NCBI RefSeq assembly: GCF_002854065.1
Contig: NZ_CP024147.1
DNA: 64,000 nucleotides
Origin: Escherichia coli
Lineage (GTDB): Bacteria; Pseudomonadota; Gammaproteobacteria; Enterobacterales; Enterobacteriaceae
Reading direction: 5' to 3' (one strand)
In this document: piece after piece, positions 1-64,000 of the stretch
How positions within the stretch are numbered: position 1 is the stretch's first letter
How the letters are laid out: the number at the start of each line of letters is the position of its first letter
Made by a program: the position numbers and the translations under genes
Notes under the pieces: model-generated
Database searches by the model: none
What the model was told of the DNA's origin: nothing
What the model saw: the letters and a program-made list of their open reading frames with translations, nothing else

Positions 1-409
1 AGCGCCCATCAGTGCCGAAATTCGCAAGGTACATCAGTATCTGACCTTTTCGGTAAATACCCCGGCACAGCTGGCAATTGCGGATATGCTACGTGCAGAA
101 CCTGAGCATTATCTTGCGTTACCGGACTTTTATCGCCAGAAGCGCGATATTCTGGTGAACGCCTTAAGTGAGAGTCGGCTGGAGATTTTACCGTGCGAAG
201 GCACATACTTTTTGCTGGTGGATTACAGCGCCGTATCTACCCTGGATGATGTTGAGTTTTGCCAGTGGCTGACGCAGGAGCACGGCGTAGCGGCGATTCC
301 GCTATCGGTGTTTTGCGCCGATCCCTTCCCACATAAACTGATTCGTCTCTGTTTTGCCAAGAAGGAATCGACGTTGCTGGCAGCAGCTGAACGCCTGCGC
401 CAGCTTTAG
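1..409 (+). CDS. ybdL: PLP-dependent aminotransferase, C-terminal part only (5' end lies outside the window)
   Basis: Frame is open from the window start to the stop at 407-409; the translated C-terminus matches E. coli YbdL from memory. Confidence 0.85.
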   Translation, partial: APISAEIRKVHQYLTFSVNTPAQLAIADMLRAEPEHYLALPDFYRQKRDILVNALSESRLEILPCEGTYFLLVDYSAVSTLDDVEFCQWLTQEHGVAAIPLSVFCADPFPHKLIRLCFAKKESTLLAAAERLRQL

Positions 410-1039
410 CTATTTAACCGTCCAGGCGCGGGAATATTGACGGTCGGCAAACAACTCTTGCAGGCCGTTAATTTGCTTCAGGCGCAGCACTTCGTCGCTG
501 TCCATTCCCAGCTCTTTGCCAATTTTATTATCGTCCCATCCCAACTGGCTAAGTTCACGGACGATTTCCGACATGGCGGTGATTTGATGGCGTCCACGAG
601 CGCGATTATGACGAATAGTCGCGGCGATGCGTTGATTACGCGTACCTTCCAGACAGGTCACCGGCAAATAACCTTTTAAGCGTAATTGTAATGATGATGA
701 GCCTTTACCAATTTCATGGCGGTGAAAACCATCCACGATTTCCAGAGCATTTTTATCCGTATGCGTGACCACAATGGGTTGGGTAAAACCATCTATTTCA
801 ATGGATTTTTGCAGCAGTTTCTTCTCTGGCGGTGCCACATTATTGGGATTGTAATCATTTGGCACGAGCTGGCTATTTTTCACCCACAGAACGCAATCCA
901 CTGGCTCTTCACGAAAGGGGCTAACCTGATGGATCGCCATGCGGATTTCATTAATCGCTTTGATGCGATCATCTTCCGGCAAGCTGGCGAGAAATTGCGT
1001 TAAATCCTGCGTTAATCGTTGTTGCATAGTATCCCCCAT
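410..1039 (-). CDS. ybdM: ParB/Srx-like nuclease-domain protein (IbrB-like)
   Basis: 209-aa ORF containing the motif EIVDGFHRHEIGK (DGQHR/ParB-Srx-like); its start overlaps the ybdN stop by 28 nt. Confidence 0.9.
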   Translation of the reverse strand: MGDTMQQRLTQDLTQFLASLPEDDRIKAINEIRMAIHQVSPFREEPVDCVLWVKNSQLVPNDYNPNNVAPPEKKLLQKSIEIDGFTQPIVVTHTDKNALEIVDGFHRHEIGKGSSSLQLRLKGYLPVTCLEGTRNQRIAATIRHNRARGRHQITAMSEIVRELSQLGWDDNKIGKELGMDSDEVLRLKQINGLQELFADRQYSRAWTVK

Positions 1040-2232
1040 TCCTGACGTTTTCCTTTTATCCGTTCGTTATAACGCTGATAGTTCTTCGCTTTCGTAGGAC
1101 TAAATGATAATGCCCGACACCAGTAATCGTTATTGAGTAAAACTTTGCATATCCGCCGCCAGGAGGGGATATCTTTCGCGCCAATGTCCCCTTGCTGGGT
1201 TTGTGGAACCTCGATGCCTTTTTTCTGATACCAGTGCAAATAAATGGCGATTTTATTGCGGTAATGCTCAGCTGTTTTTTCCGGCATGCTATTGAGCAGC
1301 AATAATGCATATTCTTGCCAGTCTAAATGTTCTGGCTTGAGGATTTTCCGATGCCCATAGAAATGATTGTCATGTCCGGCGTAAATGCCGCCACTTTTTA
1401 CCCCGCTGACTCGTGCGCACATAGCAGCCCAGCGATCCGGTTCGATAACGTGATAGAGCCATAATCCTTGTCGTTGCTCCGGGCCAAAAGGTTCGCAAAT
1501 TCGCATATGACGCAGAGGAACGCCTGCCTGATACATCAGGTTATACAGTGGGTTGCAGAGACTTTGATGATTTGCATACCAGGTCCAGATATCAGCCACT
1601 TTCCAGTCGTAAATGGGATAAATGTACCAGCTATGACCGCCTGGTGCGGCCGTAGTCCAGGGTTTATCGTCGGCAAAACGTTGTTTATTTAAACTGGCGA
1701 TGGCGACAAAACGGTTGTAGGACTCATCCGCACGGATGCCGATCATCATCGCCGCCGGACGTTTTTGTGAAAACCATTCGGCAAACTCACGTACAAATTG
1801 TTCGAAGGTCATGCCTGGCTGGTAAAAGGAGAAAAAGTCAGGATCGGTTATCGCATCTTGCGGGGGCTGACGCACCCATTCGACATCAGGTTCCCAGCAC
1901 TGCCATTCGGGTTGGTATTGTGAAAGGGAATTTTGCGTCGTAAGCGGGAGCGCAACCCAGTAAAACTCTTCGATGACATCGGTGTACAACTCGTGCAGGG
2001 ACTGAACATAATTAATGGTGCAAGAGAATTGCGCCTCCCAGTCGATAAACAAAACGCAGATTTTTTTGCCCATTTGTCGGGCAAGTTCGGCTGTCAGATG
2101 CAGCATTAAACCAGAGTCTTTGCCGCCAGAAAATGAGACACAAACGCGGGGTAGGGTGTTGAGTGTCCAGGTAATACGCTCTCGTGCAGCTTCCAGAATA
2201 TTGAGCGGAAGAGGAATTTTATAAATAGACAT
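1012..2232 (-). CDS. ybdN: PAPS-reductase-like PP-loop ATP pyrophosphatase family protein (IbrA-like)
   Basis: 406-aa ORF with the PP-loop motif SFSGGKDS near the N-terminus; length matches K-12 YbdN. Confidence 0.9.
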   Translation of the reverse strand: MSIYKIPLPLNILEAARERITWTLNTLPRVCVSFSGGKDSGLMLHLTAELARQMGKKICVLFIDWEAQFSCTINYVQSLHELYTDVIEEFYWVALPLTTQNSLSQYQPEWQCWEPDVEWVRQPPQDAITDPDFFSFYQPGMTFEQFVREFAEWFSQKRPAAMMIGIRADESYNRFVAIASLNKQRFADDKPWTTAAPGGHSWYIYPIYDWKVADIWTWYANHQSLCNPLYNLMYQAGVPLRHMRICEPFGPEQRQGLWLYHVIEPDRWAAMCARVSGVKSGGIYAGHDNHFYGHRKILKPEHLDWQEYALLLLNSMPEKTAEHYRNKIAIYLHWYQKKGIEVPQTQQGDIGAKDIPSWRRICKVLLNNDYWCRALSFSPTKAKNYQRYNERIKGKRQEWGILCNND

Positions 2233-2710
2233 CTGAAGACGCTCTCTGAACGTTACAGGGTGATCAGTGAGATAAGACTGTTAATTATAAAGTAAACACT
2301 GAAAAGCAGAGTGTTTTATTTTTCATTCGCGCTGTGAATAAATAGGTGAAAGTTATAGTAGCTGTCTGAGGTTATATATCAAAAACACTCATTTAGACGG
2401 TCAATGAATCGTGAGAACACCAGATTGTTTAAAGAAGATTTATTATAGGAAATGTAAAGCTTTATTGAAGGTAACGGATGTTCTAGTTTTATCTCTTTTA
2501 AATTAAGAAAGTCACGGTGGGAGTTATAAAGTTCATAGGGGACTATTCCCAGTAAATCTGTAACTGCAATGCTATTAATGATTGTCAGCAAAGAGGAACC
2601 ACGAAATGAAATTTTGCGATTCATAAATCTCTCGTCTATTTCCATTTGAATATCATCAACCCCTGCTGATTTAGATATTAATTGGGTGAACTCTTCTGCC
2701 ATAATTTGTT

Positions 2711-2719
2711 CATAAGTGC
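2711..2719. repeat. IS1 target-site duplication, left copy (CATAAGTGC)
   Basis: The same 9-mer occurs immediately outside both IS1 ends. Confidence 0.9.
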
Positions 2720-2774
2720 GGTGATGCTGCCAACTTACTGATTTAGTGTATGATGGTGTTTTTGAGGTGCTCCA

Positions 2775-3050
2775 GTGGCTTCTGTTTCTATCAGCTGTCC
2801 CTCCTGTTCAGCTACTGACGGGGTGGTGCGTAACGGCAAAAGCACTGCCGGACATCAGCGCTATCTCTGCTCTCACTGCCGTAAAACATGGCAACTGCAG
2901 TTCACTTACACCGCTTCTCAACCCGGTACGCACCAGAAAATCATTGATATGGCCATGAATGGCGTTGGATGCCGGGCAACCGCCCGCATTATGGGCGTTG
3001 GCCTCAACACGATTTTCCGCCATTTAAAAAACTCAGGCCGCAGTCGGTAA
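2775..3050 (+). CDS. insA: IS1 InsA (transposition inhibitor / N-terminal part of the transposase)
   Basis: 91-aa ORF beginning [30 protein letters not shown], recognised as IS1 InsA. Confidence 0.95.
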
Positions 3051-3472
3051 CCTCGCGCATACAGCCGGGCAGTGACGTCATCGTCTGCGCGGAAATGGAC
3101 GAACAGTGGGGATACGTCGGGGCTAAATCGCGCCAGCGCTGGCTGTTTTACGCGTATGACAGGCTCCGGAAGACGGTTGTTGCGCACGTATTCGGTGAAC
3201 GCACTATGGCGACGCTGGGGCGTCTTATGAGCCTGCTGTCACCCTTTGACGTGGTGATATGGATGACGGATGGCTGGCCGCTGTATGAATCCCGCCTGAA
3301 GGGAAAGCTGCACGTAATCAGCAAGCGATATACGCAGCGAATTGAGCGGCATAACCTGAATCTGAGGCAGCACCTGGCACGGCTGGGACGGAAGTCGCTG
3401 TCGTTCTCAAAATCGGTGGAGCTGCATGACAAAGTCATCGGGCATTATCTGAACATAAAACACTATCAATAA
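2969..3472 (+). CDS. insB: IS1 InsB reading frame (expressed as an InsAB' fusion by -1 frameshift)
   Basis: 167-aa ORF in the -1 frame relative to insA, recognised as IS1 InsB. Confidence 0.9.
3026..3032 (+). promoter_or_regulatory. IS1 A6C slippery site for programmed -1 ribosomal frameshifting
   Basis: AAAAAAC heptamer within the insA/insB overlap. Confidence 0.7.
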
Positions 3473-3487
3473 GTTGGAGTCATTACC

Positions 3488-3496
3488 CATAAGTGC
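3488..3496. repeat. IS1 target-site duplication, right copy (CATAAGTGC)
   Basis: The same 9-mer occurs immediately outside both IS1 ends. Confidence 0.9.
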
Positions 3497-4268
3497 TATT
3501 GTCAGTAATTCGTGGATGCCTATTACTACAAATTAGAGTATTGCGAATCGTATGCAATGGCATGCAAATGACGGAACGGCTGATCACTGGCATTTGGGTG
3601 ATCACCAGATCGGCTTTGCGGTGAACCAACAGTTCTTCAGCATTCTCTGCTGACATGAGGATATCATGGCACTCAATCTCGACAGAGGAATCTTGTCGTA
3701 GGCAGCGGATCAGCATACTATTATTAGAGCAAGAAATGAGCTGAGGGCCGTGAATAATAAAGTTTTTCTTTAGTTCGGACTTATTGACTATATTAATTGT
3801 TTGTTCAAGGCCTCTGAGATTTTTCTCAAGATGGTGATGCAGATTTAACCCTGTTGTCGTCGGCGCGATACCTTTTCCTGAGCGAATGAATAAAGGGTCA
3901 TTAAATTGCGCACGTAAGCGTTGTAACGACTGGCTCACGGCTGATGGGGTGATATATAGTGATTCAGCAGCTTTGCTAATGCTTAAATGCTGGTAAATAC
4001 ACTCAAATATGACAAGAAGATTTAAGTCGAACTTTTTCAAGTCGTAGAGATTGGTCATACACTACTCCGGTTATATTTTTCTTCCATGATATATTCACTT
4101 AATCAATGTTTTTTTTGCGTATATATTTTTATTGGTTATGTTTTTTTGCTTAACTCAGGATTAAGTTTTTCTAAAATAGCACAGCCACTTAGGGCAGAGC
4201 GAGCAATTCATGCTTTTTTAGGATGGTTGAAAAGCAGGGATATAGTTCAACCATCCATGAATTACCTT

Positions 4269-5015
4269 TTATTTATTTCCCATAATGATATTAAGCGTTT
4301 TCTGATCGGGCAACCCCACGGCCTGTTGCAGCGTATTTTCCTTACTCATGTAATAGATAGCCGGAGTGACATTTGCCCCCAGATCGTCCATCAGTTTCTC
4401 ATTGTCACTTAACACTTTCATTTGCTCTGTACTTACGTTTGCAGGCACGTTTAGCTTAAGCTTGCCACCAGAGGCTTCATATTGTTGCCAGGTTTTTGCG
4501 GGATCTTTGGAGGCAAGAATTGCCGCGGCTGTCGCCGGACTTTCTGGTTTGATAACCCCAACCAACAATGTTCTCAACTGTACTTTGCCAGAATCTACCC
4601 ACGGGCGCGCCTGCTGCCAGAACTGTTTACAATATGGGCAGAACGGATCGGCGAAGACGTAGACAATGACCGGCGCATCTTTTTTACCGTCGAGGAGCCA
4701 GTGGGATTGTTCCATCCGTTGCCACATTTCGCGTCCGGCTGGTGCGTAAATTTCTTTTTCGATAAGTGTGTTACTCAGGTTTTCACCTTTCTCGTTGTAC
4801 ATGTAACCAGAGATAGCGTGCTTACCATCTGGAGTCAGGTAGATGGTGACGCCCATATCCTGATACTTTCCGAGATAACCTTTCATTCCTCCGGGGGCAT
4901 CGAACGCTTTGATGATCGTAATACCCTGTTTTTCAATCGCTTTTACTGGAGCAGGAAGTTCCTCTGCGAAGGCGATTGCAGGAAGCAGAGCCAGTAAAAG
5001 TATCTTTTTTAACAT
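4269..5015 (-). CDS. dsbG: Periplasmic disulfide isomerase/chaperone DsbG
   Basis: ORF 4269..5075; start placed at the internal ATG at 5015 ([17 protein letters not shown] signal peptide, preceded by AAGGA), giving 248 aa; thioredoxin-like CPYC motif present. Confidence 0.9.
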
Positions 5016-5279
5016 TAATTTGTCCTTTTCAGTCAGTGCAAAAGTCGAGTAAAAGGCATAACCTATCATTGTCATAGGTAAGAGCTTAGATCAGGTGATT
5101 GCCCTTTGTTTATGAGGGTGTTGTAATCCATGTCGTTGTTGCATTTGTAAGGGCAACACCTCAGCCTGCAGGCAGGCGCTGAAGATACCAAAGGGTAGTT
5201 CAGATTACACGGTCACCTGGAAAGGGGGCCATTTTACTTTTTATCGCCGCTGGCGGTGCAAAGTTCACAAAGTTGTCTT

Positions 5280-5386
5280 ACGAAAGTTGTAAGGTAAAAC
5301 TTATCGATTTGATAATGGAAACGCATTAGCCGAATCGGTAAAAATTGGTTACCTTACATCTCATCGAAAACACGGAGGAAGTATAG
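5280..5386 (+). promoter_or_regulatory. ahpC promoter region, expected OxyR-regulated
   Basis: Position immediately upstream of ahpC in the divergent dsbG-ahpC intergenic region; individual -35/-10 and OxyR half-sites were not resolved by eye. Confidence 0.35.
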
Positions 5387-5950
5387 ATGTCCTTGATTAA
5401 CACCAAAATTAAACCTTTTAAAAACCAGGCATTCAAAAACGGCGAATTCATCGAAATCACCGAAAAAGATACCGAAGGCCGCTGGAGCGTCTTCTTCTTC
5501 TACCCGGCTGACTTTACTTTCGTATGCCCGACCGAACTGGGTGACGTTGCTGACCACTACGAAGAACTGCAGAAACTGGGCGTAGACGTATACGCAGTAT
5601 CTACCGATACTCACTTCACCCACAAAGCATGGCACAGCAGCTCTGAAACCATCGCTAAAATCAAATATGCGATGATCGGCGACCCGACTGGCGCCCTGAC
5701 CCGTAACTTCGACAACATGCGTGAAGATGAAGGTCTGGCTGACCGTGCGACCTTCGTTGTTGACCCGCAAGGTATCATCCAGGCAATCGAAGTTACCGCT
5801 GAAGGCATTGGCCGTGACGCGTCTGACCTGCTGCGTAAAATCAAAGCAGCACAGTACGTAGCTTCACACCCAGGTGAAGTTTGCCCGGCTAAATGGAAAG
5901 AAGGTGAAGCAACTCTGGCTCCGTCTCTGGACCTGGTTGGTAAAATCTAA
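5387..5950 (+). CDS. ahpC: Alkyl hydroperoxide reductase, peroxiredoxin subunit C
   Basis: 187-aa ORF with the peroxiredoxin motif [15 protein letters not shown]; strong GGAGG ribosome-binding site upstream. Confidence 0.97.
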
Positions 5951-6078
5951 GTTCCGCAATCGCGTAATTAATCGGGTGCTGCGGCACCCGATTTTCTTCC
6001 CCGCACCATGATGCAAGCTGCATCCAGGTAGCCGCAGAGGCCGCTTGCATGATGATGTTTAAAGCCCAGGAGATAAAC

Positions 6079-7644
6079 ATGCTCGACACAAATATGAAAA
6101 CTCAACTCAAGGCTTACCTTGAGAAATTGACCAAGCCTGTTGAGTTAATTGCCACGCTGGATGACAGCGCTAAATCGGCAGAAATCAAGGAACTGTTGGC
6201 TGAAATCGCAGAACTGTCAGACAAAGTCACCTTTAAAGAAGATAACAGCTTGCCGGTGCGTAAGCCGTCTTTCCTGATCACCAACCCAGGTTCCAACCAG
6301 GGGCCACGTTTTGCAGGCTCCCCGCTGGGCCACGAGTTCACCTCGCTGGTACTGGCGTTACTGTGGACCGGTGGTCATCCGTCGAAAGAAGCGCAGTCCC
6401 TGCTGGAGCAGATTCGCCATATTGACGGTGATTTTGAATTCGAAACCTATTACTCGCTCTCTTGCCATAACTGCCCGGACGTGGTGCAGGCGCTGAACCT
6501 GATGAGCGTATTGAACCCGCGCATCAAGCACACTGCAATTGACGGCGGCACCTTCCAGAACGAAATCACCGATCGCAACGTGATGGGCGTTCCGGCAGTG
6601 TTCGTAAACGGGAAAGAGTTTGGTCAGGGCCGCATGACGTTGACTGAAATCGTTGCCAAAATTGATACTGGCGCGGAAAAACGTGCGGCAGAAGAGCTGA
6701 ACAAGCGTGATGCTTATGACGTATTAATCGTTGGTTCCGGCCCGGCGGGTGCAGCGGCAGCAATTTACTCCGCACGTAAAGGCATCCGTACCGGTCTGAT
6801 GGGCGAACGTTTTGGTGGTCAGATCCTCGATACCGTTGATATCGAAAACTACATTTCTGTACCGAAGACTGAAGGGCAGAAGTTGGCAGGCGCACTGAAA
6901 GTTCACGTTGATGAATACGACGTTGATGTGATCGACAGCCAGAGCGCCAGCAAACTGATCCCAGCAGCAGTTGAAGGTGGTCTGCATCAGATTGAAACAG
7001 CTTCTGGCGCGGTACTGAAAGCACGCAGCATTATCGTGGCGACCGGTGCAAAATGGCGCAACATGAACGTTCCGGGCGAAGATCAGTATCGCACCAAAGG
7101 CGTGACCTACTGCCCGCACTGCGACGGCCCGCTGTTTAAAGGCAAACGCGTAGCGGTTATCGGCGGCGGTAACTCCGGCGTGGAAGCGGCAATCGACCTG
7201 GCGGGTATCGTTGAGCACGTAACTCTGCTGGAATTTGCGCCAGAAATGAAAGCCGACCAGGTGCTGCAGGACAAACTGCGCAGCCTGAAAAACGTCGATA
7301 TTATTCTGAATGCGCAAACCACGGAAGTGAAAGGCGACGGCAGCAAAGTCGTTGGTCTGGAATATCGAGATCGTGTCAGCGGCGATATTCACAACATCGA
7401 ACTGGCCGGTATTTTCGTCCAGATTGGTCTGCTGCCGAACACCAACTGGCTGGAAGGCGCAGTCGAACGTAACCGCATGGGTGAGATTATCATTGATGCG
7501 AAATGCGAAACCAACGTCAAAGGCGTGTTCGCAGCGGGTGACTGTACGACGGTTCCGTACAAGCAGATCATCATCGCCACTGGCGAAGGTGCCAAAGCCT
7601 CTCTGAGTGCTTTTGACTACCTGATTCGCACCAAAACTGCATAA
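6079..7644 (+). CDS. ahpF: Alkyl hydroperoxide reductase, flavoprotein subunit F
   Basis: ORF 6049..7644; start chosen at the ATG at 6079 (MLDTNMKTQ, preceded by AGGAG) for 521 aa; CHNC and CPHC redox motifs plus GSGPAG FAD-binding motif. Confidence 0.95.
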
Positions 7645-7673
7645 GAAGAAGTAAGATTCACCTGCAATCGCTT

Positions 7674-7705
7674 AGCCGCCGGGGTCAAACCTGGCGGCTT
7701 TTTTA
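7674..7705 (+). terminator. Rho-independent terminator downstream of ahpF
   Basis: GC hairpin AGCCGCC-(11-nt loop)-TGGCGGCT followed by a T-run. Confidence 0.6.
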
Positions 7706-7712
7706 TGGCAAT

Positions 7713-7750
7713 AAAAAGCCCCGCCGGGATGGCTCCGGGCAGGGCTGGAG
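7713..7750 (-). terminator. Putative terminator downstream of uspG
   Basis: Imperfect GC-rich hairpin followed by a T-run on the minus strand. Confidence 0.4.
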
Positions 7751-7764
7751 ACTTATTCTGACAA

Positions 7765-8193
7765 TTAACGCACAACCAGCACCGGCAGATTGGCGTGGCG
7801 GATCACGCTCGAGGCGTTAGAACCTAACAGATGGGTCGAAATCGATGGGTTGCGAGAACCGATAACTACAACATCAGCCCCCAGTTCTTCTGCCAACTCA
7901 TTGACTTCATCCCGCACGCTACCAAAACGGACATGTTGTTTAATGCGGGAAGGATCGATGGTGAAGTGGCTGACCATCGTTTGCAGACGTTCTTCTGCTT
8001 CATGTTGCAGATGCTCTTCAAAACGACGCACATCAGCGGCAAAACGGTGCAGGCTTAGGCTGGCTGACCCGGGTAGTACGTGAAGTAGATGAATAACTCC
8101 GTCATCCTGGGCGAGGAATTCAGCGTGGCGAACAGCTTTGTCGCTCAATTCCATTTCAAATACATCAACTGGCATAATGATTGTCTTATACAT
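7765..8193 (-). CDS. uspG: Universal stress protein G
   Basis: 142-aa ORF with a UspA-family fold signature (VVVIGSRNP). Confidence 0.9.
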
Positions 8194-8413
8194 AACCCTT
8201 TCTCCCTGTTAATCATGAACAAATCATTCGCCATGATTATAATATTTATCCCTGATATTTGTCTGGTTCTTTTTCCTTACGAACGGTTTCTGTGATTAAT
8301 ATATTCTCACTGAACACCAGGAATTCTCCCAAAACCTGCGGTACCGCCCGTTTTCCCGCTGTGATAGCTACCCTTAAAGACTGACTTTTTTTTGAACTGT
8401 CTCTGGAGGTTGC

Positions 8414-9652
8414 ATGAAAGCATTGACTTATCACGGCCCACATCACGTTCAGGTAGAAAATGTTCCCGATCCGGGCATTGAACAGGCAGATGATATTATT
8501 CTGCGTATTACGGCAACGGCGATCTGTGGCTCTGACCTCCATCTTTATCGAGGCAAAATACCCCAGGTTAAACATGGCGATATTTTTGGTCATGAATTTA
8601 TGGGGGAAGTAGTTGAAACCGGGAAGGACGTAAAAAATTTGCAAAAAGGCGACCGGGTGGTAATTCCGTTCGTCATTGCTTGTGGCGACTGTTTTTTCTG
8701 TCGAATGCAGCAATATGCCGCCTGCGAAAATACCAATGCGGGTAAAGGCGCTGCGCTCAATAAAAAACAGATACCTGCTCCCGCGGCATTGTTTGGTTAT
8801 AGTCACCTGTATGGTGGCGTTCCTGGCGGGCAGGCGGAATATGTCCGCGTCCCTAAAGGGAATGTGGGGCCGTTTAAAGTACCGCCTTTGCTTTCAGATG
8901 ATAAAGCGCTTTTCCTTTCTGATATTCTGCCAACGGCATGGCAGGCAGCAAAAAATGCGCAGATCCAACAAGGTTCAAGCGTTGCAGTCTATGGTGCCGG
9001 TCCTGTGGGATTGTTGACAATCGCCTGTGCACGGTTGCTCGGTGCGGAACAGATTTTTGTTGTTGATCATCATCCCTACCGCTTGCGTTTCGCCGCCGAC
9101 CGCTACGGCGCGATCCCGATTAATTTTGATGAAGATAGCGATCCGGCACAGTCAATTATTGAACAAACGGCAGGTCACCGTGGCGTGGATGCAGTAATAG
9201 ACGCCGTCGGTTTTGAAGCGAAAGGCAGCACCACGGAAACGGTGCTGACTAACCTGAAACTGGAGGGCAGCAGCGGTAAAGCGTTGCGCCAGTGTATTGC
9301 GGCGGTCAGGCGTGGCGGCATTGTTAGCGTACCGGGCGTCTACGCTGGATTTATTCACGGTTTCCTGTTTGGCGACGCCTTTGATAAAGGGTTGACGTTT
9401 AAAATGGGACAGACCCACGTTCACGCATGGCTGGGAGAATTATTACCGTTAATTGAGAAAGGATTACTGAAACCAGAAGAAATTGTTACCCACTATATGC
9501 CGTTTGAAGAGGCCGCCCGGGGATATGAGATTTTCGAAAAACGTGAAGAGGAGTGCCGTAAGGTGATTCTGGTACCCGGTGCACAAAGCGCAGAGGCGGC
9601 GCAGAAGGCGGTTTCAGGTCTGGTGAATGCGATGCCGGGGGGAACAATATGA
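8414..9652 (+). CDS. ybdR: Zn-dependent alcohol-dehydrogenase-family oxidoreductase
   Basis: 412-aa ORF with the [12 protein letters not shown] zinc-ADH signature and a GAGPVG NAD-binding motif. Confidence 0.9.
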
Positions 9653-9655
9653 TCG

Positions 9656-9745
9656 TCAGGAGTGGTTTTCGAGGTAAAGGACAGCCATGACGATAATCGC
9701 CGCCATAATCAGAAATCCTATCAGGATGTAAAATGCTTCTGCCAT
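9656..9745 (-). CDS. Candidate small single-TM membrane protein (29 aa, MAEAFYILIGFLIMAAIIVMAVLYLENHS)
   Basis: ATG at 9745 to TGA at 9656-9658; almost entirely hydrophobic core of 24 residues; weak GGGA Shine-Dalgarno about 8 nt upstream; no homology check possible here. Confidence 0.3.
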   Translation of the reverse strand: MAEAFYILIGFLIMAAIIVMAVLYLENHS

Positions 9746-9882
9746 GGTTATTCCCACAAACGAAACGGAATAATTTTGCAGCAAAAGTGAACAGTGAGAA
9801 CCAGGAAAAATTGCTGATTTTGCGTAAAGAGGATGCGAGTGCATCCTCTGGGCAAAGCGAGTTATCGCTTGTGCAGATGGGA

Positions 9883-10293
9883 TTAAAGCAGGTAGTCGCC
9901 AGCAGCTTCTGGCTGGTATTCGAGTTCCAGCACTTCAAGGTGGGTTGCAACGCCGCCCGGAAGTTCCCAGTGAATGGAATCGCCAACGCGCAGTCCCAGC
10001 AGTGCGGCACCTACCGGAGCCATAACGGAAAGCTGAGTATTGCTATCGGTCATTTTTGCCGGATACACCAGCGTGCGCACACGCACTTCGCCATCGCTAA
10101 GATTGCGGAATTTAACCCGGCTGTTCATTGTCACCACGTCGTGTGGCATCTCTTCTGGCGAACACATTTGGGCGCGATCCAACTCTGCGTTTAACGCGTC
10201 GGCGATTGGCAAACCAGCATAGGCGGGTTGCTCCAGCAGAATATCGATGCGTTCGGCATCCAGGTCGTTAATGATGATAGTTGGTCTGGACAT
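9883..10293 (-). CDS. rnk: Regulator of nucleoside diphosphate kinase (GreA/GreB-like)
   Basis: 136-aa ORF matching Rnk. Confidence 0.92.
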
Positions 10294-10341
10294 TTTTACT
10301 CCATGTCGTCGGTACTGCGAGTGTCGCAGATAAACATACCC

Positions 10342-10377
10342 AAAAGAAAACCCTCACCGTCAGGCGGCGAGGGTTTA
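10342..10377 (-). terminator. Rho-independent terminator downstream of rna
   Basis: Hairpin AACCCTC...GAGGGTT followed by a T-rich tract on the minus strand. Confidence 0.5.
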
Positions 10378-10522
10378 ACTCACATGATGATACTGACTGT
10401 TGCTCACTCTTTGAAGTGATTTGCGTCACATTCAGGGAATTCCTCAATGCAGCGCATTATGTATAAATCTTAATCGCCTTGGTTTATGGAAGACGAATTA
10501 GCGTGTTTTGTAAATCAGAGGA

Positions 10523-11329
10523 TTAATAACCCGCTTTATCAATCACAAAGGTTTTGCCACAGTTACCTGGGTGTGGTTGTGGCAAGAATGAGTTTGCAGA
10601 AAGCGGAGCGTTGATGGCGTCAGCTTTGATCGAGATCTGAATTTCAGTCAAATACGCAGGGTTACCCTGGCACGTTAGCTTAACTGCTTTCACGTTCTCT
10701 TTTCCCCAGCTTTTGGCAAAGGCGGCGTCAAAGTCACGGCGGCTCACTGTTTTACCGTAATTATCCGCAAGGAATTTTCCGGCTTCGCTCTCTTTAATTT
10801 CTTGATTCAGGCGTACCATCGTACCGAAGTATGCGTCCGGATCAAAACCAAAGCAGGCACCGTGTTTGGCATATTCGTAGCGTTCCAGGCAGGAACGTCC
10901 GCCAGCTCCTGGCATGACTTCACTTAGTTTAGCGGCCGTTTCCAGTGATAATCCGGTTTCCGGCGATGAACACATCCGGCTGGCGCGCGCTTCTGGTAGA
11001 TTCGGGATTGGGCGAGTAGCGCAACCGAAGCGCATCCAGCGGCGTTCATCAACACCACGGGCAGCGACCGATTTAGGCAATCCTGGCCACAGACCATGTA
11101 CGGTCAGAAAATCAGCTTTGTTGGTCGTTTCGGTTTGCAGGCGACATTCATCTCGTTCGTTACGATTTCGATCGTGTTGACTCTGGCAAAATCCGGTTTG
11201 CCAGGAGAGGGCCAGGACATAGCGATCAAAATCGCCATACTGTTTTGCCTGCAACGCTACGGCGTTGGCAGAAGAGAAGGGAAGCAGAGAAACCGCGAGC
11301 AACGCGGCGTTACGCCAGAATGCTTTCAT
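10523..11329 (-). CDS. rna: Periplasmic ribonuclease I (RNase T2 family)
   Basis: ORF 10523..11347; start taken at MKAFWRNAALLAVSLLPFSSANA (signal peptide) for 268 aa. Confidence 0.93.
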   Translation of the reverse strand: MKAFWRNAALLAVSLLPFSSANAVALQAKQYGDFDRYVLALSWQTGFCQSQHDRNRNERDECRLQTETTNKADFLTVHGLWPGLPKSVAARGVDERRWMRFGCATRPIPNLPEARASRMCSSPETGLSLETAAKLSEVMPGAGGRSCLERYEYAKHGACFGFDPDAYFGTMVRLNQEIKESEAGKFLADNYGKTVSRRDFDAAFAKSWGKENVKAVKLTCQGNPAYLTEIQISIKADAINAPLSANSFLPQPHPGNCGKTFVIDKAGY

Positions 11330-11377
11330 AATGGGTGTGGAACTCATACATACACTGAATACTATCTATTAAATCAT

Positions 11378-11411
11378 AAAAAAGCCCGCCAGGTGGGCTT
11401 ACCTGGCGGGC
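11378..11411 (-). terminator. Rho-independent terminator downstream of citT
   Basis: Perfect hairpin GCCCGCCAGGT-(loop)-ACCTGGCGGGC followed by a T6 run on the minus strand. Confidence 0.65.
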
Positions 11412-11442
11412 GTGATGATTTATTCAGCGTTTGGCGAACGTA

Positions 11443-12906
11443 TTAGTTCCACATGGCGAGAATCGGCCAGCCAACCAACAGCAGCATAGAGATGTAAATC
11501 ACCCCGAAGATTGCGCCAAGACGCCAGTAATCTTTTGATTTCACATAGCCACAGCCGTAAATAATCACCCCAGGACCGGTTGCATACGGCGTCAGACAGC
11601 CCATGATACCGATAGACAGCACCAGCAGGATACACAGTTGTTCCATTGGTACGCCCGGGATCCCTTTACCGACGGCCAGAATAACCGGCAGCATGGTTGC
11701 GGTGTGCGCAGACAGGCTGGCAAACAGGTAGTGTGCAAAGTAGAACACCAGAACCAGTACAATCACCGTTGCGTTTGGTGAGAATCCTTCCAGGTGCGTA
11801 CTCATGGTACCGGCGAACCAGTCAATAAAACCAGAACGAGTCAGGCCGTTAGCCATCACAACCAGAGTTGCCAGGTTGACCAGCGTGTTCCATGCGCTGT
11901 TATAGCGGGTAATGTCTTTCCACGGCACAACGTGCAGGGCCAGCATTAGCGAAACTGCCAGCAGACCAACCGCAGTAGCATTAATGACTTCACTGCCAAA
12001 TACCCACAAACCTAAGCTGAGCAATACAAGGCCAATCAGCGTCCACTCTCTGCGTGTCAGCACACCCATGGTTTTTAGTTCATCACCCGCCCAAGTTGCC
12101 ACTTCTTCACTGTGTGTGATTTCCGGTTTGTACAGCACGTAGGAAAGCCACGGCGCAATGATAAGCAAGATAACCCCAACCGGCAGGAAGCAGAGGAACC
12201 ACTGCAACCAGCTAATCTGGATACCGGCAATTTTGCTGACGAACTCCAGACCCAGCACGTTTGGTGCCGCACCGGTGACAAACATGGACGAACTCAGACT
12301 GGTACTAATGACCATCATCCACATCAAATAGCCGCCAATACGACGCGCGGACGGATCGTTCGGGAATGATTTAAACAGCGGCGGCAGGTTTTTAATGACC
12401 GGAAAAACCGTACCCCCGGTACGCGCGGTGTTGGACGGTGTAAACGGTGCCAGCAGAATGTCGATAATGACAATCGCATAACCCAACGTCAGCGTGCGTT
12501 TGCCCATGAATTTCACCAGGAAAAGGGCAATGCGACGACCTAACCCGGAAACTTCATACCCTAATGCAAAAATAAATGCGCCAAATACCAGCCATACCGT
12601 GGTGCTGGAAAAACCAGCCAGACCCCATTTCAGCGCCTGTTTTTGCGCATTAAACGCTGGGTCAGCTAATTCTTTGGCATCAAAGAGCAGGTAATTACTG
12701 CCAATAACGCAAATAGTAACCGCAATAAAACTGATCGCTGTTGCCGGAATTGGCTCGAGGATCATGCCGACAATCATTGCCACAAACACAGCGAAGTAAT
12801 GCCATGCCTGCGGCGGCATACCGTCGGGGACAGGGATAAGAAACATGACGCCCATCACCACCAGTGGGGCCAATAGTTTCCATATATTATCTTTTGCTAA
12901 AGACAT
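11443..12906 (-). CDS. citT: Citrate:succinate antiporter (DASS family)
   Basis: 487-aa polytopic membrane ORF matching CitT. Confidence 0.95.
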   Translation of the reverse strand: MSLAKDNIWKLLAPLVVMGVMFLIPVPDGMPPQAWHYFAVFVAMIVGMILEPIPATAISFIAVTICVIGSNYLLFDAKELADPAFNAQKQALKWGLAGFSSTTVWLVFGAFIFALGYEVSGLGRRIALFLVKFMGKRTLTLGYAIVIIDILLAPFTPSNTARTGGTVFPVIKNLPPLFKSFPNDPSARRIGGYLMWMMVISTSLSSSMFVTGAAPNVLGLEFVSKIAGIQISWLQWFLCFLPVGVILLIIAPWLSYVLYKPEITHSEEVATWAGDELKTMGVLTRREWTLIGLVLLSLGLWVFGSEVINATAVGLLAVSLMLALHVVPWKDITRYNSAWNTLVNLATLVVMANGLTRSGFIDWFAGTMSTHLEGFSPNATVIVLVLVFYFAHYLFASLSAHTATMLPVILAVGKGIPGVPMEQLCILLVLSIGIMGCLTPYATGPGVIIYGCGYVKSKDYWRLGAIFGVIYISMLLLVGWPILAMWN

Positions 12907-12956
12907 ACGGGTTCTCCGAAAATTAATATTTCAAAATTTATCAAGTGCTTAAATAA

Positions 12957-14361
<1,405 letters not shown>

Positions 14362-14364
14362 GGC

Positions 14365-15897
14365 TTATTCCTTCACCTGATGCACAACATCGATCACCGA
14401 GCCATCGCGGTAACGCACAACGGCAACGACGCGGTCGGTGAATTCAATCGGCTGTGGTTCACCGGTCAACAGACGCGCACGTTCGCGCAGCCACTCAATG
14501 GAAACCACTTTAATGCCCGCTTCCTGCAGACGTTCTGCCAGTTCCGGACGTGCCGGGTTAACTGCGATACCGTGGTCTGTGACCAGAATATCGACACTGG
14601 AGCCTGGGGTGATGCAGGTCAGCACGTTATCCACCAGAGTCGGAATACGACCACGTACCAGCGGCGCGACGATGATGGAAAGCGCAGAGGCAATCGCGGT
14701 ATCGCAGTGACCACCGGAAGCACCACGCAGTACGCCGTCAGAGCCGGTCAGCACGTTAACGTTGAACTGGGTGTCAATTTCCAGCGCGCTCAGTACCACC
14801 ACGTCGAGACGATCAACCGATGCGCCTTTCGATCCCCAGTTAGCGTACTGGTTGGCGCTGATTTCGATGTGATTGGGGTTACGGGCCAGCGATTGCGCAG
14901 CATGGCTGTCAAAGCTCTGCACATCCAGCAGTTTGCGGATCAGACCTTTTTCGTGCAGGTCAACCATCGTCGCGGTAATACCGCCAAGGGCGAAGTCGGC
15001 GCGAATATCGCGGCTACGCATTTTGTCTTCCAGGAAACGGGTTACCGCCAGCGATGCGCCGCCGGTGCCGGTTTGCATGGAGAAACCTTCTTTGAAGTAG
15101 CCAGAGTTGACAATCACATCCGCAGCGCTACGGGCAATAAGCAGTTCGCGCGGGTTAGTGGTCATACGGGTCGCGCCAGCGCCGATTTTTGCAGCATCGC
15201 CAACGCGATCAACTTTGACGATCAAATCAACCTGATCTTGCTCAATGCTTGCCGGATTATGCGGATAAGGCAGCAGTTCTTCGGCAAGCATCACAACCTG
15301 TTTTGCGTTGTCGGCATCAACCATTGCATAGCCGAGGGAGCCGCAGCAGGCTTTACCGGTGTAGCCGTTGGCATTACCGAATTCATCACAGGACGGGACG
15401 CCGAGGAAAGCCACGTCGATATTCAGTTCGCCGCTCTGTACCAGATGCACACGATCGCCGTGAGAGTGGATCTGCACCGGTTCTGCCAGCAGACCACGGG
15501 AGATCTCTTCCGCCAGTGGACCACGCAGGCCGGAGGTATAAATGCGGGTAACCACGCCCTGGCGAATGTGTTCTACCAGCGGCGCATGGCAATCACTCAG
15601 GGAGCTGGATGCCAGGGTCAGGTTTTTAAAGCCCATCTTCGCGATGACGTCCATCACCATATTGACGGTCAGGTCACCGCCACGGAAAGCGTGATGGAAG
15701 GAAACCGTCATGCCGTCCTGTAAACCTGAGCGACGAATCGCTTCTTCCAGGTTGGCGCACAGTTTGCGATCGCGCGCTTTTTCAGCCTGGTAGGTTTGCT
15801 TTGGCGAGTTCTGGAAAGCGGCAAGATCGCATTCAGCGCGACGATTCCAGGCCGCTACCCGTTCTTGTCGTTGAGATTGTTCAATTTTCTGCGTCAT
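14365..15897 (-). CDS. citF: Citrate lyase alpha subunit (citrate CoA-transferase)
   Basis: ORF 14365..15939; start set at MTQKIEQSQ for 510 aa. Confidence 0.93.
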   Translation of the reverse strand: MTQKIEQSQRQERVAAWNRRAECDLAAFQNSPKQTYQAEKARDRKLCANLEEAIRRSGLQDGMTVSFHHAFRGGDLTVNMVMDVIAKMGFKNLTLASSSLSDCHAPLVEHIRQGVVTRIYTSGLRGPLAEEISRGLLAEPVQIHSHGDRVHLVQSGELNIDVAFLGVPSCDEFGNANGYTGKACCGSLGYAMVDADNAKQVVMLAEELLPYPHNPASIEQDQVDLIVKVDRVGDAAKIGAGATRMTTNPRELLIARSAADVIVNSGYFKEGFSMQTGTGGASLAVTRFLEDKMRSRDIRADFALGGITATMVDLHEKGLIRKLLDVQSFDSHAAQSLARNPNHIEISANQYANWGSKGASVDRLDVVVLSALEIDTQFNVNVLTGSDGVLRGASGGHCDTAIASALSIIVAPLVRGRIPTLVDNVLTCITPGSSVDILVTDHGIAVNPARPELAERLQEAGIKVVSIEWLRERARLLTGEPQPIEFTDRVVAVVRYRDGSVIDVVHQVKE

Positions 15898-15907
15898 TTT
15901 GATTGCC

Positions 15908-16816
15908 TTATTCTTCGCGAATGCCGGAAAGTTCTGCACGGGAGAGCACCAGACGGGCGCGATCGATAACCGGACCGTCCACCATCTTGCCGTTCAGGGA
16001 AACCACGCCGAGGCCTTCGCGAGCGGCGGCTTCAGCGGCTTCTACGACGCGGCGGGCGTGATCCACTTCTTTCTGGGGCGGTGCGTAGAGGTTGTGCAGC
16101 AGATCAATCTGACGCGGGTTGATCAGCGATTTGCCGTCAAAGCCCAGCTGTTTGATGTGGGCGGCTTCTTGCAGGAATCCGGCTTCGTTGTTAGCGTCGG
16201 AATAGACGGTATCGAACGCCTGAATACCCGCAGAGCGCGCGGCCTGCAAAATGGAACAGCGTGCGAACAGCAGTTCAGTTCCTTCCGGGGAGCGTTCTGT
16301 ACGCAGGTTGCGCACATAGTCTTCTGCACCGAGGGCGATACCGATCAAACGCTCGGAAGCGTGAGCGATTTCCACTGCGCGGGTAATGCCCAGCGGAGAT
16401 TCAATCGCTGCCAGCAGGCCGGTGCTGCCGGGTTCACGACCACAGGCTTTTTCGATGCGCAGGATCTCTTTTTCGATATCCAGAACATCCTGAGCGGTAT
16501 CGGTTTTCGGCAGACGCACAACGTCCGCACCACCGCGAACGACGGCTTCCAGGTCGTTAACACCCCATTCGGAATCCAGCGCGTTGACACGCACAATGGT
16601 TTCAATATCGCGATACAGCGGATGTTGCAGCGCGTGATAAACCATGCGGCGGGCGGTGTCTTTTTCACGTAATGCCACGGAGTCTTCGAGGTCAAACATC
16701 AGGGCATCTGCCGGGTAGATGAAGGAGTTGCTGACCATCGCGGCATTGGCACCAGGCACAAACAACATGCTGCGGCGGGTGCGAGTTTTACGTTGTTGCA
16801 GCGAAGCGGAAATCAT
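15908..16816 (-). CDS. citE: Citrate lyase beta subunit (citryl-CoA lyase)
   Basis: ORF 15908..16831; start set at [10 protein letters not shown] for 302 aa; ATGA overlap with the citD stop. Confidence 0.93.
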
Positions 16817-17109
16817 TGGCAATCCTCCCATGGCAGAGCCGGGATACCGCTGGCGCGTGCCAGCAGGGCTTCCAGTCGTGCACGTAAAATGCAGTCCAGT
16901 GCGCCTTTGTCATCGACATTCAGCTGTACGCCGCGCACGTTGTAGCGGGCGAGAACGTCCAGAATGGTGGTGCGAATTGCATCGCCAAACTGTTTCTCAA
17001 CGCTGCTATTGATTTGCAGGTCGATATCCTGCGTATCGAGTGGGGCGATGCGTATCATCACATCCCCAGACTCAAGGGTGCCTGCAACGGCGGGCTGGTT
17101 TATTTTCAT
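16813..17109 (-). CDS. citD: Citrate lyase acyl carrier protein (gamma subunit)
   Basis: 98-aa ORF. Confidence 0.93.
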
Positions 17110-17123
17110 TTTTCACCTGTTTC

Positions 17124-18182
17124 TCATGCGGGGGTCTTTTGACGAGCTGCCGCGTCCTGGCGGGAGTGCTCAAGCAGGTTCTGCAAATAATGCAGCGTGA
17201 CTGCAGGGACCAGCGGCGCGATAGCCGTGAGATCGTTTTTCGCCAGCAGTTGACGTACCCGGGAAGCGGATATCGGCATCTCCTGGTAACGCAGCCGCTC
17301 AATTTCAACCAGTTCGATGGGCGGTGCGGAGATAGTCGGCGTTTCCAGCCAGTAGCGCATATCCTGGTTGTACTGGGCGGTAACGCGACAAAAGGGTTCA
17401 GTACCGACAAAGCGGTGAGTTACACCCAGCGCGGGAGCGAGGTACTGACGGAAAATCTTCAGATCAATTTCGGTGTAACAATGGTTAATGACGCTCTGTT
17501 CTTTAATGAAGTAGCAAGGGAACGTAGCGCGGGAGATGATGTATTCGGAGCCGCGATGCACAGTCAGGCGTGGAATATCGGCGGTGCCTTTTAACACCAG
17601 ATCCAGCCGGTCTTCATAGGGGAAGCGTGAAGAATCTTCTTTGACTAAAAACAGATGCAACCAGTCGCACTGTGCCGCAGCTTGTTGAATCAGATAACGG
17701 TGACCCTTCGTAAAGGGATTGGCGTTCATCACAATGCAGCCAATCTTGTTCCCGGGATGACGAAATTTTTTCAGCGATTCGGCATAGCGTTTCAATCGCG
17801 TGGCGCTGTTTTCCATCAGCACCATCACGCCTGGTACGCTGGTCAACGTGGAAAAACCGCACTGGCGGAACAGCGCCTCGTATTCGGTTTTGGTATAAAT
17901 AAACAGATGCGTGCTGTGCCGCTCATAGGCGAGGTTTATCAGTTCAGTGGCTAATGTCAGCGCCAGTCCTTCACCGCGAACGGATTCACTGATAGCAACG
18001 CATTTAATAATATTTCCGGCAATTCCACCGCACGCGATAAGCTTTTCATCGCGGGTTACGGTAATAAATACTTCGACTGTGGTGTCAACGCTCAAATCAT
18101 TTTCATGCAGGAATTGGGCGATTTTCGCCATTTTTTTATTTTCTGAACGTTTTACGCGGGTGAAAATATCATTGCCGAACAT
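17124..18182 (-). CDS. citC: [Citrate (pro-3S)-lyase] ligase
   Basis: ORF 17124..18269; start set at the ATG at 18182 (MFGNDIFTRVKRSENKK) for 352 aa. Confidence 0.9.
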   Translation of the reverse strand: MFGNDIFTRVKRSENKKMAKIAQFLHENDLSVDTTVEVFITVTRDEKLIACGGIAGNIIKCVAISESVRGEGLALTLATELINLAYERHSTHLFIYTKTEYEALFRQCGFSTLTSVPGVMVLMENSATRLKRYAESLKKFRHPGNKIGCIVMNANPFTKGHRYLIQQAAAQCDWLHLFLVKEDSSRFPYEDRLDLVLKGTADIPRLTVHRGSEYIISRATFPCYFIKEQSVINHCYTEIDLKIFRQYLAPALGVTHRFVGTEPFCRVTAQYNQDMRYWLETPTISAPPIELVEIERLRYQEMPISASRVRQLLAKNDLTAIAPLVPAVTLHYLQNLLEHSRQDAAARQKTPA

Positions 18183-18269
18183 AATAAATAGTATCCTGAA
18201 GGTGCATGTTGTTATCGATTTGCAACGAATGTTGTTCAATGTTGCAAACTGATAACCTTTTATTTTCAC

Positions 18270-18561
18270 TTGGGAGAAAGGGGGGTGATCGAGGTATATC
18301 TTTTTCTCCTTTCGCTATACATCCTAAGGAGTATTTTGGCGTGAAATTTTGATTTATTTCACATAGAGTTAGTGGTTTTTTATTTATTTAATAGTTTTAA
18401 GTTTTTTAATTAATGTAATTACGAAATGACCCGCAGGTTTAATTGATTTAATTGATTTAATGAATGAAATTTGCCACGATTATAATTAATATCTATGTAT
18501 TTTGATTCAACATTTTAATTACATCCGTCAAAGAGGATCGGGACAACCCGCAAGGAAAACA
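18270..18561. promoter_or_regulatory. Divergent citC / dpiB control region, AT-rich with direct and inverted repeats
   Basis: About 290 bp of very AT-rich intergenic DNA containing three tandem 9-mers (TTAATTGAT, TTAATTGAT, TTAATGAAT at 18439-18465) and an inverted repeat GTGAAAT..ATTTCAC at 18341-18362. Confidence 0.5.
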
Positions 18562-20220
18562 ATGTTGCAGCTTAACGAGAATAAACAGTTTGCATTTTTC
18601 CAAAGACTGGCATTTCCGCTGCGTATCTTTTTGCTGATTCTGGTGTTCTCAATATTTGTCATTGCAGCCCTGGCGCAATATTTTACGGCCAGTTTTGAGG
18701 ACTATTTAACGCTTCATGTACGCGACATGGCAATGAATCAGGCGAAAATTATTGCTTCTAATGACAGTATCATCAGCGCAGTAAAAACGCGTGACTACAA
18801 ACGGCTGGCGACCATCGCTAACAAATTACAAAGAGATACCGATTTTGATTATGTGGTGATTGGCGACCGGCACTCGATCCGCCTTTACCATCCTAATCCG
18901 GAGAAAATTGGTTATCCTATGCAGTTCACCAAACAGGGCGCGCTGGAGAAAGGGGAGAGCTACTTCATTACCGGGAAAGGGTCAATGGGTATGGCGATGC
19001 GCGCCAAAACGCCAATCTTTGATGACGATGGAAAAGTCATCGGCGTGGTGTCGATTGGCTACCTGGTGAGTAAAATCGATAGCTGGCGGGCTGAGTTTTT
19101 ATTACCGATGGCAGGTGTGTTTGTCGTGCTGTTAGGGATTCTGATGTTGCTGTCGTGGTTCCTGGCCGCGCATATCCGTCGGCAGATGATGGGCATGGAG
19201 CCAAAGCAAATCGCACGCGTGGTCCGTCAGCAAGAGGCGCTGTTTAGTTCGGTTTATGAAGGGCTGATTGCGGTGGATCCGCACGGTTACATTACCGCCA
19301 TCAATCGTAACGCAAGAAAGATGCTGGGGCTGAGTTCCCCCGGACGGCAATGGTTGGGTAAACCCATTGCTGAAGTGGTCAGGCCCGCCGATTTCTTTAC
19401 CGAACAGATTGATGAAAAACGTCAGGATGTGGTGGCTAACTTTAACGGTCTGAGCGTTATTGCCAATCGGGAAGCTATTCGTTCAGGTGATGATTTGCTG
19501 GGGGCCATTATCAGCTTTCGTAGTAAAGACGAAATTTCCACCCTCAATGCGCAACTGACGCAAATAAAACAATACGTCGAGAGCCTTCGTACATTGCGAC
19601 ACGAGCATCTCAATTGGATGTCGACGCTCAATGGTCTGTTGCAGATGAAAGAGTATGATCGCGTGCTGGCGATGGTGCAGGGGGAGTCTCAGGCCCAGCA
19701 ACAGCTTATTGACAGTCTGCGCGAGGCGTTTGCCGATCGCCAGGTGGCGGGGCTGCTTTTTGGTAAAGTGCAGCGCGCCCGCGAACTGGGGCTAAAAATG
19801 ATCATCGTCCCCGGTAGCCAGCTTTCGCAACTGCCGCCAGGACTGGATAGCACCGAGTTTGCCGCCATTGTTGGCAATTTACTTGATAACGCCTTCGAAG
19901 CCAGCCTGCGTAGCGATGAAGGAAACAAGATCGTTGAATTATTCCTCAGCGATGAAGGCGATGATGTGGTGATTGAAGTCACCGATCAGGGCTGCGGCGT
20001 TCCAGAGTCTCTACGAGACAAAATATTTGAGCAGGGGGTCAGTACGCGTGCTGACGAGCCCGGTGAACATGGCATTGGGTTGTACTTGATTGCCAGCTAC
20101 GTAACGCGCTGCGGTGGTGTTATCACTCTCGAAGATAATGATCCCTGCGGTACCTTATTTTCAATCTATATTCCGAAAGTGAAACCTAATGACAGCTCCA
20201 TTAACCCTATTGATCGTTGA
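18562..20220 (+). CDS. dpiB: Citrate-sensing histidine kinase
   Basis: ORF 18502..20220; start set at MLQLNENKQF for 552 aa; two TM segments, PAS and HATPase regions. Confidence 0.92.
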   Translation: MLQLNENKQFAFFQRLAFPLRIFLLILVFSIFVIAALAQYFTASFEDYLTLHVRDMAMNQAKIIASNDSIISAVKTRDYKRLATIANKLQRDTDFDYVVIGDRHSIRLYHPNPEKIGYPMQFTKQGALEKGESYFITGKGSMGMAMRAKTPIFDDDGKVIGVVSIGYLVSKIDSWRAEFLLPMAGVFVVLLGILMLLSWFLAAHIRRQMMGMEPKQIARVVRQQEALFSSVYEGLIAVDPHGYITAINRNARKMLGLSSPGRQWLGKPIAEVVRPADFFTEQIDEKRQDVVANFNGLSVIANREAIRSGDDLLGAIISFRSKDEISTLNAQLTQIKQYVESLRTLRHEHLNWMSTLNGLLQMKEYDRVLAMVQGESQAQQQLIDSLREAFADRQVAGLLFGKVQRARELGLKMIIVPGSQLSQLPPGLDSTEFAAIVGNLLDNAFEASLRSDEGNKIVELFLSDEGDDVVIEVTDQGCGVPESLRDKIFEQGVSTRADEPGEHGIGLYLIASYVTRCGGVITLEDNDPCGTLFSIYIPKVKPNDSSINPIDR

Positions 20221-20869
20221 GGACGAAACGCCGCTGGCAGAGATGCATGCGGAATATATTCGTCACATTCCCGGATTCAGTCAGATATTACTGGCGGGAA
20301 ACCTGGCGCAGGCCCGAATGATGATCGAGCGTTTTAAGCCGGGGCTAATCTTGCTCGATAACTATCTTCCTGACGGTAGAGGGATTAATTTATTGCATGA
20401 ACTGGTGCAGGCGCATTATCCCGGCGACGTGGTGTTTACCACTGCAGCCAGCGATATGGAAACGGTGTCTGAAGCCGTACGTTGTGGTGTATTTGATTAT
20501 CTCATTAAGCCAATTGCCTATGAACGGCTGGGGCAAACGCTAACCCGTTTCCGCCAGCGTAAACATATGCTGGAAAGTATTGATAGCGCCAGCCAGAAGC
20601 AAATTGATGAGATGTTTAATGCTTATGCTCGCGGTGAACCTAAGGACGAGCTACCGACCGGCATTGACCCCTTGACGCTAAACGCGGTGCGAAAACTGTT
20701 CAAAGAGCCGGGTGTGCAACATACGGCAGAAACGGTGGCGCAGGCACTGACCATCAGTCGCACCACTGCCAGGCGTTATCTTGAATATTGCGCCAGCCGC
20801 CATCTGATTATTGCTGAAATTGTTCACGGCAAAGTTGGCAGACCGCAACGCATATACCACAGTGGGTGA
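20189..20869 (+). CDS. dpiA: Response regulator of the citrate two-component system
   Basis: 226-aa ORF overlapping the dpiB 3' end, with a receiver domain (LLDNYLPDG). Confidence 0.93.
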   Translation: MTAPLTLLIVEDETPLAEMHAEYIRHIPGFSQILLAGNLAQARMMIERFKPGLILLDNYLPDGRGINLLHELVQAHYPGDVVFTTAASDMETVSEAVRCGVFDYLIKPIAYERLGQTLTRFRQRKHMLESIDSASQKQIDEMFNAYARGEPKDELPTGIDPLTLNAVRKLFKEPGVQHTAETVAQALTISRTTARRYLEYCASRHLIIAEIVHGKVGRPQRIYHSG

Positions 20870-20909
20870 CATGATAAAGCCGGAGGAAACTTGCCTCCGG
20901 CATTACTAT

Positions 20910-22295
20910 TTACTTGCCTGTGACCGCTGCTGCTGTTCCTGGCACCATCAGCTCTGTAGCAACGATAACAATCACCAGCCCAACAAGCACCGGCACCGAG
21001 GTGCGTTTTACGACTTCAAATGGTGAGATTTTCGCCATCCCGGCAACCGCAACGACTACGCCAGAAACGGGCGAAAGGGTACGGCCGAGGTTTGACGCCT
21101 GCAGCATCGGGATAGTCAAATACGCCGGGTTAATGCCGGAAGAGTGCGCCAGTTTCGGGATCATCTCAACAAACGCATAAAACGGCGCATTGCCTGAACC
21201 GGTCGTGACTGCCGCCAGCATTGTCAGAATCACCAATACCAGCATCAGGATGATACTCGCCGAACCAAACGAGGTAGCGATAGAAATCAGACTTTGAATA
21301 AAGCCGATGGTGCTAAGCCCCTGAGCGAATACCCCAGCGGCAACCAGCAGCATCACCACGTTAGCAAACGCATCTGCCATCCCGCGATAAGCCACTTCCA
21401 GACCAGAGAAAACTTTCTGGGTATTAAAGCTGCGGAGGAACTCCAGAATGGAGGCAATCAGCATACAAATCACCAGAATAGTGATGATGTGTAATTGCGG
21501 ACCCCATTTACCGTCAAAAATCAGTACACCGATGATCGGCGTGAACGGCAAAATGGCATAAAACGCAGGAGCAGTGGTGGTGATTTCACTGACATCTAAC
21601 ATTTCATGAGAGATGTGCTCTTTTTTATCCAGATAACGTTGCCAGAAGAAGTGGGCGATCGCCATGCCGATAATTGCAGCAATTGAGATAGGCAGCGTCG
21701 TTTTGAAGGCGAAGTCAATCAGCGACATTTCGGAAGCTTGCGCCGCCAGCACCACATCCCCTGAAGTCGGTGCGAGAATAATCGCCGCCGGGGAGGCACA
21801 AATGGCAGCTGCTGCCCCACGACTGATACCAACGTTTACCATCACCGGAAACAGGGTTGCCATCAGCAAAACACCCAGACCGGTTGCGGAAGAGACGGCC
21901 AGTGACATCAGACAGGCAACAAAATAGGCGGCAATCATCAGCAGGTAGGGGGAGTTAATATACTGCAATGGTTTTGACGCCAGCTTGACCACCATATCAT
22001 TCGCGCCGATATGGGTCATGTAAGCGGCAAAGCCACACAGCATCATAATCATCATGCCGAGGTCGCCGCCGCGGCTCATTAGCAATATTTTAACGTATTC
22101 AACGATATCCGTGGCGCTGTAGCCTGTTGAAGCTTGGCTGGACGGTAACACTTTGTGCCCCATAATGGCACTGATAATCAGCAATAACAGGCCACCGACA
22201 AATAACACACCAGTGGCGGAATACCCTTTAATGATGTAGCGAGCTACACCCACAATAACCACAACCCCAATAAGGAGTTCAATGAATGTCAGCAT
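20910..22295 (-). CDS. dcuC: Anaerobic C4-dicarboxylate transporter
   Basis: 461-aa polytopic membrane ORF. Confidence 0.93.
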   Translation of the reverse strand: MLTFIELLIGVVVIVGVARYIIKGYSATGVLFVGGLLLLIISAIMGHKVLPSSQASTGYSATDIVEYVKILLMSRGGDLGMMIMMLCGFAAYMTHIGANDMVVKLASKPLQYINSPYLLMIAAYFVACLMSLAVSSATGLGVLLMATLFPVMVNVGISRGAAAAICASPAAIILAPTSGDVVLAAQASEMSLIDFAFKTTLPISIAAIIGMAIAHFFWQRYLDKKEHISHEMLDVSEITTTAPAFYAILPFTPIIGVLIFDGKWGPQLHIITILVICMLIASILEFLRSFNTQKVFSGLEVAYRGMADAFANVVMLLVAAGVFAQGLSTIGFIQSLISIATSFGSASIILMLVLVILTMLAAVTTGSGNAPFYAFVEMIPKLAHSSGINPAYLTIPMLQASNLGRTLSPVSGVVVAVAGMAKISPFEVVKRTSVPVLVGLVIVIVATELMVPGTAAAVTGK

Positions 22296-22384
22296 AATTT
22301 TTCCTGTCTCCAGGCCCCAAAGTAAATAATAAAAAATTCCTAAAGCTTAAGGAAAAAATATGCCCAATAAATTGGCGGTGGATG

Positions 22385-22398
22385 CTGATTAAAATCAA
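22385..22398. promoter_or_regulatory. Putative FNR box upstream of dcuC (cTGAT-TAAA-ATCAA)
   Basis: Near-consensus TTGAT-N4-ATCAA palindrome with one mismatch, centred about 96 bp upstream of the dcuC start. Confidence 0.4.
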
Positions 22399-22880
22399 GA
22401 AAAACTGCCATTAAGACATTGAAGTTGCTGTTTTTATACGTAGATAACAAAACGCATATTTAGCGGTTGGCAATTATCACATAATAATGTGTGTAAATTG
22501 ATGGAGGATTGATGCAAATTTGTTAATCGCAATGGTGTTAGCTGCGGTTGCGTGCTCAGAAAATAATCTACCATGAGCATGGGTTGACGATATATATTAT
22601 ATGCTTCGTTAAGATGATTGTTGTATTTCATTGAAAAATAAAGAAATATTTCCTTGATTGCATTTTGTCATCAAAAAAGACTTGGTTTTTTTTTGACTAT
22701 TCCCATCGAAGAAAACGACGCATCATCTTTAATCGATGCGCGGAAATATTTAACTTAAACAAGCGGAAATAAATAGAGCAGCTATTCAGATTATTCTTTA
22801 TGTTGGGGCTATTAAGGTTATGTTAATTGTAGCTTTGCTATGCTAGTAGTAGATTTTTGATAAATGTTTTATGGTCACAA

Positions 22881-23441
22881 ATGAACGTGAGTAAATATGT
22901 CGCTATCTTTTCCTTTGTTTTTATTCAGTTAATCAGCGTTGGTAAAGCTTTTGCTAACGCAGATGAGTGGATGACAACGTTTAGAGAAAATATTGCACAA
23001 ACCTGGCAACAGCCTGAACATTATGATTTATATATTCCTGCCATCACCTGGCATGCACGTTTCGCTTACGACAAAGAAAAAACCGATCGCTATAACGAGC
23101 GACCGTGGGGTGGCGGTTTTGGCCTGTCGCGTTGGGATGAAAAAGGAAACTGGCATGGCCTGTATGCCATGGCATTTAAGGACTCGTGGAACAAATGGGA
23201 ACCGATTGCCGGATACGGATGGGAAAGTACCTGGCGACCGCTGGCGGATGAAAATTTTCATTTAGGTCTGGGATTCACCGCTGGCGTAACGGCACGTGAT
23301 AACTGGAATTACATCCCTCTCCCGGTTCTACTGCCATTGGCCTCCGTGGGTTATGGTCCAGTGACTTTTCAGATGACCTATATTCCGGGTACCTACAACA
23401 ATGGCAATGTGTACTTTGCCTGGATGCGCTTTCAGTTTTGA
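22881..23441 (+). CDS. pagP: Lipid A palmitoyltransferase (outer-membrane beta-barrel)
   Basis: ORF 22857..23441; start set at [14 protein letters not shown] for 186 aa. Confidence 0.93.
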
Positions 23442-23615
23442 GACAAATGAAGTTTTAGTAAATTCTTTAAAATCAATGAGTAAAATAATTAACATCAAAA
23501 ATAACGCGACTTTTATCACTTTTTAGTAAAGTTGCACTGGACAAAGCGTACCACAATTGGTGTACTGGTAACCGACACAGCATTTGTGTCTATTTTTCAT
23601 GTAAAGGTAATTTTG

Positions 23616-23825
23616 ATGTCTAAGATTAAAGGTAACGTTAAGTGGTTTAATGAGTCCAAAGGATTCGGTTTCATTACTCCGGAAGACGGCAGCAAAGACG
23701 TGTTCGTACACTTCTCTGCAATCCAGACTAATGGTTTTAAAACTCTTGCTGAAGGTCAGCGCGTAGAGTTCGAAATCACTAACGGTGCCAAAGGCCCTTC
23801 TGCTGCAAACGTAATCGCTCTGTAA
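23616..23825 (+). CDS. cspE: Cold-shock-domain protein CspE
   Basis: 69-aa protein [22 protein letters not shown] with RNP motifs; ATG at 23616 inside the longer track ORF. Confidence 0.95.
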
Positions 23826-23845
23826 GATACGTCAGCAAGAATTCA

Positions 23846-23874
23846 AAACCCGCTTAATCAGCGGGTTTTTTTTG
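23846..23874 (+). terminator. Rho-independent terminator downstream of cspE
   Basis: Hairpin AACCCGC-TTAATCA-GCGGGTT followed by T8. Confidence 0.75.
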
Positions 23875-23878
23875 GTCT

Positions 23879-24262
23879 TTAGTGTGCGGTTGAGGCCGAA
23901 AACAGCCAGAAAGCCAGTGCGGTCATGGCAAAAGACCCCAGAAGGTTGACGAAAACGTTCAGTAACGCCCAGCCAAAGCGGCCCTCTTGTAACAAAAACA
24001 CCACTTCTGCCGAAAATGTTGAGAAGGTTGTTAGACCGCCACAAAATCCGGTGGTGATTAATACTTTCCACACGGGATCAATGTTCGTCATCCTGCTGAA
24101 CCAGGCGAATCCCATTCCTATGATGAATGCCCCAATCAGGTTTGCTGCCAGCGTCCCCAACGGAATCGCCTGATGCAGCGGGTTAAATCGCATACTTAAC
24201 AGCCATCTCGCCACGCTTCCTGTACCACCGCCAATAAAAACTGCTAAAAGAAGTTGTAACAC
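23879..24262 (-). CDS. crcB: Fluoride ion channel (Fluc/CrcB)
   Basis: 127-aa four-TM ORF. Confidence 0.93.
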
Positions 24263-24354
24263 TGCAAAATCCTGCTATTTGATTTGTATGAGTGATAAGT
24301 GTAACGCCGAATAATCGTCGTTGGCGAATTTTACGACTCTGACAGGAGGTGGCA

Positions 24355-25143
24355 ATGCTGGTTGCTGCAGGACAGTTTGCTGTTACATCTGTGTGGGAAA
24401 AGAACGCTGAGATTTGTGCCTCGTTGATGGCGCAGGCGGCGGAAAACGACGTATCGCTGTTTGTCCTGCCGGAAGCATTGCTGGCACGCGATGATCATGA
24501 TGCAGATCTATCGGTTAAATCAGCACAGCTGCTGGAAGGCGAATTCCTCGGACGTTTACGGCGAGAAAGTAAACGTAACATGATGACGACAATTCTGACG
24601 ATTCATGTTCCTTCAACGCCGGGGCGCGCATGGAATATGCTGGTGGCACTTCAGGCAGGAAACATCGTCGCCCGTTATGCCAAACTGCATCTCTATGATG
24701 CATTTGCCATTCAGGAATCACGCCGTGTTGATGCTGGTAATGAAATCGCTCCGTTACTGGAGGTGGAAGGGATGAAGGTCGGTCTGATGACCTGTTATGA
24801 CTTACGCTTTCCAGAGCTGGCGCTGGCACAGGCATTACAGGGAGCTGAAATCCTGGTACTTCCTGCCGCCTGGGTTCGCGGGCCGCTCAAAGAGCATCAC
24901 TGGTCAACGTTGCTTGCCGCTCGTGCGCTGGATACCACCTGTTATATGGTGGCGGCGGGGGAGTGCGGGAACAAAAATATCGGGCAAAGCCGGATTATAG
25001 ATCCCTTTGGCGTCACCATTGCGGCAGCGTCAGAAATGCCTGCACTCATTATGGCGGAAGTGACGCCCGAACGTGTGCGTCAGGTGCGCGCGCAACTGCC
25101 CGTCTTAAACAACCGTCGCTTTGCGCCGCCGCAATTATTATGA
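24355..25143 (+). CDS. ybeM: Carbon-nitrogen hydrolase (nitrilase-superfamily) protein, intact in this sequence
   Basis: Uninterrupted ORF; start chosen at the ATG at 24355 with AGGAGG 5 nt upstream (the track ORF begins at a GTG at 24349). Confidence 0.85.
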
Positions 25144-25271
25144 TGTTTTTTTACTCGGCGCTTGATTCACCTTGTTACAGATTGCTATTGTGTGCGCGCG
25201 TCGAATGACCGTTAATATTCTCTGGTTTTTAAGGCGCGTTCTGTTGCCGGTTATATGTCAAGAAGGTATCT

Positions 25272-25475
25272 ATGGGTGAGATTAGTATTACCAAACTGCT
25301 GGTAGTTGCGGCGCTGGTCGTTCTGCTGTTTGGGACTAAGAAGTTACGTACGCTGGGCGGAGACCTTGGAGCGGCCATTAAAGGGTTCAAGAAGGCGATG
25401 AATGATGACGATGCTGCGGCGAAAAAAGGCGCAGACGTTGATCTTCAGGCTGAAAAGCTCTCTCATAAAGAGTGA
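25272..25475 (+). CDS. tatE: Twin-arginine translocase subunit TatE
   Basis: 67-aa TatA/E-family ORF ([26 protein letters not shown]). Confidence 0.95.
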
Positions 25476-25516
25476 CGTGGCGAGCAGGACGCTCCCTCAA
25501 TATCTTGTTCGATACA

Positions 25517-25546
25517 AAAAACCCGCTTCAAAAAGCGGGTTTTTTA
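25517..25546. terminator. Bidirectional rho-independent terminator between tatE and lipA
   Basis: Hairpin CCCGCTT-CAAA-AAGCGGG flanked by an A6 run on one side and a T6 run on the other. Confidence 0.7.
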
Positions 25547-25575
25547 TCAGACAGATGTAAGTAATTATTACAGGA

Positions 25576-26541
25576 TTACTTAACTTCCATCCCTTTCGCC
25601 TGCAAATCGGCGTGGTAAGAAGAGCGGACAAACGGACCGCATGCAGCATGGGTAAAGCCCATCGCCAGCGCTTCGGCTTTCATTTCGTCGAACTCATCCG
25701 GGCTAACGTAACGTTGAACCGGCAGGTGATGGCGGCTTGGCTGCAAATATTGCCCCAGCGTTAACATCGTCACACCATGACGGCGCAGGTCGCGCATTAC
25801 CTCAATAATTTCTTCATTGGTTTCACCCAGTCCCACCATCAGACCAGACTTGGTCGGGATTTCCGGATGTGCTTCTTTAAAGCGTTCCAGCAGCTTCAGC
25901 GACCAGTTGTAATCTGCACCAGGCCGTACCTGACGGTAAATACGCGGTACGTTTTCCAGGTTATGGTTGAACACATCTGGTGGCGTTGCAGTCAGAATAT
26001 CCAGAGCACGATCCATACGACCGCGGAAATCCGGCACCAGAGTTTCAATTTTGATTTGCGGGCTTTTTTCCCGAATGGCAGTAATGCAATCCGCAAAGTG
26101 CTGGGCACCGCCATCGCGCAGGTCATCACGGTCAACGGAGGTGATAACCACATAACGCAGCGCCATATCGGCAATGGTCTGCGCCAGTTTCACTGGCTCA
26201 TTGGCATCAGGAGCTACCGGCCGACCGTGGGCAACGTCACAGAACGGACAACGGCGGGTACAAATAGCGCCGAGGATCATAAACGTTGCTGTGCCGTGGT
26301 TGAAGCATTCCGCCAGGTTAGGGCAGGAGGCTTCCTCGCAGACAGAATGCAGGCCATTTTTGCGCATTGCGGCTTTGATGCCCTGGATACGTGTAGAGTC
26401 CGCTGGAAGCTTGATTTTCATCCATTCCGGCTTGCGCAGCAGGGCTTCGCGCTCTGTTGCCACGTTTTTAACCGGGATAAGGGCCATCTTATCGGCATCG
26501 CGGTATTTAACACCGCGTTCCATCACAATGGGTTTACTCAT
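25576..26541 (-). CDS. lipA: Lipoyl synthase (radical SAM)
   Basis: 321-aa ORF with cysteine motifs for two Fe-S clusters. Confidence 0.96.
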
Positions 26542-26749
26542 AGCGTGCGTGTTCCAGTTGCGAATTACGAAGGAAAGCGTTTCAATTCAATAGATTGTTG
26601 TAATTATCAACTATTTTTGAATTAACGACTGGCAGTATATCATTGAAACGGACCTGAAAGCAGCCAAAGCGGTCGCGAAAATGTAAAATTGTTGTTGGAT
26701 TGTGCCATTTTATCGTTCTGCGCTGTGATCTGGCTGTAACAATACTTTT

Positions 26750-27702
26750 TCAAAATGCATTACGGATAACATCTATTACTCCGTGCAGGATGGGATCACG
26801 CAGGCTGAATTTGTTGTAGTGGATAGAGAAATCTATTTGCTCCTCATTTAAGGACGGAAAAGGCAGTTTTTCCAGCGGCCAGCAACGGCTAAACAGGTTA
26901 TAAAAACGGCTGGGAATAATCGCTAACATGTCACTGTTGGCAACCAGTGCAGCGATTGTCAAAATGTTGTAGCTGGTGAAGCTGATCTGCCGGTCCGGAA
27001 ACATCTCTTGAATTCTCTGCCGCAGACCGCTGAAATTTTGTCCTTCCGGTAACAGGAGTACATGTGCAGCGTTGTCGATAGTCTCTCTGTCATCTTCTAA
27101 AGAGAGTAGTGGATTTCCCTCGCGGCAAATTAACACCATATTGTCGGTGAACAGAACATGATGTTGCACCGTACGATTGGTGCAAAACATGTTATCGATG
27201 ATGAGATCGGTTTGAAACTGACTGAGTTGGTTTTCCGCGTCGCTGATGGGAGGGTTGCGCAGTAAAAGCTGCGGATAGTGAGTTTTAATCGCCCGATAAA
27301 TGACAGGAAGGACCAGGGCTCCGACCGAGGGGGTGGTCGCGATAGTTATCGTTCGTTGCTTATCATAGCTTCCTTCGATATCCAGCGCGCCAAGAATGGA
27401 TTCAAGGCCCTGACTGATATACTCATGTAGATGCATCGCAAATGCGGTAGGAGTGACACCCTGGCCTTTGCGAATAAACAATGGGTCAGGGATATAACGC
27501 GCAGTTTCTGTATAGACTGACTGATTGCCGAGGGGGTCAGATTAAGCACTTTCGCTGCATTAACGATCCCTTTATGTACATATACAGCTTCAAAAATAGT
27601 CAGAAGGTTAAGATCAATATTTCGTAAGGTTGTAAATATTTGTGGTTTACCTTCTGACGACTTTCTGCTTAAACAGGGTTCGATTTGATTATTACTATCC
27701 AC
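26750..27702 (-). pseudogene. ybeF: LysR-family transcriptional regulator split by an apparent 1-bp frameshift
   Basis: N-terminal HTH ORF (27346..27702) and C-terminal substrate-binding-domain ORF (26750..27481) are adjacent in different frames and together reconstitute one LysR-type protein; the frame changes near 27489-27496. Confidence 0.7.
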
Positions 27703-27961
27703 GCACTTACTCCAATTTTATTCATGGAAAAATAATATTTAAAAAAATTACAATAATCTTATGTCTAATTGGAACGGAACGCTTTTGCTCACCATAATCA
27801 ACTATTTCAATAAGTTAATCAATGGGGTGAGTTACGGAGCAAGGCGTAGCATCGCATTTCTGCAAGTGATAAAGAAAATATACAAACGCGAAGGAGATGT
27901 AAAGCATTAGCAGGTGTTATGAGTAATGACCCAGTGTAAATTGGGCCATTGAGGTATGAAA

Positions 27962-28603
27962 TTAAGCGGTAATATATTCGAAGTCAGGATTGTTTAGTAG
28001 CGCTAAAATATTTTCCAGTAAACGTGGTGCAATATTATTAGTCGTCGCTTCGGGTTTCCATTGTGATATTTTAGCCATTTCCATTCCGGCATACCCACAA
28101 GGATTAATACGTAAAAATGGTGAAAGATCCATATTGACGTTTAATGCCAGACCGTGGAATGAACAACCGCGTCGAATACGTAAACCCAGTGAGCAAATTT
28201 TCTTTTCCCCAACATAGACACCTGGCGCGTCAGCCCGAGGATGCGCTTCTATACCCAGTTCAGCCAGGGTATTCACCACTGTTTGCTCAAGCAAGGTCAC
28301 CAGTTCACGCACACCGAGTTTACGGCGTTTCAGGTTAAGCAATACATACATCACCTGTTGCCCCGGCCCGTGATAAGTCACCTGCCCACCGCGATCGCTC
28401 TGAATCACCGGAATATCACCCGGCATTAAAATGTGCTCCGCTTTTCCTGCTTGCCCTTGGGTGAATACCGGATAGTGCTCGACCAGCCAGATTTCATCAA
28501 GGGTACTATCATCGCGGGTATCGGTGAATTCATGCATAGCCTGGGAGATTGGCTCGTAAGGCTGAAGACCGAGCTGGCGGACAAGAATTTTATCCTGATA
28601 CAA
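27962..28603 (-). CDS. lipB: Octanoyltransferase (lipoate-protein ligase B)
   Basis: 213-aa ORF. Confidence 0.93.
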
Positions 28604-28703
28604 AACGGCATCTCCGTGGAGAATGAGTAAAAGTGGGGGAAAAGTATATCACAGCGAGGAGAGGGGAGTTACCCGACCAGGGGCCGGGTAACGGAGAAGC
28701 GAG

Positions 28704-28967
28704 TTACAGAACCATGCGGACAATATCGATTTTGCCCAGTTCTTCATACAGTGTTTCAACCTGCTCGATATGAGTGGCGTTGATAGTGATAGATACCGAG
28801 TGGTAGTTGCCTTTGCTGCTTGGTTTTACCGTTGGGGTGTAGTCACCTGGCGCATGGCGCTGTACCACTTCAACCACCTGATCAACCAGCTCAGGTAACG
28901 CCTGCCCCATAACTTTGTAAGTAAAAGGAGTAGGGAATTCAAGCAGTTCGTTAAGTTTGGTTTTCAT
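28704..28967 (-). CDS. ybeD: UPF0250 family protein
   Basis: 87-aa ORF. Confidence 0.9.
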
Positions 28968-29076
28968 GTCAGCTCCGGCGTAACGTAATTAAATAGCAAC
29001 TCCCGCCAGAAGGCGGGAGTTTTTTACTGATGCTTAGTATATGGGGACGAAAATTACACTTTCAAGTGTTCGATTT

Positions 29077-30288
29077 TTAACCAAACCAGTGATGGAACAT
29101 TAATTTAATGTAATCAATGATTTTGCCGAAGAAGTTACCTTCCGGGATTTCTTGCAACACAACCAGCGGGCGTTGTTCGATTGTTTTGCCATCAAGCTGG
29201 AAGTTGATAGTTCCTACGACCTGATTCTTTTGCAGCGGCGCATGCAATTCACTGCTGTTCAGCACATAGCTGGCTTTCAGATCTTTCATGCGACCACGCG
29301 GAATGGTCAGGTACACGTCTTTATCAACCCCTAACGAAGCGCGATCAGAATCACCAAACCAAACCGGTTCAGAGGCGAACTCTTTACCTACTTTCAGTGG
29401 GTTAACGGTTTCGAAGAAACGGAAGCCCCAGGTTAGCAGTTTTTTACTTTCGGCTTCACGGCCTTTAAAAGTACGTCCGCCCATCACCGCAGAGATCAAG
29501 CGCATCTGGCCTTCAGTCGCAGAAGCAACAAGGTTGTAACCTGCTTTGTCAGTGTGTCCGGTTTTGATGCCATCGACATTCAGGCTGTTATCCCATAACA
29601 GGCCGTTACGGTTCAGCTGGCGAATACCGTTAAACGTAAATTCTTTTTCTTTATAGATCGAGTATTCATTCGGTACGTCACGGATCAATGCCTGGCCGAT
29701 CAGCGCCATATCGCGCGCGGAGCTGTACTGACCATCAGCATCCAGACCATGTACCGTCTGGAAGTGGGTATTTTTCAGGCCCAGGGCGTTAACGTAGCTG
29801 TTCATCAAGCCAACAAAAGCGTCCTGGCTACCAGCGGCAAAATCGGCCATGGCGACACAAGCATCGTTACCCGATTGCAGGTTTATACCGCGGATCAGCT
29901 GAGAAACCGGAACCTGCATGCCCGGTTTGAGGAACATCAGCGAAGAACCTTTAAACACCGGGTTACCGGTGGCCCATGCGTCGTTGCCGATAGTGACTAA
30001 ATCAGTTTCTTTAAATTTACCGGCTTTCATTGCCTGGCCGATAACGTAACTGGTCATCATTTTGGTCAGGCTGGCAGGATCGCGGCGGACATCTGCGTTC
30101 TGTTCGGCGAGCACTTTGCCGGAGTTATAGTCAATCAGGATGTAGGACTCCGCGTCGATCTGCGGTACACCCGGGATCATAGTTTTGATATTCAGGTCAT
30201 CGGCATGTGCAGCAGAGATAAAGGCTGTGCAAAGAGCCGTGGTGAGCGCCAGGCGCTTCATGATACGAGCGGAAAAAATGGTATTCAT
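29077..30288 (-). CDS. dacA: D-alanyl-D-alanine carboxypeptidase, penicillin-binding protein 5
   Basis: 403-aa ORF with signal peptide and the active-site motif SLTK. Confidence 0.95.
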
Positions 30289-30427
30289 GGTCTGAACTAC
30301 GACATCCGTGATGGAATTAAAAAAAGTGCCCTACTATAGCAAATGCACTACCGGCAGGCATCTGACTTTCCGCGTGACTTTGTTAACGTCATTTACAGAA
30401 ATTGACACATCAGATGCCTGCTTTACG

Positions 30428-31516
30428 CTACTGCGCGGTGGTAATAAATGACTGTAATTGGGCTTCGGTTTGCAAACGTTGCTGCAAGGTACTGGCTTCG
30501 GCTTTGTTGGCGAATGGGCCAAGCTGGATCCGCCAGACCGCGCCATTTTGAGTTACGCGACCGGGGACGCCGAACTTCTGTCCCAGTTGCTGTTGGTACT
30601 GTTGCGCACGAGCCTGATCGCTTACGGCCCCGACCTGCACCATAAAGTTGCCGCTGGCGCTTTGCGAGGCGGCTTGCGGTGTCACCATTGCAGGCGAGGT
30701 TGCAGGCGTTGTCGACGGAGCTGTAACAACGGGCTGTGGCGCAGGCGTCGGTTCGCTGCCTTCCAGTACACCTGGCGCTAAGGTCGTTGGTGCGCCGAGG
30801 AAACCGCTACTGGTTACCGGCGCGCCGGTCGGATCTTCGCTTTTTAGCGTCGAATTACTGACCGGAAGAATGTCACCCTGCGGGCCAGACACTGAACTTG
30901 TTCCCGCGCCACCGCTTAAATCGGGAGGTGCAGGCAGGGCGTAAGTCTGTTTGGCGACTGTGGTACAAGCCATACCAGGACCAGAAAGCGAACCATCCTG
31001 GGCGACAATAATCGGATCTATACGAACTTTGGTGTTGTTGGACGTGTTAAGACGGTCAGCTGCCGCGCGAGAAAGCGAAATAACGCGGTCGTTGCCGTAA
31101 GGGCCGCGATCATTAATGCGCACCACGATCATTCGCCCGTTAGCCAGGTTAGTGATTCTGGCGTAGCTGGGGATCGGAAGCGTTGGATGGGCCGCCGTCA
31201 GCTGTGTCGGATCGAAAGCTTCGCCAGAGGCCGTCAGGTTACTGCCTGGTTCGGCATCATAGATTGCCGCCAGTCCCGCCTGGCTAAATCGAGACGGATC
31301 CTGCACGATTTTGTAGCTTTTACCGTCGCGCTGGTAATCCTGATTTGCCGTCGCGTTCAGTGGTTCGAAACGCGGGTCCGCCCCGCTAATTTCAACTATG
31401 GGGCCGTTACATACCGCAGGCTGCGGTACACTTACCGTCTGTTGCTGACCATCATCGCTTGTACATGCCGCGAGCATTCCTGCCGCGATGCAGATCCCGA
31501 GCCACTGCTTACGCAT
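30428..31516 (-). CDS. rlpA: Septal lytic transglycosylase / rare lipoprotein A
   Basis: 362-aa ORF with a lipoprotein signal (LAAC) and a C-terminal SPOR domain. Confidence 0.93.
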   Translation of the reverse strand: MRKQWLGICIAAGMLAACTSDDGQQQTVSVPQPAVCNGPIVEISGADPRFEPLNATANQDYQRDGKSYKIVQDPSRFSQAGLAAIYDAEPGSNLTASGEAFDPTQLTAAHPTLPIPSYARITNLANGRMIVVRINDRGPYGNDRVISLSRAAADRLNTSNNTKVRIDPIIVAQDGSLSGPGMACTTVAKQTYALPAPPDLSGGAGTSSVSGPQGDILPVSNSTLKSEDPTGAPVTSSGFLGAPTTLAPGVLEGSEPTPAPQPVVTAPSTTPATSPAMVTPQAASQSASGNFMVQVGAVSDQARAQQYQQQLGQKFGVPGRVTQNGAVWRIQLGPFANKAEASTLQQRLQTEAQLQSFITTAQ

Positions 31517-31526
31517 TGCGCACCTC

Positions 31527-32639
31527 TTACACGCTTTTCGACAACATTTTCCTGTGGGTGTGGATTGACATTACAATCCCGAACCCAGCCATCAGCACAA
31601 TTAGCGCCGATCCTCCATAACTGACCAGTGGGAGCGGAACCCCTACAACCGGCAGAATACCGCTTACCATACCAATATTTACGAAGACATAAACGAATAA
31701 TATCAGCATTAAGCCACCAGCCATGACGCGACCAAAGGTGGTTTGCGCTCTGGCGGCTATCCACAGCCCGCGCATGATCAGCAGAATGTAGAGAGCGAGC
31801 AGAATCAGAATGCCCACTAATCCCAGCTCTTCCGCCAGTACCGCGAAGATAAAGTCAGTATGGCGTTCGGGGAGAAATTCAAGCTGTGACTGAGTGCCGT
31901 GCAGCCAGCCTTTGCCGCGTAATCCGCCGGAGCCAATAGCAATTTTAGACTGAATAATGTGATAGCCCGCGCCGAGTGGGTCTGATTCCGGGTCCAGGAG
32001 CATCATTACGCGCTGGCGCTGGTAATCATGCATCAGGAAGAACCACAGAATCGGAATGAACGCCGCTACCAGCACTACTGCGACGCCAATCAGACGCCAG
32101 CTAAGGCCAGAGAGGAACAGTACAAACAGACCGGAAAGCGCAACGAGGATTGATGTTCCCAGGTCAGGCTGTGCAGCCACCAGCAGCGTGGGCATAAATA
32201 TCAGCACCAGCGCGATGCCAGTGTTCTTCAACGATGGCGGGCAAACGTCGCGGTTGATAAAGCGCGCAACCATCAGTGGTACGGCTATTTTGGCAATTTC
32301 CGACGGCTGAAAACGAACAATACCGAGGTCCAGCCAGCGTTGAGCGCCTTTAGAGATGGCACCGAAAGCATCTACCGCCACCAGCAAAATAATACAGATG
32401 ATATAGAGATAGGGGGCCCAGCCTTCATAAACGCGTGGAGGAATTTGCGCCATCACCACCATGATGACCAGACCCATCGCGATTTGGCCGATTTTACGCT
32501 CCATCATGCCAATATCCTGACCGCTGGCGCTCCAGATAACCAGGGCGCTGTAAACCAGCAATGCCAGTAAAATCAGCAGCATTGTGGGATCGAGATGGAC
32601 TTTATCCCAGAATGTTTTTTTATTCGGATTATCCGTCAT
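31527..32639 (-). CDS. mrdB: Peptidoglycan polymerase RodA (SEDS family)
   Basis: 370-aa polytopic membrane ORF. Confidence 0.95.
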
Positions 32640-32641
32640 GA

Positions 32642-34543
32642 TTAATGGTCCTCCGCTGCGGCAACCGCTGGATTTTCCGCAGGCAGATCGGTGTTGTTAT
32701 CACCCAGCATAATGTGGTCGAGGATCTGGCGCATCAGCGTACCAACCGCCGGACCCGCGCCGCCGTTCTCCAGAATCATGGCGACAGCCACTTGCGGATT
32801 GTTGTATGGCGCAAAGGCGGTCATCAGTTTGTGGTCACGTAAACGCTCGGCAATTTTGTGCGCATTATAGGTTTCGTTCGCTTTCAGACCGAAGACCTGA
32901 GCGGTACCAGATTTCGCCGCAATTTTGTACGGTGCGCTGGCAAAGTATTTATGCGCCGTACCGTTAGGGCGGTTAGCAACACCGTACATACCGTCTTTCG
33001 CCAGCTCCCAGTAACCGGAATGAATATCGCCAACGGGCGGTTCATGCGGTTGTACCCATGGCACCTGTTTGCCGTCTTCGGCGGTGCTCATCAGCAAATG
33101 CGGAACCTTCACGATACCGTCATTAATCAGGATCATCAGTGCCTTACTCATCTGGATTGGGGTCGCTGTCCAGTAACCCTGACCGATACCAACCGGAATG
33201 GTGTCACCCTGATACCACGGTTTTTTAAAGCGTTTCTGTTTCCATTCGCGGGTAGGCATGTTGCCGGAACGTTCTTCCGCCAGGTCGATACCGGTATAAT
33301 GACCATAACCGAATTTACCCATCCATTCGGAGAGGCGATCGATCCCCATATCGTAGGCCACCTGATAGAAGAAGGTATCCGCAGATTCTTCCAGCGATCT
33401 TGTGACATTCAGACGCCCGTGGCCCCATTTTTTCCAGTCACGATAACGTTTTTCCGAACCTGGCAGTTGCCACCAGCCTGGGTCAAACAGCGTCGTATTG
33501 CGCGTGATCACCCCGGCGCTCAATGCCGAAACCGCCACATAGGGTTTAACTGTAGACGCGGGAGGATAAACCCCCTGTGTGGCGCGGTTCACCAGCGGTG
33601 TATTCGGGTCGTTCAACAAGGCGGAATAATCTTTGCTGGAGATACCGTCAACAAACAGGTTTGGGTCATAACTAGGCGTGGAAACCAGCGCCAGCACCCC
33701 ACCTGTACGCGGATCGGTGACTACCACAGCTGCGCGGCTACCCGCCAGCAGCGTTTCAATATATTGCTGGAGTTTGAGATCCAGCGTCAGGTAAATATCG
33801 TGTCCGGCTTGCGGTGGTACTTCTTTTAACTGGCGGATAACACGCCCACGGTTGTTAACTTCAACCTCTTCATAACCAGTCTGACCGTGCAGCACGTCTT
33901 CATAGTAACGCTCAATGCCCAGCTTACCTATATCATGCGTTGCCGCATAGTTGGCCAGTTTGCCGTCATTATTCAGGCGTTCGACGTCTTTATCGTTGAT
34001 TTTCGACACATAGCCGATGACGTGGGTCAACGCCGAACCGTAAGGATAGTAACGACGTTTATAGCCCTTAACTTCAACACCCGGAAAACGGTACTGATTG
34101 ACGGCAAAGCGAGCTACTTGTACTTCGGTCAGGTTAGTTTTCACCGGAATGGAGGTGAAACGGTGTGAACGTGCGCGCTCTTTTCGGAATGCAGCAATAT
34201 CGTCATCGGTCAGATCTACCACGCTGCGCAAAGCGTCCAGCGTTTGCTGCACGTTATCGACTTTCTCCGGCATCATTTCTATCTGGTAGATAGTGCGGTT
34301 GAGAGCCAGAGGGATACCATTACGGTCATAGATAATGCCGCGGCTGGGTGCGATAGGCACCAGCTTAATGCGGTTTTCATTAGAGCGGGTCTGGTAGTCG
34401 GTAAAGCGAACAATTTGCAGATTATACAGGTTGGCGATAAGCACGCCGGTCAGCAGCAAAATCCCCAAAAAGGCGACCAGCGCCCGGCGCACAAACAGCG
34501 CGGACTCTGCCGTATAGTCGCGAAAAGAGTTCTGTAGTTTCAT
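32642..34543 (-). CDS. mrdA: Penicillin-binding protein 2 (elongasome transpeptidase)
   Basis: 633-aa ORF with the motif STVKP. Confidence 0.95.
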
Positions 34544-34573
34544 CCGCTGCGTTTTCTACTCAAAGCTCCCTTA

Positions 34574-35041
34574 TCACTCACGGTGATAAGGATGGTTGGT
34601 GGTGATGCTCCACGCCCGGTACAGACTCTCTGCGACCAGCACGCGAACCAGCGGATGGGGGAGGGTAAGCGCCGACAGCGACCAGCTCTGCTCCGCCGCC
34701 GCTTTACAGGCAGGCGACAACCCTTCAGGCCCGCCAATCAGTAGACTGACGTCGCGACCATCCAGCTTCCAGCGTTCCAGCTCAGCGGCTAACTGCGGCG
34801 TATCCCAGGGCTTGCCTGGAATATCTAGGGTGACAATGCGGTTTTTGCCTGCGGCCGCCAACATCTGCTCACCCTCTTTGTCGAGTATGCGCTTGATGTC
34901 CGCATTCTTGCCGCGTTTTCCGGCCGGAATTTCAATCAGCTCGAAGGGCATATCTTTCGGAAAACGACGCAGGTACTCGGTAAAACCGGTTTGTACCCAG
35001 TCCGGCATTTTCGTTCCCACGGCGACAAGTTGCAGCTTCAC
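34574..35041 (-). CDS. rlmH: 23S rRNA (pseudouridine1915-N3)-methyltransferase
   Basis: 155-aa ORF. Confidence 0.93.
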
Positions 35042-35044
35042 GCA

Positions 35045-35380
<336 letters not shown>

Positions 35381-35621
35381 TCAAATAGATAAAAATGGTC
35401 TGTCAGTATACCTGAACCAGAGGCGATTTCGGGACAATTGTCGCCGAATCGGCTTTCGAAAGTGGGCTATCATCCCACCCCGCGCCGCAGATTGCATCGC
35501 CATTTTTGTAAAACAATTTCTACAAAGTCGTGTCTGGCGGAAAAAGTCTGGCTGCGGAGAATATCAGCCTGCCCGGGGCTGTCAATGGTCGTTGCGGCTT
35601 ACCCGTAAAAAAACAGAAAAG

Positions 35622-36236
35622 TCATGCATTCTCGACCCCGATGGCACGGCTATTGAGGACGCGTAGCGTCGCGAATTTTTGGTTTATATCAATGGCGCTC
35701 CAACACCCCTGGTCAACGCGAAAATGCCACATAGACTCGGCAGGCATGCCAATTAGACGAGCAATTAACAGACTCAGTACGCCCTGATGGCTGACGACTA
35801 AAATATTCTGATAGTGCTGATATTCACTAAACCTTGCGATAAAGCGTTCCACTCGTTGCGAAAATGCCTGAAATCCTTCACCGTTCGTGGGGATAGCATG
35901 CTGCCAGTCATTGCACCACGCGCTATAGTTTTCGGCATCTTCTTGCATGAGGTCGCGATGATGTCGCATCTCCCAGTCGCCAAAAAACATTTCGTTGAGT
36001 TCAGGGATGATATGAACGGGCAGCTGGCGGTCACTGAGAACCAGTCGCGCGGTATGCTGTGCCCGTTCCAGTTCACTGCATAAAACCAGGTCAAAGGAAA
36101 CATCATCTAGCAGTGTATGCAGATTTTGCGCTTGCTCAATACCGCGTGCGGTCAGGGGTGTGGGAGCATGACCGCTGTACAGACCATCGACATTTGCTTG
36201 CGTTTCACCATGACGAATTAACCACAGTCGCATCAT
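35622..36236 (-). CDS. cobC: Histidine-phosphatase-family protein (alpha-ribazole phosphatase)
   Basis: 204-aa ORF with the phosphoglycerate-mutase-like RHGET motif. Confidence 0.9.
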   Translation of the reverse strand: MMRLWLIRHGETQANVDGLYSGHAPTPLTARGIEQAQNLHTLLDDVSFDLVLCSELERAQHTARLVLSDRQLPVHIIPELNEMFFGDWEMRHHRDLMQEDAENYSAWCNDWQHAIPTNGEGFQAFSQRVERFIARFSEYQHYQNILVVSHQGVLSLLIARLIGMPAESMWHFRVDQGCWSAIDINQKFATLRVLNSRAIGVENA

Positions 36237-36256
36237 GCCCTCCGTAACGACAGGTA

Positions 36257-36898
36257 TCAGCGATACAAGCCTTGTTGGTTAATGTAAGTCAGTACCGGTT
36301 CCGGCAATAAATCCTCACACGATTCACCGTTTTGCAAACGTTCGCGGATGATGGTCGCCGAGATGTTAAACCACGGCGTTTCAGCCAGATAAATTTTACC
36401 TGCAGGCTGAAGGTGAAGATCTTCCGGGTTATGTGTCAAATGATCTTCCAGCCATTGCTGGTATTGCGGTTGCGCCATTTCAAGTGGGTAACCTGGACGC
36501 CGACAGACGATCAAATGTGCATTGTCGAGTATCGTTTCGTATTCGTACCAGGTCGGAAAGGTCAGCAATGAATCCTGACCAATAATAAACGCCAGCGGCA
36601 CGTCCGGTCCTTGTTCCTGCCGCCACTCTTTCAGTGTTTGCGCAGTGTAAGAGGGGGCATTGCGCTTTAGCTCGCGTTCATCAAGAGTAAATAATGGCTT
36701 GTCGGCAATCGCCAGTTCAAGCATGTGTTTACGCTGCACGCTGTTCGCTTCCGGCTGGGGACGATGCGGAGGAACATTATTAGGGATTATTGTGACCCGC
36801 GTCAGACCAATCAAATTCGCCAGCGTTTCCACGGGTTTTAGATGACCATAGTGCACCGGATCAAAGGTGCCGCCAAACAGAGCCTGTAAAGATTTCAT
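36257..36898 (-). CDS. nadD: Nicotinate-nucleotide adenylyltransferase
   Basis: 213-aa ORF with the [11 protein letters not shown] motif. Confidence 0.95.
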
Positions 36899-36899
36899 A

Positions 36900-37931
36900 T
36901 CAACCGTCGATAAATACGTCCGCCAGGGGTTTATGGCACAACAGAAGAGATAACCCTTCCAGCTCTGCCCACACTGACTGACCGTAATCTTGTTTGAGGG
37001 TGAGTTCCGTTCGTGTCAGGAGTTGCACGGCCTGACGTAACTGCGGCTGACTTAAGCGATTTAACGCTTCGCCCATCATGCGCCGGCGGTTCTGCCATAC
37101 CCGATGCTTATCAAACAACGCACGCAGTGGCGTATGGGCAGACTGGCGTTTCAGGTTAACCAGTAACAACAGTTCACGTTGTAATGTGCGCAACAAAATA
37201 ACCGGCTCGCTGCCTTCCAGACGCAGTTGCTGAAGAATATGCAACGCGCGCTTACTTTTTCCCATCAACAAAGCATCAACCCAATGAAAAGGGGTGAAAT
37301 GCGCGGCATCATTCACCGCCTGTTCAACGCGCGGTAATGTCAGTTTGCCGTCTGGCCAGAGCAGCGATAAACGCTCCAGTGCCTGAGCCAGCGCCAGCAG
37401 GTTACCTTCATAACAGTAGCAGAGCACCTGATTTGCAGCGTCATCCAGTTCTAAGTTGAGCTGTTTTGCGCGCGCAGCAACCCAGCGGGGAAGCTGAGCC
37501 TGCTCCGGTGTCTGACAGGTCACCTGCACGCTGCGATTCGCAAGAGCAGTAAACCAGGCGGCATTTTCTTGCGCTTTGCTTAATTTATTACCGCGGACGA
37601 TCAACAGCAGGTCGTCATGCAGAAGTCCGGTGAGTGTGAGAAGTTGTTCATTGATCGCCGCATTCGGTCCGTTTTCTGGTAACAACAGCAATAGCGTTTG
37701 TCGACTGGCAAACAGACTCATAGCCTGGCATAACGAAAAGATCGCATTCCAGTCAGTGTTGGGATCAATGGAAAAAGTGTGGTGTTCTTCGAATCCTTGT
37801 GCCGCAGCTACCTGACGAACAGCGTCCTGGCTTTCCTGCAATAACAGAGGATCGTTACCAAGTAAAAGATACGCCGCGCGCAGCCCTTCATTGAGCTGCG
37901 CGCGGAGTTGTTCCGGGTACAACCGAATCAT
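36900..37931 (-). CDS. holA: DNA polymerase III delta subunit
   Basis: 343-aa ORF. Confidence 0.93.
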
Positions 37932-38512
37932 CAGTTACCCAGCGTGGTGGAGACGCGTGCAGGCGTTGCCGGAGTATCCGTTGTGGTCGACGTCTGTTCT
38001 TCGTCGGAACGAATATCCGCAGCACGGATGCTTGGCAGCTTACGAATCAGCTGTTCGGCAGCACGGTCGTACATCTCTTTTACGATCATGTCTTGTTCGT
38101 TATCTTTCGCTAACGCCATTTGCGGGTTATCAAAGAACGAACGGAAGACTTTGGCGCTAATCGGGTAGATATCACGGCCGGGGATCAACACGGTCGCATT
38201 CACCGTCATGATCATCTGATACTCTGCTGTTTGACCGTTACGGAATACCGATGCGGTATCTTTCGCGATGCTCACTTTACCCAAACGCAGGGATGGAACG
38301 TCCTTACGCGTGGTTTCTTTATCAAGCAACTCGACACCATTCAGACGTAACTGGTTACGCACCGCACGGCTTAATGGCCCGTTCGGATCGCCTGAGTCCA
38401 GGATCATGACCTTCATAGTGGAAGGAACCTGCGTGGTGTCACGCAGATGCCAGCCACACCCGGCGGTGATTAACACCGCCAGAGATAACAACAATGTTGC
38501 CAGATATCGCAC
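37931..38512 (-). CDS. lptE: LPS-assembly lipoprotein LptE
   Basis: 193-aa ORF with a lipobox (ITAGCGW). Confidence 0.93.
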
Positions 38513-38526
38513 GCTTCCTCCCGCGC

Positions 38527-41109
38527 TTAGCCAACGACCAGATTGAGGAGTTTACCTGGTACGTAAATCACTTTACGTACAGTAACGCCATCAAGATATT
38601 TTGCTACCAGATGTTCCTGGCCAGCACGTTCGCGAACCTGTTCTTCCGTTGCGTCCACCGGAACGGTGATTTTGGCACGGACTTTACCGTTAACCTGCAC
38701 CACGACCAGCGTGGAGTCTTCCACCATCGCTTTTTCGTCAGCAACCGGCCACGGCGCGTTGTCGATATCGCCTTCGCCTTTCAGTTCCTGCCACAGCGTG
38801 AAGCAAATGTGCGGGGTGAACGGGTTAAGCATACGGACAACGGCCAGCAGTGCTTCCTGCATCAGAGCGCGATCCTGCTCGCCATCGGTCGGTGCTTTCG
38901 CCAGTTTGTTCATCAGCTCCATAATCGCCGCAATTGCGGTGTTGAAGGTCTGACGACGGCCGATATCATCGGTCACTTTAGCGATAGTTTTATGCACATC
39001 GCGACGCAGCGCTTTCTGATCTTCAGTCAGTGCATCAACGTTCAGTGCCGCAACATCACCTTTCGCAGTATGCTCGTACACCAGTTTCCAGACACGTTTC
39101 AGGAAGCGGTTAGCCCCTTCCACGCCGGACTCCTGCCATTCGAGAGTCATATCAGCCGGAGAAGCAAACATCATAAACAGACGAACGGTGTCCGCGCCGT
39201 AACGTTCAACCATCACCTGCGGGTCGATACCGTTGTTCTTCGACTTGGACATTTTGCTCATGCCGGTATAAACCAGTTCATGGCCTGCCGCATCTTTCGC
39301 TTTCACGATACGGCCTTTCTCGTCACGTTCAACGATAGCATCAACCGGGGAAACCCAGTTACGTTCGCCGTTTTCGCCAACATAGTAGAAGGCATCTGCC
39401 AGCACCATACCCTGACACAGCAACTGTTTCGCTGGTTCGTCAGAGTTCACCATGCCTGCATCACGCATCAGTTTGTGGAAGAAGCGGAAGTAGAGCAGGT
39501 GCATAATGGCGTGTTCGATACCACCAATGTAGATATCCACCGGCAGCCAGTAGTTAGCCGCTTCGGAATCCAGCATACCTTCTTTGTACTGCGGGCAAGT
39601 GTAGCGCGCATAGTACCAGGAGGACTCCATAAAGGTGTCGAAAGTGTCGGTTTCACGCAGTGCTGGCATACCGTTAACGGTAGTTTTCGCCCACTCCGGA
39701 TCTGCTTTAATCGGGCTGGTAATGCCGTCCATTACCACATCTTCCGGCAGGATCACCGGCAGCTGGTCGTCCGGGGTCGGCATTACGGTACCGTCTTCCA
39801 GCGTCACCATCGGAATCGGCGCGCCCCAGTAACGCTGACGGGAAACACCCCAGTCGCGCAGGCGGTAGTTCACTTTACGCTCGCCAACGCCCATCGCAGT
39901 CAGTTTATCGGCGATGGCGTTGAAGGCCGCTTCATGGTCAAGACCGTTGAACTCGCCAGAGTTGAACAGCACGCCTTTTTCAGTCAGGGCTTGCTGAGAA
40001 AGATCTGGCTCAGAGCCGTCAGCCGCCAGGATAACCGGTTTGATGTTCAGGCCGTATTTAGAGGCAAACTCGTAGTCGCGTTGGTCGTGCCCCGGAACCG
40101 CCATTACTGCGCCCGTGCCGTACTCCATCAATACGAAGTTTGCTGCCCAAACGGGAATTTCTTCGCCCGTTAATGGGTGAACAGCTTTAAAGCCAGTATT
40201 GACGCCTTTTTTCTCCATCGTCGCCATTTCAGCTTCAGCAACTTTGGTGTTACGGCATTCGTCAATAAAGGCCGCCAGTTCAGGATTATTTTCCGCCGCT
40301 TTCTGCGCCAGCGGATGACCCGCAGCTACCGCCAGGTAGGTACAACCCATAAAGGTGTCCGGGCGGGTAGTGTAAACGGTCAGCGTGTTGTCATAGTCGT
40401 TAACGTTGAAGGTGATTTCCACGCCTTCGGAACGACCGATCCAGTTACGCTGCATGGTTTTAACGGTGTCTGGCCAGTGATCCAGTTTATCCAAATCGTT
40501 GAGCAGCTCGTCAGCGTAAGCAGTGATTTTGATAAACCACTGCGGGATCTCTTTACGTTCAACTTTGGTATCGCAGCGCCAGCAGCAGCCGTCGATAACT
40601 TGTTCGTTCGCCAGTACGGTCTGGTCGTTCGGGCACCAGTTGACCGCAGAAGTCTTCTTATATACCAGGCCTTTTTTATACAGCTCGGTGAAGAATTTCT
40701 GTTCCCAACGGTAGTATTCCGGCGTACAGGTTGCCAGCTCGCGGCTCCAGTCATAACCAAAGCCCAGCATTTTGAGCTGGTTTTTCATATACGCGATGTT
40801 GTCGTACGTCCACGGTGCCGGAGCGGTGTTGTTTTTCACCGCCGCGCCTTCCGCAGGCAGACCAAACGCGTCCCAGCCGATCGGCTGCAGAACGTTTTTG
40901 CCCAGCATGCGCTGGTAACGGGCGATCACGTCACCGATGGTGTAGTTACGTACGTGGCCCATGTGTAGTCGACCAGAAGGATAGGGAAGCATAGACAGGC
41001 AGTAATACTTCTCTTTGCTCTCGTCTTCGGTTACTTCAAATGTGCGCTTCTCATCCCAATGAAGCTGTACTTTGGATTCTATCTCTTCCGGGCGGTATTG
41101 CTCTTGCAT
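38527..41109 (-). CDS. leuS: Leucyl-tRNA synthetase
   Basis: ORF 38527..41133; start set at [11 protein letters not shown] for 860 aa; HMGH and KMSKS class-I motifs. Confidence 0.96.
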
Positions 41110-41344
41110 GGCAGCCAGTGGTCCTGTTTTCATTACGGCTACAAAAGTAGCGTTAGAGGTGGTTTTTCAGATCCGCATAGCATAGCCCAAACGTCCGCGT
41201 CAAAACAGCCTTTCGCGCACTCGACGTTGAAATGATGCCCGGATTATTCATACATTAATTTACAGAGTTTGTGGGCGTATTAGCAAAGCAAGGAACAAAG
41301 AACGTCTATTATTATAGTCAGTTAACGACCCGGGAGATGAAACG

Positions 41345-41827
41345 ATGAACAAGGTTGCTCAATATTACCGTGAACTGGTTGCGTCACTGAGCGAACGCCT
41401 GCGCAATGGCGAACGTGATATCGACGCACTGGTGGAACAGGCGCGCGAGCGCGTAATAAAAACAGGGGAGTTAACGCGAACCGAGGTCGATGAGCTGACG
41501 CGAGCTGTCAGACGTGACCTGGAAGAGTTCGCCATGAGCTATGAAGAGAGCCTGAAAGAAGAATCTGACAGCGTCTTTATGCGGGTGATTAAAGAAAGCT
41601 TGTGGCAGGAGCTGGCAGACATCACCGATAAAACGCAGCTTGAATGGCGCGAAGTTTTCCAGGACCTCAATCATCATGGGGTTTATCACAGCGGAGAAGT
41701 GGTCGGGCTGGGAAATCTGGTCTGCGAGAAATGTCACTTCCATCTCCCGATCTACACACCGGAAGTGCTGACGCTATGCCCGAAATGTGGTCATGACCAG
41801 TTCCAGAGACGCCCGTTTGAGCCGTAA
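41345..41827 (+). CDS. ybeL: Zinc-ribbon-containing protein (DUF1451 family)
   Basis: 160-aa ORF with a C-terminal CxxC...CxxC motif. Confidence 0.9.
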   Translation: MNKVAQYYRELVASLSERLRNGERDIDALVEQARERVIKTGELTRTEVDELTRAVRRDLEEFAMSYEESLKEESDSVFMRVIKESLWQELADITDKTQLEWREVFQDLNHHGVYHSGEVVGLGNLVCEKCHFHLPIYTPEVLTLCPKCGHDQFQRRPFEP

Positions 41828-41896
41828 TAGTCTGATTTCGCACAGCAATAAAGAGAATATGGGCCGAATGAAATTCCCCGGCCCTTGTTTTTATCT

Positions 41897-42874
41897 CTAC
41901 AGTAAATCTTCAGTCTCACGAATTTCCTGACTGACATCTCTGGTTCCGGATGACTGAACTTTACGATACAGGTCGAGAGCCTGTCGGAGATCGACAGGTC
42001 TTCCTTCTCCGTAGTGATACATAATGGCCAGGTTATACCAGGCAGTGGCGTCATTGCATTCAGCGGCTTTCGTAAACCATTCAAAGGCAGCCTGATAATC
42101 TTTCTCAACGCCTTGTCCGTGTTTATACATATAACCGATGTTGACGTAAGCGCCGACGCTCCCCTGAGCGGCAGCCTTCAGATACCAGTACATCGCTTGC
42201 TTATAGTCCTGGTCCACCCCTTCGCCAGCGTTATAATCCCATGCAATTTGAAACTGAGCATGCCGATTACCCTGCTGTGCGCTTTTCAAATACCAGAATG
42301 CGGCGAGTGTCTCGTTTTGAGCAACGCCTTTTCCGTCTTCATAAAGATCGGCCAGATTGTTTTGCGCGTCACTATGGCCTTGTAATGCAGCTTGTTTGTA
42401 CCAGAAAAATGCCAGCGTATAGTCTTGTGCGACTCCGTTGCCATTTCTGTACATCCACCCAAGATTATTTTGCGCATAAGACATTCCGCTCTCCGCGGCT
42501 ATCTGATACCAGGCAACCGCTTCTTTATAGTTGGGGTCTTCTCCACGATCCAGTATCCAGCCAAGGGCGTTGGAAGCGAAAGTATGGCCTTGTAGGGCAG
42601 CTTTTTTCAGCCAGAAGATGGCTTGCTCATTATCTTTATGACGGCTTTTATCCTCGGTATACTTTTGCCCTAAGGAATACTGTGCTTCACAATGACCTTG
42701 CTCAGCGGCCAGCTTCAGCCAGTAAAAGGCCTTTTCGTCGTCCGGAGAGTCAATTGCGCTATCGCGATTATAATAAAACCCAACAATATATTGAGCCTCA
42801 CTATCGCCTTGTTCAGCACGTTCGATAATCTCATCTATTGACAAATTATCGCAGCAACTTGACGTAAAAATCAT
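41897..42874 (-). CDS. ybeQ: Sel1-repeat (TPR-like) protein
   Basis: ORF 41897..42880; start taken at the second ATG (MIFTSSCCD) for 325 aa, though the ATG at 42880 is also possible; multiple Sel1-type repeats. Confidence 0.85.
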   Translation of the reverse strand: MIFTSSCCDNLSIDEIIERAEQGDSEAQYIVGFYYNRDSAIDSPDDEKAFYWLKLAAEQGHCEAQYSLGQKYTEDKSRHKDNEQAIFWLKKAALQGHTFASNALGWILDRGEDPNYKEAVAWYQIAAESGMSYAQNNLGWMYRNGNGVAQDYTLAFFWYKQAALQGHSDAQNNLADLYEDGKGVAQNETLAAFWYLKSAQQGNRHAQFQIAWDYNAGEGVDQDYKQAMYWYLKAAAQGSVGAYVNIGYMYKHGQGVEKDYQAAFEWFTKAAECNDATAWYNLAIMYHYGEGRPVDLRQALDLYRKVQSSGTRDVSQEIRETEDLL

Positions 42875-43037
42875 TATCATTTCCTTATGGTTGCAGATAA
42901 AAGATATTATATTTTTATGTGTTCCGTTTTTGCGTAAGTCTTATTTTATGCGTATTATGTTGTGTCGGAAAAGTATAAATAAATGAGCCTCGTAATGTAG
43001 TTTACATTCATTAAATGAATGTTTAAGGATAAATTAT

Positions 43038-43745
43038 ATGGACATAGAGTCGCAAAAAATATTGTTTGCACTTTCCACTCCGATGGAAATACGCAATGAA
43101 TGCTGTTTACCTTCGCATTCATCCCCCAAAATGTATTTAGGTACATGCTTTTTTGACCTTTCTTCCTCCTGGGGAATTGATGACCGTGATGACCTGCTGC
43201 GCACAATTCACCGAATGATCGATAACGGTCATGCCGCGCGGTTGGCAGGGTTTTATCACCGCTGGTTTCGTTATTCTCCATGTGAATGGCGTGACTATCT
43301 TGCTGAATTAAATGAGCAAGGTCAGGCTTATGCGCAATTTGTCGCCAGCACAGCCGAATGCTGTGGTGAGGGAGGAATTAAAGCATGGGATTATGTCCGG
43401 ATGGGTTTTTTAAGTCGAATGGGCGTACTTAATAACTGGTTGAGTGAAGAAGAAAGTCTATGGATCCAGTCGCGTATTCATCTACGGGCTCTACGTTATT
43501 ATAGTAACTGGCGGCAATACTTTGCCGGTTATACCTTTGGTCGGCAATATTGGCAGTCTCCCGAAGATGATAATCTGCCTTTATTACGTGAATTCTTAGC
43601 GCGTAAAGAATACGACGATTCCGGCAATGATATGTTTTATCAATTATTTGCCAGTGATGATGCGTATTACCCTACCTTGTCCTGGCAACCATTGGCTTAC
43701 TATTCTGCATGCCCGGAAACGCTTAAGGATATGAGCGACCTATGA
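43038..43745 (+). CDS. ybeR: DUF1266-like protein, paralog of YbeU
   Basis: 235-aa ORF sharing long identical blocks with YbeU (for example [20 protein letters not shown]). Confidence 0.9.
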
Positions 43746-45169
43746 AAAATTGCTGGAAGATCCTCGAAATAGAGGAAACGACTGACGTCGATATTATCCG
43801 CCGCGCTTATCTGGCGCTGTTACCGTCCTTTCATCCAGAAACCGATCCGCAGGGTTTTAAACAACTTCGTCAGGCGTATGAGGAGGCGCTACGGATTGCG
43901 CAGTCGCCTGCTAAATCTGTTTGGCAACCAGAAGAATATGAGGTAGCAGAACATGAAATTCTGCTCGCCTTTCGTGCGTTACTTGCCTCTGATAGCGAAC
44001 GTTTTCTGCCCTCCGCCTGGCAGCGATTCATTCAGCAATTAAATTATTGCTCGATGGAAGAGATTGATGAATTACGCTGGTCGCTGTGCACAATCGCCAT
44101 GAACACTGCCCATTTATCCTTCGAGTGCGTGGTGTTATTAGCAGAAAGATTGCGGTGGTTGCAGGAGGAAAACGTCGGGGAAATAGACGAAGAAGAACTG
44201 GAATCCTTTTTATATGCCATTGCGAAGGGGAATGTTTTTAACTTCCAGACCATTCTGCATCTGCCCGTTGCCGTGCAAAATGACACCATCGATTTTTACC
44301 AAATGTTCGCTCGGATTTGGTCATCGCATCCAGAATGGCTGACATTGTATTTAGCGCAACATCGCGCAGTGATTATCCCCGATGATGCAAAACTGCACAG
44401 AAATTTACTCCGCTGGTATAGCGCAGGTCGCCTGGGAATTCCCGAACTCCTGGATTACGCCCGGTCGTGGCGGGAAGCTGAACCTGATAATGAAGATGCG
44501 CGTTATTATGAATACGCGCAACGCGTCTATTGTGGAGAAGGCGAAAGCCTGCTGGCAGAACTTTGTGACTACTGGCACGAGTATCCCTCCACTCAGGCGG
44601 ATGCTTTAATGTTGCAATGGTGCCGTCAGCATCGAGTCGATTATTACCCATTAGTGGTGATGATGATTGAAGCTCGCGAACTGGTTAACGACCAGGGAAA
44701 ACCGCTACTTTATGTCCCCGGCGACAGCGCCCGTACGCGTTTTCATTTATACGAAATACTCAGCGATGAAAAACTCTCTGCGCTGGGGCGTTCACTGGTC
44801 GAGATGGTTTTGCACAAAGGACGTAAGCCGCGGATCTCACTCAAGCGTGATACAGAACATACCTTATGGCCATTATATCTAGTTGCCAAACAATTAGTGC
44901 AGGCCAGCCAACCTACAGAAGAATCATTAATGCCGATTGTAAGCCGTCTTGATGCAGAAGATCGTTGTCCACTGGAAGCATTAATTATTCGTCGATTATT
45001 AATTCAGGCGGCGAATTTTACCGAGAAGCAGACTGTTGAACCGGAGCCGCAACCGCAGCCAATGCCCGTTGCCGATGGTGGGCCAGGCTGTCTGGGCATC
45101 ATTAAAATTATTTTCTATATTTTTATCTTTGCTGGTTTGATAGGGAAAATACTCCATCTGTTCGGGTGA
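43742..45169 (+). CDS. djlB: J-domain-like co-chaperone with C-terminal membrane anchor, paralog of DjlC
   Basis: 475-aa ORF with an N-terminal J-like domain, a Pro/Glu-rich linker and a C-terminal hydrophobic helix; ATGA overlap with the ybeR stop. Confidence 0.9.
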
Positions 45170-45178
45170 CAGTCGACG

Positions 45179-45733
45179 TTAATGTGCGGGAAGCCCGGCA
45201 AGTAATCTTTCCGCATTTTTGTAATGTTGTTTGGCGGCCAGTTTTAACCATTTTTGAGATTCATAATGGTTAACATTAATACCTGAGCCATTTCTGTAGA
45301 TCAAACCTAAAGTATATTGAGCATGAGCATACCCTTGTTCAGCTGCTTCCTTATACCAGAGAATTGCTTTACGGGTGTCGGGTTTGACCCCCAGACCTTT
45401 GAGGTAGATCCACCCCAGTTTACTTTGCGCGCGTGGATTTTCCTGTTCCGCTGATTGCTCATACCAGTATCTCGCCTGTGTATAATCCAGTGGTTTACCG
45501 TCGCTACCATGAAGATAAAATTCTCCAAGGCGATATTGCGACGTTGAGTGACCATGAATCGCGGAAAGCTCCGTGGCTGCCGTGGTGAATGGAAGACTGC
45601 CCGGTGAGCTTAAATAATCAAAGGCATAATTCACCATGGCTTTATCACGCAACGTCGTTTTCTTGGGTTGGCTAATACAGGTAATTGCTGCAACTATAAA
45701 AATTGCGAATATATACATTAATTTTTTATTCAT
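45179..45733 (-). CDS. ybeT: Sel1-repeat protein with signal peptide
   Basis: 184-aa ORF with an N-terminal hydrophobic segment and Sel1-type repeats. Confidence 0.9.
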
Positions 45734-45834
45734 GTGTGAATGCTTCGATTTTCTTTTTATTTTGAAAGCGTCAAGTTTATACTCATCAATAATAAAAAAG
45801 TAGTCAGTTAATGCACTTAAGGGATTATTAACAA

Positions 45835-46542
45835 ATGAATAAGGAAGAACAATATTTTCTTTTTGCGCTTTCTGCGCCCATGGAAATACTTAATCAGGGT
45901 TGCAAACCCGCGCATGACTCGCCAAAAATGTATACCGGGATAAAAGAATTCGATCTCTCATCATCCTGGGGAATAAATAATCGTGATGATTTAATTCAGA
46001 CTATTTATCAGATGACTGATGATGGTCATGCTAATGATTTAGCTGGCTTATATCTGACATGGCATCGCTCTTCCCCTGAAGAGTGGAAAGCATTAATTGC
46101 TGGTGGCTCGGAGAGAGGGTTGATTTATACCCAATTCGTTGCCCAAACCGCTATGTGCTGTGGAGAAGGGGGAATCAAAGCTTGGGATTATGTTCGAATG
46201 GGGTTTCTGTCACGGGTCGGTGTGCTCAACAAGTGGCTGACGGAAGACGAGAGTTTATGGCTGCAATCGCGCGTCTATGTACGAGCTCACCATTACTATC
46301 ACAGCTGGATGCACTATTTTTCTGCCTATTCACTAGGGCGTCTCTACTGGCAATCTTCTCAGTGCGAAGACAACACTTCGCTACGCGAGGCGCTAACCCT
46401 GTACAAATACGATAGCGCCGGGAGTCGTATGTTCGAAGAACTGGCAGCGGGAAGCGATCGTTTCTATGCCACGCTTCCCTGGCAGCCATTAACTGTCCAG
46501 CCTGAATGCCCGGTAACGCTTAAGGATGTGAGCGACCTATGA
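45835..46542 (+). CDS. ybeU: DUF1266-like protein, paralog of YbeR
   Basis: 235-aa ORF. Confidence 0.9.
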
Positions 46543-47990
46543 AAACATGTTGGCAAATCCTCGAAATTGAAAGCACGACGCAAATAGACATTATCCGCCA
46601 GGCTTATCTTGCTCGCTTACCGTTATGTCATCCCGAAACCGATCCGCAGGGGTTTAAAGCATTACGCCAGGCCTATGAAGAGGCCCTGCGACTGGCGGTA
46701 AATCCTGTCGAGGAAGCAGATGATGAAGAAAAAGATGCCGCCGCTGAACATGAAATACTACGTGCATTCAGGACATTACTGGATTCAGAAAGTGATCGTT
46801 TTCAGCCTTCCGCCTGGCAGAAATTTATTCAGCAATTAAATACCTGGAACATGGAGGATGTCGATCAATTACGCTGGCCGCTGTGTGCAATCGCTATAGA
46901 AGCGCGATATCTTTCATTAAATTGTGCTTCTTTGCTGGCAGAGCGTTTGAACTGGCATTCGTTTAATGACAGCGAAGGAATAGATGAGGAAGAAAGGGAG
47001 GCTTTTCTTGAGGCCATTCAGGCTGGTGATTGTTTCGATTTCCTTAGCCTTCTGGAATATCCCATTGCGTTGCAGAACCAGACTGTTGAATATTACTTCG
47101 CGCTGGAACGTTGCTGTCGTTACCATCCTGACTATGTCACTGCGTTTTTGGCGATGGCAGGTCCGTGGTTAATTCCTGATGATGCGAAGTTGCATCGCAA
47201 ACTGTTGCGCTGGTACTGCTCGGTGCAAACAGGTATGGCGGAACTCATTCCTGTTGCCCAACAGTGGCAAACGGAAGAACCAGAAAGCGAAGATGCCCGG
47301 TATTACCAGTGTGCACAACGTTTGTACTGCGGCGAGGGGGAAAGCCTGCTTGCCGATCTCTGCGCGTACTGGGGAAGTTACCCATCTACACAAGCCGATA
47401 ATTTGTTGTTGCAGTGGAGCGCACAACATTGCCCGGATTATTTCGCGTTATTAGTGATGGTTATCGAAGCGCGGAGCATGGTAGATGCGCAAGGTAAACC
47501 GTTGAAATATGTTCCTGGTGAGAGCGCCCGGACGCGTCTGTTATGGGCGGAAATTTTACATAGCGGAAAACTATCGCCGTTAGGTCAATCGTTTATTGAG
47601 TCGCTATTCTTCAAACGCAAAGCATGGGCGTGGTGGAAATCGAGAGTCGGTAGCGAGACAGAAGAAGATTCACCGTTACTGGATTTGTATCGGGTAGCGG
47701 AACAGGTAGTACTTGAAGCGTTTCCGAAACAAGAGATGCTGGCCCGTCTTAATACAAGGCTGGAAGGCGGAGATGCTCATCCATTAGAGGCCATTATCAC
47801 CCGGATGCTGTTGACGAAAGTAAAACTCGAGCCGGAGGATGAAGATGTCGATGAGCCAACACCTGAAAACCATGAAGAAAAAAATGATGAGGATGAAAAA
47901 CCACAGAGCATTACCAGCATTATCAAAATCAGCTTAACGGTGCTGGTGATAGGTTATGCTCTCGGCAAAATCGCGATGTTGTTTAGTTGA
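46539..47990 (+). CDS. djlC: J-domain-like co-chaperone of HscC with C-terminal membrane anchor
   Basis: 483-aa ORF; ATGA overlap with the ybeU stop; acidic linker and C-terminal hydrophobic helix. Confidence 0.9.
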
Positions 47991-48010
47991 CGATGTGTTT
48001 TTTGCGCCGA

Positions 48011-48041
48011 TGCCGGATGCAGCATTTACGCCGCATCCGGC
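48011..48041. repeat. REP-like palindromic element between djlC and hscC
   Basis: TGCCGGATGC...GCATCCGGCA inverted repeat. Confidence 0.55.
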
Positions 48042-48049
48042 AGCCGTGA

Positions 48050-49720
48050 TTATGGGATCTCAATGGCTAAATAAACGCTCGCCCGCCGCCTGACCTCATC
48101 GACGCGGGCCATATCGTTTGACTGCAGCGCCGCATCAAAATCGGTGATCACCCGGCCAATCTCTTCTCGCTCGTCACCCAGCGCCCGCGCCCACAACTCT
48201 TCCAGTTTGGCTTTAAAGGTACGATTGATGAGCATATCGCGCGGATAAATTTTCAATGCGGATAACCGCGTCCGACTCTCTTCAATCTGCTGCGCGCTCA
48301 ATGTTACCGGGCTGTGGTTAATCACTCTGGACTTAACGCTGCCGTCTTCCAGAAGCACGTCAACTTCAAGCAAGCCGTTGATATCATAACTAAAGCGAAT
48401 ATCAATCGACTGATAAGCTCCGGTTTTCTTCAACGGCACATCGAAGGATTCCACCAGAATGTTATTTTTAACTTTGTGGTTTTCTCCCTGATAGACGTTA
48501 ACCGTAATAGAATCCTGTTCCGGGTGCATGGTCGAGTAAGTTTCTACACGCGACACCGGTACTGTGGTGTTTCGTTCAATAATCGGCGAGAAAATGCCGG
48601 AAACGCCCTGGCGGTTAACTTCAACGCCCAACGAGTAAGGGCAAATATCAGTGAGGATCACTTCTTCAATATCTTCACTGCGTAAGCGGCAGGCGGCCTG
48701 GATTGCTGCGCCCAGCGCGACAATGGTGCTCGGATCGTAACTTTGATACGGTAATTTGCCAAACAGACGCACGGCGATTCGCTGCACCAGCGGCATTTGT
48801 GACGCGCCGCCAACCAGCACCAGACTGTCGATCTGACTCGGCTTCAGACGCGCATCGCGCAATGCCTGTTCAATCGGCACTCGCAAGCGGTTAAGCAGAG
48901 GCAACCACAAATCTTCCAGTTCGTTCTCGTAAAATTCGCACTCCAGCGTTTCTTCCTGGTACTGCCAGCGAATGTGCATTGGCAATTGATTGCTACATTT
49001 TGCCGCTTCCACACAGGCGTACAGGGCAGCCAGTTCGCTCTCGTTAAGGGCTGTTTTGGCGACTTCCGCGCGTTTTAAAACTTCATCGACCAGCATATGA
49101 GTAAAATCTTCGCCACCGAGGAAGTTATCGCCCGCTGAGGCGTGAACTTCAATCACCGGCGTGGCGTACTCAAGCACCGTAACGTCAAACGTGCCGCCAC
49201 CGAGATCAAATACCAGCGAGCGGGTGTTTTGTTGGGTATGCAGGCCATACGCCATCGCAGCTGCCGTTGGCTCATTAATCAGGCGAACTGCATTTAAACC
49301 GGCTAACTCCGCTGCTAAACGGGTATGCTTGCGTTGTTCATCGCTGAAATAAGCCGGAACAGAGATCACCACATCTTTAATCGGACGTTGCAGAAATTCT
49401 TCGGCATCTTCTTTTAATGAACGTAATACCAAAGAGGACAGTTCTGGCGCGTTAAATGTGTCGCTGCCTAACCGCCAGTTGGTATTACTGCCCATTGCAC
49501 GTTTAAATAACGCTGCCGTTTTATCCGGATGCGAAGTACGCCGTGATACAGCCGGTTTTCCGACTAAAATATGATTATTTTCATCCATGCTAATTATGGA
49601 TGGTGTTAAATATTCACCGAACTTATTTGGAATTAATTGCGCGGCACCGTCTTTCCAGACGGCAATTAAACTATTGGTAGTACCGAGATCGATACCAATG
49701 GCGAGTTCTGCATTATCCAT
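48050..49720 (-). CDS. hscC: Hsp70-family chaperone HscC (Hsc62)
   Basis: 556-aa ORF with the Hsp70 N-terminal ATPase signature IGIDLGTTNS. Confidence 0.95.
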   Translation of the reverse strand: MDNAELAIGIDLGTTNSLIAVWKDGAAQLIPNKFGEYLTPSIISMDENNHILVGKPAVSRRTSHPDKTAALFKRAMGSNTNWRLGSDTFNAPELSSLVLRSLKEDAEEFLQRPIKDVVISVPAYFSDEQRKHTRLAAELAGLNAVRLINEPTAAAMAYGLHTQQNTRSLVFDLGGGTFDVTVLEYATPVIEVHASAGDNFLGGEDFTHMLVDEVLKRAEVAKTALNESELAALYACVEAAKCSNQLPMHIRWQYQEETLECEFYENELEDLWLPLLNRLRVPIEQALRDARLKPSQIDSLVLVGGASQMPLVQRIAVRLFGKLPYQSYDPSTIVALGAAIQAACRLRSEDIEEVILTDICPYSLGVEVNRQGVSGIFSPIIERNTTVPVSRVETYSTMHPEQDSITVNVYQGENHKVKNNILVESFDVPLKKTGAYQSIDIRFSYDINGLLEVDVLLEDGSVKSRVINHSPVTLSAQQIEESRTRLSALKIYPRDMLINRTFKAKLEELWARALGDEREEIGRVITDFDAALQSNDMARVDEVRRRASVYLAIEIP

Positions 49721-49803
49721 TGCATTTATATCTTGAAAGAAAAAGAGATAAACAGATTAAGACCACCCAGGTAACGCGTGGTGATCTTAATCAATGACGT
49801 GTG

Positions 49804-50739
49804 TTAAGCGTAAAATTTCAGACGATCGGCCAGTAAATCAACAAAGCTCTGACGATCAACATCGACCATTACAGTGGCATTCGGTTTATTGCCAGTCAGA
49901 TAATAATAATCAACAACCGTCATCCCCTGGGTATATTTCCCCTGTGTTTCCACGCCAACCCAGCGCTCAACAGTGGTAAACAACTCGGGTTTCAACAGCC
50001 AGGCGATGGTGCATGGGTCATGCAGCGGTGCGCCGACAAAGCCCCATTTTTCGTCTTTATGATATTCGAGGAAGAAATCCAGCAGTTCGGCAACAATGGT
50101 TGAAACAGGGTTGCCAATCGCGCGGAAACGCTCGGTGTCCTCACCGTGAATTTGTGCTTTGTGAGTAACATCCAGACCGGCCATCACCACCGGGATCCCT
50201 GACTGGAAGACAATTTCTGCCGCTTCCGGGTCAACGTAAATATTAAATTCAGCCGCAGGCGTCCAGTTACCCAGCCCCATAGCGCCACCCATAATCACGA
50301 TACGGGCAATTTTGCTATGCAGTTCCGGATGGCTATTGAGCAGCAAGGCAACGTTAGTTTGCGGTCCGGTAGAAACAATGGTGACAGGTTCCGCACTTTC
50401 ACGCAGCGTTTTCGCCATTAGCTCTACCGCCGTACAGTTTTGCGGTGCGAACGCCGGTTCCGGTAATGCCGGGCCGTCGAGACCGCTTTCGCCGTGCACA
50501 TTGTCCGCGATAATCAACTCACGCATTAACGGTTTTACCGCGCCGCCTGCTACCGGAATATCGGTGCGATTAAGCAAGGTCAGCATACGCAGAACATTGC
50601 GTAAGGTTTTTTCTGGTGTCTGGTTTCCGGCGGAAGACGTAATTGCTTTGACATCAAGCTCTGGTGAGGCGAGGGCGAGAACTATTGCGATAGCGTCGTC
50701 ATGACCTGGGTCGCAATCTAACAGAATTGGCAGTGCCAT
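49804..50739 (-). CDS. rihA: Pyrimidine-specific ribonucleoside hydrolase
   Basis: ORF 49804..50772; start set at [18 protein letters not shown] (nucleoside-hydrolase DxDxxxDD motif) for 311 aa. Confidence 0.92.
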
Positions 50740-50856
50740 TGTTGCTCCTTGTTGTGTGCTTCTTTGCGACAAGGGTAACGCCAGGATGTAACAGATACGA
50801 GGGGCGAAACGATAAAGCGTGAGATGGCGCGCAATTGGGTATGCGCGCCAGAGTGA

Positions 50857-51582
50857 TTAATGCAGGATTTTCGCGAGGAAGTCTTTTGCGCGGTCCGATT
50901 TCGGATCATCGAAGAACGCATCTTTCGGCGAGTCTTCAACAATTTTACCCTCATCCATAAAGATCACCCGATTCGCCACTTTACGGGCAAAGCCCATTTC
51001 GTGGGTCACCACCATCATGGTCATCCCCTCGTTCGCCAGTTCCACCATCACGTCCAGCACTTCGTTGATCATCTCCGGGTCTAGTGCCGATGTGGGTTCG
51101 TCGAACAGCATCGCAATAGGATCCATACACAATGCGCGAGCAATTGCCACACGCTGCTGCTGGCCGCCGGAAAGCTGCGCCGGAAATTTATTGGCATGTG
51201 CGGAAAGTCCCACGCGCTCCAGCAATTTCAATGCTTTTTCACGAGCCGGTGCTTTATCGCGTTTAAGCACTTTCACCTGCGCTAGGGTCAGGTTTTCGAT
51301 AATCGACAGATGAGGGAACAGCTCGAAATGTTGGAATACCATCCCGACGCGAGAACGCAGCTTTGCCAGATCGGTTTTCTTGTCGTTAACCACGATACCA
51401 TCGACGGTGATTTCACCTTGCTGCACTGGTTCGAGGCCGTTGACGGTTTTAATCAGCGTTGATTTGCCGGAACCAGACGGGCCGCAAACCACCACCACTT
51501 CGCCTTTTTTCACTTCGGTTGAGCAGTCGGTCAGCACCTGAAAGTGACCATACCATTTTGAAACATTTTTCAGGGTAATCAT
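50857..51582 (-). CDS. gltL: Glutamate/aspartate ABC transporter ATP-binding protein
   Basis: 241-aa ORF with Walker A (GPSGSGKST) and the ABC signature LSGGQQQR. Confidence 0.95.
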
Positions 51583-52256
51583 TATGCTGTCCTTCTTTTC
51601 AAGTAGCTGACCAACAACGACGCGCTAAGGCTAATAACGAAATAAACAAATCCGGCAAACAGGATCATCTCAACCTGCGTACCATCACGCTCACCAATGG
51701 TTGAGGCGGTACGGAAGAAATCGGCCAGAGATAACACATACACCAGCGAGGTATCCTGGAACAGTACGATGCCCTGAGTGAGCAGCAGCGGCACCATCGC
51801 GCGGAACGCCTGCGGCAGAATAATCAGTTTCATCGACTGCCAGTGAGTCATTCCCAACGCCAGCGCGGCGCTAGACTGACCACGAGAAATACTTTGAATA
51901 CCAGCACGGATAATCTCTGAATAGTAGGCCGCTTCAAACATCGAAAACGCCACCATCGCCGAAATTAAACGGATATCATTTTTTGGCGATAATCCCAGCA
52001 CGTTTTGCAGAAAACCCGGCACGATCAGGTAAAACCACAGCAAAACCATAACTAAAGGAATCGAGCGGAATACGTTAACGTAGGCTTTGGCAAACCACGC
52101 TACGGGCGCAAAGCTGGACAAGCGCATCACCGCCAGCATGGTGCCCCACAAAATACCAATCACGACTGCCGTGACGGTGATTTTCAGCGTGATCACTAGC
52201 CCGTCGAGCAGATATGGCAGGGAAGGGACAATGGAACTCCAGTCAAACTCGTACAT
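51582..52256 (-). CDS. gltK: Glutamate/aspartate ABC transporter permease
   Basis: 224-aa membrane ORF. Confidence 0.93.
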
Positions 52257-52996
52257 TATTTGCCCCCCATGTTGCCAGGCAGGCGAACTTTACGTTCAAC
52301 CAGCGTCATCACCAGCATGATAACCGCGTTAATCAACACATACGCTAGCGTAATGGCGGTAAACGACTCCCAGGCGTGAGCCGAGTAGTCGAGCAATTTA
52401 CCCGCCTGCGCTGCCATATCTACCAGACCGATGGTCGAGGCGATGGCGGAGTTTTTCACCAGGTTCATCATCTCTGAGGTCATCGGCGGGACGATAACGC
52501 GATAAGCATTAGGCAGCAGTACGTAGCGGTAAGCCTGCGGCAGCGTCAGACCCATCGCCAGCGCGGCATTCTTCTGCCCGCGCGGCAGCGACTGAATCGC
52601 GGCGCGTACCTGTTCGCAAACGCGAGCCGCAGTAAACAGCCCCAGGCAGAGCATGGAGGAGAGGAAAAACTGAATATTTGGGTCCAGTTCCGCCTTAAAC
52701 CACATGCCGATTTTTTCCGGCAGCAGCTCCGGGATCACCAGATACCAGGTAAAGAACTGCACAATCAACGGCACGTTGCGGAACAGTTCGACATACAACG
52801 TACCCAGACCGGAGAGAAAACGGTTTGGAACGGTACGTAAAATGCCGAAAAATGAACCGACGAGGAAAGCGATAATCCAGGCGCAGATCGACAAAGCGAT
52901 CGTCACCTGAAAACCACTCCAGATCCAACCAAGATAGGTGGTGTTGCCGAACGGAGCTTGTTGTAAAAAAATACCCCAGTTCCAGTCTATAGACAT
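52256..52996 (-). CDS. gltJ: Glutamate/aspartate ABC transporter permease
   Basis: 246-aa membrane ORF. Confidence 0.93.
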
Positions 52997-53008
52997 AAAT
53001 CTACTCCA

Positions 53009-53043
53009 GAAAAAAGAGGGTAGCAGCGTTAACTGCTACCCTC
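53009..53043 (-). terminator. Intrinsic terminator/attenuator between gltI and gltJ (3' end of SroC)
   Basis: 11-bp perfect stem, 6-nt loop and a 6-U tail on the minus strand. Confidence 0.65.
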
Positions 53044-53165
53044 GAAGATTGTTACCCAGCGTATTGCGGTTTTCAGGCCCGATGGGGAACGACCATCAGG
53101 CGTATAGTCTGTCCGTGCTACGTAACAATTGAGAGGGCTGGAATTTCCGCCCCTGGTTCTTGTAA
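53009..53165 (-). ncRNA. sroC: SroC small RNA region (gltI-gltJ intercistronic, ending at an intrinsic terminator)
   Basis: Perfect 11-bp hairpin GAGGGTAGCAG-CGTTAA-CTGCTACCCTC followed by a U-run on the minus strand; the position matches the known SroC locus. The 5' end is not determinable from sequence. Confidence 0.5.
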
Positions 53166-54074
53166 TTAGTTCAGTGCCTTGTCATTCGGTTCTTTGAACA
53201 GTGCTTTCATTTCGTCTGACAGTTCGAAATTCATGTTCAGGTTTTTCGGCGGAATTGGATTTTTGAACCATTTATCAAACCATTTTTCCGCTTCACCGGA
53301 GGTCTGCACCTGAGCGATGGTGTCATCCATCAGCTTTTTGAACTGCGGATCGTCTTTACGCAACATGCAACCGTAGGCTTCCTGAGACTGCGGCTTGCCG
53401 ACGATATCCCAGTTGTCTGGTTTCTTCGCTTTCGCACGTTCACCGGCCAGCAGGGCATCATCCATCATAAAGGCAACGGCACGACCGCTTTCCAGGGTGC
53501 GGAAAGAGTCACCGTGATCTTTGGCGCTGATGATGCGCATATTCATTTTTTGCTCTTCATTCAGTTTGTTGAGCAAAACTTCAGAGGTAGTGCCGGAAGT
53601 GACGACTACGGCTTTGCCTTTCAGGTCGGCAAAATCTTTGATATCGCCGCCCTTTTTGGTCAACAGGCGCGTACCGACCACGAAAATAGTGTCAGAGAAA
53701 GCCGCCTGTTTTTGGCGTTCGACGTTGTTGGTGGTAGAACCACATTCAAAATCGAAAGTGCCGTTTTGCAGAAGAGGAATACGGTTTTGTGAGGTGATCG
53801 GAATCAGTTTCACCTGCAAGTCCGGTTTGTTGAGTTTCTTTTTCACTGCTTCAACAATGGCGTTGGAGTAATCCTGCGAATAACCCACCACTTTTTGCTG
53901 ATTGTCGTAATAAGAGAAAGGTACTGAAGATTCACGGTGACCGACGACAATCACGCCGTTTTTGGCGATTTTGTCCAGCGTACTGCCCGCTGCCGGGGCG
54001 GCGTCATCTGCCTGTGCCAGTCCTGCGGAAAGCGCAAGGGCCAGGATTGCTGTGGCAGGTTTACGTAATTGCAT
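53166..54074 (-). CDS. gltI: Glutamate/aspartate periplasmic binding protein
   Basis: ORF 53166..54149; start set at the ATG at 54074 (MQLRKPATAILALALSAGLAQA signal peptide) for 302 aa. Confidence 0.93.
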   Translation of the reverse strand: MQLRKPATAILALALSAGLAQADDAAPAAGSTLDKIAKNGVIVVGHRESSVPFSYYDNQQKVVGYSQDYSNAIVEAVKKKLNKPDLQVKLIPITSQNRIPLLQNGTFDFECGSTTNNVERQKQAAFSDTIFVVGTRLLTKKGGDIKDFADLKGKAVVVTSGTTSEVLLNKLNEEQKMNMRIISAKDHGDSFRTLESGRAVAFMMDDALLAGERAKAKKPDNWDIVGKPQSQEAYGCMLRKDDPQFKKLMDDTIAQVQTSGEAEKWFDKWFKNPIPPKNLNMNFELSDEMKALFKEPNDKALN

Positions 54075-54470
54075 ATCCAACTCCTTTATCTTCTGCGTTA
54101 AGAACGCATGGATACCCGTTGTGAGTGTTTGTGTTGTTATCGTCTGCAACTTTATTGTGCAGTGTTGTGACTGTTAGGTAACATTTAGTTTGGGTAAATG
54201 TAAAGATATTGATGTTTTATTGTTTGTTTTTGCGAGGTGCACCGCACCATTCCGAAGCAAAATTCTTAAAATGCACTCTTTTGGTGCTACCGGTGGATTG
54301 CTGTGGTGCAACCGGGTTGTACTGATGCTGGTTAAAGCTTTGCCTGGTATAACAAAGCAATAGATGTGCCAAAGTTGGATAGGAGAATATTGTTATCCGG
54401 ATAATGCACTGATGCCGCATCCGGTGAGCGTGCCGAAATATGGGATGTATTCCGGCACGATAAGAAGGGA

Positions 54471-56009
54471 TTATTTACGTCGCTGACGCAGACTCATCAA
54501 CACAGCAGCAAAACCAAACAGTGCCGTCAGCACCCACAGCGGCCAGTTGCCGGTACGTGCGTATGGTGTGAGTCCGGTGGTCGGCGTCACGTTAGTGGTT
54601 AACACCTCGCGGGTGAATTGCGGGATCATCGCCTGAATCTCACCCTGCGGGCCAATCACCGCCGTAATGCCGTTGTTGGTGCTGCGCAACAGTGGGCGCG
54701 CCAGCTCCAGCGCACGCATTCGCGCCATCTGGAAGTGCTGCCATGGACCAATAGACTTACCAAACCACGCATCGTTGGAGATAGTCAGCAGATAGTCGGT
54801 ATCCGGGCGGAAGTTATCGCGCACTTGCTCGCCGAGAATGATCTCGTAGCAAATAGCCGCAGTAAGCTCAATACCATTTGCCGACAGCGGCGGCTGGATA
54901 TATGGCCCACGGCTGAACGACGACATCGGCAGATCAAAGAACGGTGCTAACGGACGCAGAATCGACTCCAGCGGGACAAACTCGCCAAACGGCACCAGAT
55001 GGTTTTTGTTATAACGATCGGCTGATTCGTAGCTGTACGGTGCACCTTTACCCAGCGTGATGATGGTGTTGTAGGTATCGTAACGGTTCTGCTTATTAAG
55101 ACGCGCGTCAACAATCCCGGTCACCAGCGTACTCCCTTTATCACGCAACTCACCGTCCAGTGCTTTGAGGAACGGTTGCTGATTAATTTCCAGATCGGTT
55201 ATCGCCGACTCCGGCCAGATAATCAACGATGATTTGCCCATCAGTGGTGCCGTTGCGTTGTAGTAAATCTTCAGCGTATTAAGAAGCTGGCCTTCGTCCC
55301 ATTTCAGCGATTGCGGAATATCGCCCTGAACCATCGAAACCTGAATGGTTTTCTCCGGTTGTGGGGTAAACCACTGGATGTAACGCAGCGGGAAGGGAAG
55401 GGCAAACAGCACGACGGCCACCACCAGCGGACGCCAGTTGCGTTTGACTAACGCCAGTGCCAGCAGGCCGCTAACCATCATCAGCAGGAAGTTAATGGCT
55501 TCCACGCCCATTAGCGGTGCCAGCCCTTTTAACGGGCCATCAATCTGGCTATAGCCGAACTGTAACCACGGGAAGCCTGTCAGTACCCAACCGCGCAGAA
55601 ACTCGGTCACTTGCCAGAGAGCAGGGGCGGCAATCGCCACGCGCAGCCAGGTGGTTTTCGGCCACAGGCGCGACAGCACGCCAGCAAACAGTCCGGTATA
55701 CAGCGACAAATACGCTGCCAGCAGCACCACCAGGAAGATGTTAACCGGGCCAGGCATTCCGCCAAAGGTCGCGATGCTGACATAGACCCAGTTAATACCG
55801 CTGCCAAAGAGGCCAAATCCCCAGCAAAAGCCAATAGCGGCAGACTGGAGTGGACGGCGGTTAAAGGTCAACGCCTGAAGCCCCATCAGCGAAATAATCG
55901 CCGCAGGCCAGACGTCGTAAGGAGAGAAGGCCAGCGTTCCGCAGGCACCGCATAATAACGCCAGCAGCAGGCGAATGCGCTGGCGTTCAATTAATGAGGC
56001 AAAAGCCAT
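54471..56009 (-). CDS. lnt: Apolipoprotein N-acyltransferase
   Basis: 512-aa ORF with N-terminal TM helices and a CN-hydrolase domain. Confidence 0.95.
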
Positions 56010-56033
56010 GTAGTTATCTATCCAGTTTCGGTT

Positions 56034-56912
56034 TTATTCATCCAGCTTTGGCTGGGGTGAGTCATCCGGGATTTTGACATGAACCTGAATAATACGCCGA
56101 CTATCGGCCATCGCCACTTTGAACTGGTAACCGTCGATGTCGATGGTTTCGCCACGCGCCGGAAGATGCCCAAATGCCTGCATCACCAGACCACCGATAG
56201 TGTCGACTTCTTCATCGCTAAAGTGGGTGCCGAACGCTTCGTTGAAGTCTTCAATGGAAGCCAGCGCGCGCACGGTCCAGGTATGACGACTCAGCTGACG
56301 GAAGTCGATATCATCTTCTTCGTCATATTCGTCTTCAATCTCACCAACAATCAGTTCCAGGATGTCTTCAATGGTCACCAGACCGGAAACCCCACCGAAT
56401 TCGTCAATGACGATCGCCATGTGGTAACGCTGAGAGCGAAACTCTTTCAGCATCCGGTCTACGCGCTTACTTTCAGGAACGACAACCGCCTGACGTAACA
56501 CTTTGTCCATGCTGAAGGCTTCAGCATCGCTGCGCATAAACGGCAGCAAGTCTTTCGCCATCAGAATCCCTTCAATGTGATCTTTGTCTTCGCTAATCAC
56601 CGGGAAACGTGAGTGGGCGGACTCGATGATGACATCAAGGCATTCGTCCAGCGTCTGGTTGCGTTTCAGGGTAATCATCTGGGAGCGAGGGATCATGATG
56701 TCGCGGACGCGTTGGTCTGCGATGTCCATCACCCCTTCGAGCATATCGCGCGTATCTTCGTCGATAAGGTCGTTCTGCCCGGAATCACGGATCAGCGCCA
56801 GCAGTTCGTCACGGTTTTTCGGTTCACCGTGGAAAAGTTGGCTGAGTAACAGGGAGAAAAATCCCTTCTTGTTGCTTATCGTGTCACTACTGTGTGAATT
56901 GTCGTCGCTCAT
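56034..56912 (-). CDS. corC: CorC/HlyC-family Mg/Co efflux-associated protein (CBS domains)
   Basis: 292-aa ORF. Confidence 0.93.
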
Positions 56913-57001
56913 GGCGTCGTATGGGTTCTCATGTTAGTTAATCAAAACGCCGTCGTTAATCACCAACGGCGGGGACGTCTGCCAGTCAAATGCCTGGCAA
57001 A

Positions 57002-57469
57002 TTATTCTTTCTCGGCAATGTACGGATCCTCATAGCCCAGAGCAAGCATAATCTCTGTTTCGAGGGCTTCCATTTCTTCTGCTTCGTCATCTTCGATGTG
57101 ATCGTAACCTAACAAATGCAGACTGCCGTGCACCACCATATGCGCCCAGTGCGCCTCCAGTGGTTTGCCTTGCTCCTGTGCTTCCTTCTCAACCACCTGA
57201 CGGCAGATAACCAGATCGCCCAGTAGCGACATCTCCATGCCGGGCGGCACTTCAAACGGGAAGGAGAGCACGTTGGTCGGCTTATCCTTACCGCGATAGG
57301 TCAGATTGAGACTGTGGCTTTCGGCGGTATCGACCACGCGAATCGTCACTTCCGACTCTTCCTGAAACTGCGGGATCACCGCATTCAGCCATGTCTGAAA
57401 CTGGCTCTCTTCCGGTAACCCGGAATTATCTTCACATGCCAGTTGTAAATCGAGGATCACCTGACTCAT
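57002..57469 (-). CDS. ybeY: Endoribonuclease YbeY (16S rRNA maturation)
   Basis: 155-aa ORF with the metal-binding motif [11 protein letters not shown]. Confidence 0.95.
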
Positions 57470-58545
57470 TTTTGTTCCTGTTCTTCGCGCTTGCGTTCTG
57501 CCGCCAGCGCCGCTTTTCGTTTTTGTTCTGCTTCTTCCCAGGCTTCATAAGCGTTAACGATACGCGCCACCACCGGGTGACGAACCACGTCTTCGCTGTG
57601 GAAGAAGTTAAAGCTGATCTCTTCGACATCAGCCAGCACTTCGATGGCATGACGTAAGCCTGATTTAGTATTACGCGGCAGGTCGATCTGCGTGACGTCA
57701 CCGGTGATAACCGCTTTTGAGTTAAAACCGATACGGGTCAGGAACATCTTCATCTGTTCGATGGTAGTGTTCTGGCTCTCATCGAGAATGATAAATGCGT
57801 CATTCAGCGTACGACCACGCATATAGGCCAGCGGTGCGACTTCAATAACGTTGCGCTCAATCAGTTTCTCGACTTTCTCAAAGCCCAGCATTTCAAACAG
57901 CGCGTCGTACAGCGGGCGCAGATACGGGTCTACTTTCTGGCTTAAATCGCCAGGCAGGAAGCCCAGTTTCTCACCGGCTTCGACCGCCGGACGAGTCAGC
58001 AGAATACGACGAATTTCCTGACGCTCCAGGGCATCAACTGCTGCAGCCACTGCCAGGTAGGTTTTACCCGTACCCGCCGGGCCAACGCCGAAGGTAATGT
58101 CATGGTCGAGAATATTGGCGATGTACTGCGCCTGGTTTGGCGTGCGCGGCTTAATTACGCCGCGTTTGGTTTTGATATTGACCGCTTTGCCGTACTCCGG
58201 CACGCTCTCCGCGCTTTGCTCCAGTACCCTTGCTTCTTTAATCGCAAGGTGGATCTGTTCCGGTTCGATATCCTGAATCTGACCGCGCATCGGGGCAGTA
58301 TCGACATACAGGCTACGCAGAATGTCTGCCGCAGCGGTGACGCAAATCGGACGGCCGGTCAGTTTAAAGTGGTTATCGCGGCGATTGATCTCGATGCCGA
58401 GACGGCGTTCGAGCTGCTTGATGTTGTCATCAAACGGGCCGCACAGGCTCAACAGACGCGCATTGTCTGCTGGCTCCAGGGTGATTTCGCGAGTGTCTAT
58501 GTTCAAACCGTTCCTCTTATCTGTATGCCGCCGGAAGCTGAACAT
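57466..58545 (-). CDS. ybeZ: PhoH-like ATPase
   Basis: 359-aa ORF from the ATG at 58545 with Walker A GPAGTGKT; the true start may be slightly internal. Confidence 0.88.
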
Positions 58546-58658
58546 TCACCGGCCTATAAGGAAATTATTCACGCCACAGGAAAAAGGCGCAAGCATTGCG
58601 ATAAAGATGGGGATAAAGAGAGAAAAAACAAGGCCCACCGGAACGGCAGGCCTGAGAA

Positions 58659-60083
58659 TTACGGCTGATAATAACCCACACCAAGGTCGTTTTCTTTGCG
58701 AGTACGGGCAATCACCGATTCCGGTGTTTCTGCCACGCGCAGACCCATTTCATCTTCAGTTCGCACCACTTTACCGCGCAGAGAGTTCGGGTAGACGTCG
58801 GTAATTTCTACATCGACGAATTTACCGATCATATCCGGTGTGCCCTCGAAGTTGACCACACGATTATTTTCGGTACGTCCGGAAAGCTCCATGATGCTCT
58901 TACGTGAAGTCCCTTCTACCAGAATACGCTGGGTGGTGCCGAGCATCCGACGGCTCCATGCCATCGCTTGCTGATTAATGCGCTCTTGCAGAATATACAG
59001 ACGCTGCTTCTTCTCTTCTTCCGGAACATCATCAACCATATCGGCGGCTGGTGTACCCGGACGTGCAGAGAAGATAAAGCTGTAGCTCATGTCGAAATTG
59101 ACGTCGGCAATCAGCTTCATCGTTTTCTCGAAGTCTTCGGTGGTTTCGCCAGGGAAGCCAACGATGAAATCAGAACTGATCTGAATATCCGGACGCGCCG
59201 CACGCAGTTTACGGATGATCGCTTTGTACTCCAGCGCCGTATGGGTACGTCCCATCAGGTTCAGAATACGATCGGAACCGCTCTGTACCGGCAGATGCAG
59301 GAAGCTCACCAGCTCCGGCGTGTCGCGGTACACTTCGATGATATCGTCGGTGAATTCGATCGGATGGCTGGTGGTAAAGCGAATACGATCGATCCCGTCG
59401 ATCGCTGCAACCAGACGCAGCAGATCGGCAAACGATCCGGTGGTGCCGTCGTAGTTTTCACCACGCCAGGCGTTCACGTTCTGACCGAGCAGGTTGACTT
59501 CACGCACGCCCTGAGCCGCAAGCTGGGCAATCTCAAACAGAATATCGTCGGACGGACGGCTTACCTCTTCACCACGGGTGTAAGGCACCACGCAGTAGGT
59601 GCAATATTTATTGCAGCCTTCCATGATGGAGACAAACGCGGTCGGCCCTTCGGCGCGCGGTTCCGGCAGACGGTCAAACTTCTCGATTTCCGGGAAGCTG
59701 ATATCTACCACCGGGCTGCGGTCGCCGCGCACGGAGTTGATCATCTCCGGCAGACGATGCAGCGTTTGCGGCCCAAAAATAATATCGACATAGTGGGCGC
59801 GCTGGCGAATGTGCTCGCCTTCTTGCGATGCCACGCAGCCGCCGACGCCGATAATCAGGTCTGGATTCTTCTCTTTTAACAGTTTCCAGCGGCCTAACTG
59901 ATGGAAGACTTTTTCCTGAGCCTTCTCGCGGATTGAGCAGGTGTTCAGCAGCAGCACATCCGCTTCTTCCGCCACGTCGGTCAGTTGATAGCCGTGGGTG
60001 GCATCCAGCAGATCGGCCATCTTCGATGAATCGTACTCGTTCATCTGACAGCCCCAGGTTTTAATATGGAGTTTTTTGGTCAT
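58659..60083 (-). CDS. miaB: tRNA-i6A37 methylthiotransferase (radical SAM)
   Basis: 474-aa ORF with a CxxxCxxC radical-SAM motif. Confidence 0.95.
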
Positions 60084-60228
60084 CGACTTGCTCTTGCGAA
60101 ATAGTAGCCAGGAATGCAGGGCGCATAGTGTAATGCTTTGCTGCCGTTGTGACCAGTATGAGCGTTATCAGCCCTTGGGGGTAAAAATCCTGTAAACTTA
60201 AAGCATATTGCTAACAGGATGATTGACC

Positions 60229-61404
60229 ATGACAAATCAACCAACGGAAATTGCCATTGTCGGCGGAGGAATGGTCGGCGGCGCACTGGCGCTGGGGCTG
60301 GCACAGCACGGATTTTCGGTAACGGTGATCGAGCACGCAGAACCTGCACCGTTTGTCGCTGATAGCCAACCGGACGTGCGGATCTCGGCGATCAGCGCGG
60401 CTTCGGTATCATTGCTTAAAGGGTTAGGGGTCTGGGATGCAGTACAGGCTATGCGTTGCCATCCTTACCGCAGACTGGAAACGTGGGAGTGGGAAACGGC
60501 GCATGTGGTATTTGACGCAGCCGAATTAAAGTTGCCGTTGCTTGGCTATATGGTAGAAAACACTGTCCTGCAACAGGCATTGTGGCAGGCGCTGGAAGCG
60601 CATCCGAAAGTAACGTTACGTGTGCCAACCTCGCTGATTGCGCTGCATCGCCATGATGATCTTCAGGAGCTGGAGCTGAAAGGCGGTGAAGTGATTCGCG
60701 CGAAGCTGGTGATTGGTGCCGACGGCGCAAATTCGCAGGTGCGGCAGATGGCGGGAATTGGCGTTCATGCATGGCAGTATGCGCAGTCGTGCATGTTGAT
60801 TAGCGTCCAGTGCGAGAACGATCCCGGCGATAGCACCTGGCAGCAATTTACTCCGGACGGACCGCGTGCGTTTCTGCCGTTGTTTGATAACTGGGCATCG
60901 CTGGTGTGGTATGACTCTCCGGCGCGTATTCGCCAGTTGCAGAATATGAATATGGCACAGCTCCAGGCGGAAATCGCGAAGCATTTCCCGTCGCGTCTGG
61001 GTTACGTTACACCGCTTGCCGCTGGTGCATTTCCGCTGACGCGTCGCCATGCGTTGCAGTATGTGCAGCCAGGGCTTGCGCTGGTGGGCGATGCTGCGCA
61101 TACCATCCATCCGCTGGCGGGGCAGGGGGTGAATCTTGGTTATCGTGATGTCGATGCCCTGATTGATGTTCTGGTGAATGCCCGCAGCTACGGCGAAGCG
61201 TGGGCCAGTTATCCTGTCCTCAAGCGTTACCAGATGCGGCGCATGGCGGATAACTTCATTATGCAGAGCGGTATGGATCTGTTTTATGCCGGATTCAGTA
61301 ATAATCTGCCGCCACTGCGTTTTGTGCGTAATCTTGGTTTGATGGCGGCGGAGCGTGCTGGCGTGTTGAAACGTCAGGCGCTGAAATATGCGTTAGGGTT
61401 GTAG
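60229..61404 (+). CDS. ubiF: Ubiquinone biosynthesis flavin-dependent hydroxylase
   Basis: ORF 60223..61404; start set at MTNQPTEIAIVGGGMVGG (FAD-binding motif) for 391 aa. Confidence 0.93.
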   Translation: MTNQPTEIAIVGGGMVGGALALGLAQHGFSVTVIEHAEPAPFVADSQPDVRISAISAASVSLLKGLGVWDAVQAMRCHPYRRLETWEWETAHVVFDAAELKLPLLGYMVENTVLQQALWQALEAHPKVTLRVPTSLIALHRHDDLQELELKGGEVIRAKLVIGADGANSQVRQMAGIGVHAWQYAQSCMLISVQCENDPGDSTWQQFTPDGPRAFLPLFDNWASLVWYDSPARIRQLQNMNMAQLQAEIAKHFPSRLGYVTPLAAGAFPLTRRHALQYVQPGLALVGDAAHTIHPLAGQGVNLGYRDVDALIDVLVNARSYGEAWASYPVLKRYQMRRMADNFIMQSGMDLFYAGFSNNLPPLRFVRNLGLMAAERAGVLKRQALKYALGL

Positions 61405-61510
61405 CCTTACAACATTGCCGGATGCGTGCCAACCGTAGGTCGGATAAGACGCGGCAGCGTCGCATCCGACATTGAAGGATAAGACGTGTCAACATCGCAT
61501 TCGACATTGA
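61405..61510. repeat. REP elements, two adjacent related units
   Basis: GTAGGTCGGATAAGACGCGGCAGCGTCGCATCCGAC resembles the REP consensus, followed by a degenerate second copy (GGATAAGACGTGTCAACATCGCATTCGAC). Confidence 0.6.
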
Positions 61511-61520
61511 ATGAACGCAG

Positions 61521-61555
61521 AAAAGCAAAAAGCTCGCCGAAGCGAGCTTTTTTAA
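61521..61555. terminator. Bidirectional rho-independent terminator (ubiF and the tRNA operon)
   Basis: Hairpin AGCTCGC-CGAA-GCGAGCT flanked by A-rich and T-rich runs. Confidence 0.65.
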
Positions 61556-61557
61556 TG

Positions 61558-61632
61558 TGGCTGGGGTACGAGGATTCGAACCTCGGAATGCCGGAATCAG
61601 AATCCGGTGCCTTACCGCTTGGCGATACCCCA
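61558..61632 (-). tRNA. glnX: tRNA-Gln (anticodon CUG)
   Basis: 75-nt reverse complement of the tRNA-Gln sequence, including the CCA end; anticodon loop ATTCTGATT. Confidence 0.95.
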
Positions 61633-61669
61633 ACTGGGTGCACTTACAAGGTAAGCGTCTTGAATAAAT

Positions 61670-61744
61670 TGGCTGGGGTACGAGGATTCGAACCTCGGAA
61701 TGCCGGAATCAGAATCCGGTGCCTTACCGCTTGGCGATACCCCA
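61670..61744 (-). tRNA. glnV: tRNA-Gln (anticodon CUG)
   Basis: Identical copy of the 61558-61632 sequence. Confidence 0.95.
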
Positions 61745-61791
61745 ACAAATTGGTTTTGAATTTGCCGAACATATTCGACACATTCAGAATT

Positions 61792-61868
61792 TGGTGGCTA
61801 CGACGGGATTCGAACCTGTGACCCCATCATTATGAGTGATGTGCTCTAACCAACTGAGCTACGTAGCC
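61792..61868 (-). tRNA. metU: tRNA-Met (elongator, anticodon CAU)
   Basis: 77-nt reverse complement of elongator tRNA-Met, with CCA. Confidence 0.95.
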
Positions 61869-61883
61869 AGATTGTTTCTTCGA

Positions 61884-61958
61884 TGGCTGGGGTACCTGGA
61901 TTCGAACCAGGGAATGCCGGTATCAAAAACCGGTGCCTTACCGCTTGGCGATACCCCA
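61884..61958 (-). tRNA. glnW: tRNA-Gln (anticodon UUG)
   Basis: 75-nt tRNA-Gln with anticodon loop TTTTTGATA. Confidence 0.95.
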
Positions 61959-61992
61959 ATAACCGGGCGGTGAACCGCTTACTCGAAGAAGA

Positions 61993-62067
61993 TGGCTGGG
62001 GTACCTGGATTCGAACCAGGGAATGCCGGTATCAAAAACCGGTGCCTTACCGCTTGGCGATACCCCA
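61993..62067 (-). tRNA. glnU: tRNA-Gln (anticodon UUG)
   Basis: Identical copy of the 61884-61958 sequence. Confidence 0.95.
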
Positions 62068-62090
62068 TCCGTACAACGCTTTCTGGTGAA

Positions 62091-62175
62091 TGGTGCGGGA
62101 GGCGAGACTTGAACTCGCACACCTTGCGGCGCCAGAACCTAAATCTGGTGCGTCTACCAATTTCGCCACTCCCGC
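62091..62175 (-). tRNA. leuW: tRNA-Leu (anticodon UAG)
   Basis: 85-nt type-II tRNA with a long variable arm, with CCA. Confidence 0.93.
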
Positions 62176-62183
62176 AAAAAAGA

Positions 62184-62260
62184 TGGTGGCTACGACGGGA
62201 TTCGAACCTGTGACCCCATCATTATGAGTGATGTGCTCTAACCAACTGAGCTACGTAGCC
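62184..62260 (-). tRNA. metT: tRNA-Met (elongator, anticodon CAU)
   Basis: Identical to the metU copy. Confidence 0.95.
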
Positions 62261-62292
62261 ATCTTTTTTTCGCGATACCTTATCGGCGTTGC

Positions 62293-62350
62293 GGGGCGCA
62301 TTATGCGTATAGAGCCTTGCAGCGTCAACCTCTTTTTCAAGGAAAATTGC
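62293..62350 (-). promoter_or_regulatory. Stable-RNA promoter of the metT-leuW-glnUW-metU-glnVX tRNA operon
   Basis: On the minus strand: -35 TTGACG (62328-62323), 17-bp spacer, -10 CATAAT (62305-62300), then the GC-rich discriminator GCGCCCCGC and an AT-rich tract upstream. Confidence 0.6.
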
Positions 62351-62600
62351 TCGAAAGTGACTGTTTGGTTAGGTTGCGAACAGCGTGGCGCTATATTCGT
62401 CAATTATTGTTTACTTTGTGTTTTTTCCCCACCCTACAGCCATTCTTTTGTCATACAGGATGAAATTCGGAATTTAACAATAGTGGTGGGAAATTAATCT
62501 ATGAAATACTGGCCTACAGTAATGAGTTGTCAAACAGTGATGTGGCAAACCCGGAACATTTCCTTACTGCATATCAGAATCAACAAGCACCTCAATAACT

Positions 62601-62632
62601 GAAACAGCCCCGGATTTCACCGGGGCTGTTTC
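62601..62632 (-). terminator. Putative terminator downstream of asnB
   Basis: Hairpin AAACAGCCCCGG-(loop)-CCGGGGCTGTTT; the U-tract is weak. Confidence 0.45.
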
Positions 62633-62639
62633 GCATTTC

Positions 62640-64000
62640 TTACTTATACGCCGACTGGTGAACACCAACCGCGCGACCAGACGGATCGTCCATTTTCTTG
62701 AACGCTTCATCCCATTCGATCGCTTTAGCGGAAGAACACGCGACGGAAGGACCGCCCGGCACGCACTCAGCGGCGCTCGGAAGCGGGAATAGTTCTTCAA
62801 AGATCTCCCGGTACAGATACGCTTCTTTTGAGGTCGGTGTGTTGTACGGGAAGCGGAAGCGGGCAGTTTCCAGCTGTTGATCAGAAACCTGCTGCGCCGC
62901 CACTTCTTTCAGGGTGTCGATCCAACTGTAACCGACGCCATCGGAGAACTGCTCTTTCTGCCGCCAGGCCACGCTTGCGGGCAGGTATGACTCAAAACAT
63001 TCACGCAGGATGTGTTTTTCCATCTTGCCGTTACCGCACATTTTATCCTGCGGGTTAATGCGCATCGCCACGTCGAGGAATTTCTTGTCGAGGAACGGAA
63101 CGCGTGCTTCCACGCCCCAGGCTGACATCGCTTTGTTGGCACGCGCGCAGTCATACATATGGAGGGCCAGCAGTTTACGCACCGTCTCTTCATGCAGTTC
63201 TTTGGCATTCGGTGCTTTGTGGAAGTAAAGATAACCGCCGAACACTTCATCAGAACCTTCACCGGACAGCACCATTTTAATGCCCATCGCTTTGATCTTA
63301 CGCGACATTAAATACATCGGTGTTGAAGCGCGAATAGTGGTCACATCATAGGTTTCGATGTGGTAAATCACGTCGCGGATGGCGTCCAGACCTTCCTGTA
63401 CAGTGAAGTGAATTTCATGATGCACAGTGCCCAGATGGTTTGCCACTTCCTGGGCTGCTTTCAGATCCGGTGAACCCGGCAGACCTACAGCAAAGGAGTG
63501 TAACTGCGGCCACCAGGCTTCAGAGCGTTCCTGATCTTCCACGCGACGGGCTGCGTATTTCTTGGTGATAGCGGAAATAATTGAGGAATCCAGACCACCA
63601 GAAAGCAGCACACCGTAAGGCACATCAGACATCAGATGGCTTTTAACGGAATCTTCCAGAGCCTGACGCAGCTCGTTTTTGTCGGTGACATTATCTTTCA
63701 CCGCATCGTAGTCGAACCAGTCGCGATGATAATAAGAACGGATTTCGCCGTCCTGACTCCACAAATAGCTCCCCGCCGGGAACTCTTTAATCGTGCGGCA
63801 TACCGGCACGAGGGCTTTCATTTCTGAGGCCACATACAGCTGACCATGTTCGTCATAGCCCATATACAGTGGGATGATCCCCAGATGGTCGCGACCAATC
63901 AGGTAGGCATCTTTTTCGCTGTCGTACAGGGCAAAGGCAAACATGCCCTGCAAGTCGTCGAGAAATTCCGGCCCTTTTTCCTGATACAGCGCGAGGATCA
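62640..64000 (-). CDS. asnB: Asparagine synthetase B (glutamine-hydrolysing), 3' portion; start lies outside the window
   Basis: Minus-strand frame open to the window end; the translated portion includes the PP-loop motif SGGLDSS and matches the AsnB C-terminal domain. Confidence 0.9.
   Translation of the reverse strand, partial: ILALYQEKGPEFLDDLQGMFAFALYDSEKDAYLIGRDHLGIIPLYMGYDEHGQLYVASEMKALVPVCRTIKEFPAGSYLWSQDGEIRSYYHRDWFDYDAVKDNVTDKNELRQALEDSVKSHLMSDVPYGVLLSGGLDSSIISAITKKYAARRVEDQERSEAWWPQLHSFAVGLPGSPDLKAAQEVANHLGTVHHEIHFTVQEGLDAIRDVIYHIETYDVTTIRASTPMYLMSRKIKAMGIKMVLSGEGSDEVFGGYLYFHKAPNAKELHEETVRKLLALHMYDCARANKAMSAWGVEARVPFLDKKFLDVAMRINPQDKMCGNGKMEKHILRECFESYLPASVAWRQKEQFSDGVGYSWIDTLKEVAAQQVSDQQLETARFRFPYNTPTSKEAYLYREIFEELFPLPSAAECVPGGPSVACSSAKAIEWDEAFKKMDDPSGRAVGVHQSAYK

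Follow-up and report, generated by a model that had tools for sequence, protein, structure and literature searches.

Results

Organization of the ybeF locus

The window analysed here is the whole 64-kb stretch of E. coli DNA, and the locus under study lies on its minus strand at 26750-27702. This interval holds a disrupted ybeF, very probably a pseudogene, which is 953 nt long as against 954 nt (317 codons and a stop) in intact alleles. lipB (27962-28603, minus strand) lies upstream of it and lipA (25576-26541, minus strand) lies downstream after a gap of 208 nt, and both genes are intact as judged from the list of open reading frames and from annotated relatives. In enterobacteria ybeF is known to occupy this place between the two lip genes (PMC4398509). 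The lipB-ybeF-lipA order, with all three genes on the minus strand, is the same in K-12 and in four other genomes, so that the locus occupies the position by which the YbeF family is recognised. In strain 100416, CUWW06, O157:H7 TR01 and K-12 MG1655 the same interval is a single 954-nt gene for a 317-aa protein annotated as 'YbeF family transcriptional regulator', and the start and the stop of the gene in the window coincide with the annotation in all four.

Instead of one gene, two minus-strand open reading frames are present in the window. The 5' ORF (27346-27702) has 118 codons and begins at a GTG, which is the annotated start of ybeF in other genomes; it encodes 70 native YbeF residues, after which 48 residues are read out of frame up to a stop. 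The 3' ORF (26750-27481) has 243 codons counted from a TTG, is in the original frame of ybeF and encodes the LysR substrate-binding domain. The two are in different frames and overlap at 27346-27481, exactly as the first-pass annotation of this DNA had described them. Just upstream of the ybeF start, promoter-like hexamers (TTTAAA and TAAAAT with a 17-nt spacer, 27715-27743, minus strand) were recognised by their match to the consensus. The region scanned contained 8 sites of this type where 3.9 would be expected, which makes them weak evidence for a ybeF promoter, and the scan for promoters and terminators around ybeF gave nothing beyond weak consensus matches.

A one-base deletion at codon 71

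Alignment with intact alleles showed a single gap. The coding strand of intact ybeF reads ATATTCCC where the window reads ATATCCC, and the codons GTT ATA TTC CCT GAC of the intact gene become GTT ATA TCC CTG AC in the window. Codon 71 (TTC, Phe71) is thus short of one T on the coding strand (TT to T). On the plus strand this is seen as a single A at 27492, within GGGATAT, at the place where other E. coli have AA; the frameshift site at 27491-27493 falls inside the interval 27480-27500 that had been pointed out earlier. The missing base is the sole difference from strain 100416 across 1,101 nt, and insertion of one T gives exactly the coding sequence of the 317-aa YbeF protein WP_000378030.1. 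The earlier suggestion that ybeF lacks one T in this motif is therefore borne out, and so is the K-12 sequence that had been cited in its support, as YbeF of MG1655 does read ...KLRVIFPDPLFIRKGQGV... at this place. The repaired window allele differs from that of K-12 by 18 nt and by 3 of 317 residues. This low number of residue changes relative to nucleotide changes makes intact ybeF look constrained and functional.

Distribution of the deleted allele

Complete E. coli genomes were searched with an 81-nt query that has the deletion at its centre, and 5,006 out of 5,426 gave a match; the RefSeq complete-genome collection that was searched does not contain the source genome of the window. The deleted form was present in 0 of the 5,006 matching genomes, since no match went above 98.8% identity, the value that results from one gap. 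Comparison with intact ybeF of other E. coli genomes, proposed earlier as a check, has thus shown that intact genes differ from the window at this base. A 26-mer spanning the deletion had no match in JGI metagenome contigs, and the exact 118-aa and 243-aa ORF products were not found in a collection of 15 billion proteins.

The C-terminal part of the gene gave a different result in the same protein collection, where the exact 228-aa product of an ATG-started C-terminal ORF (P0001) is recorded on 23 contigs. Gene callers predict this 228-aa protein on other disrupted ybeF alleles. Ten of the contigs were retrieved, and one of them, JAPQBK010000029.1 (58,456 bp) of the NCBI draft GCA_035821435.1, carries the same deletion. 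Of the assemblies compared, only GCA_035821435.1 shares with the window the loss of one T from codon 71 (TT to T).

Evidence for a probably real deletion

The first-pass annotation had left two explanations side by side, a recent pseudogene or a sequencing error. If the missing base were an error of sequencing or assembly in a short TT/AA run, ybeF would actually be intact. The absence of the allele from the 5,006 matching complete genomes and from the JGI metagenome contigs is in line with an error, as is the fact that the gene is otherwise the same as the intact allele. Single-base indels are, moreover, the typical error of long-read assemblies. On the other hand, a run of two nucleotides is not a typical site of homopolymer errors, and the identical deletion stands in the independent assembly GCA_035821435.1. 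Over 6,687 nt that include the deletion, JAPQBK010000029.1 matches the window with 100% identity. This contig breaks off after 75 nt of the very IS1 element that is found in citR of the window, and its other end, by extrapolation, lies in a tRNA repeat array near 61.9 kb. A short-read assembly made de novo would be expected to break at such repeats. The tRNA array itself (Gln, Met and Leu genes in the CUWW06 annotation) is located at 61554-62261 of the window and gives internal repeat matches.

The draft is also distinguishable from the window. One SNP was found in the 17.3 kb compared; it lies at window position 4907, where GCA_035821435.1 keeps the ancestral T. In the protein collection, the exact CitF (AUJ95256.1) and CitC (AUJ95259.1) of the window occur on only one contig, which is evidently the window's own source. 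GCA_035821435.1 is therefore a different, closely related genome. The two assemblies could be cultures of one strain, in which case the base would still be confirmed, though its spread in nature would not.

The close relatives give the same answer. The closest complete relative is the E. coli wastewater isolate CUWW06 (NZ_CP182139.1), with 99.98% identity. This identity, and the presence of only one IS element in the 64 kb of the window, speak against a Shigella origin, to which the IS1 and the pseudogene might have pointed. Over 60.5 kb the window differs from it by 9 SNPs, one IS1 insertion and one indel, the latter being that in ybeF. As there is no other indel over this length, the assembly is not indel-prone. 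Because of the second assembly and this lack of further indels, an error is considered quite improbable, and of the two explanations left by the earlier annotation it is the pseudogene that is favoured.

TT is present in all four close relatives (CUWW06, strain 100416 and the genomes L019 and L020), which shows that the deletion is the derived state. As the remainder of the gene does not differ from an intact allele and these four relatives are intact, the deletion should be recent. The reading frame is broken in comparison with the orthologues and the remaining sequence is undegraded, as is characteristic of a recent pseudogene. Taken together, ybeF in this lineage is very probably a genuine and recently formed pseudogene, a null allele that would have arisen by a spontaneous 1-bp deletion.

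Predicted effect on the protein

Intact YbeF contains the Pfam domains HTH_1 (PF00126) at residues 31-89 and LysR_substrate (PF03466) at residues 116-316. Among solved structures, the closest relative of YbeF is a LysR regulator (PDB entries 1uth and 1utb) that we take to be DntR; it aligns over residues 24-284. In the window the two domains are encoded in different frames, so that they cannot be assigned to one polypeptide as is usual for a LysR-type regulator. The 3' ORF product has LysR_substrate at its residues 42-242. In the 118-aa product HTH_1 matches residues 31-68 only, i.e. profile positions 1-38 of 60. The 5' ORF had been taken for a LysR helix-turn-helix domain; HTH_1 is indeed present in it, but the domain is incomplete and is carried by 70 native residues. 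The NCBIfam model NF008554.1 ('YbeF family', an equivalog) has a curated cut-off of 277 bits. The 118-aa product scored 129.9 bits over model positions 1-76 and falls below this cut-off, whereas the repaired protein scored 613 bits over positions 1-317 of 317. Thus, the locus is the ybeF gene by descent and encodes no member of the YbeF family.

The likely course of events is as follows. In a narrow sub-lineage of E. coli, a spontaneous 1-bp deletion (TT to T) would have occurred in codon 71 (Phe). Translation from the normal GTG start would still give 70 native residues, including the helices of the helix-turn-helix. The frame would then shift where the Pfam HTH_1 match stops, which is approximately the start of the wing if the general architecture of the LysR family is followed, and 48 unrelated residues would be added up to the stop at 27346. 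The predicted product is without the last third of HTH_1, the stretch linking it to the effector domain and the entire effector-binding domain. LysR-type regulators generally need the DNA-binding and the effector domain in one chain, and a LysR chain without wing, linker and effector domain cannot oligomerise or regulate. The truncated YbeF should likewise fail to do so, which would make this a null allele, and on the basis of domain architecture we infer loss of function of ybeF. Neither the TTG at 27481 nor the ATG at 27436 is preceded by a Shine-Dalgarno-like sequence, and the 3' ORF is probably an untranslated, leftover frame. A harmful polar effect on lipA is unlikely, since lipA starts 208 nt downstream and stays intact in genomes that are missing most of ybeF.

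It could be argued that a functional product persists, either by -1 ribosomal frameshifting or transcriptional slippage, or as two working polypeptides, one with the HTH and one with the effector fragment. Both halves do remain as open reading frames, and the 228-aa 3' part is predicted by gene callers on other disrupted alleles. However, the sequence CGC GTT ATA TCC CTG is without an X XXY YYZ slippery heptamer and without a long A/T run, and more than 4,300 genomes encode YbeF in one frame. The break lies within HTH_1 and not between the domains, the candidate restart codons are without a Shine-Dalgarno-like sequence, and both domains are generally understood to be needed in one chain by LysR-type regulators. 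A product that is still functional is thus regarded as extremely improbable. Of the specific candidates, programmed frameshifting or slippage was rejected, with no slippery motif in GTTATATCCCTGACC, single-frame orthologues and the shift in none of the 5,006 genomes, and a functional split gene was rejected on the break inside HTH_1 and the lack of an evident ribosome-binding site.

Recurrent loss of ybeF in E. coli

Complete E. coli genomes quite often have an incomplete ybeF. In 1,056 of 5,423 (about 19%) the alignment covers less than 80% of ybeF. Three of these were sampled (clone D i2, an E2348/69 derivative and Ecol_656), and all three contain degraded remnants of ybeF, annotated by PGAP as pseudogenes that are 'frameshifted; incomplete; missing C-terminus'. 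Each has a 3' deletion of roughly 400 nt, and two of the three have an internal deletion of 195 nt in addition. Public assemblies also contain ybeF alleles with the nonsense change Q81*, with one base lost or gained in a C5 run, or with IS1 inserted in the gene. Thus, ybeF is a dispensable gene that is often lost, and the allele in the window is one more ordinary case of a recurrent event.

Disruption of citR and changes in the citrate-lyase genes

The paralogue of ybeF, citR (ybdO), which encodes a LysR-type repressor, is also disrupted in the window. An IS1 element of 768 bp with InsA and InsB ORFs (2720-3487) splits the gene into two minus-strand fragments, at 3483-4058 and 2379-2702, and is flanked by 9-bp target duplications, CATAAGTGC, at 2711-2719 and 3488-3496. 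The insertion is common to the window and the draft GCA_035821435.1. Hence, both of the paralogous regulators that flank the cit cluster, ybeF and citR, are very probably inactivated in this lineage. IS1 was also observed in or immediately beside citR, at varied positions, in several unrelated complete genomes (L018, L029, L030 and L031), and 205 genomes matched window positions 2300-4100 over at least 80% of this interval. This suggests that the citR region is a recurrent target of IS1.

In comparison with the four close relatives, the SNPs private to the window are at 15285 and 15455 (citF), 18125 (citC) and 4907 (dsbG). In the region compared, the private changes that followed the split from GCA_035821435.1 are dsbG T37A, citF T205A, citF G148D and citC E20K. 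Each of these is a nonsynonymous change, and the three outside dsbG fall in a 2.8-kb stretch of citrate-lyase genes. The two citF variants each occur singly in unrelated E. coli, in strains that are about 1.2% divergent.

Discussion

The present study describes an allele of ybeF in which a single missing base separates a LysR-type gene into two frames. YbeF is a poorly characterised LysR-type regulator with a loosely defined function, for which three ChIP-exo sites have been reported (PMC9068703). In E. coli BW25113, deletion of ybeF or of its paralogue citR (ybdO) lowered the expression of lrhA and raised that of the FlhDC regulon (PMC9068703). As regards annotation, ybeF in this genome should be recorded as one frameshifted pseudogene and not as two LysR-like genes. 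Many independent losses of ybeF argue that E. coli can do without this little-characterised regulator in many niches.

A further possibility is that selection, and not drift, favoured a real deletion in ybeF. Together with the IS1 insertion in citR, the deletion would then belong to a remodelling, specific to this lineage, of the regulatory circuit of citrate lyase and flagella. The IS1 insertion in citR (2720-3487) is shared by the window and the draft, YbeF and CitR are paralogues in K-12 for which either deletion has the same direction of effect on lrhA and on the FlhDC regulon (PMC9068703), and three of the four private SNPs are the nonsynonymous changes citF T205A, citF G148D and citC E20K. 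Against this stands the finding that disruptions of ybeF, and likewise of citR, are frequent in unrelated E. coli, as would be the case for dispensable genes and for a region targeted by IS1. The clustering of the SNPs was spotted post hoc and concerns four SNPs, and the citF variants exist singly in unrelated strains. Selection for the deletion is thus an unlikely reading. The fuller scheme, in which the ybeF frameshift and the citR insertion would be functionally linked, selected lesions that were followed by two citF substitutions and one citC substitution, is likewise unlikely. If it were true, it would provide natural genetic evidence for a place of YbeF in the citrate-lyase and LrhA-FlhDC circuit, which is so far only suggested by the transcriptomes of K-12 knockouts. 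In any case the lineage is very probably a natural ybeF citR double mutant, which could be of use for probing the proposed link of these regulators to citrate lyase and to flagellar expression.

The preferred reading, that of a recent and ordinary loss of ybeF, can be set against the alleles and genes that are already known. K-12 YbeF (b0629) has in common with the window the lipB-ybeF-lipA locus, the GTG start and the stop, and after repair the two proteins differ at 3 of 317 residues. In the window, however, the frame breaks at codon 71 and no ORF reaches the cut-off of 277 bits. The remnants in clone D i2, in the E2348/69-derived strain and in Ecol_656 result from inactivation of the same gene, but they are old and heavily degraded, with about 94% identity, whereas the allele in the window is fresh and departs from a perfect gene by a single 1-bp deletion. 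The sporadic null alleles (Q81*, the C5 run and IS1) are likewise independent, recent, single-event lesions in the first third of the gene and leave the same 228-aa C-terminal ORF, although their sites and mutation types differ from that of the window. Finally, CitR (YbdO) is a LysR-type protein about 30% identical to YbeF, encoded beside the cit operon in the same conserved neighbourhood, and the effect of its knockout in K-12 on the lrhA/FlhDC transcriptome resembles that of YbeF (PMC9068703). CitR is inactivated in the window too, but by the insertion of IS1 and not by a frameshift.

Follow-up and report, generated by a model that had tools for sequence, protein, structure and literature searches.

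Evidence for a duplicated pair of DUF1266 and J-protein genes at the hscC locus of Escherichia coli, and for a gene triad conserved in Gammaproteobacteria

The block at positions 41897–49720 of the window (the whole stretch of 64,000 nucleotides that was analysed) corresponds to the hscC chaperone locus already known from E. coli. With high confidence, the unit duplicated within it is a pair of two genes, encoding a DUF1266 protein and a J-protein, and the triad which this pair forms with the Hsp70 gene hscC is a genuine, conserved one. On balance, the block would appear to be the E. coli form of a conserved, membrane-associated Hsp70 machine with three components: DUF1266 protein, membrane-anchored J-protein bearing the HPE motif, and HscC. 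The partnership of HscC with DjlB and DjlC is already known; a link to DUF1266 was not found described in the literature searched. The gene order in this chromosome is ybeQ(-) ybeR(+) djlB(+) ybeT(-) ybeU(+) djlC(+) hscC(-). The open reading frames agree exactly with the positions and strands given in an earlier note, which had been made from the sequence alone, and RefSeq records of E. coli carry the same gene names (Table 1). A scan of the block for promoters and terminators returned fewer sites than were obtained with shuffled sequence and was uninformative.

Table 1. Features of the hscC locus, in positions of the window
Feature	Position	Strand	Basis
ybeQ, cytoplasmic Sel1-repeat protein (predicted), 327 aa	41897..42880	-	ORF; Sel1-type matches; divergent from ybeR
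AT-rich intergenic region between divergent ybeQ and ybeR	42881..43037	.	sequence; GC down to 0.41–0.43
ybeR, DUF1266 protein copy 1, 235 aa	43038..43745	+	59% identity to YbeU; in DUF1266 alignments A1/A2
ATGA, overlap of ybeR stop and djlB start	43742..43745	+	direct sequence reading
djlB, J-protein copy 1, 475 aa	43742..45169	+	51% identity to DjlC; FHPETDPQG motif; tail anchor
DjlB C-terminal transmembrane anchor (predicted), aa 449–467	45086..45142	+	Kyte-Doolittle scan, score 2.39
ybeT, short Sel1-repeat protein, 184 aa	45179..45733	-	ORF; N-terminal signal or anchor predicted
YbeT N-terminal hydrophobic segment, aa 5–23, putative signal peptide or membrane anchor	45665..45721	-	Kyte-Doolittle score 2.0; stretch of 22 residues
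ybeU, DUF1266 protein copy 2, 235 aa	45835..46542	+	
ATGA, overlap of ybeU stop and djlC start	46539..46542	+	direct sequence reading
djlC, J-protein copy 2, 483 aa	46539..47990	+	
DjlC C-terminal transmembrane anchor (predicted), aa 458–476	47910..47966	+	Kyte-Doolittle scan, score 1.85
hscC, specialised Hsp70, 556 aa	48050..49720	-	ORF; convergent with djlC

The paralogy of the two gene pairs was borne out by alignment. YbeR and YbeU could be aligned without gaps across 235/235 aa (59% identity, E=1e-103), and DjlB and DjlC are 51% identical from end to end (E=1e-164); the longest of the identical peptide blocks between the copies comprises 20 aa. At the DNA level the copies showed identities of 57–62%, with 37–41% at third codon positions, and the longest exact runs were 13–17 nt. 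Because of these low identities and short exact runs, the duplication must be regarded as old and without recent gene conversion; the latter was ruled out as an explanation, with third codon positions near saturation and no exact run longer than 17 nt. Salmonella and Citrobacter possess the layout DUF1266–J-protein–[12 bp]–DUF1266–J-protein, with no Sel1 gene between the pairs. Since tandem pairs thus occur without ybeT, the duplicated unit is the DUF1266 gene together with the J-protein gene. Neighbour-joining trees were congruent: copy 2 grouped with the second copies of Salmonella and Citrobacter (Sal_2/Cit_2; bootstrap values 75 and 53), and copy 1 of Salmonella and Citrobacter grouped with species containing a single copy (bootstrap 84–97); the placement of E. 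coli YbeR and DjlB was weak (bootstrap 17–38). The duplication is older than the split of Escherichia, Salmonella and Citrobacter, and the proposal that a membrane-tethered co-chaperone cassette for the dedicated Hsp70 HscC underwent an ancient duplication is supported.

One part of the earlier proposal had to be given up, namely that the duplicated module included a Sel1 gene. YbeQ and YbeT matched each other only repeat to repeat; their score was 138 bits, which is lower than those of YbeT with unrelated solved Sel1 proteins (235, 217 and 182 bits). Tandem Sel1 repeats were detectable as such, with YbeT matching solved Sel1 proteins at 66–235 bits, and NCBIfam models of Sel1 proteins of the MerG, MotX, ExoR and AlgK types matched both YbeQ and YbeT, each below the family cut-off. 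A module of Sel1, DUF1266 and J-protein genes which was duplicated as a whole, with both Sel1 proteins as integral subunits, would account for the position of the two genes, since each lies upstream of a DUF1266 gene and is divergent from it, as had been noted for ybeQ and ybeT alike. Salmonella, Citrobacter and Pseudocitrobacter have orthologues of YbeQ (50–53% identity) in the matching divergent position, which is thus kept in four genera, and other lineages have TPR repeats fused either with the J-protein or with DUF1266, so that a module of TPR/Sel1 type may recur as a partner. We nevertheless consider such a three-gene module very improbable: the duplication in Salmonella and Citrobacter lacks a second Sel1 gene, YbeT and YbeQ are unlike in length and predicted location and resemble each other no more than they resemble unrelated Sel1 proteins, clustering of the neighbours of triad loci revealed no Sel1 gene beside the triad outside Enterobacteriaceae, and Klebsiella spallanzanii carries the cassette at the same site without a Sel1 gene. 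YbeQ orthologues were found only in the group of Escherichia, Salmonella, Citrobacter and Pseudocitrobacter, and ybeT, situated between the two pairs, only in Escherichia. Thus, ybeT is an insertion restricted to Escherichia and stands outside the duplication. In a Kyte-Doolittle scan YbeQ showed no hydrophobic segment, including at its N-terminus. Both proteins are built of Sel1 repeats like EsiB/c5321, HcpC and Sel1L/Hrd3; of these, Sel1L/Hrd3 act with Hsp70-dependent quality control at a membrane, whereas for YbeT export is predicted, which would separate it from a cytoplasmic machine.

Outside this lineage the synteny of DUF1266, J-protein and HscC genes, on which the earlier note had staked its reading, was found to be strongly kept. 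The triad of a DUF1266 gene, a gene for a membrane J-protein with HPE motif and a gene for an HscC-type Hsp70 was present in about 80 gammaproteobacterial loci, which are a sample and not a census, since the genome scan used one peptide pattern from an alignment of nine sequences; the scan gives no rate for HscC-type Hsp70s without DUF1266. An alignment of 24 DUF1266 sequences contained no block conserved enough for a scan pattern. In nearly all of 74 genome loci, from Escherichia, Klebsiella spallanzanii, Rahnella, Erwinia, Pectobacterium, Pseudomonas, Gilliamella, Marinobacter and Bowmanella, the DUF1266 gene was followed by a djlB/djlC homologue and accompanied by the gene for an HscC-type Hsp70. 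The triad occurred also in metagenome and other assemblies, a marine bacterium among the carriers, where the DUF1266 proteins were only 22–41% identical; in two of these distant lineages the gene order was Hsp70–J-protein–DUF1266. When all neighbours were clustered, these three families were the only ones common across genera (81, 80 and 79 loci), the HscC-type Hsp70 adjoining the DUF1266/J-protein pair in 81 loci, and no fourth conserved gene emerged. The ATGA overlaps noticed earlier as a sign of translational coupling are present in both E. coli pairs, and a 4-nt overlap of the DUF1266 stop and the J-protein start was found in 78 of 86 gene pairs.

YbeU matched the Pfam model of DUF1266 (PF06889) with E=6.3e-45 over positions 2–175 of 175; no relative of the fold was found in the PDB. 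Conserved residues of the family are W45, R50, H65, W117, D118, R121, R127, E139, W158, Y161, W172 and W216. DUF1266 is not always tied to an Hsp70, since outside Proteobacteria it forms fusions with modules that appear to be extracytoplasmic (Cu_amine_oxidN1 in 8 of 35 cases, SLH in 2 of 35).

The J-domains of both DjlB and DjlC contain an HPE motif (within a stretch of 10 residues in each), which is the one tolerated variant of HPD and functional in DjlB/C (PMC13254874). The Pfam DnaJ model was matched with E=0.036 by DjlC and with E=1.6e-5 by the Erwinia homologue. Among 18 homologous J-protein ORFs that were inspected, 16 contained HPE and 17 possessed C-terminal transmembrane segments; those without HPE came from Marinobacter, with the start of the ORF over-extended, and from Cellvibrionaceae. 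In DjlB the J-domain is followed by a helical body, a proline-rich linker and the tail anchor, and in DjlC by a TPR-like helical solenoid, an acidic linker and the tail anchor, in agreement with the earlier description of hydrophobic anchors preceded by proline-rich or acidic linkers. With only one hydrophobic segment, placed at the very C-terminus, and without an N-terminal signal, both have the character of tail-anchored proteins. The Erwinia homologue carries a DUF805-like membrane domain, and the J-proteins of distant lineages contain Pfam TPR repeats; a sequence search of the PDB with DjlC yielded no relatives. [quoted passage not shown] 2002, cited in PMC8215388); a stimulation by DjlB is assumed only (PMC8215388). 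Mutants in hscC and in djlB djlC are sensitive to Cd2+ (PMC8215388). The eukaryotic TPR or membrane J-proteins DNAJC3/p58IPK, DNAJC7, Sec63 and Pam18/Tim14 resemble DjlB and DjlC in working mode and not as a family: there is no sequence relationship, and the proteins described here carry the J-domain at the N-terminus and are anchored through a C-terminal tail or a DUF805-like domain, with Hsp70 and J-domain both on the cytoplasmic side.

The Hsp70 of the locus, named HscC in RefSeq, is of the HscC type and neither a DnaK nor an HscA, as its scores with the NCBIfam models for DnaK (388 bits, cut-off 648) and HscA (380 bits, cut-off 709) were both below threshold. The system is identical to the third Hsp70 system of E. 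coli, HscC (Hsc62)–DjlC (Hsc56/YbeV)–DjlB (YbeS), with the same genes, HPE J-domains, tail-anchored J-proteins and a DjlB/DjlC paralogy of ~50% (Kluck et al. 2002; PMC8215388). Accessible reviews of HscC up to 2026 describe a system of two parts, Hsp70 and J-protein, with DjlB and DjlC as sole partners of HscC and no client given, and YbeR, YbeU, YbeQ and YbeT are unmentioned in them. Literature containing the term DUF1266 comprised one H-NS transcriptome paper only; searches on DUF1266, on the earlier names of the genes and on HscC in connection with phage or defence brought up only Kluck 2002 and Peschke 2018, as cited in reviews, as functional studies. The HscA–HscB system for Fe-S clusters is likewise a specialised Hsp70 with an exclusive J-protein, a client or adaptor (IscU) encoded alongside, and no need for GrpE. 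HscB is soluble and has a canonical HPD, in contrast to the membrane-anchored partner of HscC, and the candidate third partner at the hscC locus is a domain of unknown function.

A physical complex of DUF1266 protein and J-protein is somewhat more likely than not, with an indirect hint from structure modelling. An AlphaFold model of the fusion YbeU-(G4S)6-DjlC(1-450), with a paired alignment, gave a pTM of 0.77 despite 67 disordered residues, a value which was obtained from a linker-fused single chain with 20 paired sequences only, no negative control and no PAE or contact map. Residues 190–215 of YbeU rose from a pLDDT of 74–78, when modelled alone, to 89–91 in the fusion. In the proposed machine, the J-protein would be held in the inner membrane by its C-terminal segment or segments, with J-domain and TPR-like body in the cytoplasm, and the J-domain would trigger ATP hydrolysis specifically in HscC, as the literature shows for DjlC. 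Translational coupling by the stop/start overlap should provide the DUF1266 protein in a fixed proportion to the J-protein; it may bind to the TPR-like body as the client-selecting subunit, and the activity of HscC at the membrane would thereby be confined to a few clients. In the group of Escherichia, Salmonella and Citrobacter the J-protein would have been shortened from ~900 aa with two to three transmembrane segments to ~480 aa with a single tail anchor, and the tandem duplication of the pair before these genera diverged would have resulted in two adaptor sets for one HscC. The cytoplasmic Sel1 protein YbeQ was presumably added upstream, and Escherichia would later have gained the exported YbeT between the pairs.

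Whether DUF1266 selects the client, rather than being itself a client or a regulator, can be answered only tentatively in favour of selection, at somewhat less than an even chance. DUF1266 as a dedicated client or regulated cargo, which the J-protein and HscC fold, hold inactive, or deliver or remove at the membrane, is the less likely reading and, in our opinion, an unlikely one. It would suit the conserved polar and aromatic residues, which could form an active or binding site, and the DUF1266 proteins without a J-protein which are fused to modules of cell-surface type in other phyla and suggest a function of their own; tight translational coupling would befit a chaperone and its client equally as an adaptor. 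To the adaptor proposal in its full form a nearly even chance may be assigned: DUF1266 would be an obligate, stoichiometric subunit of the HscC machine, with a fold that has no counterpart in the PDB; it would dock on the TPR-like body of the J-protein and pick the client, the duplicated pairs would provide two client specificities, and YbeQ would be an extra adaptor of one lineage.

The earlier note had suggested a stress-response or conflict system. Several properties of the locus could perhaps be taken to point to a conflict system, either anti-phage or inter-bacterial, in which HscC, J-protein and DUF1266 detect an invader at the membrane or neutralise it there and the duplicated pairs and Sel1 proteins are diversified sensors. 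The block is accessory: among 5426 complete E. coli genomes, hscC was present in 4376, ybeT-ybeU-djlC in 4258 and ybeQ-ybeR-djlB in 3712, and the ybeL/rihA site was empty in ~1000, so that the block is missing from ~19%; other genomes have lost one pair, and one contains a djlB/djlC recombinant. GC is low at the divergent promoters, and, as with horizontally acquired genes, H-NS silences the locus and SlyA activates it. The block of one related locus contains genes for an Rpn nuclease and for a toxin-antitoxin pair of the RelE type; a Tae4 gene lies near one distant locus, and Imm35 and DUF7674 genes near another. Set against this, none of the seven proteins had a PADLOC match beyond noise: DUF1266, the J-proteins and HscC had no matches in PADLOC-DB v2, and the Sel1 proteins produced only repeat-level noise to PtuA (E=6e-4 and 2e-3), with no stretch passing. 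Scans of the seven proteins and of three neighbours from related loci with PADLOC and NCBIfam gave nothing specific. The cassette was essentially absent from 50,697 phage records, in which the matches were two unannotated fragments of 1.5–2.6 kb, and carriage on plasmids was limited to four Erwinia persicina plasmids (130–165 kb), besides misfiled chromosomal records of E. coli. Carriage by mobile elements was rejected, as the phage matches were fragments and most of the "plasmid" matches of E. coli were records with the size or content of a chromosome. Within a genus the flanking genes are stable; in most loci within Pseudomonas and within Gilliamella they are the same housekeeping genes, unlike the surroundings of defence islands, and the reported phenotypes are sensitivities to Cd2+ and UV (PMC8215388). 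A conflict system is considered quite improbable, and the chaperone machine remains the preferred reading.

Of the three bacterial types of Hsp70, HscC is the one least understood. If the proposed machine is correct, the third Hsp70 system, described in 2002, would become a machine of three parts with a defined starting point in the search for its client. With DUF1266 as a constant third subunit, YbeU and YbeR would be the obvious baits for the identification of clients, and the weak phenotypes of hscC in E. coli K-12 could be explained by silencing through H-NS and expression below proteomic detection. The corrected anatomy, with a duplication of two genes, ybeT as a later insertion and YbeQ confined to one lineage, should spare effort on a three-gene module which does not exist.

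The locus is that of the HscC-DjlB/DjlC system, which is already known, and its open reading frames were found at exactly the positions listed in an earlier note on the gene layout. The window is chromosomal E. coli DNA, and the block is bordered by leuS-ybeL on one side and by rihA-gltLKJ on the other; window positions 41300-50000 match strain CUWW06 at 100% identity and almost every other complete E. coli genome at 95-99%. The GC content of the two divergent intergenic regions goes down to 0.38-0.43. The gene ybeL (window 41345-41827; DUF1451, zinc-ribbon protein) is constant as the left border: it was found there in all enterobacterial loci examined, even where the island is missing.

Genes of the block and their positions in the window
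Gene	Position	Strand	Basis
ybeQ	41897-42880	-	ORF; RefSeq name agrees
ybeR	43038-43745	+	ORF; RefSeq name agrees
djlB	43742-45169	+	ORF; RefSeq name agrees
ybeT	45179-45733	-	ORF; RefSeq name agrees
ybeU	45835-46542	+	ORF; RefSeq name agrees
djlC	46539-47990	+	ORF; RefSeq name agrees
hscC	48050-49720	-	ORF; RefSeq name agrees

Full-length alignments bore out the claimed paralogy of the two pairs of DUF1266 and J-protein genes, ybeR-djlB and ybeU-djlC: YbeR and YbeU align without a gap over their 235 residues, at 59% identity, and DjlB and DjlC end to end at 51%. The proposed ATGA overlap was read in the sequence at both pairs, ybeR and ybeU each ending in ...CTATGA, which contains the ATG of the following J-protein gene; we read such overlaps as translational coupling. 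Both J-proteins contain, as had been described, a single hydrophobic segment at the extreme C-terminus, preceded by a Pro-rich stretch in DjlB and an acidic one in DjlC. DNA identity between the copies is 62% (ybeR/ybeU) and 57% (djlB/djlC), falling to 41% and 37% at third codon positions, with exact runs of at most 13-17 nt; therefore the identical peptide blocks, of up to 20 amino acids, reflect selection on the protein, and recent gene conversion as their source was ruled out.

The earlier note had included the Sel1 genes in a duplicated three-gene module. This part did not stand, while the idea of a duplicated cassette for a membrane co-chaperone holds for the DUF1266 and J-protein genes. 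The alignment of YbeQ (327 aa) with YbeT (184 aa) is confined to their repeats (32-37%); with the same program, YbeT scored 138 bits against YbeQ, and unrelated Sel1 proteins of solved structure gave 235, 217 and 182 bits. A hydrophobic N-terminus is present in YbeT (aa 5-23) and missing from YbeQ, and thus the two proteins are probably located in different compartments. At the ybeL...rihA site of Salmonella enterica and Citrobacter amalonaticus the order is YbeQ-like(-)/DUF1266/J-protein/12 bp/DUF1266/J-protein/hscC(-), with no gene between the two pairs. YbeQ orthologues of Salmonella, Citrobacter and Pseudocitrobacter are 50-53% identical, and among the loci examined ybeT was seen in Escherichia only. 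Together, repeat-only alignment, bit scores, N-termini and the Salmonella/Citrobacter layout show that the Sel1 genes lie outside the duplicated unit.

In neighbour-joining trees YbeU and DjlC clustered with copy 2 of Salmonella/Citrobacter (bootstrap 75 and 53), and copy 1 of these genera with cassettes that occur singly, those of Pseudocitrobacter, a metagenomic enterobacterium and Klebsiella spallanzanii (84-97); the position of E. coli YbeR/DjlB had low support (17-38). By these groupings, duplication of the two-gene pair took place as one unit, before the split of Escherichia, Salmonella and Citrobacter. Between ybeL and ybeQ of Escherichia sp. MOD1-EC7003 (L010:3648-5003) there is a third, divergent HPE J-protein gene in two ORFs (93 + 344 aa), with a J-domain 47% identical to that of DjlB, a hydrophobic C-terminus and no DUF1266 gene of its own; it looks like a decaying extra paralogue.

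Among 5426 complete E. coli genomes, hscC was present in 4376 (at least 80% coverage), ybeT-ybeU-djlC in 4258, ybeQ-ybeR-djlB in 3712 and the entire block in 3698. In about 1000 genomes ybeL directly adjoins rihA, with a 44-bp REP-like spacer; in E. coli GMF054 (L003:3529-3572) it forms the hairpin GCCGGATG...CATCCGGC. In the window, neither of the spacers that flank the island (ybeL-ybeQ and hscC-rihA) matches it, and therefore the empty site is not just a scar left by excision. The duplication has collapsed naturally in strain 81009 (L004 2098-2563), where ybeR-djlB is lost and only a ybeQ remnant is left, and in strain EC0026B (L005 5846-7296), which has a frameshifted djlB/djlC recombinant gene and a deletion of ybeT-ybeU. 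Thus, from genome counts, empty sites and partial losses, the island is accessory in E. coli and inherited largely together with hscC.

A search with YbeU of 1.84 billion representative proteins yielded 366 DUF1266 relatives. In the gene neighbourhoods inspected, of relatives at 22-41% identity, the DUF1266 gene adjoins the genes of a DjlB/C homologue (Pfam PF27158) and of an HscC-type Hsp70 (555-567 aa). A scan limited to a single genome per species found 74 loci, from Escherichia, Klebsiella spallanzanii, Rahnella, Erwinia, Pectobacterium, about 45 Pseudomonas, about 17 Gilliamella, Marinobacter, Bowmanella and one Cellvibrionaceae genome, and in nearly all with enough contig the order was DUF1266, J-protein, HscC. 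When all neighbouring ORFs were clustered, only these three families were common to different genera (81, 80 and 79 loci); flanking genes differed by genus and were constant inside a genus, and Sel1 genes were confined to enterobacterial loci. The DUF1266 and J-protein genes overlap by 4 nt in 78 of 86 pairs, by 1 nt in four and by 10 nt in two. Two distant lineages have the order Hsp70, J-protein, DUF1266 on a single strand, overlapping or nearly abutting, the J-protein carrying Pfam TPR repeats. What is newly added to the known system is that DUF1266, translationally coupled to the J-protein, stands beside it and HscC in almost all of the about 80 loci examined.

Several observations were made alongside. 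A contig end of "Paenibacillus sp. USDA918EY" (L014) matches E. coli ybeU at 99% identity, most likely because the assembly is contaminated. Directly adjoining hscC in Salmonella (L084:13250-14488, minus strand) and a metagenomic enterobacterium (L002:15147-16406, minus strand) is a gene for a protein of 412/419 aa (64% mutual identity), which had no match in Pfam, PADLOC or NCBIfam and has no counterpart in the E. coli window. Citrobacter (L085:5077-6021) and Pseudocitrobacter (L001:7180-8136) encode, between ybeL and the ybeQ-like gene, a 314/318-aa protein (54% mutual identity) with an N-terminal signal-like segment and no family match.

Outside the Escherichia/Salmonella/Klebsiella group the J-proteins have about 890-920 aa; their first ~360 aa align to DjlC 1-353 (31% identity), and the C-terminus has 2-3 TM segments and a DUF805-like match. 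Enterobacterial J-proteins are shortened to 472-495 aa, with a single terminal TM segment. HPE replaces HPD in 16 of 18 homologous J-protein ORFs inspected, a variant already documented for DjlB/C (PMC13254874). Trp, Arg, Asp, Glu and His are frequent among the conserved positions of DUF1266 (W45, R50, H65, W117, D118, R121, R127, E139, W158, Y161, W172, W216); in other phyla it occurs in fusions with Cu_amine_oxidN1 (8/35), TPR (4-5/35), SLH (2/35) and further modules. From a paired alignment of 20 cognate, (G4S)6-joined DUF1266 and J-protein sequences, the chain YbeU-linker-DjlC(1-450) was modelled with pTM 0.77 and mean pLDDT 84, despite 67 disordered residues; a pTM near 0.55 would be expected for randomly placed bodies of 235 and ~430 residues, by our own estimate, which is not a control. 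The pLDDT of YbeU 190-215 rose from 74-78 for YbeU alone to 89-91 in the fused model. The model gives indirect support for contact of the two proteins; DUF1266 probably binds the J-protein.

A role of the block as a conflict system is weakly suggested by the variable presence of the island in E. coli, by H-NS silencing and by one related island (L002) with an Rpn gene and a RelE-type pair; however, no protein of the block matched PADLOC models above repeat-level noise, the cassette was essentially absent from phage records and, apart from misfiled E. coli records, was found in only four plasmids, and most Pseudomonas and Gilliamella loci have the same housekeeping neighbours around it. These plasmids (H47-H50, of 130-165 kb) belong to Erwinia persicina and carry DUF1266 copies, the sole plasmid-borne case found. 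In L002, the Rpn-type (Transposase_31) gene and the HTH/RelE toxin-antitoxin pair lie within or beside the cassette (11739-12659, 16430-17033), and the Sel1 gene is broken into fragments. As to regulation, ybeT and ybeU-djlC are reported to be bound by H-NS and to respond to over-expression of SlyA with 4.1-fold and 2.8-fold induction (PMC5797941); a DUF1266 gene of strain 042 was de-repressed 308-fold at 25 °C when hns was mutated (PMC7582179). HscC, DjlB and DjlC were below the proteomic detection limit in exponential growth (PMC8215388).

[quoted passage not shown] YbeR, YbeU, YbeQ and YbeT are not mentioned in the 2021 and 2026 reviews consulted (PMC8215388, PMC13254874), and in the literature searched "DUF1266" occurred only in the transcriptome study (PMC7582179). 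On the basis of synteny, translational coupling and one indirect structure prediction, the mechanism favoured here is that DUF1266, the J-protein and HscC form a three-part membrane Hsp70 machine, in which DUF1266 would be the client-selecting subunit.

What the first reader, a model, noticed from the sequence alone, without database searches (positions are those of the whole stretch)
43742..47990. Both J-domain paralogs carry HPE in place of the canonical HPD tripeptide
In both DjlB (…[15 protein letters not shown]…) and DjlC (…[15 protein letters not shown]…) the position that aligns by eye to the J-domain HPD signature reads His-Pro-Glu. The Asp of HPD is normally essential for stimulating Hsp70 ATPase activity. 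A conserved Asp-to-Glu change in both paralogs suggests a specialised or restricted Hsp70 partnership, for example selectivity for HscC over DnaK.
Basis: seen in the sequence. Interest (0 to 1): 0.4.

Follow-up and report, generated by a model that had tools for sequence, protein, structure and literature searches.

The report
HPE-type J-domains of DjlB and DjlC
The two E. coli membrane co-chaperones DjlB and DjlC do carry His-Pro-Glu where J-domains normally have His-Pro-Asp, but this is a published, family-wide hallmark of the partners of the specialised Hsp70 HscC, not a new finding.

Summary
djlB (43742-45169) and djlC (46539-47990) both encode H31-P32-E33 (CAT CCA GAA at 43832-43840; CAT CCC GAA at 46629-46637). 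Profile alignment to solved J-domains places HPE exactly on HPD (best E 1e-7; all 39 hits are J-domains). AlphaFold puts it in the loop between helices II and III. The Glu is invariant: 113/113 close homologues, and HPE or NPE/LPE/PPE (never HPD) in the top hits of a search of 1.84 billion proteins. No Asp codon version was found among E. coli complete genomes. The family signature is HPExDPxGF.

These J-proteins sit next to an HscC-type Hsp70 in 21/21 informative species genomes and 8/9 distant contigs. A DUF1266 gene usually lies upstream. HscC keeps the residues that contact Asp35 in DnaK (R167, Q378), so Glu has no obvious compensating contact change. Other interface features differ: the D211 loop is deleted and D477 is S/T.

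The HPE motif of DjlB/DjlC and their exclusive partnership with HscC are already in the literature (PMC10410713; PMC13254874; PMC8215388, citing Kluck 2002). Verdict: real, interpretation supported, already known, low interest. Whether Glu itself sets the specificity has not been tested.

The parts
43742..45169 (+). djlB (ybeS) CDS, 475 aa: N-terminal J-domain, helical DjlB_C region, C-terminal hydrophobic tail anchor (aa 449-467)
43742..43906 (+). DjlB J-domain core (aa 1-55: helix I, helix II, HPE loop, helix III)
   Evidence: boundaries taken from the DjlC models
43832..43840 (+). DjlB His31-Pro32-Glu33 codons CAT CCA GAA
46539..47990 (+). djlC (ybeV) CDS, 483 aa: same architecture, tail anchor at aa 464-482
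46539..46703 (+). DjlC J-domain core (aa 1-55): helices 4-8, 16-29 and 36-54, with the HPE loop at 30-35
46629..46637 (+). DjlC His31-Pro32-Glu33 codons CAT CCC GAA
47124..47132 (+). Incidental HPD string in DjlC (aa 196-198). It is outside the J-domain, in an unconserved column, and is not a J motif
48050..49720 (-). hscC, 556-aa specialised Hsp70 and partner of DjlC/DjlB. It keeps R146 (DnaK R167; nt 49283-49285) and Q341 (DnaK Q378; nt 48698-48700) and lacks DnaK 208-211
43038..43745 (+). ybeR, DUF1266 protein; its stop overlaps the djlB start (ATGA)
45835..46542 (+). ybeU, DUF1266 protein; its stop overlaps the djlC start (ATGA)
45179..45733 (-). ybeT, Sel1-repeat protein of the second cassette
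41897..42880 (-). ybeQ, Sel1-repeat protein of the first cassette

Best explanation
[quoted passage not shown] Their N-terminal J-domain carries a fixed His-Pro-Glu variant of the HPD loop, within a family signature HPExDPxGF. They are the dedicated co-chaperones of the neighbouring specialised Hsp70 HscC and recruit it to the inner membrane.

The Glu keeps the carboxylate that, in the DnaK-DnaJ complex, bonds to R167 and Q378. Both residues are retained in HscC (R146, Q341), so the loop most likely triggers ATP hydrolysis in the ordinary J-domain way. That step is inferred.

The Glu arose in the ancestor of the whole DjlB/DjlC-type family, before the E. coli duplication. It has been held by purifying selection as part of an interface co-adapted with HscC-type Hsp70s. 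Partner specificity probably rests on several differences together: the deleted D211 loop, D477 replaced by S/T, linker L392T, and a shortened loop before helix III. It probably does not rest on Glu alone.

Shown: the motif, its register, the fold, its invariance and the gene linkage. Shown by others: DjlC stimulates HscC, while DnaJ, CbpA and HscB do not. Inferred: the Glu-Arg/Gln contact and the multi-site basis of specificity.
For: - Motif and register.
- Fold.
- Invariance among close homologues: 113/113 with an N-terminus have HPE at 31-33.
- Invariance among distant relatives: among the best 150 of 6241 profile hits in 1.84e9 representatives, 105 have HPE in the first 90 residues (a few of these are the internal HPE of fragments). 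The only early HPD is the internal DjlC-type string in an N-terminally truncated fragment.
- In the 31-sequence alignment, P32, E33, P36, G38, F39 and R43 are invariant, while H31 is only nearly invariant.
- E. coli population: the exact wild-type 57-mers occur in 3537 (djlB) and 1490 (djlC) genomes. The GAT and GAC versions have no exact match, although Asp is one base away.
- Linkage: DUF1266, then the J-protein, then an HscC-type Hsp70, in 21/21 informative GTDB loci. An HscC-type Hsp70 is adjacent in 8/9 distant contigs.
- All those Hsp70s share the HscC indels and keep R167, Q378 and P419.
- Literature: HPE in DjlB/DjlC (PMC10410713; PMC13254874); exclusive DjlC-HscC stimulation and deletion of the D211 loop (PMC8215388).
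Against: - Neither protein reaches Pfam's DnaJ gathering score as a single sequence, and DjlC alone found no PDB relative.
- Foldseek E-values are weak (0.2-3).
- No complex structure or model was obtained, so the Glu contact is inferred.
- The genome scan used an HPE-containing peptide pattern, so motif counts in those loci are circular. Only the linkage result from them is independent.
- The reverse census, from HscC-type Hsp70s to their partners' motifs, could not be done.
Confidence: 0.85

Rival explanations
1. Glu33 is itself the main specificity switch. HPE J-domains fire only HscC-type Hsp70s and HPD J-domains fire only DnaK/HscA types because of this one residue.
For: E33 is absolutely invariant even though Asp is one nucleotide away. 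It co-occurs strictly with HscC-type Hsp70 neighbours. The DjlC J-domain cannot replace DnaJ's (PMC1906734).
Against: The DnaK residues that bind D35 (R167, Q378), as well as L391 and P419, are unchanged in all HscC-type proteins examined. Several other interface elements differ (D211 loop, D477, L392; helix II K26/R27 become L/A in the enteric forms). No E/D swap data are available here.
Confidence: 0.15
2. HPE is a neutral, conservative substitution frozen by descent. It has no functional meaning beyond supplying an acidic side chain.
For: Asp and Glu are chemically similar. Reviews call HPE the only tolerated replacement (PMC13254874). The contact residues are unchanged in HscC. About 1% of all J-domains have HPE, including eukaryotic ones (PMC10410713).
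Against: A neutral site one transversion from Asp should show some HPD among hundreds of diverged clusters across phyla and thousands of E. coli genomes. None was seen. E33 is more conserved than H31.
Confidence: 0.2
3. The N-terminal region is a degenerate, inactive J-like domain (a so-called type IV JDP), or the motif is mis-registered and the real J motif lies elsewhere.
For: The Pfam DnaJ score is below the gathering cut-off. Helix IV is not matched by the profile. DjlC contains an HPD string at residues 196-198.
Against: The family profile hits only J-domains at E 1e-7, with HPE on HPD. The predicted fold is a J-domain hairpin. The 196-198 column is unconserved. DjlC is reported to stimulate the HscC ATPase (PMC8215388).
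Confidence: 0.03

Closest known systems
E. coli K-12 DjlB (YbeS) and DjlC (YbeV), co-chaperones of HscC (Kluck et al. 2002, as cited in PMC8215388 and PMC13254874)
   Same: These are the same genes. The window region matches 4406 of 5426 complete E. coli genomes, mostly at 95-100% identity, and is annotated djlB/djlC. The HPE motif, tail anchor and hscC neighbour are all as described.
   Different: Nothing of substance; only strain-level substitutions.
Canonical J-domain of DnaJ (PF00226; structure 5NRO, DnaK with the J-domain)
   Same: Helix II, loop, helix III hairpin with His-Pro-acidic at the tip. R22, K48 and K51 have equivalents (R20, K40, R43). The Hsp70-side contacts R167, Q378, L391 and P419 are conserved in HscC.
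   Different: Glu replaces Asp. The loop before helix III is 6 residues shorter. DnaJ K26/R27 are L24/A25 in the enteric proteins. Helix IV is not matched by the profile. Scores fall below Pfam's cut-off.
HscB-HscA, the other dedicated J-protein/Hsp70 pair of E. coli
   Same: A specialised Hsp70 with its own exclusive class C J-protein encoded nearby, and no use of GrpE (PMC8215388).
   Different: HscB keeps HPD (from general knowledge; not tested here). HscA serves Fe-S cluster transfer. The clients of HscC are unknown.
Other HPE J-domain proteins (about 1% of J-domain proteins; PMC10410713)
   Same: The same D-to-E variant of the triad.
   Different: Many are eukaryotic or fused to Na/Ca-exchanger domains. 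No relation to the DjlB_C (PF27158) architecture was tested here.

Membership tests
J-domain (DnaJ domain, PF00226) | Sequence match to the J-domain profile | tested here: inconclusive
   Single sequences score 21.9 and 19.4 bits, below the gathering score of 27.8. Family profiles hit solved J-domains only, at E 4e-4 (15 sequences) and 1e-7 (31 sequences).
J-domain (DnaJ domain, PF00226) | Antiparallel helix II / helix III hairpin with the signature tripeptide in the connecting loop | tested here: met
   AF2: H16-29, loop 30-35, H36-54, with pLDDT about 93-95 in this part. Foldseek's top hits are J-domains, e.g. 2m6y at rmsd 2.0 A over 53 columns and 5nro_B at 2.7 A over 55.
J-domain (DnaJ domain, PF00226) | Exact His-Pro-Asp tripeptide | tested here: not met
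   The tripeptide is His-Pro-Glu in both proteins. The literature treats HPE as the one tolerated variant (PMC13254874), so these are J-domains of a variant type.
J-domain (DnaJ domain, PF00226) | Stimulates the ATPase of a partner Hsp70 | not testable with these tools
   Reported for DjlC with HscC (PMC8215388, citing Kluck 2002). Only assumed for DjlB.
DjlB/DjlC family (J-domain plus PF27158 DjlB_C_2nd) | N-terminal HPExDPxGF J-domain followed by the DjlB_C helical region | tested here: met
   Near-identical cluster representatives carry precomputed PF27158. The family alignment covers the full length. The local Pfam copy has no such model.
DjlB/DjlC family (J-domain plus PF27158 DjlB_C_2nd) | C-terminal tail-anchor transmembrane helix | tested here: met
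   The most hydrophobic 19-mers are at aa 449-467 (DjlB) and 464-482 (DjlC). AF2 gives a helix at 458-482. Membrane insertion of DjlC is reported in PMC8215388, citing Peschke 2018.
DjlB/DjlC family (J-domain plus PF27158 DjlB_C_2nd) | Encoded next to an HscC-type Hsp70 | tested here: met
   hscC lies 60 nt downstream of djlC, convergent. The same linkage holds in 21/21 genome loci and 8/9 distant contigs.
HscC-type Hsp70 (the neighbour) | 550-580 aa, with NBD deletions corresponding to DnaK 76-101 and the D211 loop | tested here: met
   556 aa. Both deletions are present, along with D477S and L392T. Identity to DnaK is 32%. The features are as described in PMC8215388.

The most novel reading that the evidence does not exclude
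The HPExDPxGF J-protein, the HscC-type Hsp70 and the translationally coupled DUF1266 protein form an ancient, self-contained three-component chaperone module. In this reading Glu33 (with His sometimes replaced by Asn) is a co-evolved insulation determinant that prevents cross-talk with DnaK. DUF1266 would be an unrecognised third subunit, such as a client adaptor or regulator. Neither role appears in the papers I could search.
Probability: 0.2. Interest if true: 0.5.

Novelty: already known. Interest (0 to 1): 0.15.

Why it matters
It matters little as a discovery. The HPE motif of DjlB/DjlC and their exclusive pairing with HscC are already in reviews and in a large-scale J-domain survey. What remains open is mechanistic. 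No one, in the papers available here, has shown whether Glu rather than Asp is needed for HscC stimulation or for insulation from DnaK, and the clients of HscC are unknown.

Tried and rejected
- Kluck et al. 2002 (PMID 12183460) is not held, so its statements are cited second-hand.
- DjlC as a single sequence found no PDB relative. This was resolved with family profiles.
- NCBIfam has no model matching DjlB, DjlC or the DUF1266 proteins.
- PADLOC gave no defence-system hit for any gene of the cluster, apart from a negligible 16.8-bit match of YbeQ. A defence-island reading was dropped.
- The reverse test, from HscC-type Hsp70s to the motif of their J-partner, failed. The word-indexed homologue search with HscC returned only Escherichia and Salmonella proteins.
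It returned only 24 loci, mostly Pseudomonas and Enterobacterales, and cannot count HPE against HPD.
- A second HPD/HPE string at residues 196-198 was considered as an alternative motif. It was rejected because the column is unconserved and lies outside the J-domain.
- YbeU (DUF1266) has no solved relative by sequence.
Full report
**What is there.** The window is E. coli chromosome. ORF listing and megablast against 5,426 complete E. coli genomes identify the interval as djlB (43742-45169, 475 aa), ybeT, ybeU and djlC (46539-47990, 483 aa). ybeQ and ybeR lie upstream, and hscC (48050-49720, minus strand) lies just downstream. His-Pro-Glu occupies residues 31-33 of both proteins, encoded by CAT CCA GAA (43832-43840) and CAT CCC GAA (46629-46637).

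**Is it the HPD position?** Pfam's DnaJ model aligns residues 4-47 of both proteins to profile positions 2-51, but at 21.9 and 19.4 bits, under the gathering score of 27.8. That alone would be weak, so I added three tests.
- phmmer of the DjlB N-terminus against all PDB sequences aligns its HPE on the HPD of dnj-12, DNAJA1 and E. coli DnaJ. DjlC alone found nothing.
- A profile of 15 family members raised this to E 4e-4. A profile of 31 diverse N-termini raised it to E 1e-7. All 39 hits of that last search are J-domain proteins, and the consensus 'hPE' lies on HPD.
- AlphaFold2 on the full-length family alignment and on the N-terminal alignment (pLDDT 86.8) predicts helices 4-8, 16-29 and 36-54, with HPE in the 30-35 loop. 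Foldseek's best PDB matches are almost exclusively J-domains, for example DNAJA1 at rmsd 2.0 A over 53 columns and DnaJ in 5NRO at 2.7 A over 55, although E-values are weak for so small a domain.

The only HPD string is DjlC 196-198, where DjlB has another HPE. That column is unconserved in the family and lies outside the J-domain.

**How conserved is the Glu?** The two paralogues are 51% identical, so 'both carry HPE' is one inherited character, not two observations.
- Among 120 cluster representatives found with DjlC, all 113 that have an N-terminus show HPE at 31-33.
- A profile search of 1.84 billion representative proteins gave 6,241 hits. Among the best 150, 105 have HPE in the first 90 residues (a few of these are the internal HPE of fragments). 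The rest are N-terminally truncated fragments or carry NPE, LPE or PPE. The single HPD found early in a sequence is the internal DjlC-type string in an N-terminally truncated fragment.
- In the 31-sequence alignment, P32, E33, P36, G38, F39 and R43 are invariant and H31 only nearly so. This gives a family signature HPExDPxGF.
- Within E. coli, the exact 57-mers around codon 33 occur in 3,537 (djlB) and 1,490 (djlC) genomes. The same 57-mers with GAT or GAC have no exact match, although Asp is a single third-base change away.

This pattern indicates selection for Glu specifically.

**Partner and context.** Distant relatives are long proteins of 650-1,260 aa, with TPR repeats or DUF805 after the shared DjlB_C region.
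- Nine of them were located on contigs. Eight have a 560-566-aa Hsp70 immediately adjacent, one of them cut by the contig end; the ninth, P0201, has none on its short contig.
- In a scan of species-representative genomes, all 21 loci with enough flank show the order DUF1266, J-protein, convergent Hsp70. The genera are Pseudomonas, Pragia, Limnobaculum, Budvicia, Klebsiella and Escherichia.
- That scan used an HPE-containing pattern, so it says nothing about HPE against HPD. The linkage result is independent of the pattern.
- All these Hsp70s are HscC-type. They are 40-63% identical to HscC and 32-37% to DnaK. They share deletions corresponding to DnaK 76-101 and 208-211, L392T in the linker, and D477 replaced by S/T.

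**How it probably works.** In the DnaK-DnaJ complex, H33 bonds the backbone of L391, P34 packs on P419, and D35 bonds R167 and Q378 (PMC8215388). HscC and every HscC-type neighbour keep R167, Q378 and P419, and keep L or M at 391. The simplest reading is that Glu33 supplies the same carboxylate to the same Arg/Gln pair, and that the loop triggers hydrolysis as usual. This is inferred, not shown.

No contact residue changes to 'make room' for the extra methylene, so Glu alone is unlikely to explain partner selectivity. The interface differs elsewhere:
- The acidic D211 loop that meets helix II of DnaJ is deleted.
- D477, the partner of DnaJ K48, is S/T.
- The J-domain loop before helix III is six residues shorter than in DnaJ.
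- In the enteric proteins, DnaJ K26/R27 are L24/A25.

I therefore favour a co-adapted, multi-site interface in which Glu is one fixed element.

**What is already known.** The HPE triad of DjlB and DjlC is stated in a survey of about 280,000 J-domain proteins (PMC10410713). A 2026 review calls HPE the only tolerated replacement and links it to HscC (PMC13254874). A 2021 review reports that HscC is stimulated only by DjlC, that DjlB/DjlC are tail-anchored, that the D211 loop is missing in HscCs, and that hscC and djlB djlC mutants are Cd2+-sensitive (PMC8215388). The failure of the DjlC J-domain to replace DnaJ's is cited in PMC1906734. Both the observation and the interpretation are thus in the literature. 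The original paper (Kluck 2002) was not available to me.

**Verdict.** By-products worth a note are the strict invariance of Glu across phyla, the NPE variants next to HscC-type Hsp70s, and the constant, translationally coupled DUF1266 gene. I found no functional literature on DUF1266.

Noticed in passing
window 43038-43745 (ybeR) and 45835-46542 (ybeU); loci L002, L006-L008, L010-L030, L034: A DUF1266 gene precedes each djl gene, with an ATGA stop/start overlap (43742-45 and 46539-42). The same DUF1266 to J-protein order, with an HscC-type Hsp70 nearby, recurs in 21/21 informative genome loci and in three distant contigs. This suggests an uncharacterised third component of the HscC system. 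No solved relative was found by sequence, and only one paper in the searched library mentions DUF1266.
   Followed up: partly
window 41897-47990: The cassette Sel1-repeat gene (minus strand), DUF1266 gene, djl gene is tandemly duplicated. Identities are YbeR/YbeU 59%, DjlB/DjlC 51% and YbeQ/YbeT about 37% (local). The Sel1 genes were found only in the Escherichia locus among those fetched.
   Followed up: partly
P0219, P0234, P0241 and others; loci L004, L032, L033: Some long TPR-fused relatives have Asn-Pro-Glu (8 of 68 long representatives), and single cases have LPE or PPE, in place of HPE. Three NPE proteins still sit next to an HscC-type Hsp70. His-to-Gln kills DnaJ, so a natural His-to-Asn variant is notable.
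   Followed up: partly
window 47124-47132 (DjlC aa 196-198) and 44327-44335 (DjlB aa 196-198): There is a second HPD string in DjlC and a second HPE in DjlB at the same alignment column, at a helix break in the C-terminal region. The column is not conserved in the family, so this is judged incidental.
   Followed up: yes
window 42000-48000: The ybeQ-djlC stretch has 42-48% G+C, against 52-54% in flanking leuS and rihA/glt genes. The region matches only 4406 of 5426 complete E. coli genomes (3692 at 80% coverage or more). ybeT and ybeU-djlC are listed as H-NS-regulon genes induced by SlyA overexpression (PMC5797941). It looks like a silenced, variably present islet.
   Followed up: partly
P0129-P0266: The enteric DjlB/DjlC proteins (about 480 aa) are the short form of the family. 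Pseudomonas-type relatives are about 900 aa with a C-terminal DUF805 membrane domain, and others are 950-1260 aa with many TPR repeats. It is possible that the separate Sel1 (TPR-like) genes of Escherichia stand in for the fused repeats; this is pure speculation.
   Followed up: no
window 45179-45733 (ybeT): YbeT starts with a hydrophobic segment ([22 protein letters not shown]), suggesting a signal peptide or membrane anchor. YbeQ has none.
   Followed up: no

Follow-up and report, generated by a model that had tools for sequence, protein, structure and literature searches.

The window analyzed here is a 64,000-nt stretch of an Escherichia coli genome (contig NZ_CP024147.1). Its minus strand carries the genes gltI, gltJ, gltK, and gltL in this order (Table 1). 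RefSeq gives the same names at the identical locus, and profile searches identify the products: GltI matches NCBIfam NF008063 along profile positions 1-302 with 667.6 bits (cut-off 375), and GltK, encoded by the third gene of the operon, scores 479 bits against its NCBIfam model. The gene upstream of gltI is lnt, also assigned by NCBIfam. Consecutive genes overlap by 1 nt at the gltJ/gltK and gltK/gltL junctions. A spacer of 169 nt runs from the end of gltI (stop codon 53168..53166) to the start of gltJ (ATG at 52996). This spacer, 52997-53165, is exactly the interval in which the original prediction, made from the bare sequence, had placed an RNA hairpin.

Table 1. Features of the gltI-sroC-gltJ locus, in window coordinates
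Feature	Position	Strand	Description and basis
gltI	53166..54074	-	periplasmic glutamate/aspartate-binding protein, 302 aa; host mRNA of SroC; NCBIfam NF008063 and RefSeq annotation
gltJ-gltK-gltL	50857..52996	-	two permeases and ATPase; open reading frames, NCBIfam, RefSeq
SroC small RNA, 163 nt	53008..53170	-	full-length match to Rfam RF00369; identity to K-12 b4763; fold energy
Stem-loop 1 (SroC nt 18-37)	53134..53153	-	minimum free energy fold; helix 1 with 87.4% of alignment cells paired and 2 pairs with double changes
Rare allele, SroC nt 41: A (G in K-12)	53130	-	comparison with K-12, alignment, 57-mer counts, folds
Stem-loop 2 (SroC nt 42-123)	53048..53129	-	minimum free energy fold; BS1 in an internal loop, BS2 at the tip
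GcvB site BS1 (SroC nt 57-64, GGACAGAC)	53107..53114	-	perfect 8-nt complement of E. coli GcvB 156-163
GcvB site BS2 (SroC nt 79-85, UCGUUCC)	53086..53092	-	perfect 7-nt complement of GcvB 13-19; apical loop of stem-loop 2
Terminator hairpin	53016..53043	-	11 Watson-Crick pairs and a U-G closing pair, UAAC loop; sequence, fold, terminator scan
Terminator U6 tail	53010..53015	-	directly after the stem; sequence; K-12 3' end 686683(-) corresponds to 53010
gltJ Shine-Dalgarno GGAG	53004..53007	-	2 nt past the U-run; conserved in the alignment
CA-rich tract in the gltI 5' UTR	54118..54138	-	target of the GU-rich R1 region of GcvB; predicted duplex energy

The locus is nearly universal in the species. 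A 401-nt stretch around the spacer, which contains the gltI-sroC-gltJ junction, is present in 5421 of the 5426 complete E. coli genomes, with 100% identity in strains 100416 and CUWW06; the remaining 5 of the 5426 gave no match. A few E. coli genomes carry the junction in two copies, and two copies are plasmid-borne. Upstream of gltI, the spacer to lnt (54075-54470, about 396 nt) is free of the IS5 element (IS5D, insH3) that lies between the two genes in K-12 MG1655, upstream of the gltI promoter region (K-12 sequence L002:4749-6343). An open reading frame of 64 codons on the plus strand (52938..53132), antisense to SroC and to the start of gltJ, was discarded as spurious, as nothing supports it.

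In a scan of the whole window, the Rfam covariance model RF00369 (sroC) matched the minus strand from 53170 to 53008 over its full length (model positions 1-163 of 163) with 168.4 bits (gathering score 45, E = 2.6e-35). In K-12 MG1655, the corresponding site between gltI and gltJ is annotated as the ncRNA gene sroC (b4763, 163 nt, 686681..686843), and the two RNAs are identical at 162 of 163 positions; the one difference is G41A. These results confirm the SroC identity that the original prediction had proposed together with a search against this Rfam family, and the length of the match agrees with the minus-strand RNA of roughly 160 nt expected there. The prediction had also described the element as intercistronic. 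The location in the spacer holds, but the RNA is not purely intergenic, since its 5' end (53170) lies inside gltI and it shares the last 5 nt of this gene. The same overlap is found in K-12. The 3' end falls just past the U-run.

The PGAP-annotated RefSeq record NZ_CM128593.1 contains no sroC feature. The RefSeq hit tables list gltI and gltJ alone under the 401-nt match and "none" under a 57-nt match. The missing sroC entries in PGAP records are an annotation gap and no evidence of absence; as the record we checked illustrates, sroC can be overlooked by automated annotation. SroC was discovered in 2003, its mechanism was resolved in 2015, and it has an Rfam family of its own. SroC with its leaky terminator is therefore an already known, ordinary feature. 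Its recovery here has little value as a discovery and is useful as a calibration, in that a small RNA inside an operon was correctly recognized from raw sequence, together with its 3' end and function.

The end of the spacer reads GAGGGUAGCAG-UUAACG-CUGCUACCCUC followed by UUUUUU. The two arms (53043..53033 and 53026..53016 on the minus strand) form 11 perfect Watson-Crick pairs, so that the perfect 11-bp stem with a U6 tail just upstream of gltJ is present as first described. ViennaRNA adds a closing U-G pair, giving 12 pairs, 7 of them G-C, and a UAAC loop. The element combines a G+C-rich hairpin with a U-run immediately 3' of it, as expected of an intrinsic terminator. Its predicted folding energy of -22.7 kcal/mol compares with -8.0 +/- 2.4 kcal/mol for 200 dinucleotide shuffles (z = -6.1), none of which folds as well, and it ranks first among the terminator-like sites in a 7-kb scan (49500-56500). 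Only 19 nt separate the end of the hairpin from the gltJ ATG. Judging from the literature on Hfq binding, the U6 tail would be the expected Hfq-binding 3' end of the RNA.

The K-12 sequence is identical to the window across this hairpin, and published Term-seq data from K-12 (Adams et al. 2021, PMC7815308, supplementary files 1 and 3) place 3' ends at 686683(-) and 686689(-). In the window, these ends fall on the final U of the tail (53010) and on the final base of the stem (53016). These discrete ends lie close to the 3' end that had been anticipated at about 53009. The same study assigns the site an intrinsic terminator score of 3.71 (threshold 3.0), and the coverage in 800-nt windows in the absence of bicyclomycin is 102 upstream and 82 downstream (PMC7815308), values which fit intrinsic and incomplete termination, with steady-state coverage being a rough guide to efficiency. 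Miyakoshi et al. (2015, PMC4474525) described how a single promoter gives rise to the full-length gltIJKL mRNA and to a short gltI mRNA by way of "a leaky Rho-independent terminator". Their account includes the point, raised in the original prediction, that partial termination favors the binding protein over the permeases. Several features of the window are consistent with read-through into gltJKL: the minus strand of 49500-56500 has no sigma-70-like promoter site for either SroC or gltJ, the gltJ Shine-Dalgarno sequence follows the U-run after 2 nt, and the downstream genes are joined by 1-nt overlaps. Expression of gltJKL would depend entirely on read-through transcripts.

The same hairpin might merely stabilize the mRNA between the two cistrons by blocking 3'-to-5' exonucleases after an endonucleolytic cut in the full operon transcript, with no termination at all. 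REP-type elements in other ABC-transporter operons have been described in such a role, and the second K-12 3' end, at the last base of the stem, resembles the product of exonuclease trimming up to a hairpin. The main 3' end lies at the last U, however, the intrinsic terminator score exceeds its threshold, and the stem is directly followed by a U-run of six residues (eight in most genera). The authors of PMC4474525 also contrasted this model explicitly. We consider it very improbable that the hairpin acts in this way alone. Stabilization and termination are not mutually exclusive, and the end equivalent to 53016, at the foot of the stem, points to a degree of exonuclease trimming in addition to termination. 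Finally, we give practically no credence to the idea that the 3' ends stem from Rho-dependent termination or polarity without an intrinsic terminator: Rho is frequently active inside operons, and nothing specific to this site favors it. In K-12, the SroC 3' end has a Rho score of 1.10 and is rated "No" for a significant Rho termination region (PMC7815308), and the ratio of downstream to upstream coverage is not raised by bicyclomycin (82/102 without and 294/333 with the drug).

Leaky intrinsic termination accounts for the 3' end of SroC. The formation of the RNA from the gltI message has been studied in Salmonella, where SroC is an Hfq-bound fragment of the gltI mRNA (Miyakoshi, Chao and Vogel, EMBO J 2015, PMC4474525). 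Its production from gltI-sroC requires RNase E and the 5'-monophosphate sensor of this enzyme, and the processing was reproduced in vitro with Hfq (PMC4474525). In E. coli, SroC has been listed among preferentially stabilized mRNA segments (PMC6156199). Some 3'-UTR small RNAs, such as DapZ or MicL, are transcribed from promoters of their own, and one could imagine the same for SroC with a promoter in the 3' end of gltI; the requirement for RNase E and the empty promoter scan reduce the probability of this route to almost nil. The sequence of the RNase E cleavage site at the SroC 5' end is identical to that of K-12. By analogy with Salmonella, the picture of a hairpin-defined RNA should be refined by a second step, namely an RNase E cut that would generate the 5' end.

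The complete 163-nt RNA is predicted to fold with -62.7 kcal/mol (z = -5.7) into three elements: the short stem-loop 1, stem-loop 2, which is long and interrupted, and the terminator. Homologues were collected by a pattern scan of 100,044 species genomes, which returned 97 stretches. Of these, 58 are true homologues, all from Enterobacteriaceae; the other stretches (about 39) were dropped as chance matches in unrelated phyla with no similarity outside the 17-mer. The alignment comprises 52 homologues and the window, that is 53 Enterobacteriaceae sequences. The structure derived from the window is paired in 90.9% of the alignment cells and contains 15 pairs with double changes. The number of double-change cells is 152, as compared to 53 +/- 6 in column shuffles, and none of 500 shuffles reached this value. 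In a control with the 3' partners slid by 1-3 columns, pairing fell to 40-51%. Stem-loop 2 has compensatory changes at 6 of 9 pairs of the apical helix (97.1% of cells paired) and at 6 of 12 pairs of the basal helix. Both this apical helix and the terminator were recovered independently by RNAalifold. SroC therefore has a conserved secondary structure made of the two stem-loops and the terminator.

The terminator helix (helix 6) is paired in 98.9% of the alignment cells. Its lower stem, GGGUAG/CUACCC, is invariant in 53 of 53 sequences, and the T-run does not vary either. Because of this invariance, covariation speaks neither for nor against the lower stem. The upper stem varies by insertions, with 10-12 pairs in Escherichia and Kluyvera and 6-7 in most other genera. 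The greater length of the Escherichia terminator stem (11-12 pairs) relative to those of Salmonella, Citrobacter, Enterobacter, and Klebsiella (6-7 pairs) comes from additional bases at its top. The tail is U8 in most genera and U6 in the window.

Two kinds of insertions were seen among the homologues. In Citrobacter braakii (L028:2020-2146), in L097 and L090 (Phytobacter), and in Kosakonia sp. S29 (L053), about 125 nt are inserted right after the gltI stop codon, at the 5' end of SroC. This insert resembles a dispersed intergenic repeat with about 79% identity, a median of 3 copies per E. coli genome, and no annotated feature; it has the look of an ERIC/IRU element. It would alter the 5' part of SroC or its processing in those species. 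In two Siccibacter sequences (L051:11866-12130 and L016:3477-3739), an insert of about 80 nt separates the apical from the basal stem on the 3' side of stem-loop 2, with both GcvB sites and the terminator kept.

In Salmonella, SroC pairs with the small RNA GcvB at two sites of 7-8 nt that lie 14 nt apart in SroC, and the compensatory mutations SroC C63G/C87G and GcvB G160C/G14C restore regulation (PMC4474525). Deletion of sroC extends GcvB's half-life from 1.7 min to more than 15 min (PMC4474525). The window RNA contains both sites as perfect complements of E. coli GcvB (BS1 and BS2, Table 1). In BS1, SroC C60 faces GcvB G160, as does C63 in the Salmonella pair C63/G160, and in BS2, C84 faces G14, as in Salmonella C87/G14. 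The gap between the two sites is 14 nt, as published, and all contacts match after a numbering offset of 3 nt. BS2 (GGTCGTTCCCC) lies outside the search pattern and is invariant in 53 of 53 sequences. The invariance of BS1 is partly forced, since the search pattern contained it.

Pairing was assessed by exact-complement searches and local duplexes, both for SroC and for the gltI 5' UTR with GcvB. RNAduplex calculations on the full-length RNAs were set aside as uninformative in both cases, as they force one long, unrealistic duplex. SroC and GcvB share 6 complementary 7-mers where 1.9 are expected (p about 0.04), which by itself is weakly above chance. The predicted pairing is argued from the register match to the published contacts, not from this statistic. 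The SroC terminator (53016-53043) also resembles a hairpin inside E. coli GcvB (nt 114-128, sequence L003), GGUAGCAAAGCUACC followed by U6. The stem GGUAGC/GCUACC is common to both RNAs, the arms of one hairpin being complementary to the opposite arms of the other. This likeness may be coincidental.

The gene of the partner RNA, gcvB, was found in 5425 of 5426 E. coli genomes. RIL-seq in E. coli showed that GcvB-SroC chimeras account for 70% of the GcvB interactions in stationary phase (PMC5145812), and the E. coli homologues are equally functional according to PMC4474525. The role as a sponge of GcvB that was assigned to this element at the outset thus draws on experiments in Salmonella, on the stated functionality of the E. 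coli homologues, and on an RNA pair captured in E. coli itself. The host mRNA is a candidate target as well. A "CA" target site for GcvB in the gltI 5' UTR is mentioned in PMC4474525, and the CA-rich tract in the window gives a predicted duplex with GcvB 56-95 of -43.0 kcal/mol, compared to -21.0 +/- 3.9 kcal/mol in 500 shuffles. For MgrR, a reported second sponge target of SroC, the only complementarity of at least 8 nt involves the 3' arm of MgrR's own terminator (SroC 98-105). We rejected this site because the sole match falls in the MgrR terminator arm and SroC 98-105 is deleted in Kosakonia and Enterobacter. For this window, membership in the SroC family, the fold, the hairpin, the intact pairing sites, and their conservation are established.

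The single base that distinguishes the window from K-12 is a rare allele. All 52 other aligned Enterobacteriaceae sequences have G at SroC nt 41, and an exact 57-mer with A41 occurs in 3 of 5421 E. coli genomes (100416, CUWW06, and GF4-3). The exchange removes the predicted G41-C124 pair at the foot of stem-loop 2 and costs 3.6 kcal/mol (-62.7 vs -66.3 kcal/mol). The Rfam model contains a basal helix, UCUCG/CGAGG, which overlaps the foot of the terminator 5' arm. This helix is predicted only in nascent RNAs of 130-140 nt, before the 3' arm of the terminator is made. In mature SroC its probability is about zero, with the terminator favored by about 14-18 kcal/mol, and we rejected it for the mature RNA while keeping it as a possible transient. 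It is paired in 96% of the cells and shows no convincing covariation (1 cell; 90 of 500 shuffles equal this value). In more than ten genera, almost no variation is seen at about 28 positions near the terminator (AAUCUUCGAGGGUAG...GCUACCC) or in UCUCGAUUG upstream of it; wobble positions close by vary freely, as does the apical stem of stem-loop 2. It is conceivable, though in our estimate unlikely, that the terminator is regulated and not simply leaky, and that UCUCG/CGAGG may serve as a weak anti-terminator tuned by some factor or condition. Miyakoshi et al. (PMC4474525) raised tuned termination as a possibility, without testing it.

In its locus, strand, 163-nt length, fold, terminator, and GcvB sites, the RNA of the window is the same as the known SroC (RF00369; b4763 in K-12; SroC in Salmonella). 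Like SdhX, NarS, MalH, and OppZ, SroC is cut by RNase E from the 3' end of an mRNA, shares the intrinsic terminator of its host, and is bound by Hfq (PMC9438474). In contrast to these RNAs, its terminator is internal, located after the first gene of the operon and not at the operon end, and its main target is a small RNA rather than an mRNA. The trap for ChiX in the chbBC intergenic region resembles SroC: it too derives from an mRNA, lies inside an operon, and pairs with a small RNA that depends on Hfq, bringing about the decay of this RNA. The routes of decay differ: ChiX is lost through its 3' terminator region and PNPase, and GcvB through RNase E after two-site pairing with SroC (PMC4474525).

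Other parts of the window carry further RNA features. Seven tRNA genes lie on the minus strand at 61558-62260, namely Gln(CTG) twice, Met(CAT), Gln(TTG) twice, Leu(TAG), and Met(CAT). The rnk leader (10339-10447, minus strand) is a full-length Rfam match with 124.9 bits. A borderline STnc70 match (5149-5242, plus strand) scores 44.1 bits against a threshold of 40 and covers 94 nt on a model of 149 positions. The Rfam model "cspA thermoregulator" matches a cold-shock protein gene across its leader and coding region (23431-23873, plus strand) with 127.6 bits (threshold 78). Judging from its protein end, the open reading frame presumably encodes CspE rather than CspA, so that the match stems from paralogy and is no evidence for a thermosensor.

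Together, these observations make us highly confident that the locus is E. coli sroC, with a leaky intrinsic terminator and an RNA that would be cut from the gltI mRNA and act as a sponge of GcvB, function in this particular strain being inferred. What is stated on termination and its independence of Rho, on processing by RNase E, on the need for Hfq, and on the decay of GcvB comes from experiments in Salmonella and E. coli K-12 and would apply here by analogy. Polymerases starting at the single gltI promoter would meet the intrinsic terminator in the gltI-gltJ spacer. A fraction would terminate and yield a monocistronic gltI mRNA, and the remainder would read through and yield the gltIJKL mRNA. 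This partition would supply the binding protein in excess over the membrane and ATPase subunits. Hfq-guided, 5'-end-dependent decay of the short gltI mRNA by RNase E would halt at 53170 and leave a stable SroC of 163 nt. With BS1 and BS2, SroC would then pair with two distant parts of GcvB and open this RNA to RNase E. Loss of GcvB would derepress many mRNAs for amino-acid transport and metabolism. Because gltI itself, with the CA-rich GcvB site in its 5' UTR, would be among these mRNAs, a feedback loop would be closed.

Should the terminator indeed be regulated, the anti-terminator helix would set the ratio of GltI to GltJKL as well as the release of SroC, and therefore the level of GcvB. The G41A allele, which weakens exactly the UCUCG/CGAGG helix, would in that case represent natural variation in termination. 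The leakiness of this terminator would link the stoichiometry of the transporter to the GcvB regulon.

Follow-up and report, generated by a model that had tools for sequence, protein, structure and literature searches.

REP elements, and the BIMEs in which they cluster, have been known in Escherichia coli for about 40 years. REPs are short imperfect palindromes, present in hundreds of copies per genome, whose spread and amplification on single-stranded DNA are ascribed to the REP-associated tyrosine transposase (RAYT/TnpAREP); their classical role is that of a barrier to exonucleases. E. coli K-12 carries 584 of them (PMC3333891). A REP is recognized in the published descriptions by a GTAG tetranucleotide, a mismatch bulge, an extragenic position and a copy number in the hundreds (PMC3333891, PMC3479197, PMC2817692). 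In vitro, TnpAREP needs both GTAG and the AA:GC bulge, and either a mutated GTAG or a perfectly paired bulge abolishes binding and cleavage (PMC3333891, PMC3479197). Binding of IHF and gyrase belongs to particular arrangements of REPs, namely BIME-1, which has the L linker, and the BIME-2 arrays (PMC3333891, PMC2817692). REPs located less than 16 nt after a stop codon have also been reported to cause ribosome stalling and lower translation (Liang, Rudd and Deutscher 2015, as summarized in PMC12306157).

The window considered here, i.e., the whole 64,000-nt stretch of E. coli DNA that was analyzed, contains REP-like sequences in two spacers lying 13 kb apart, between ubiF and glnX and between djlC and hscC (Table 1). 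Both sites are very probably resident, partly decayed REP/BIME copies, for which a role as RNA hairpins at mRNA 3' ends is proposed. They are real but ordinary, already known elements. Gene order in the studied region matches that of MG1655, and both spacers are identical or nearly identical in that strain. The 153-nt ubiF-glnX spacer is the same base for base in MG1655, and differs by one substitution in O157:H7. The MG1655 RefSeq annotation used for the comparison shows no repeat_region at these loci, nor in another stretch known to have one. The two stretches compared with strain CUWW06 (NZ_CP182139.1), 61200-61700 and 42000-52000, show 100% identity.

Table 1. Genes, REP-derived pieces and hairpins at the two spacers (window coordinates).
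Feature	Position	Strand	Sequence or remark
djlC	end 47990	+	convergent with hscC
REP-derived near-perfect palindrome	48011-48042		TGCCGGATGCAGC-ATTTAC-GCCGCATCCGGCA; sole hairpin of the 59-nt spacer between convergent djlC and hscC
hscC	end 48050; stop codon 48050-48052	-	
ubiF	end 61404		gene context as given in the earlier note
Head-only remnant of an inverted y-type REP	61413-61426	-	plus strand CATTGCCGGATGCG, minus strand CGCATCCGGCAATG; remainder of the REP gone
REP-b, intact REP	61435-61470	+	GTAGGTCGGATAAGACGCGGCAGCGTCGCATCCGAC; GTAG at 61435-61438
Head-to-tail direct repeat, 35-nt units	61442-61476 and 61477-61511		86% identity
REP-c, degenerate REP copy	61477-61511	+	no GTAG
Intrinsic terminator hairpin, not a REP	61527-61552		AAAAAGCTCGC-CGAA-GCGAGCTTTTT; ends the tRNA operon on the minus strand
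glnX	61558-61632	-	
Seven-tRNA operon metT-leuW-glnU-glnW-metU-glnV-glnX	61558-62260	-	

Only one of the three pieces found in the ubiF-glnX spacer, REP-b, is a complete REP. It follows the ubiF stop codon at a distance of 30 nt, counted to its GTAG, or 34 nt, counted to the foot of its hairpin. The two 14-nt arms (61439-61452 and 61457-61470) are 86% complementary and 4 nt apart. They form a seven-pair foot (GTCGGAT/ATCCGAC), a 2x2 AA:GC internal loop, a five-pair inner stem and a four-base loop, the inner stem-loop being of the z type (GACGC-GGCA-GCGTC). The RNA fold reaches -21.3 kcal/mol (z -4.33), and none of 200 shuffles is as stable. All the published marks of a REP are present in REP-b: GTAG, bulge, extragenic position and copy number.

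The last of these marks comes from searches beyond the window. With a 46-nt query around REP-b, at least 40 related places are found in each of 5,425 out of 5,426 complete E. coli genomes. Over 215 kb of the source genome, a strict structural scan, in which GATAA...GCATC had to come with base pairing in both the foot and the inner stem, detects 14 REPs, versus 0-1 in 20 shuffles (about 0.05). These 14 extrapolate to about 300 REPs per genome under the same criteria. These 14 REPs fall into two groups, y with a 12-nt middle (GGCGTTyACGCC) and z with a 14-nt middle (GACGCGnnAGCGTC). REP-b, which is accompanied by 13 other REPs in the scan, shares GTAG, the AA:GC 2x2 loop and the 14-nt inner stem-loop with the z-type copies, and its GTCGGAT/ATCCGAC foot is rare, being found in 1 of the 14 sampled REPs. 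Judged by its sequence, REP-b is a z-like variant with compensatory changes in the foot. A rayT gene is annotated as a single copy outside the window, at 1099669-1100166 of NZ_CP182139.1, with REPs on both sides, the arrangement of the classical REPtron. The earlier note had assigned these repeats to the REP type and suggested a genome-wide search for relatives, whose absence would have refuted it; the assignment is supported both by the features of REP-b and by the copies found elsewhere, and the copies at both loci are all intergenic.

A weak REP-like relic, CCGGATAATGCACTGATGCCGCATCCGG, was also noticed at 54397-54424, in the gltI-lnt spacer. Its foot and AA:GC bulge are kept, there is no GTAG, its inner stem has decayed and its fold has a z of -1.2; MG1655 has IS5D in the same spacer, where the window has no IS. 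In Rfam, the minus strand matches naRNA4 (RF02564) weakly at 61438-61506 (31.2 bits) and at 47989-48042 (26.1 bits), for a gathering score of 59.5, and no other Rfam family overlaps either site. Elsewhere in the window, four families score above gathering, all expected in this region of E. coli: the sRNA sroC at 53008-53170 (-), a cspA-type thermoregulator at 23431-23873 (+), the rnk leader at 10339-10447 (-) and STnc70 at 5149-5242 (+). A match to the c-myc IRES at 21601-21746 (+), with 30.3 bits for a gathering score of 40 (E 1.2e-4), is almost certainly spurious.

Two adjacent REP-like units, one of them degenerate, had been described between ubiF and glnX. Both are indeed present, but the second one, REP-c, does not form a stable hairpin, its fold of -6.5 kcal/mol (z 0.04) being at chance level. 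On the minus strand, each 35-nt unit of the direct repeat consists of TTCAAT and then of a tail-less REP, the missing tail being GACCTAC. The third piece, the head remnant, was absent from this first description and is variable among strains. It is separated from REP-b by an 8-nt linker and forms an inverted repeat with 61461-61474, being the inverted complement of the intact REP over its head and flank. The whole cluster, on the minus strand, is TTCAAT-(REP-c)-TTCAAT-(REP-b)-GACCTAC-linker-(head of inverted y REP), and the spacer would then correspond to an old, partly decayed atypical BIME. In a 150-nt fold, the head remnant and the head of REP-c pair in an outer stem. A functional role was rejected for this stem because the B2 strains show extra mismatches there, according to our reading of the alignments; we regard it as a side effect of the REP ancestry common to both pieces.

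Between the convergent djlC and hscC genes, a similar palindrome had been placed at 48011-48041; it is there, and one base longer. Its 13-nt arms are 92% complementary and flank a 6-nt loop, and the minus strand folds at -29.6 kcal/mol (z -5.39) with 13 continuous pairs. The hairpin lies 7 nt from the hscC stop codon and 20 nt from that of djlC. The 64-kb window has 5 palindromes of this quality (at least 12 of 13 arm matches), versus none in 10 dinucleotide shuffles. The remaining ones are located at 11382-11413, 25514-25547, 37872-37907 and 62600-62633; those at 25514 and 62600 resemble intrinsic terminators, and the latter is also in the list given by the terminator scan. No GTAG is found on either side of the djlC-hscC palindrome, and paired bases replace the AA:GC bulge. 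The palindrome is clearly REP-related, a REP derivative, and its right half can be aligned to the head half of the canonical inverted y REP carried by longer alleles of this spacer. It could represent the remains of the same kind of BIME as at ubiF-glnX, most of which would have been lost to leave a head-to-head palindrome. Two routes can be envisaged. A longer BIME may have undergone a deletion running from the head of its first unit to the y REP, or the left arm of the y REP may have been "corrected" with the hairpin as template.

The proposal that these repeats are transposase targets may hold for one of them. REP-b has all the features that TnpAREP requires, and could act as a competent recognition module. 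The djlC-hscC palindrome and REP-c do not have these features, and would be immobile relics not recognized by TnpAREP. The palindrome in particular is unlikely to be a transposase target because it has neither GTAG nor the bulge, and we infer that it should be inert to TnpAREP.

The history of the ubiF-glnX cluster was followed in an alignment of six sequences, one each from E. albertii and E. whittamii and four from E. coli strains that belong to distinct phylogroups. Within REP-b, 2 of 36 columns are variable across these species, both of them loop bases (61454-61455), whereas 28 of 86 vary in the spacer flank outside the terminator (Fisher p = 0.0011). The corresponding figures are 10 of 35 for REP-c and 0 of 26 for the terminator. 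It follows from this pattern that the REP arrangement is older than the divergence of the three species, and that constraint or homogenization acts on the REP-b stem while its duplicate drifts.

On the scale of complete genomes, the comparison of orthologous spacers that the earlier note had called for reveals polymorphic REP content at both sites. Of 5,424 genomes, 5,401 have an intact ubiF-glnX junction. In 38 genomes (e.g., Rb-50), the head remnant, REP-b and half of REP-c are swapped for an unrelated G+C-rich palindromic dispersed repeat. In the Rb-50 alternative allele (L005, 508-652), this repeat reads CCCCTCGCCCCTTGGGGAGAGGGTTAGGGTGAG...; E. coli genomes carry it at a median of 14 places, none of them annotated, and it may resemble the boxC-type repeats. 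A set of "2-piece", 547-nt matches, which looked like a 46-nt insertion, proved to be an artefact of the duplicated tRNA-Gln genes, the spacer being 153-154 nt long there. At djlC-hscC, a short form of the spacer is found in 4,369 complete genomes and a long form in 77, and about 1,050 of 5,426 genomes give no match to the junction, the whole ybeQ-hscC island being replaced by a small cassette. This island (42000-49800 in the window) consists of ybeQ-ybeR-djlB-ybeT-ybeU-djlC-hscC, which are chaperone/TPR genes; in strain 88-3493, three small genes, one of them encoding a DUF6985 protein, take its place between ybeL and rihA. Neither REP element is indispensable, given the 38 genomes with the other repeat and the roughly 1,050 from which the hscC island is missing. 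Their polymorphism offers a possible minor marker for strain typing.

Two suggestions about the position of these REPs did not hold. They had been considered to mark points of variable gene order, but the ubiF-glnX junction is nearly always intact, and a REP as the island boundary was rejected, since similarity resumes at 49778-49801, in the hscC-rihA spacer, which is the right breakpoint and not a REP. They had also been described as flanking the tRNA operon. They are actually found on its terminator side only, and none was seen on the metT-asnB side (62261-62640), either by direct reading up to 62400 or when the motifs of the REP head and tail were searched for across the window.

The function proposed for both sites lies at the RNA level. 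The REP elements would be transcribed as the 3' ends of the ubiF, djlC and hscC mRNAs, and we infer that stable hairpins at these ends would block 3'-to-5' exonucleases. The djlC-hscC palindrome would then provide the only hairpin for both convergent transcripts. Downstream of ubiF, the tRNA operon terminator has T runs on either side, which makes it a plausible terminator for ubiF too, on the plus strand; REP-b would therefore lie within the ubiF 3' UTR. This is the sole terminator-like site near the REPs, none being detected at REP-b or in 47700-48400. The exonuclease barrier formed by REP-b may be redundant with this hairpin downstream. An effect on translation may be added for one gene: the hscC hairpin falls under the reported limit of 16 nt because it starts 7 nt after the stop codon, and may be a candidate translational damper, whereas the distances for djlC (20 nt) and from ubiF to REP-b (30-34 nt) exceed this limit. 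A literature search pairing ubiF and glnX returned nothing relevant.

The copies might instead be neutral relics of selfish repeats, with no effect on the flanking genes, REP-b being conserved through gene conversion or RAYT activity. This is a serious possibility, if not a probable one. It fits with the coexistence of long and short djlC-hscC alleles, with natural isolates having alleles without REPs, and with the decay of REP-c and of the head remnant at the rate of the surrounding spacer; the ubiF 3' end is, besides, already protected by the terminator hairpin. Instead of local selection, the invariance of REP-b could reflect the concerted evolution of family members, or gene conversion between them. 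However, conversion would be expected to erase its rare foot, and changes limited to the loop bases across three Escherichia species, next to a copy that has drifted, are typical of stem constraint.

The long djlC-hscC alleles are informative as to how the clusters were built. Their minus-strand layout is the same as in the ubiF-glnX spacer, with 35-nt units that are identical to the REP-b unit at 30 of 35 positions and set in the same register, and the arrays at both loci end in GACCTAC followed by the inverted y REP or its remnant. The 110-nt djlC-hscC spacer of E. coli RMDEC465 is made of a partial REP, TTCAAC, GTCGGATGCGATGCTAACGCATCTTATCCGACCTAC, GAG and an inverted canonical y REP. In Escherichia sp. 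MOD1-EC7003, this spacer contains (TGCCGGA)5 and three tandem copies of the 35-nt unit, along with the inverted y REP already seen in RMDEC465. The 7-nt microsatellite of MOD1-EC7003, directly upstream of the tandem units (L010, 3246-3285), has the REP head motif as its repeat. Array size ranges from 0 to 3 units at djlC-hscC and is 2 at ubiF-glnX. The junction between units, CTTATCCTTCAAYGTCGGATGCG, was searched for by an exact scan of 100,044 species-representative genomes and occurs in three places only: the orthologous ubiF-glnX spacers of E. albertii and E. whittamii, and the djlC-hscC spacer of MOD1-EC7003. The E. coli representative genome is not among these matches. B2 strains are substituted at the degenerate base of the junction, and a B2 origin of the representative would explain the missing match.

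These similarities could be pushed further. The 35-nt tandem unit (TTCAAY plus a z-like REP without the GACCTAC tail) would be a distinct, locally propagating REP sub-family, produced by RAYT-driven, rolling-circle-like unit addition, with purifying selection maintaining REP-b, its single intact copy, either for a role in the ubiF 3' UTR or for recognition by RAYT. RAYT-driven addition is proposed because the unit junction reads CC/T, like reported cleavage sites. Taken as a whole, this set of propositions is unlikely.

A role at the DNA level, with gyrase, IHF, HU or Pol I sites organizing supercoiling next to a highly transcribed tRNA operon, appears very unlikely. The location would be appropriate, since the cluster lies directly downstream of the seven-tRNA operon, and there are precedents in the reports of gyrase and IHF binding to BIMEs and of Pol I binding to REPs (PMC2817692), and in that of REP cruciforms bridged by HU and naRNA4 (PMC4550694). 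However, the known determinants are missing. The IHF consensus WATCAANNNNTTR is absent from both strands of both spacers, as is the L linker, so that neither spacer has the y-L-z1 layout of BIME-1. Nor is there a BIME-2 tandem of y-S-z2 pairs, the units here being direct, in one orientation, with a single intact REP. The two naRNA4 scores are far under the gathering score. The gyrase or IHF binding suggested in the earlier note thus finds no support at these copies. As for the palindromes being simple intrinsic terminators, or chance inverted repeats resembling REPs, this is hardly credible: both do stand at gene 3' ends, and the djlC-hscC one is the sole hairpin between two convergent genes, but a T tract is missing downstream of both hairpins, whichever strand is read, shuffles never yield such palindromes, and the sequences are kin to hundreds of REPs and to canonical REPs present at the same locus in other strains.

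What is added to the existing knowledge is modest, and its importance beyond correct annotation is little. It can now be said which of the four REP-like pieces is complete and which ones are relics, and that an atypical tandem architecture is common to both loci; the suggestions concerning IHF and gyrase, or gene order, are left without support at these copies.

Several described systems can be compared with these two sites. Among them are the subterminal hairpins of the IS200/IS605 family and the REPINs of Pseudomonas, which also associate an imperfect hairpin with a 5' guide tetranucleotide, a Y1 HUH transposase and single-stranded DNA (PMC3333891, PMC3479197). The host genome here likewise has one RAYT gene. 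In contrast to these systems, neither locus has a transposase gene between hairpins, and there are no inverted REP doublets. The weak naRNA4 matches at both sites arise from naRNA4 (REP325) being itself a y-l-z2 REP pair, but the scores are under threshold and the six-fold y-l-z2 array is missing, and neither site is an naRNA gene.

Another comparison is with the y, z1 and z2 REPs of E. coli itself. Like them, REP-b carries GTAG on its 5' side and an AA:GC bulge in a hairpin of some 36 nt, is extragenic and has a high copy number. Its foot differs from those of the sampled z (GCATGAT/ATCAGGC) and y (GCCGGAT/ATCCGGC) copies, and REP-c and the djlC-hscC palindrome differ more deeply, both being devoid of the defining GTAG and bulge. 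At the level of the cluster, BIME-1 and BIME-2 are built of alternating REP/iREP pairs, whereas a 35-nt direct repeat, made of a tail-less REP and TTCAAT, is found here in one orientation; this direct tandem arrangement departs from the textbook definition of a BIME. The two loci nevertheless share with BIMEs, as atypical members, the clustering of REPs, the short linkers and an inverted y REP, or its remnant, placed tail-to-tail with a z-like REP. They also share with tandem BIMEs a copy number which, for a given locus, differs between strains, as described in PMC3333891.

Follow-up and report, generated by a model that had tools for sequence, protein, structure and literature searches.

The metT operon of Escherichia coli K-12, which has been studied for decades, is the closest described system to the tRNA array analyzed here. 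In K-12, the full-length transcript carries seven tRNAs; the cuts that separate these tRNAs are made by RNase P, RNase E takes off the terminator and helps to split metU, glnV and glnX, and 3' exonucleases finish the ends (PMC2241853). In an RNase P mutant, a metT precursor of ~125 nt accumulates whose 5' end is unprocessed, and leuW is described as unique to this operon (PMC2241853). The metT and metU genes are elongators that encode identical tRNA-Met (PMC6265465), and the duplicate tRNA2-Gln genes were the subject of a 1979 paper known here from its entry in reference lists. All genes for the four anticodons of the operon are located inside it, and the operon is undeletable without complementation (PMC11480407, PMC6265465). 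Thus, the operon is essential as a unit because it is the sole supply of elongator tRNA-Met, tRNA-Leu(UAG) and both tRNA-Gln isoacceptors. It also hosts the supE amber suppressor of cloning strains. The argQZYV, lysT-valT-lysW-valZ-lysYZQ and valUXY arrays likewise contain tandem tRNA genes of identical sequence that belong to a single transcription unit (PMC11480407). By contrast to these arrays, the metT operon has two duplicated blocks that are interleaved and is the only site of genes for four anticodons, for which reason it tolerates only a partial loss of copies.

The window, a stretch of 64,000 nucleotides from E. coli contig NZ_CP024147.1 (assembly GCF_002854065.1), was found to carry a tRNA array on the minus strand at 61558-62260, flanked by asnB and ubiF. 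By use of ARAGORN, exactly seven genes were detected, arranged as Met(CAU)-Leu(UAG)-Gln(UUG)-Gln(UUG)-Met(CAU)-Gln(CUG)-Gln(CUG), which is the order and the set of anticodons given in the original prediction. All seven were matched by the Rfam tRNA model RF00005 with scores of 57.6 to 71.1 bits (E-values 5e-11 to 9.6e-15) and, at a gathering score of 29 bits for this model, none of them fell under the threshold in the covariance-model check that had been proposed. An identical set of seven tRNA genes is annotated between ubiF and asnB in K-12 MG1655. The locus shares with the K-12 metT operon its seven genes, their order and anticodons, the asnB and ubiF neighbors, and the promoter and terminator sequences, and differs from it by no more than a few single-base changes in the flanks. 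A stretch of 1,401 bp around the array had matches in 5,424 of 5,426 complete E. coli genomes, with 99.3% identity to K-12 MG1655 and 100% identity to strain 100416. Taken together, it is virtually certain that this locus is the metT operon, with one sigma-70 promoter, one transcript of seven tRNAs, an intrinsic terminator and identical gene pairs that recombine. Nothing was found to contradict this identification, and the operon, a textbook case, is already known and offers nothing new in kind. The co-transcription, processing and essentiality of the tRNA genes are published results from elsewhere; this analysis itself established the genes, the identity of the pairs, the conservation of promoter and terminator, and the presence of recombinant junctions in other genomes. 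As a discovery the locus matters little, and the only added value lies in a strain census and in a warning on collapsed assemblies. Open reading frames that run across the array (61295-61633 on the minus strand and 61486-61821 on the plus strand) were treated as spurious.

Table 1. Features of the metT operon and its flanks in the window, listed from upstream to downstream.
Feature	Coordinates	Strand	Basis
Conserved block, ~-72 to -111 from the predicted start	62363..62402	-	Alignment of 115 distinct Enterobacterales upstream sequences
A-tract GAAAAAGAGG, abuts the -35 hexamer on its upstream side	62329..62338	-	AAAAA conserved at at least 90% across species
Sigma-70 promoter: -35 TTGACG (62328-62323), 17-bp spacer, -10 CATAAT (62305-62300)	62300..62328	-	Scan and conservation
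GC-rich discriminator GCGCCCCGC	62291..62299	-	Read from the sequence, between the -10 and the predicted start
5' leader, ~30 nt, ending AAAAAAAGAU	62261..62290	-	Distance from the -10 to metT; PMC2241853
metT, elongator tRNA-Met(CAU), 77 nt, CCA encoded	62184..62260	-	ARAGORN; Rfam 71.1 bits; RefSeq tRNA-Met
leuW, tRNA-Leu(UAG), 85 nt, long variable arm	62091..62175	-	ARAGORN; Rfam 57.6 bits
glnU, tRNA-Gln(UUG), 75 nt, identical to glnW	61993..62067	-	ARAGORN; Rfam 62.1 bits
glnW, tRNA-Gln(UUG), 75 nt	61884..61958	-	ARAGORN; Rfam; string comparison
metU, elongator tRNA-Met(CAU), 77 nt, identical to metT	61792..61868	-	ARAGORN; Rfam; string comparison
glnV, tRNA-Gln(CUG), 75 nt, identical to glnX	61670..61744	-	ARAGORN; Rfam 62.0 bits
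glnX, tRNA-Gln(CUG), 75 nt	61558..61632	-	ARAGORN; Rfam; string comparison
Rho-independent terminator, 11-bp stem AAAAAGCUCGC/GCGAGCUUUUU, UUCG loop, U-rich tail	61518..61552	-	Terminator scan and fold

By direct string comparison, metT and metU, glnU and glnW, and glnV and glnX were each found to be identical letter for letter. The three identical pairs stood as predicted, and the repeat length of 75-77 bp that had been given for them proved slightly short, since with flanking bases counted the perfect repeats extend to 78 bp for metT/metU and to 77 bp for both glnU/glnW and glnV/glnX. The Gln(UUG) and Gln(CUG) genes differ from one another at 7 of 75 positions. From metT to glnX, the spacers within the array measure 8, 23, 34, 15, 47 and 37 nt; CCA is encoded in all seven genes, and ~16 nt of the upstream leader of metU resembles the leader of metT by repeat family search. 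The CAU tRNAs are of the elongator type as judged by their sequence, with a paired G1-C72 and an anticodon stem from which the GGG/CCC run is absent. Assignment of these tRNAs as initiator tRNA or tRNA-Ile2 was ruled out by this G1-C72 pair, by RefSeq, in which the K-12 counterparts are annotated as tRNA-Met, and by published work (PMC6265465).

The promoter of the operon was located by a consensus scan of the minus strand, in which the metT promoter scored 10/12 and no second sigma-70-like site was detected between 61200 and 62800. As a lone consensus match this site is not above chance (one site compared to 1.6 expected in shuffled sequences), and the promoter was therefore judged by its conservation across species. 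Orthologues were collected by a search for the metT-leuW junction in which each species was represented by one genome. The 120 Enterobacterales loci obtained in this way provided 112 distinct upstream sequences and ranged from Yersinia to Pantoea. Among these distinct sequences, the 17-bp spacing was found in 109, the -35 TTGACG in 106 and the -10 CATAAT in 107, and the discriminator GCGCCCCGC was identical in 107; by contrast, the center of the promoter spacer and most of the upstream DNA were variable. Such a pattern of conservation in the alignment is what a real promoter would be expected to show. The distance from the end of the -10 to the first base of metT is 39 bp here and ranged from 34 to 40 bp in all species examined. 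Thus, the promoter was taken as real based on its placement 39 bp upstream of metT and its conservation across species, and the hexamers, 17-bp spacer and GC-rich discriminator of the original prediction were borne out by scan and sequence at 62328-62291. Transcription would start at ~62292-62290.

Two further elements upstream of the hexamers were conserved. The A-tract resembles a proximal UP-element subsite, a reading carried over from rRNA and tRNA promoters in general. Within the more distal block, the positions kept at at least 90% were TG at 62402-62401, T at 62395, CA at 62387-62386, TG at 62382-62381, T at 62379, A at 62375, A at 62370 and CAAAC at 62367-62363. The block fits two G-N13-C cores that are spaced 20 bp apart, at ~-83 and ~-103 from the predicted start, and may be a putative activator (Fis-like) binding region.

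With the -10 ending 39 bp before metT, the transcript would have a leader of ~30 nt, in agreement with the ~125-nt precursor (PMC2241853). At the other end of the operon, the stem-loop-stem of the terminator occupies 61552-61527, directly 3' of glnX; its fold was calculated at -17.9 kcal/mol (z = -4.45), and none of 200 shuffled sequences was as stable. The following course of expression is proposed. One sigma-70 promoter would give rise to a single transcript of ~0.77 kb that carries seven tRNAs and stops at the intrinsic terminator after glnX. RNase E would remove the terminator and help to free metU, glnV and glnX, RNase P would cut every mature 5' end, including that of metT where the leader is removed, and 3' exonucleases would trim the products to the genome-encoded CCA.

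Stringently controlled promoters of rRNA and tRNA genes have a GC-rich discriminator as their hallmark, a feature that is present in the metT promoter between the -10 and the start. The metT discriminator is closely similar to that of rrnB P1 (GCGCCACC); the spacer of rrnB P1 is 16 bp compared to 17 bp in the metT promoter. The metT promoter shares with the stringent promoters rrnB P1, tyrT and pArgX a -35 close to consensus, A-rich DNA preceding this hexamer and a GC-rich discriminator. It is from the discriminator only that ppGpp/DksA and growth-rate control would be predicted for the metT promoter, and the searchable literature yielded neither a published report of ppGpp, stringent or growth-rate control of this promoter nor direct ppGpp data on it. 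As an alternative, the discriminator may be conserved for a reason other than ppGpp/DksA, such as sensitivity to supercoiling or structure of the leader RNA, with no stringent control of the operon. A conserved stretch of the transcribed leader (AACGCCGAT.AAGG) extends well past the discriminator, such that discriminator function alone is insufficient to account for the conservation, and supercoiling sensitivity is also tied to discriminator sequence (PMC8422995). The hallmark status of the discriminator and its resemblance to that of rrnB P1 weigh against this alternative, as does pArgX, another tRNA-operon promoter, which drives four tRNA genes and is reported to be inhibited by ppGpp (PMC5137449). 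We consider the alternative unlikely and favor stringent control. It is highly improbable that internal promoters, or read-through of asnB transcription, take the place of the single upstream promoter for some of the genes. While asnB is the upstream neighbor on the same strand and the hairpin after it has a weak U-tail on the minus strand, the scan of the minus strand between 61200 and 62800 provided no other promoter-like site, the spacers between the tRNA genes are short (8-47 nt), and Northern blots of K-12 revealed a full-length transcript of seven tRNAs and intermediates that all keep the 5' leader (PMC2241853).

An inverted-repeat search revealed complementarity between the leader of metT (…CGCGAAAAAAAGAU) and a segment made up of the metT-leuW spacer and the start of leuW (ACCA-UCUUUUUU-GCG). 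The two arms, located at 62259-62275 and 62170-62186 on the minus strand, pair over 17 nt with 88% complementarity; the spacer is U-rich, and the resulting helix encloses the metT tRNA in the minimum-energy fold. The seven pairs nearest the tRNA were kept in 80-95% of 61 distinct orthologous sequences, and compensatory changes were observed in some divergent species (in Edwardsiella, -6.9 kcal/mol with its own spacer compared to -1.6 with the common spacer). Some lineages have lost this pairing, which is weak. We speculate that the helix slows RNase P at metT, which might explain the intermediates that keep their 5' leader until last. A functional helix that delays metT cleavage may, on the strength of this pairing, set the 3'-to-5' processing order of K-12.

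Junction sequences of the array and synthetic queries built to match the predicted recombinants were used to search complete E. coli genomes (5,426). The repeated Met and Gln genes let normal genomes reach 80% coverage of the long synthetic queries, and such matches were not counted. For the one-copy Gln(UUG) and Met-Met deletion counts, shorter queries with unique flanks were used; for the Met-Met duplication junction, only top matches in a single piece were taken, and the loci were then inspected.

By this comparison of tRNA copy number across strains, which the original prediction had called for, the locus was found to vary between 5 and 11 genes per assembly. The glnV-glnX junction was missing in 159 of the 5,426 genomes, and the exact one-copy Gln(CUG) product was detected in 156 (2.9%). 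Similarly, the glnU-glnW junction was missing in 85 genomes, with the exact one-copy Gln(UUG) product in 71 (1.3%). Three or more tandem Gln(CUG) copies were present in 27-29 genomes (~0.5%; two of the matches were weak). The leuW segment was found in 5,413 genomes, in which its extra copies totaled 22, and duplicated Met-Leu-Gln units were present in some genomes. Individual arrays, which were examined gene by gene, ranged from the five genes of TUM9757 (Met-Leu-Gln-Met-Gln), through the eight of OkiPb01695 with three Gln(UUG) copies, to the eleven of GF130 ((Met-Leu-Gln)x3-Met-Gln) and of Origami2-DE3; K-12 GM4792 had five tandem Gln(CUG) copies and Rosetta2-DE3 had three. These data bear out the view that the repeats act as substrates of deletion or expansion, as the exact recombinant junctions that it predicts occurred in 156 and 71 genomes and expansions in 29. 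In the mechanism we infer, the three identical pairs would be tandem duplicates, and unequal homologous recombination or replication slippage between the copies would add or remove genes and leave a low-frequency polymorphism among strains.

The expanded arrays in several laboratory derivatives of seven-gene parents imply either rapid change or assembly error. The Met-to-Met deletion junction was detected in 8 of the 5,426 E. coli assemblies. Among these eight, in which the collapse takes out essential genes, E. coli 536 (NC_008253.1; L006) has Met-Gln-Gln only and the MC1061 assembly (NZ_CP195014.1; L007) has Met-Gln only, such that both are without leuW and both Gln(UUG) genes. Real deletions are unlikely in these two, since leuW and glnU/glnW are unique and essential (PMC11480407, PMC6265465), and the short Met-Met arrays are most likely the product of repeat collapse in assembly. 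Collapsed reference assemblies of this kind are worth knowing when tRNA genes are counted from assemblies. The Met-Met collapse provides a rough artefact baseline of ~0.15%. The viable-looking one-copy variants (71 and 156 genomes) are 9 to 20 times commoner than the lethal-looking collapse; thus, the majority of them are probably real. Some of the copy-number variants are probably assembly errors. A stronger form of this argument, in which the variants are mostly artefacts of collapse or mis-expansion of the 77-78-bp perfect repeats and E. coli is effectively fixed at seven genes, would account for the eight assemblies with a Met-Met deletion junction, for the loss of reportedly essential unique genes from 536 and MC1061, and for the occurrence of variants in laboratory derivatives of seven-gene strains (GM4792, Origami2-DE3, Rosetta2-DE3 and MC1061). 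We consider it rather unlikely: beyond the difference in frequency, the one-copy variants were found in unrelated strains from many laboratories, the 77-bp repeats are shorter than ordinary sequencing reads, and other Enterobacterales species normally carry such variants. Among the 120 Enterobacterales loci, the form with seven genes was the most frequent (37 loci); a six-gene form with one Gln(CUG) ranked second (28 loci), and one Gln(UUG) was found in 8.

Real variation in copy number through recombination is the preferred reading, and the variation between 5 and 11 genes may be adaptive, by tuning the supply of tRNA-Gln, tRNA-Met and tRNA-Leu, rather than neutral or artefactual. We put forward only tentatively, as a pair of readings in which we place rather low confidence, that the leader-spacer helix is functional and that the variation in gene number is real, fast and adaptive.

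The core arrangement Met-Leu(UAG)-Gln(UUG)n-Met-Gln(CUG)n, in which n varies, was observed across the 120 loci and was common to Salmonella, Citrobacter, Enterobacter, Yersinia, Pantoea, Photorhabdus, Edwardsiella and others, and the Enterobacterales orthologues share the near-invariant promoter TTGACG-17-CATAAT-GCGCCCCGC. The paralogues were non-identical in 27 of 99 sets for Met, in 31 of 91 for Gln(UUG) and in 25 of 57 for Gln(CUG). Many species thus have paralogues that differ, and three perfectly matched pairs, as found in E. coli, are not a universal feature.

Several minor observations were made on individual strains. In strain TP6-3 (NZ_CP139669.1; L003:871-945), recorded as a 'hospital' isolate, the promoter-proximal Gln(CUG) gene, at the glnV position, has a CUA anticodon; this amber-suppressor (supE-like) Gln gene is left unannotated by RefSeq. 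In published work, supE44 is assigned to the distal copy, glnX. This could mean that TP6-3 is a laboratory derivative of K-12 or that the allele passed from one identical copy to the other. In strain IH5 (NZ_CP168269.1; L002), the operon is split at a tRNA-Met gene, such that asnB and one Met gene adjoin purH/purD and the Gln(CUG) part is located ~1.6 Mb away; this represents either a large rearrangement that ends in the Met repeat or a misassembly. In KN13-4 (L004:1795-2232) and several other strains, an insertion of ~430 bp that carries a hypothetical ORF of 145 aa lies between asnB and the metT promoter; this insertion is absent from the window.

The flanks of the operon in the window carry two additional structures. 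A strong GC-rich hairpin of 14 bp is located at 62600-62633, just past the stop codon of asnB and upstream of the tRNA promoter, and is presumably an asnB terminator that shields the tRNA operon from read-through. On the other side, between ubiF and the operon terminator, two tandem 35-nt copies of GGATAAGACGCGGCAGCGTCGCATCCGACATTGAA that are 86% alike (61442-61511) look like extragenic palindromic repeats of the REP/BIME type.
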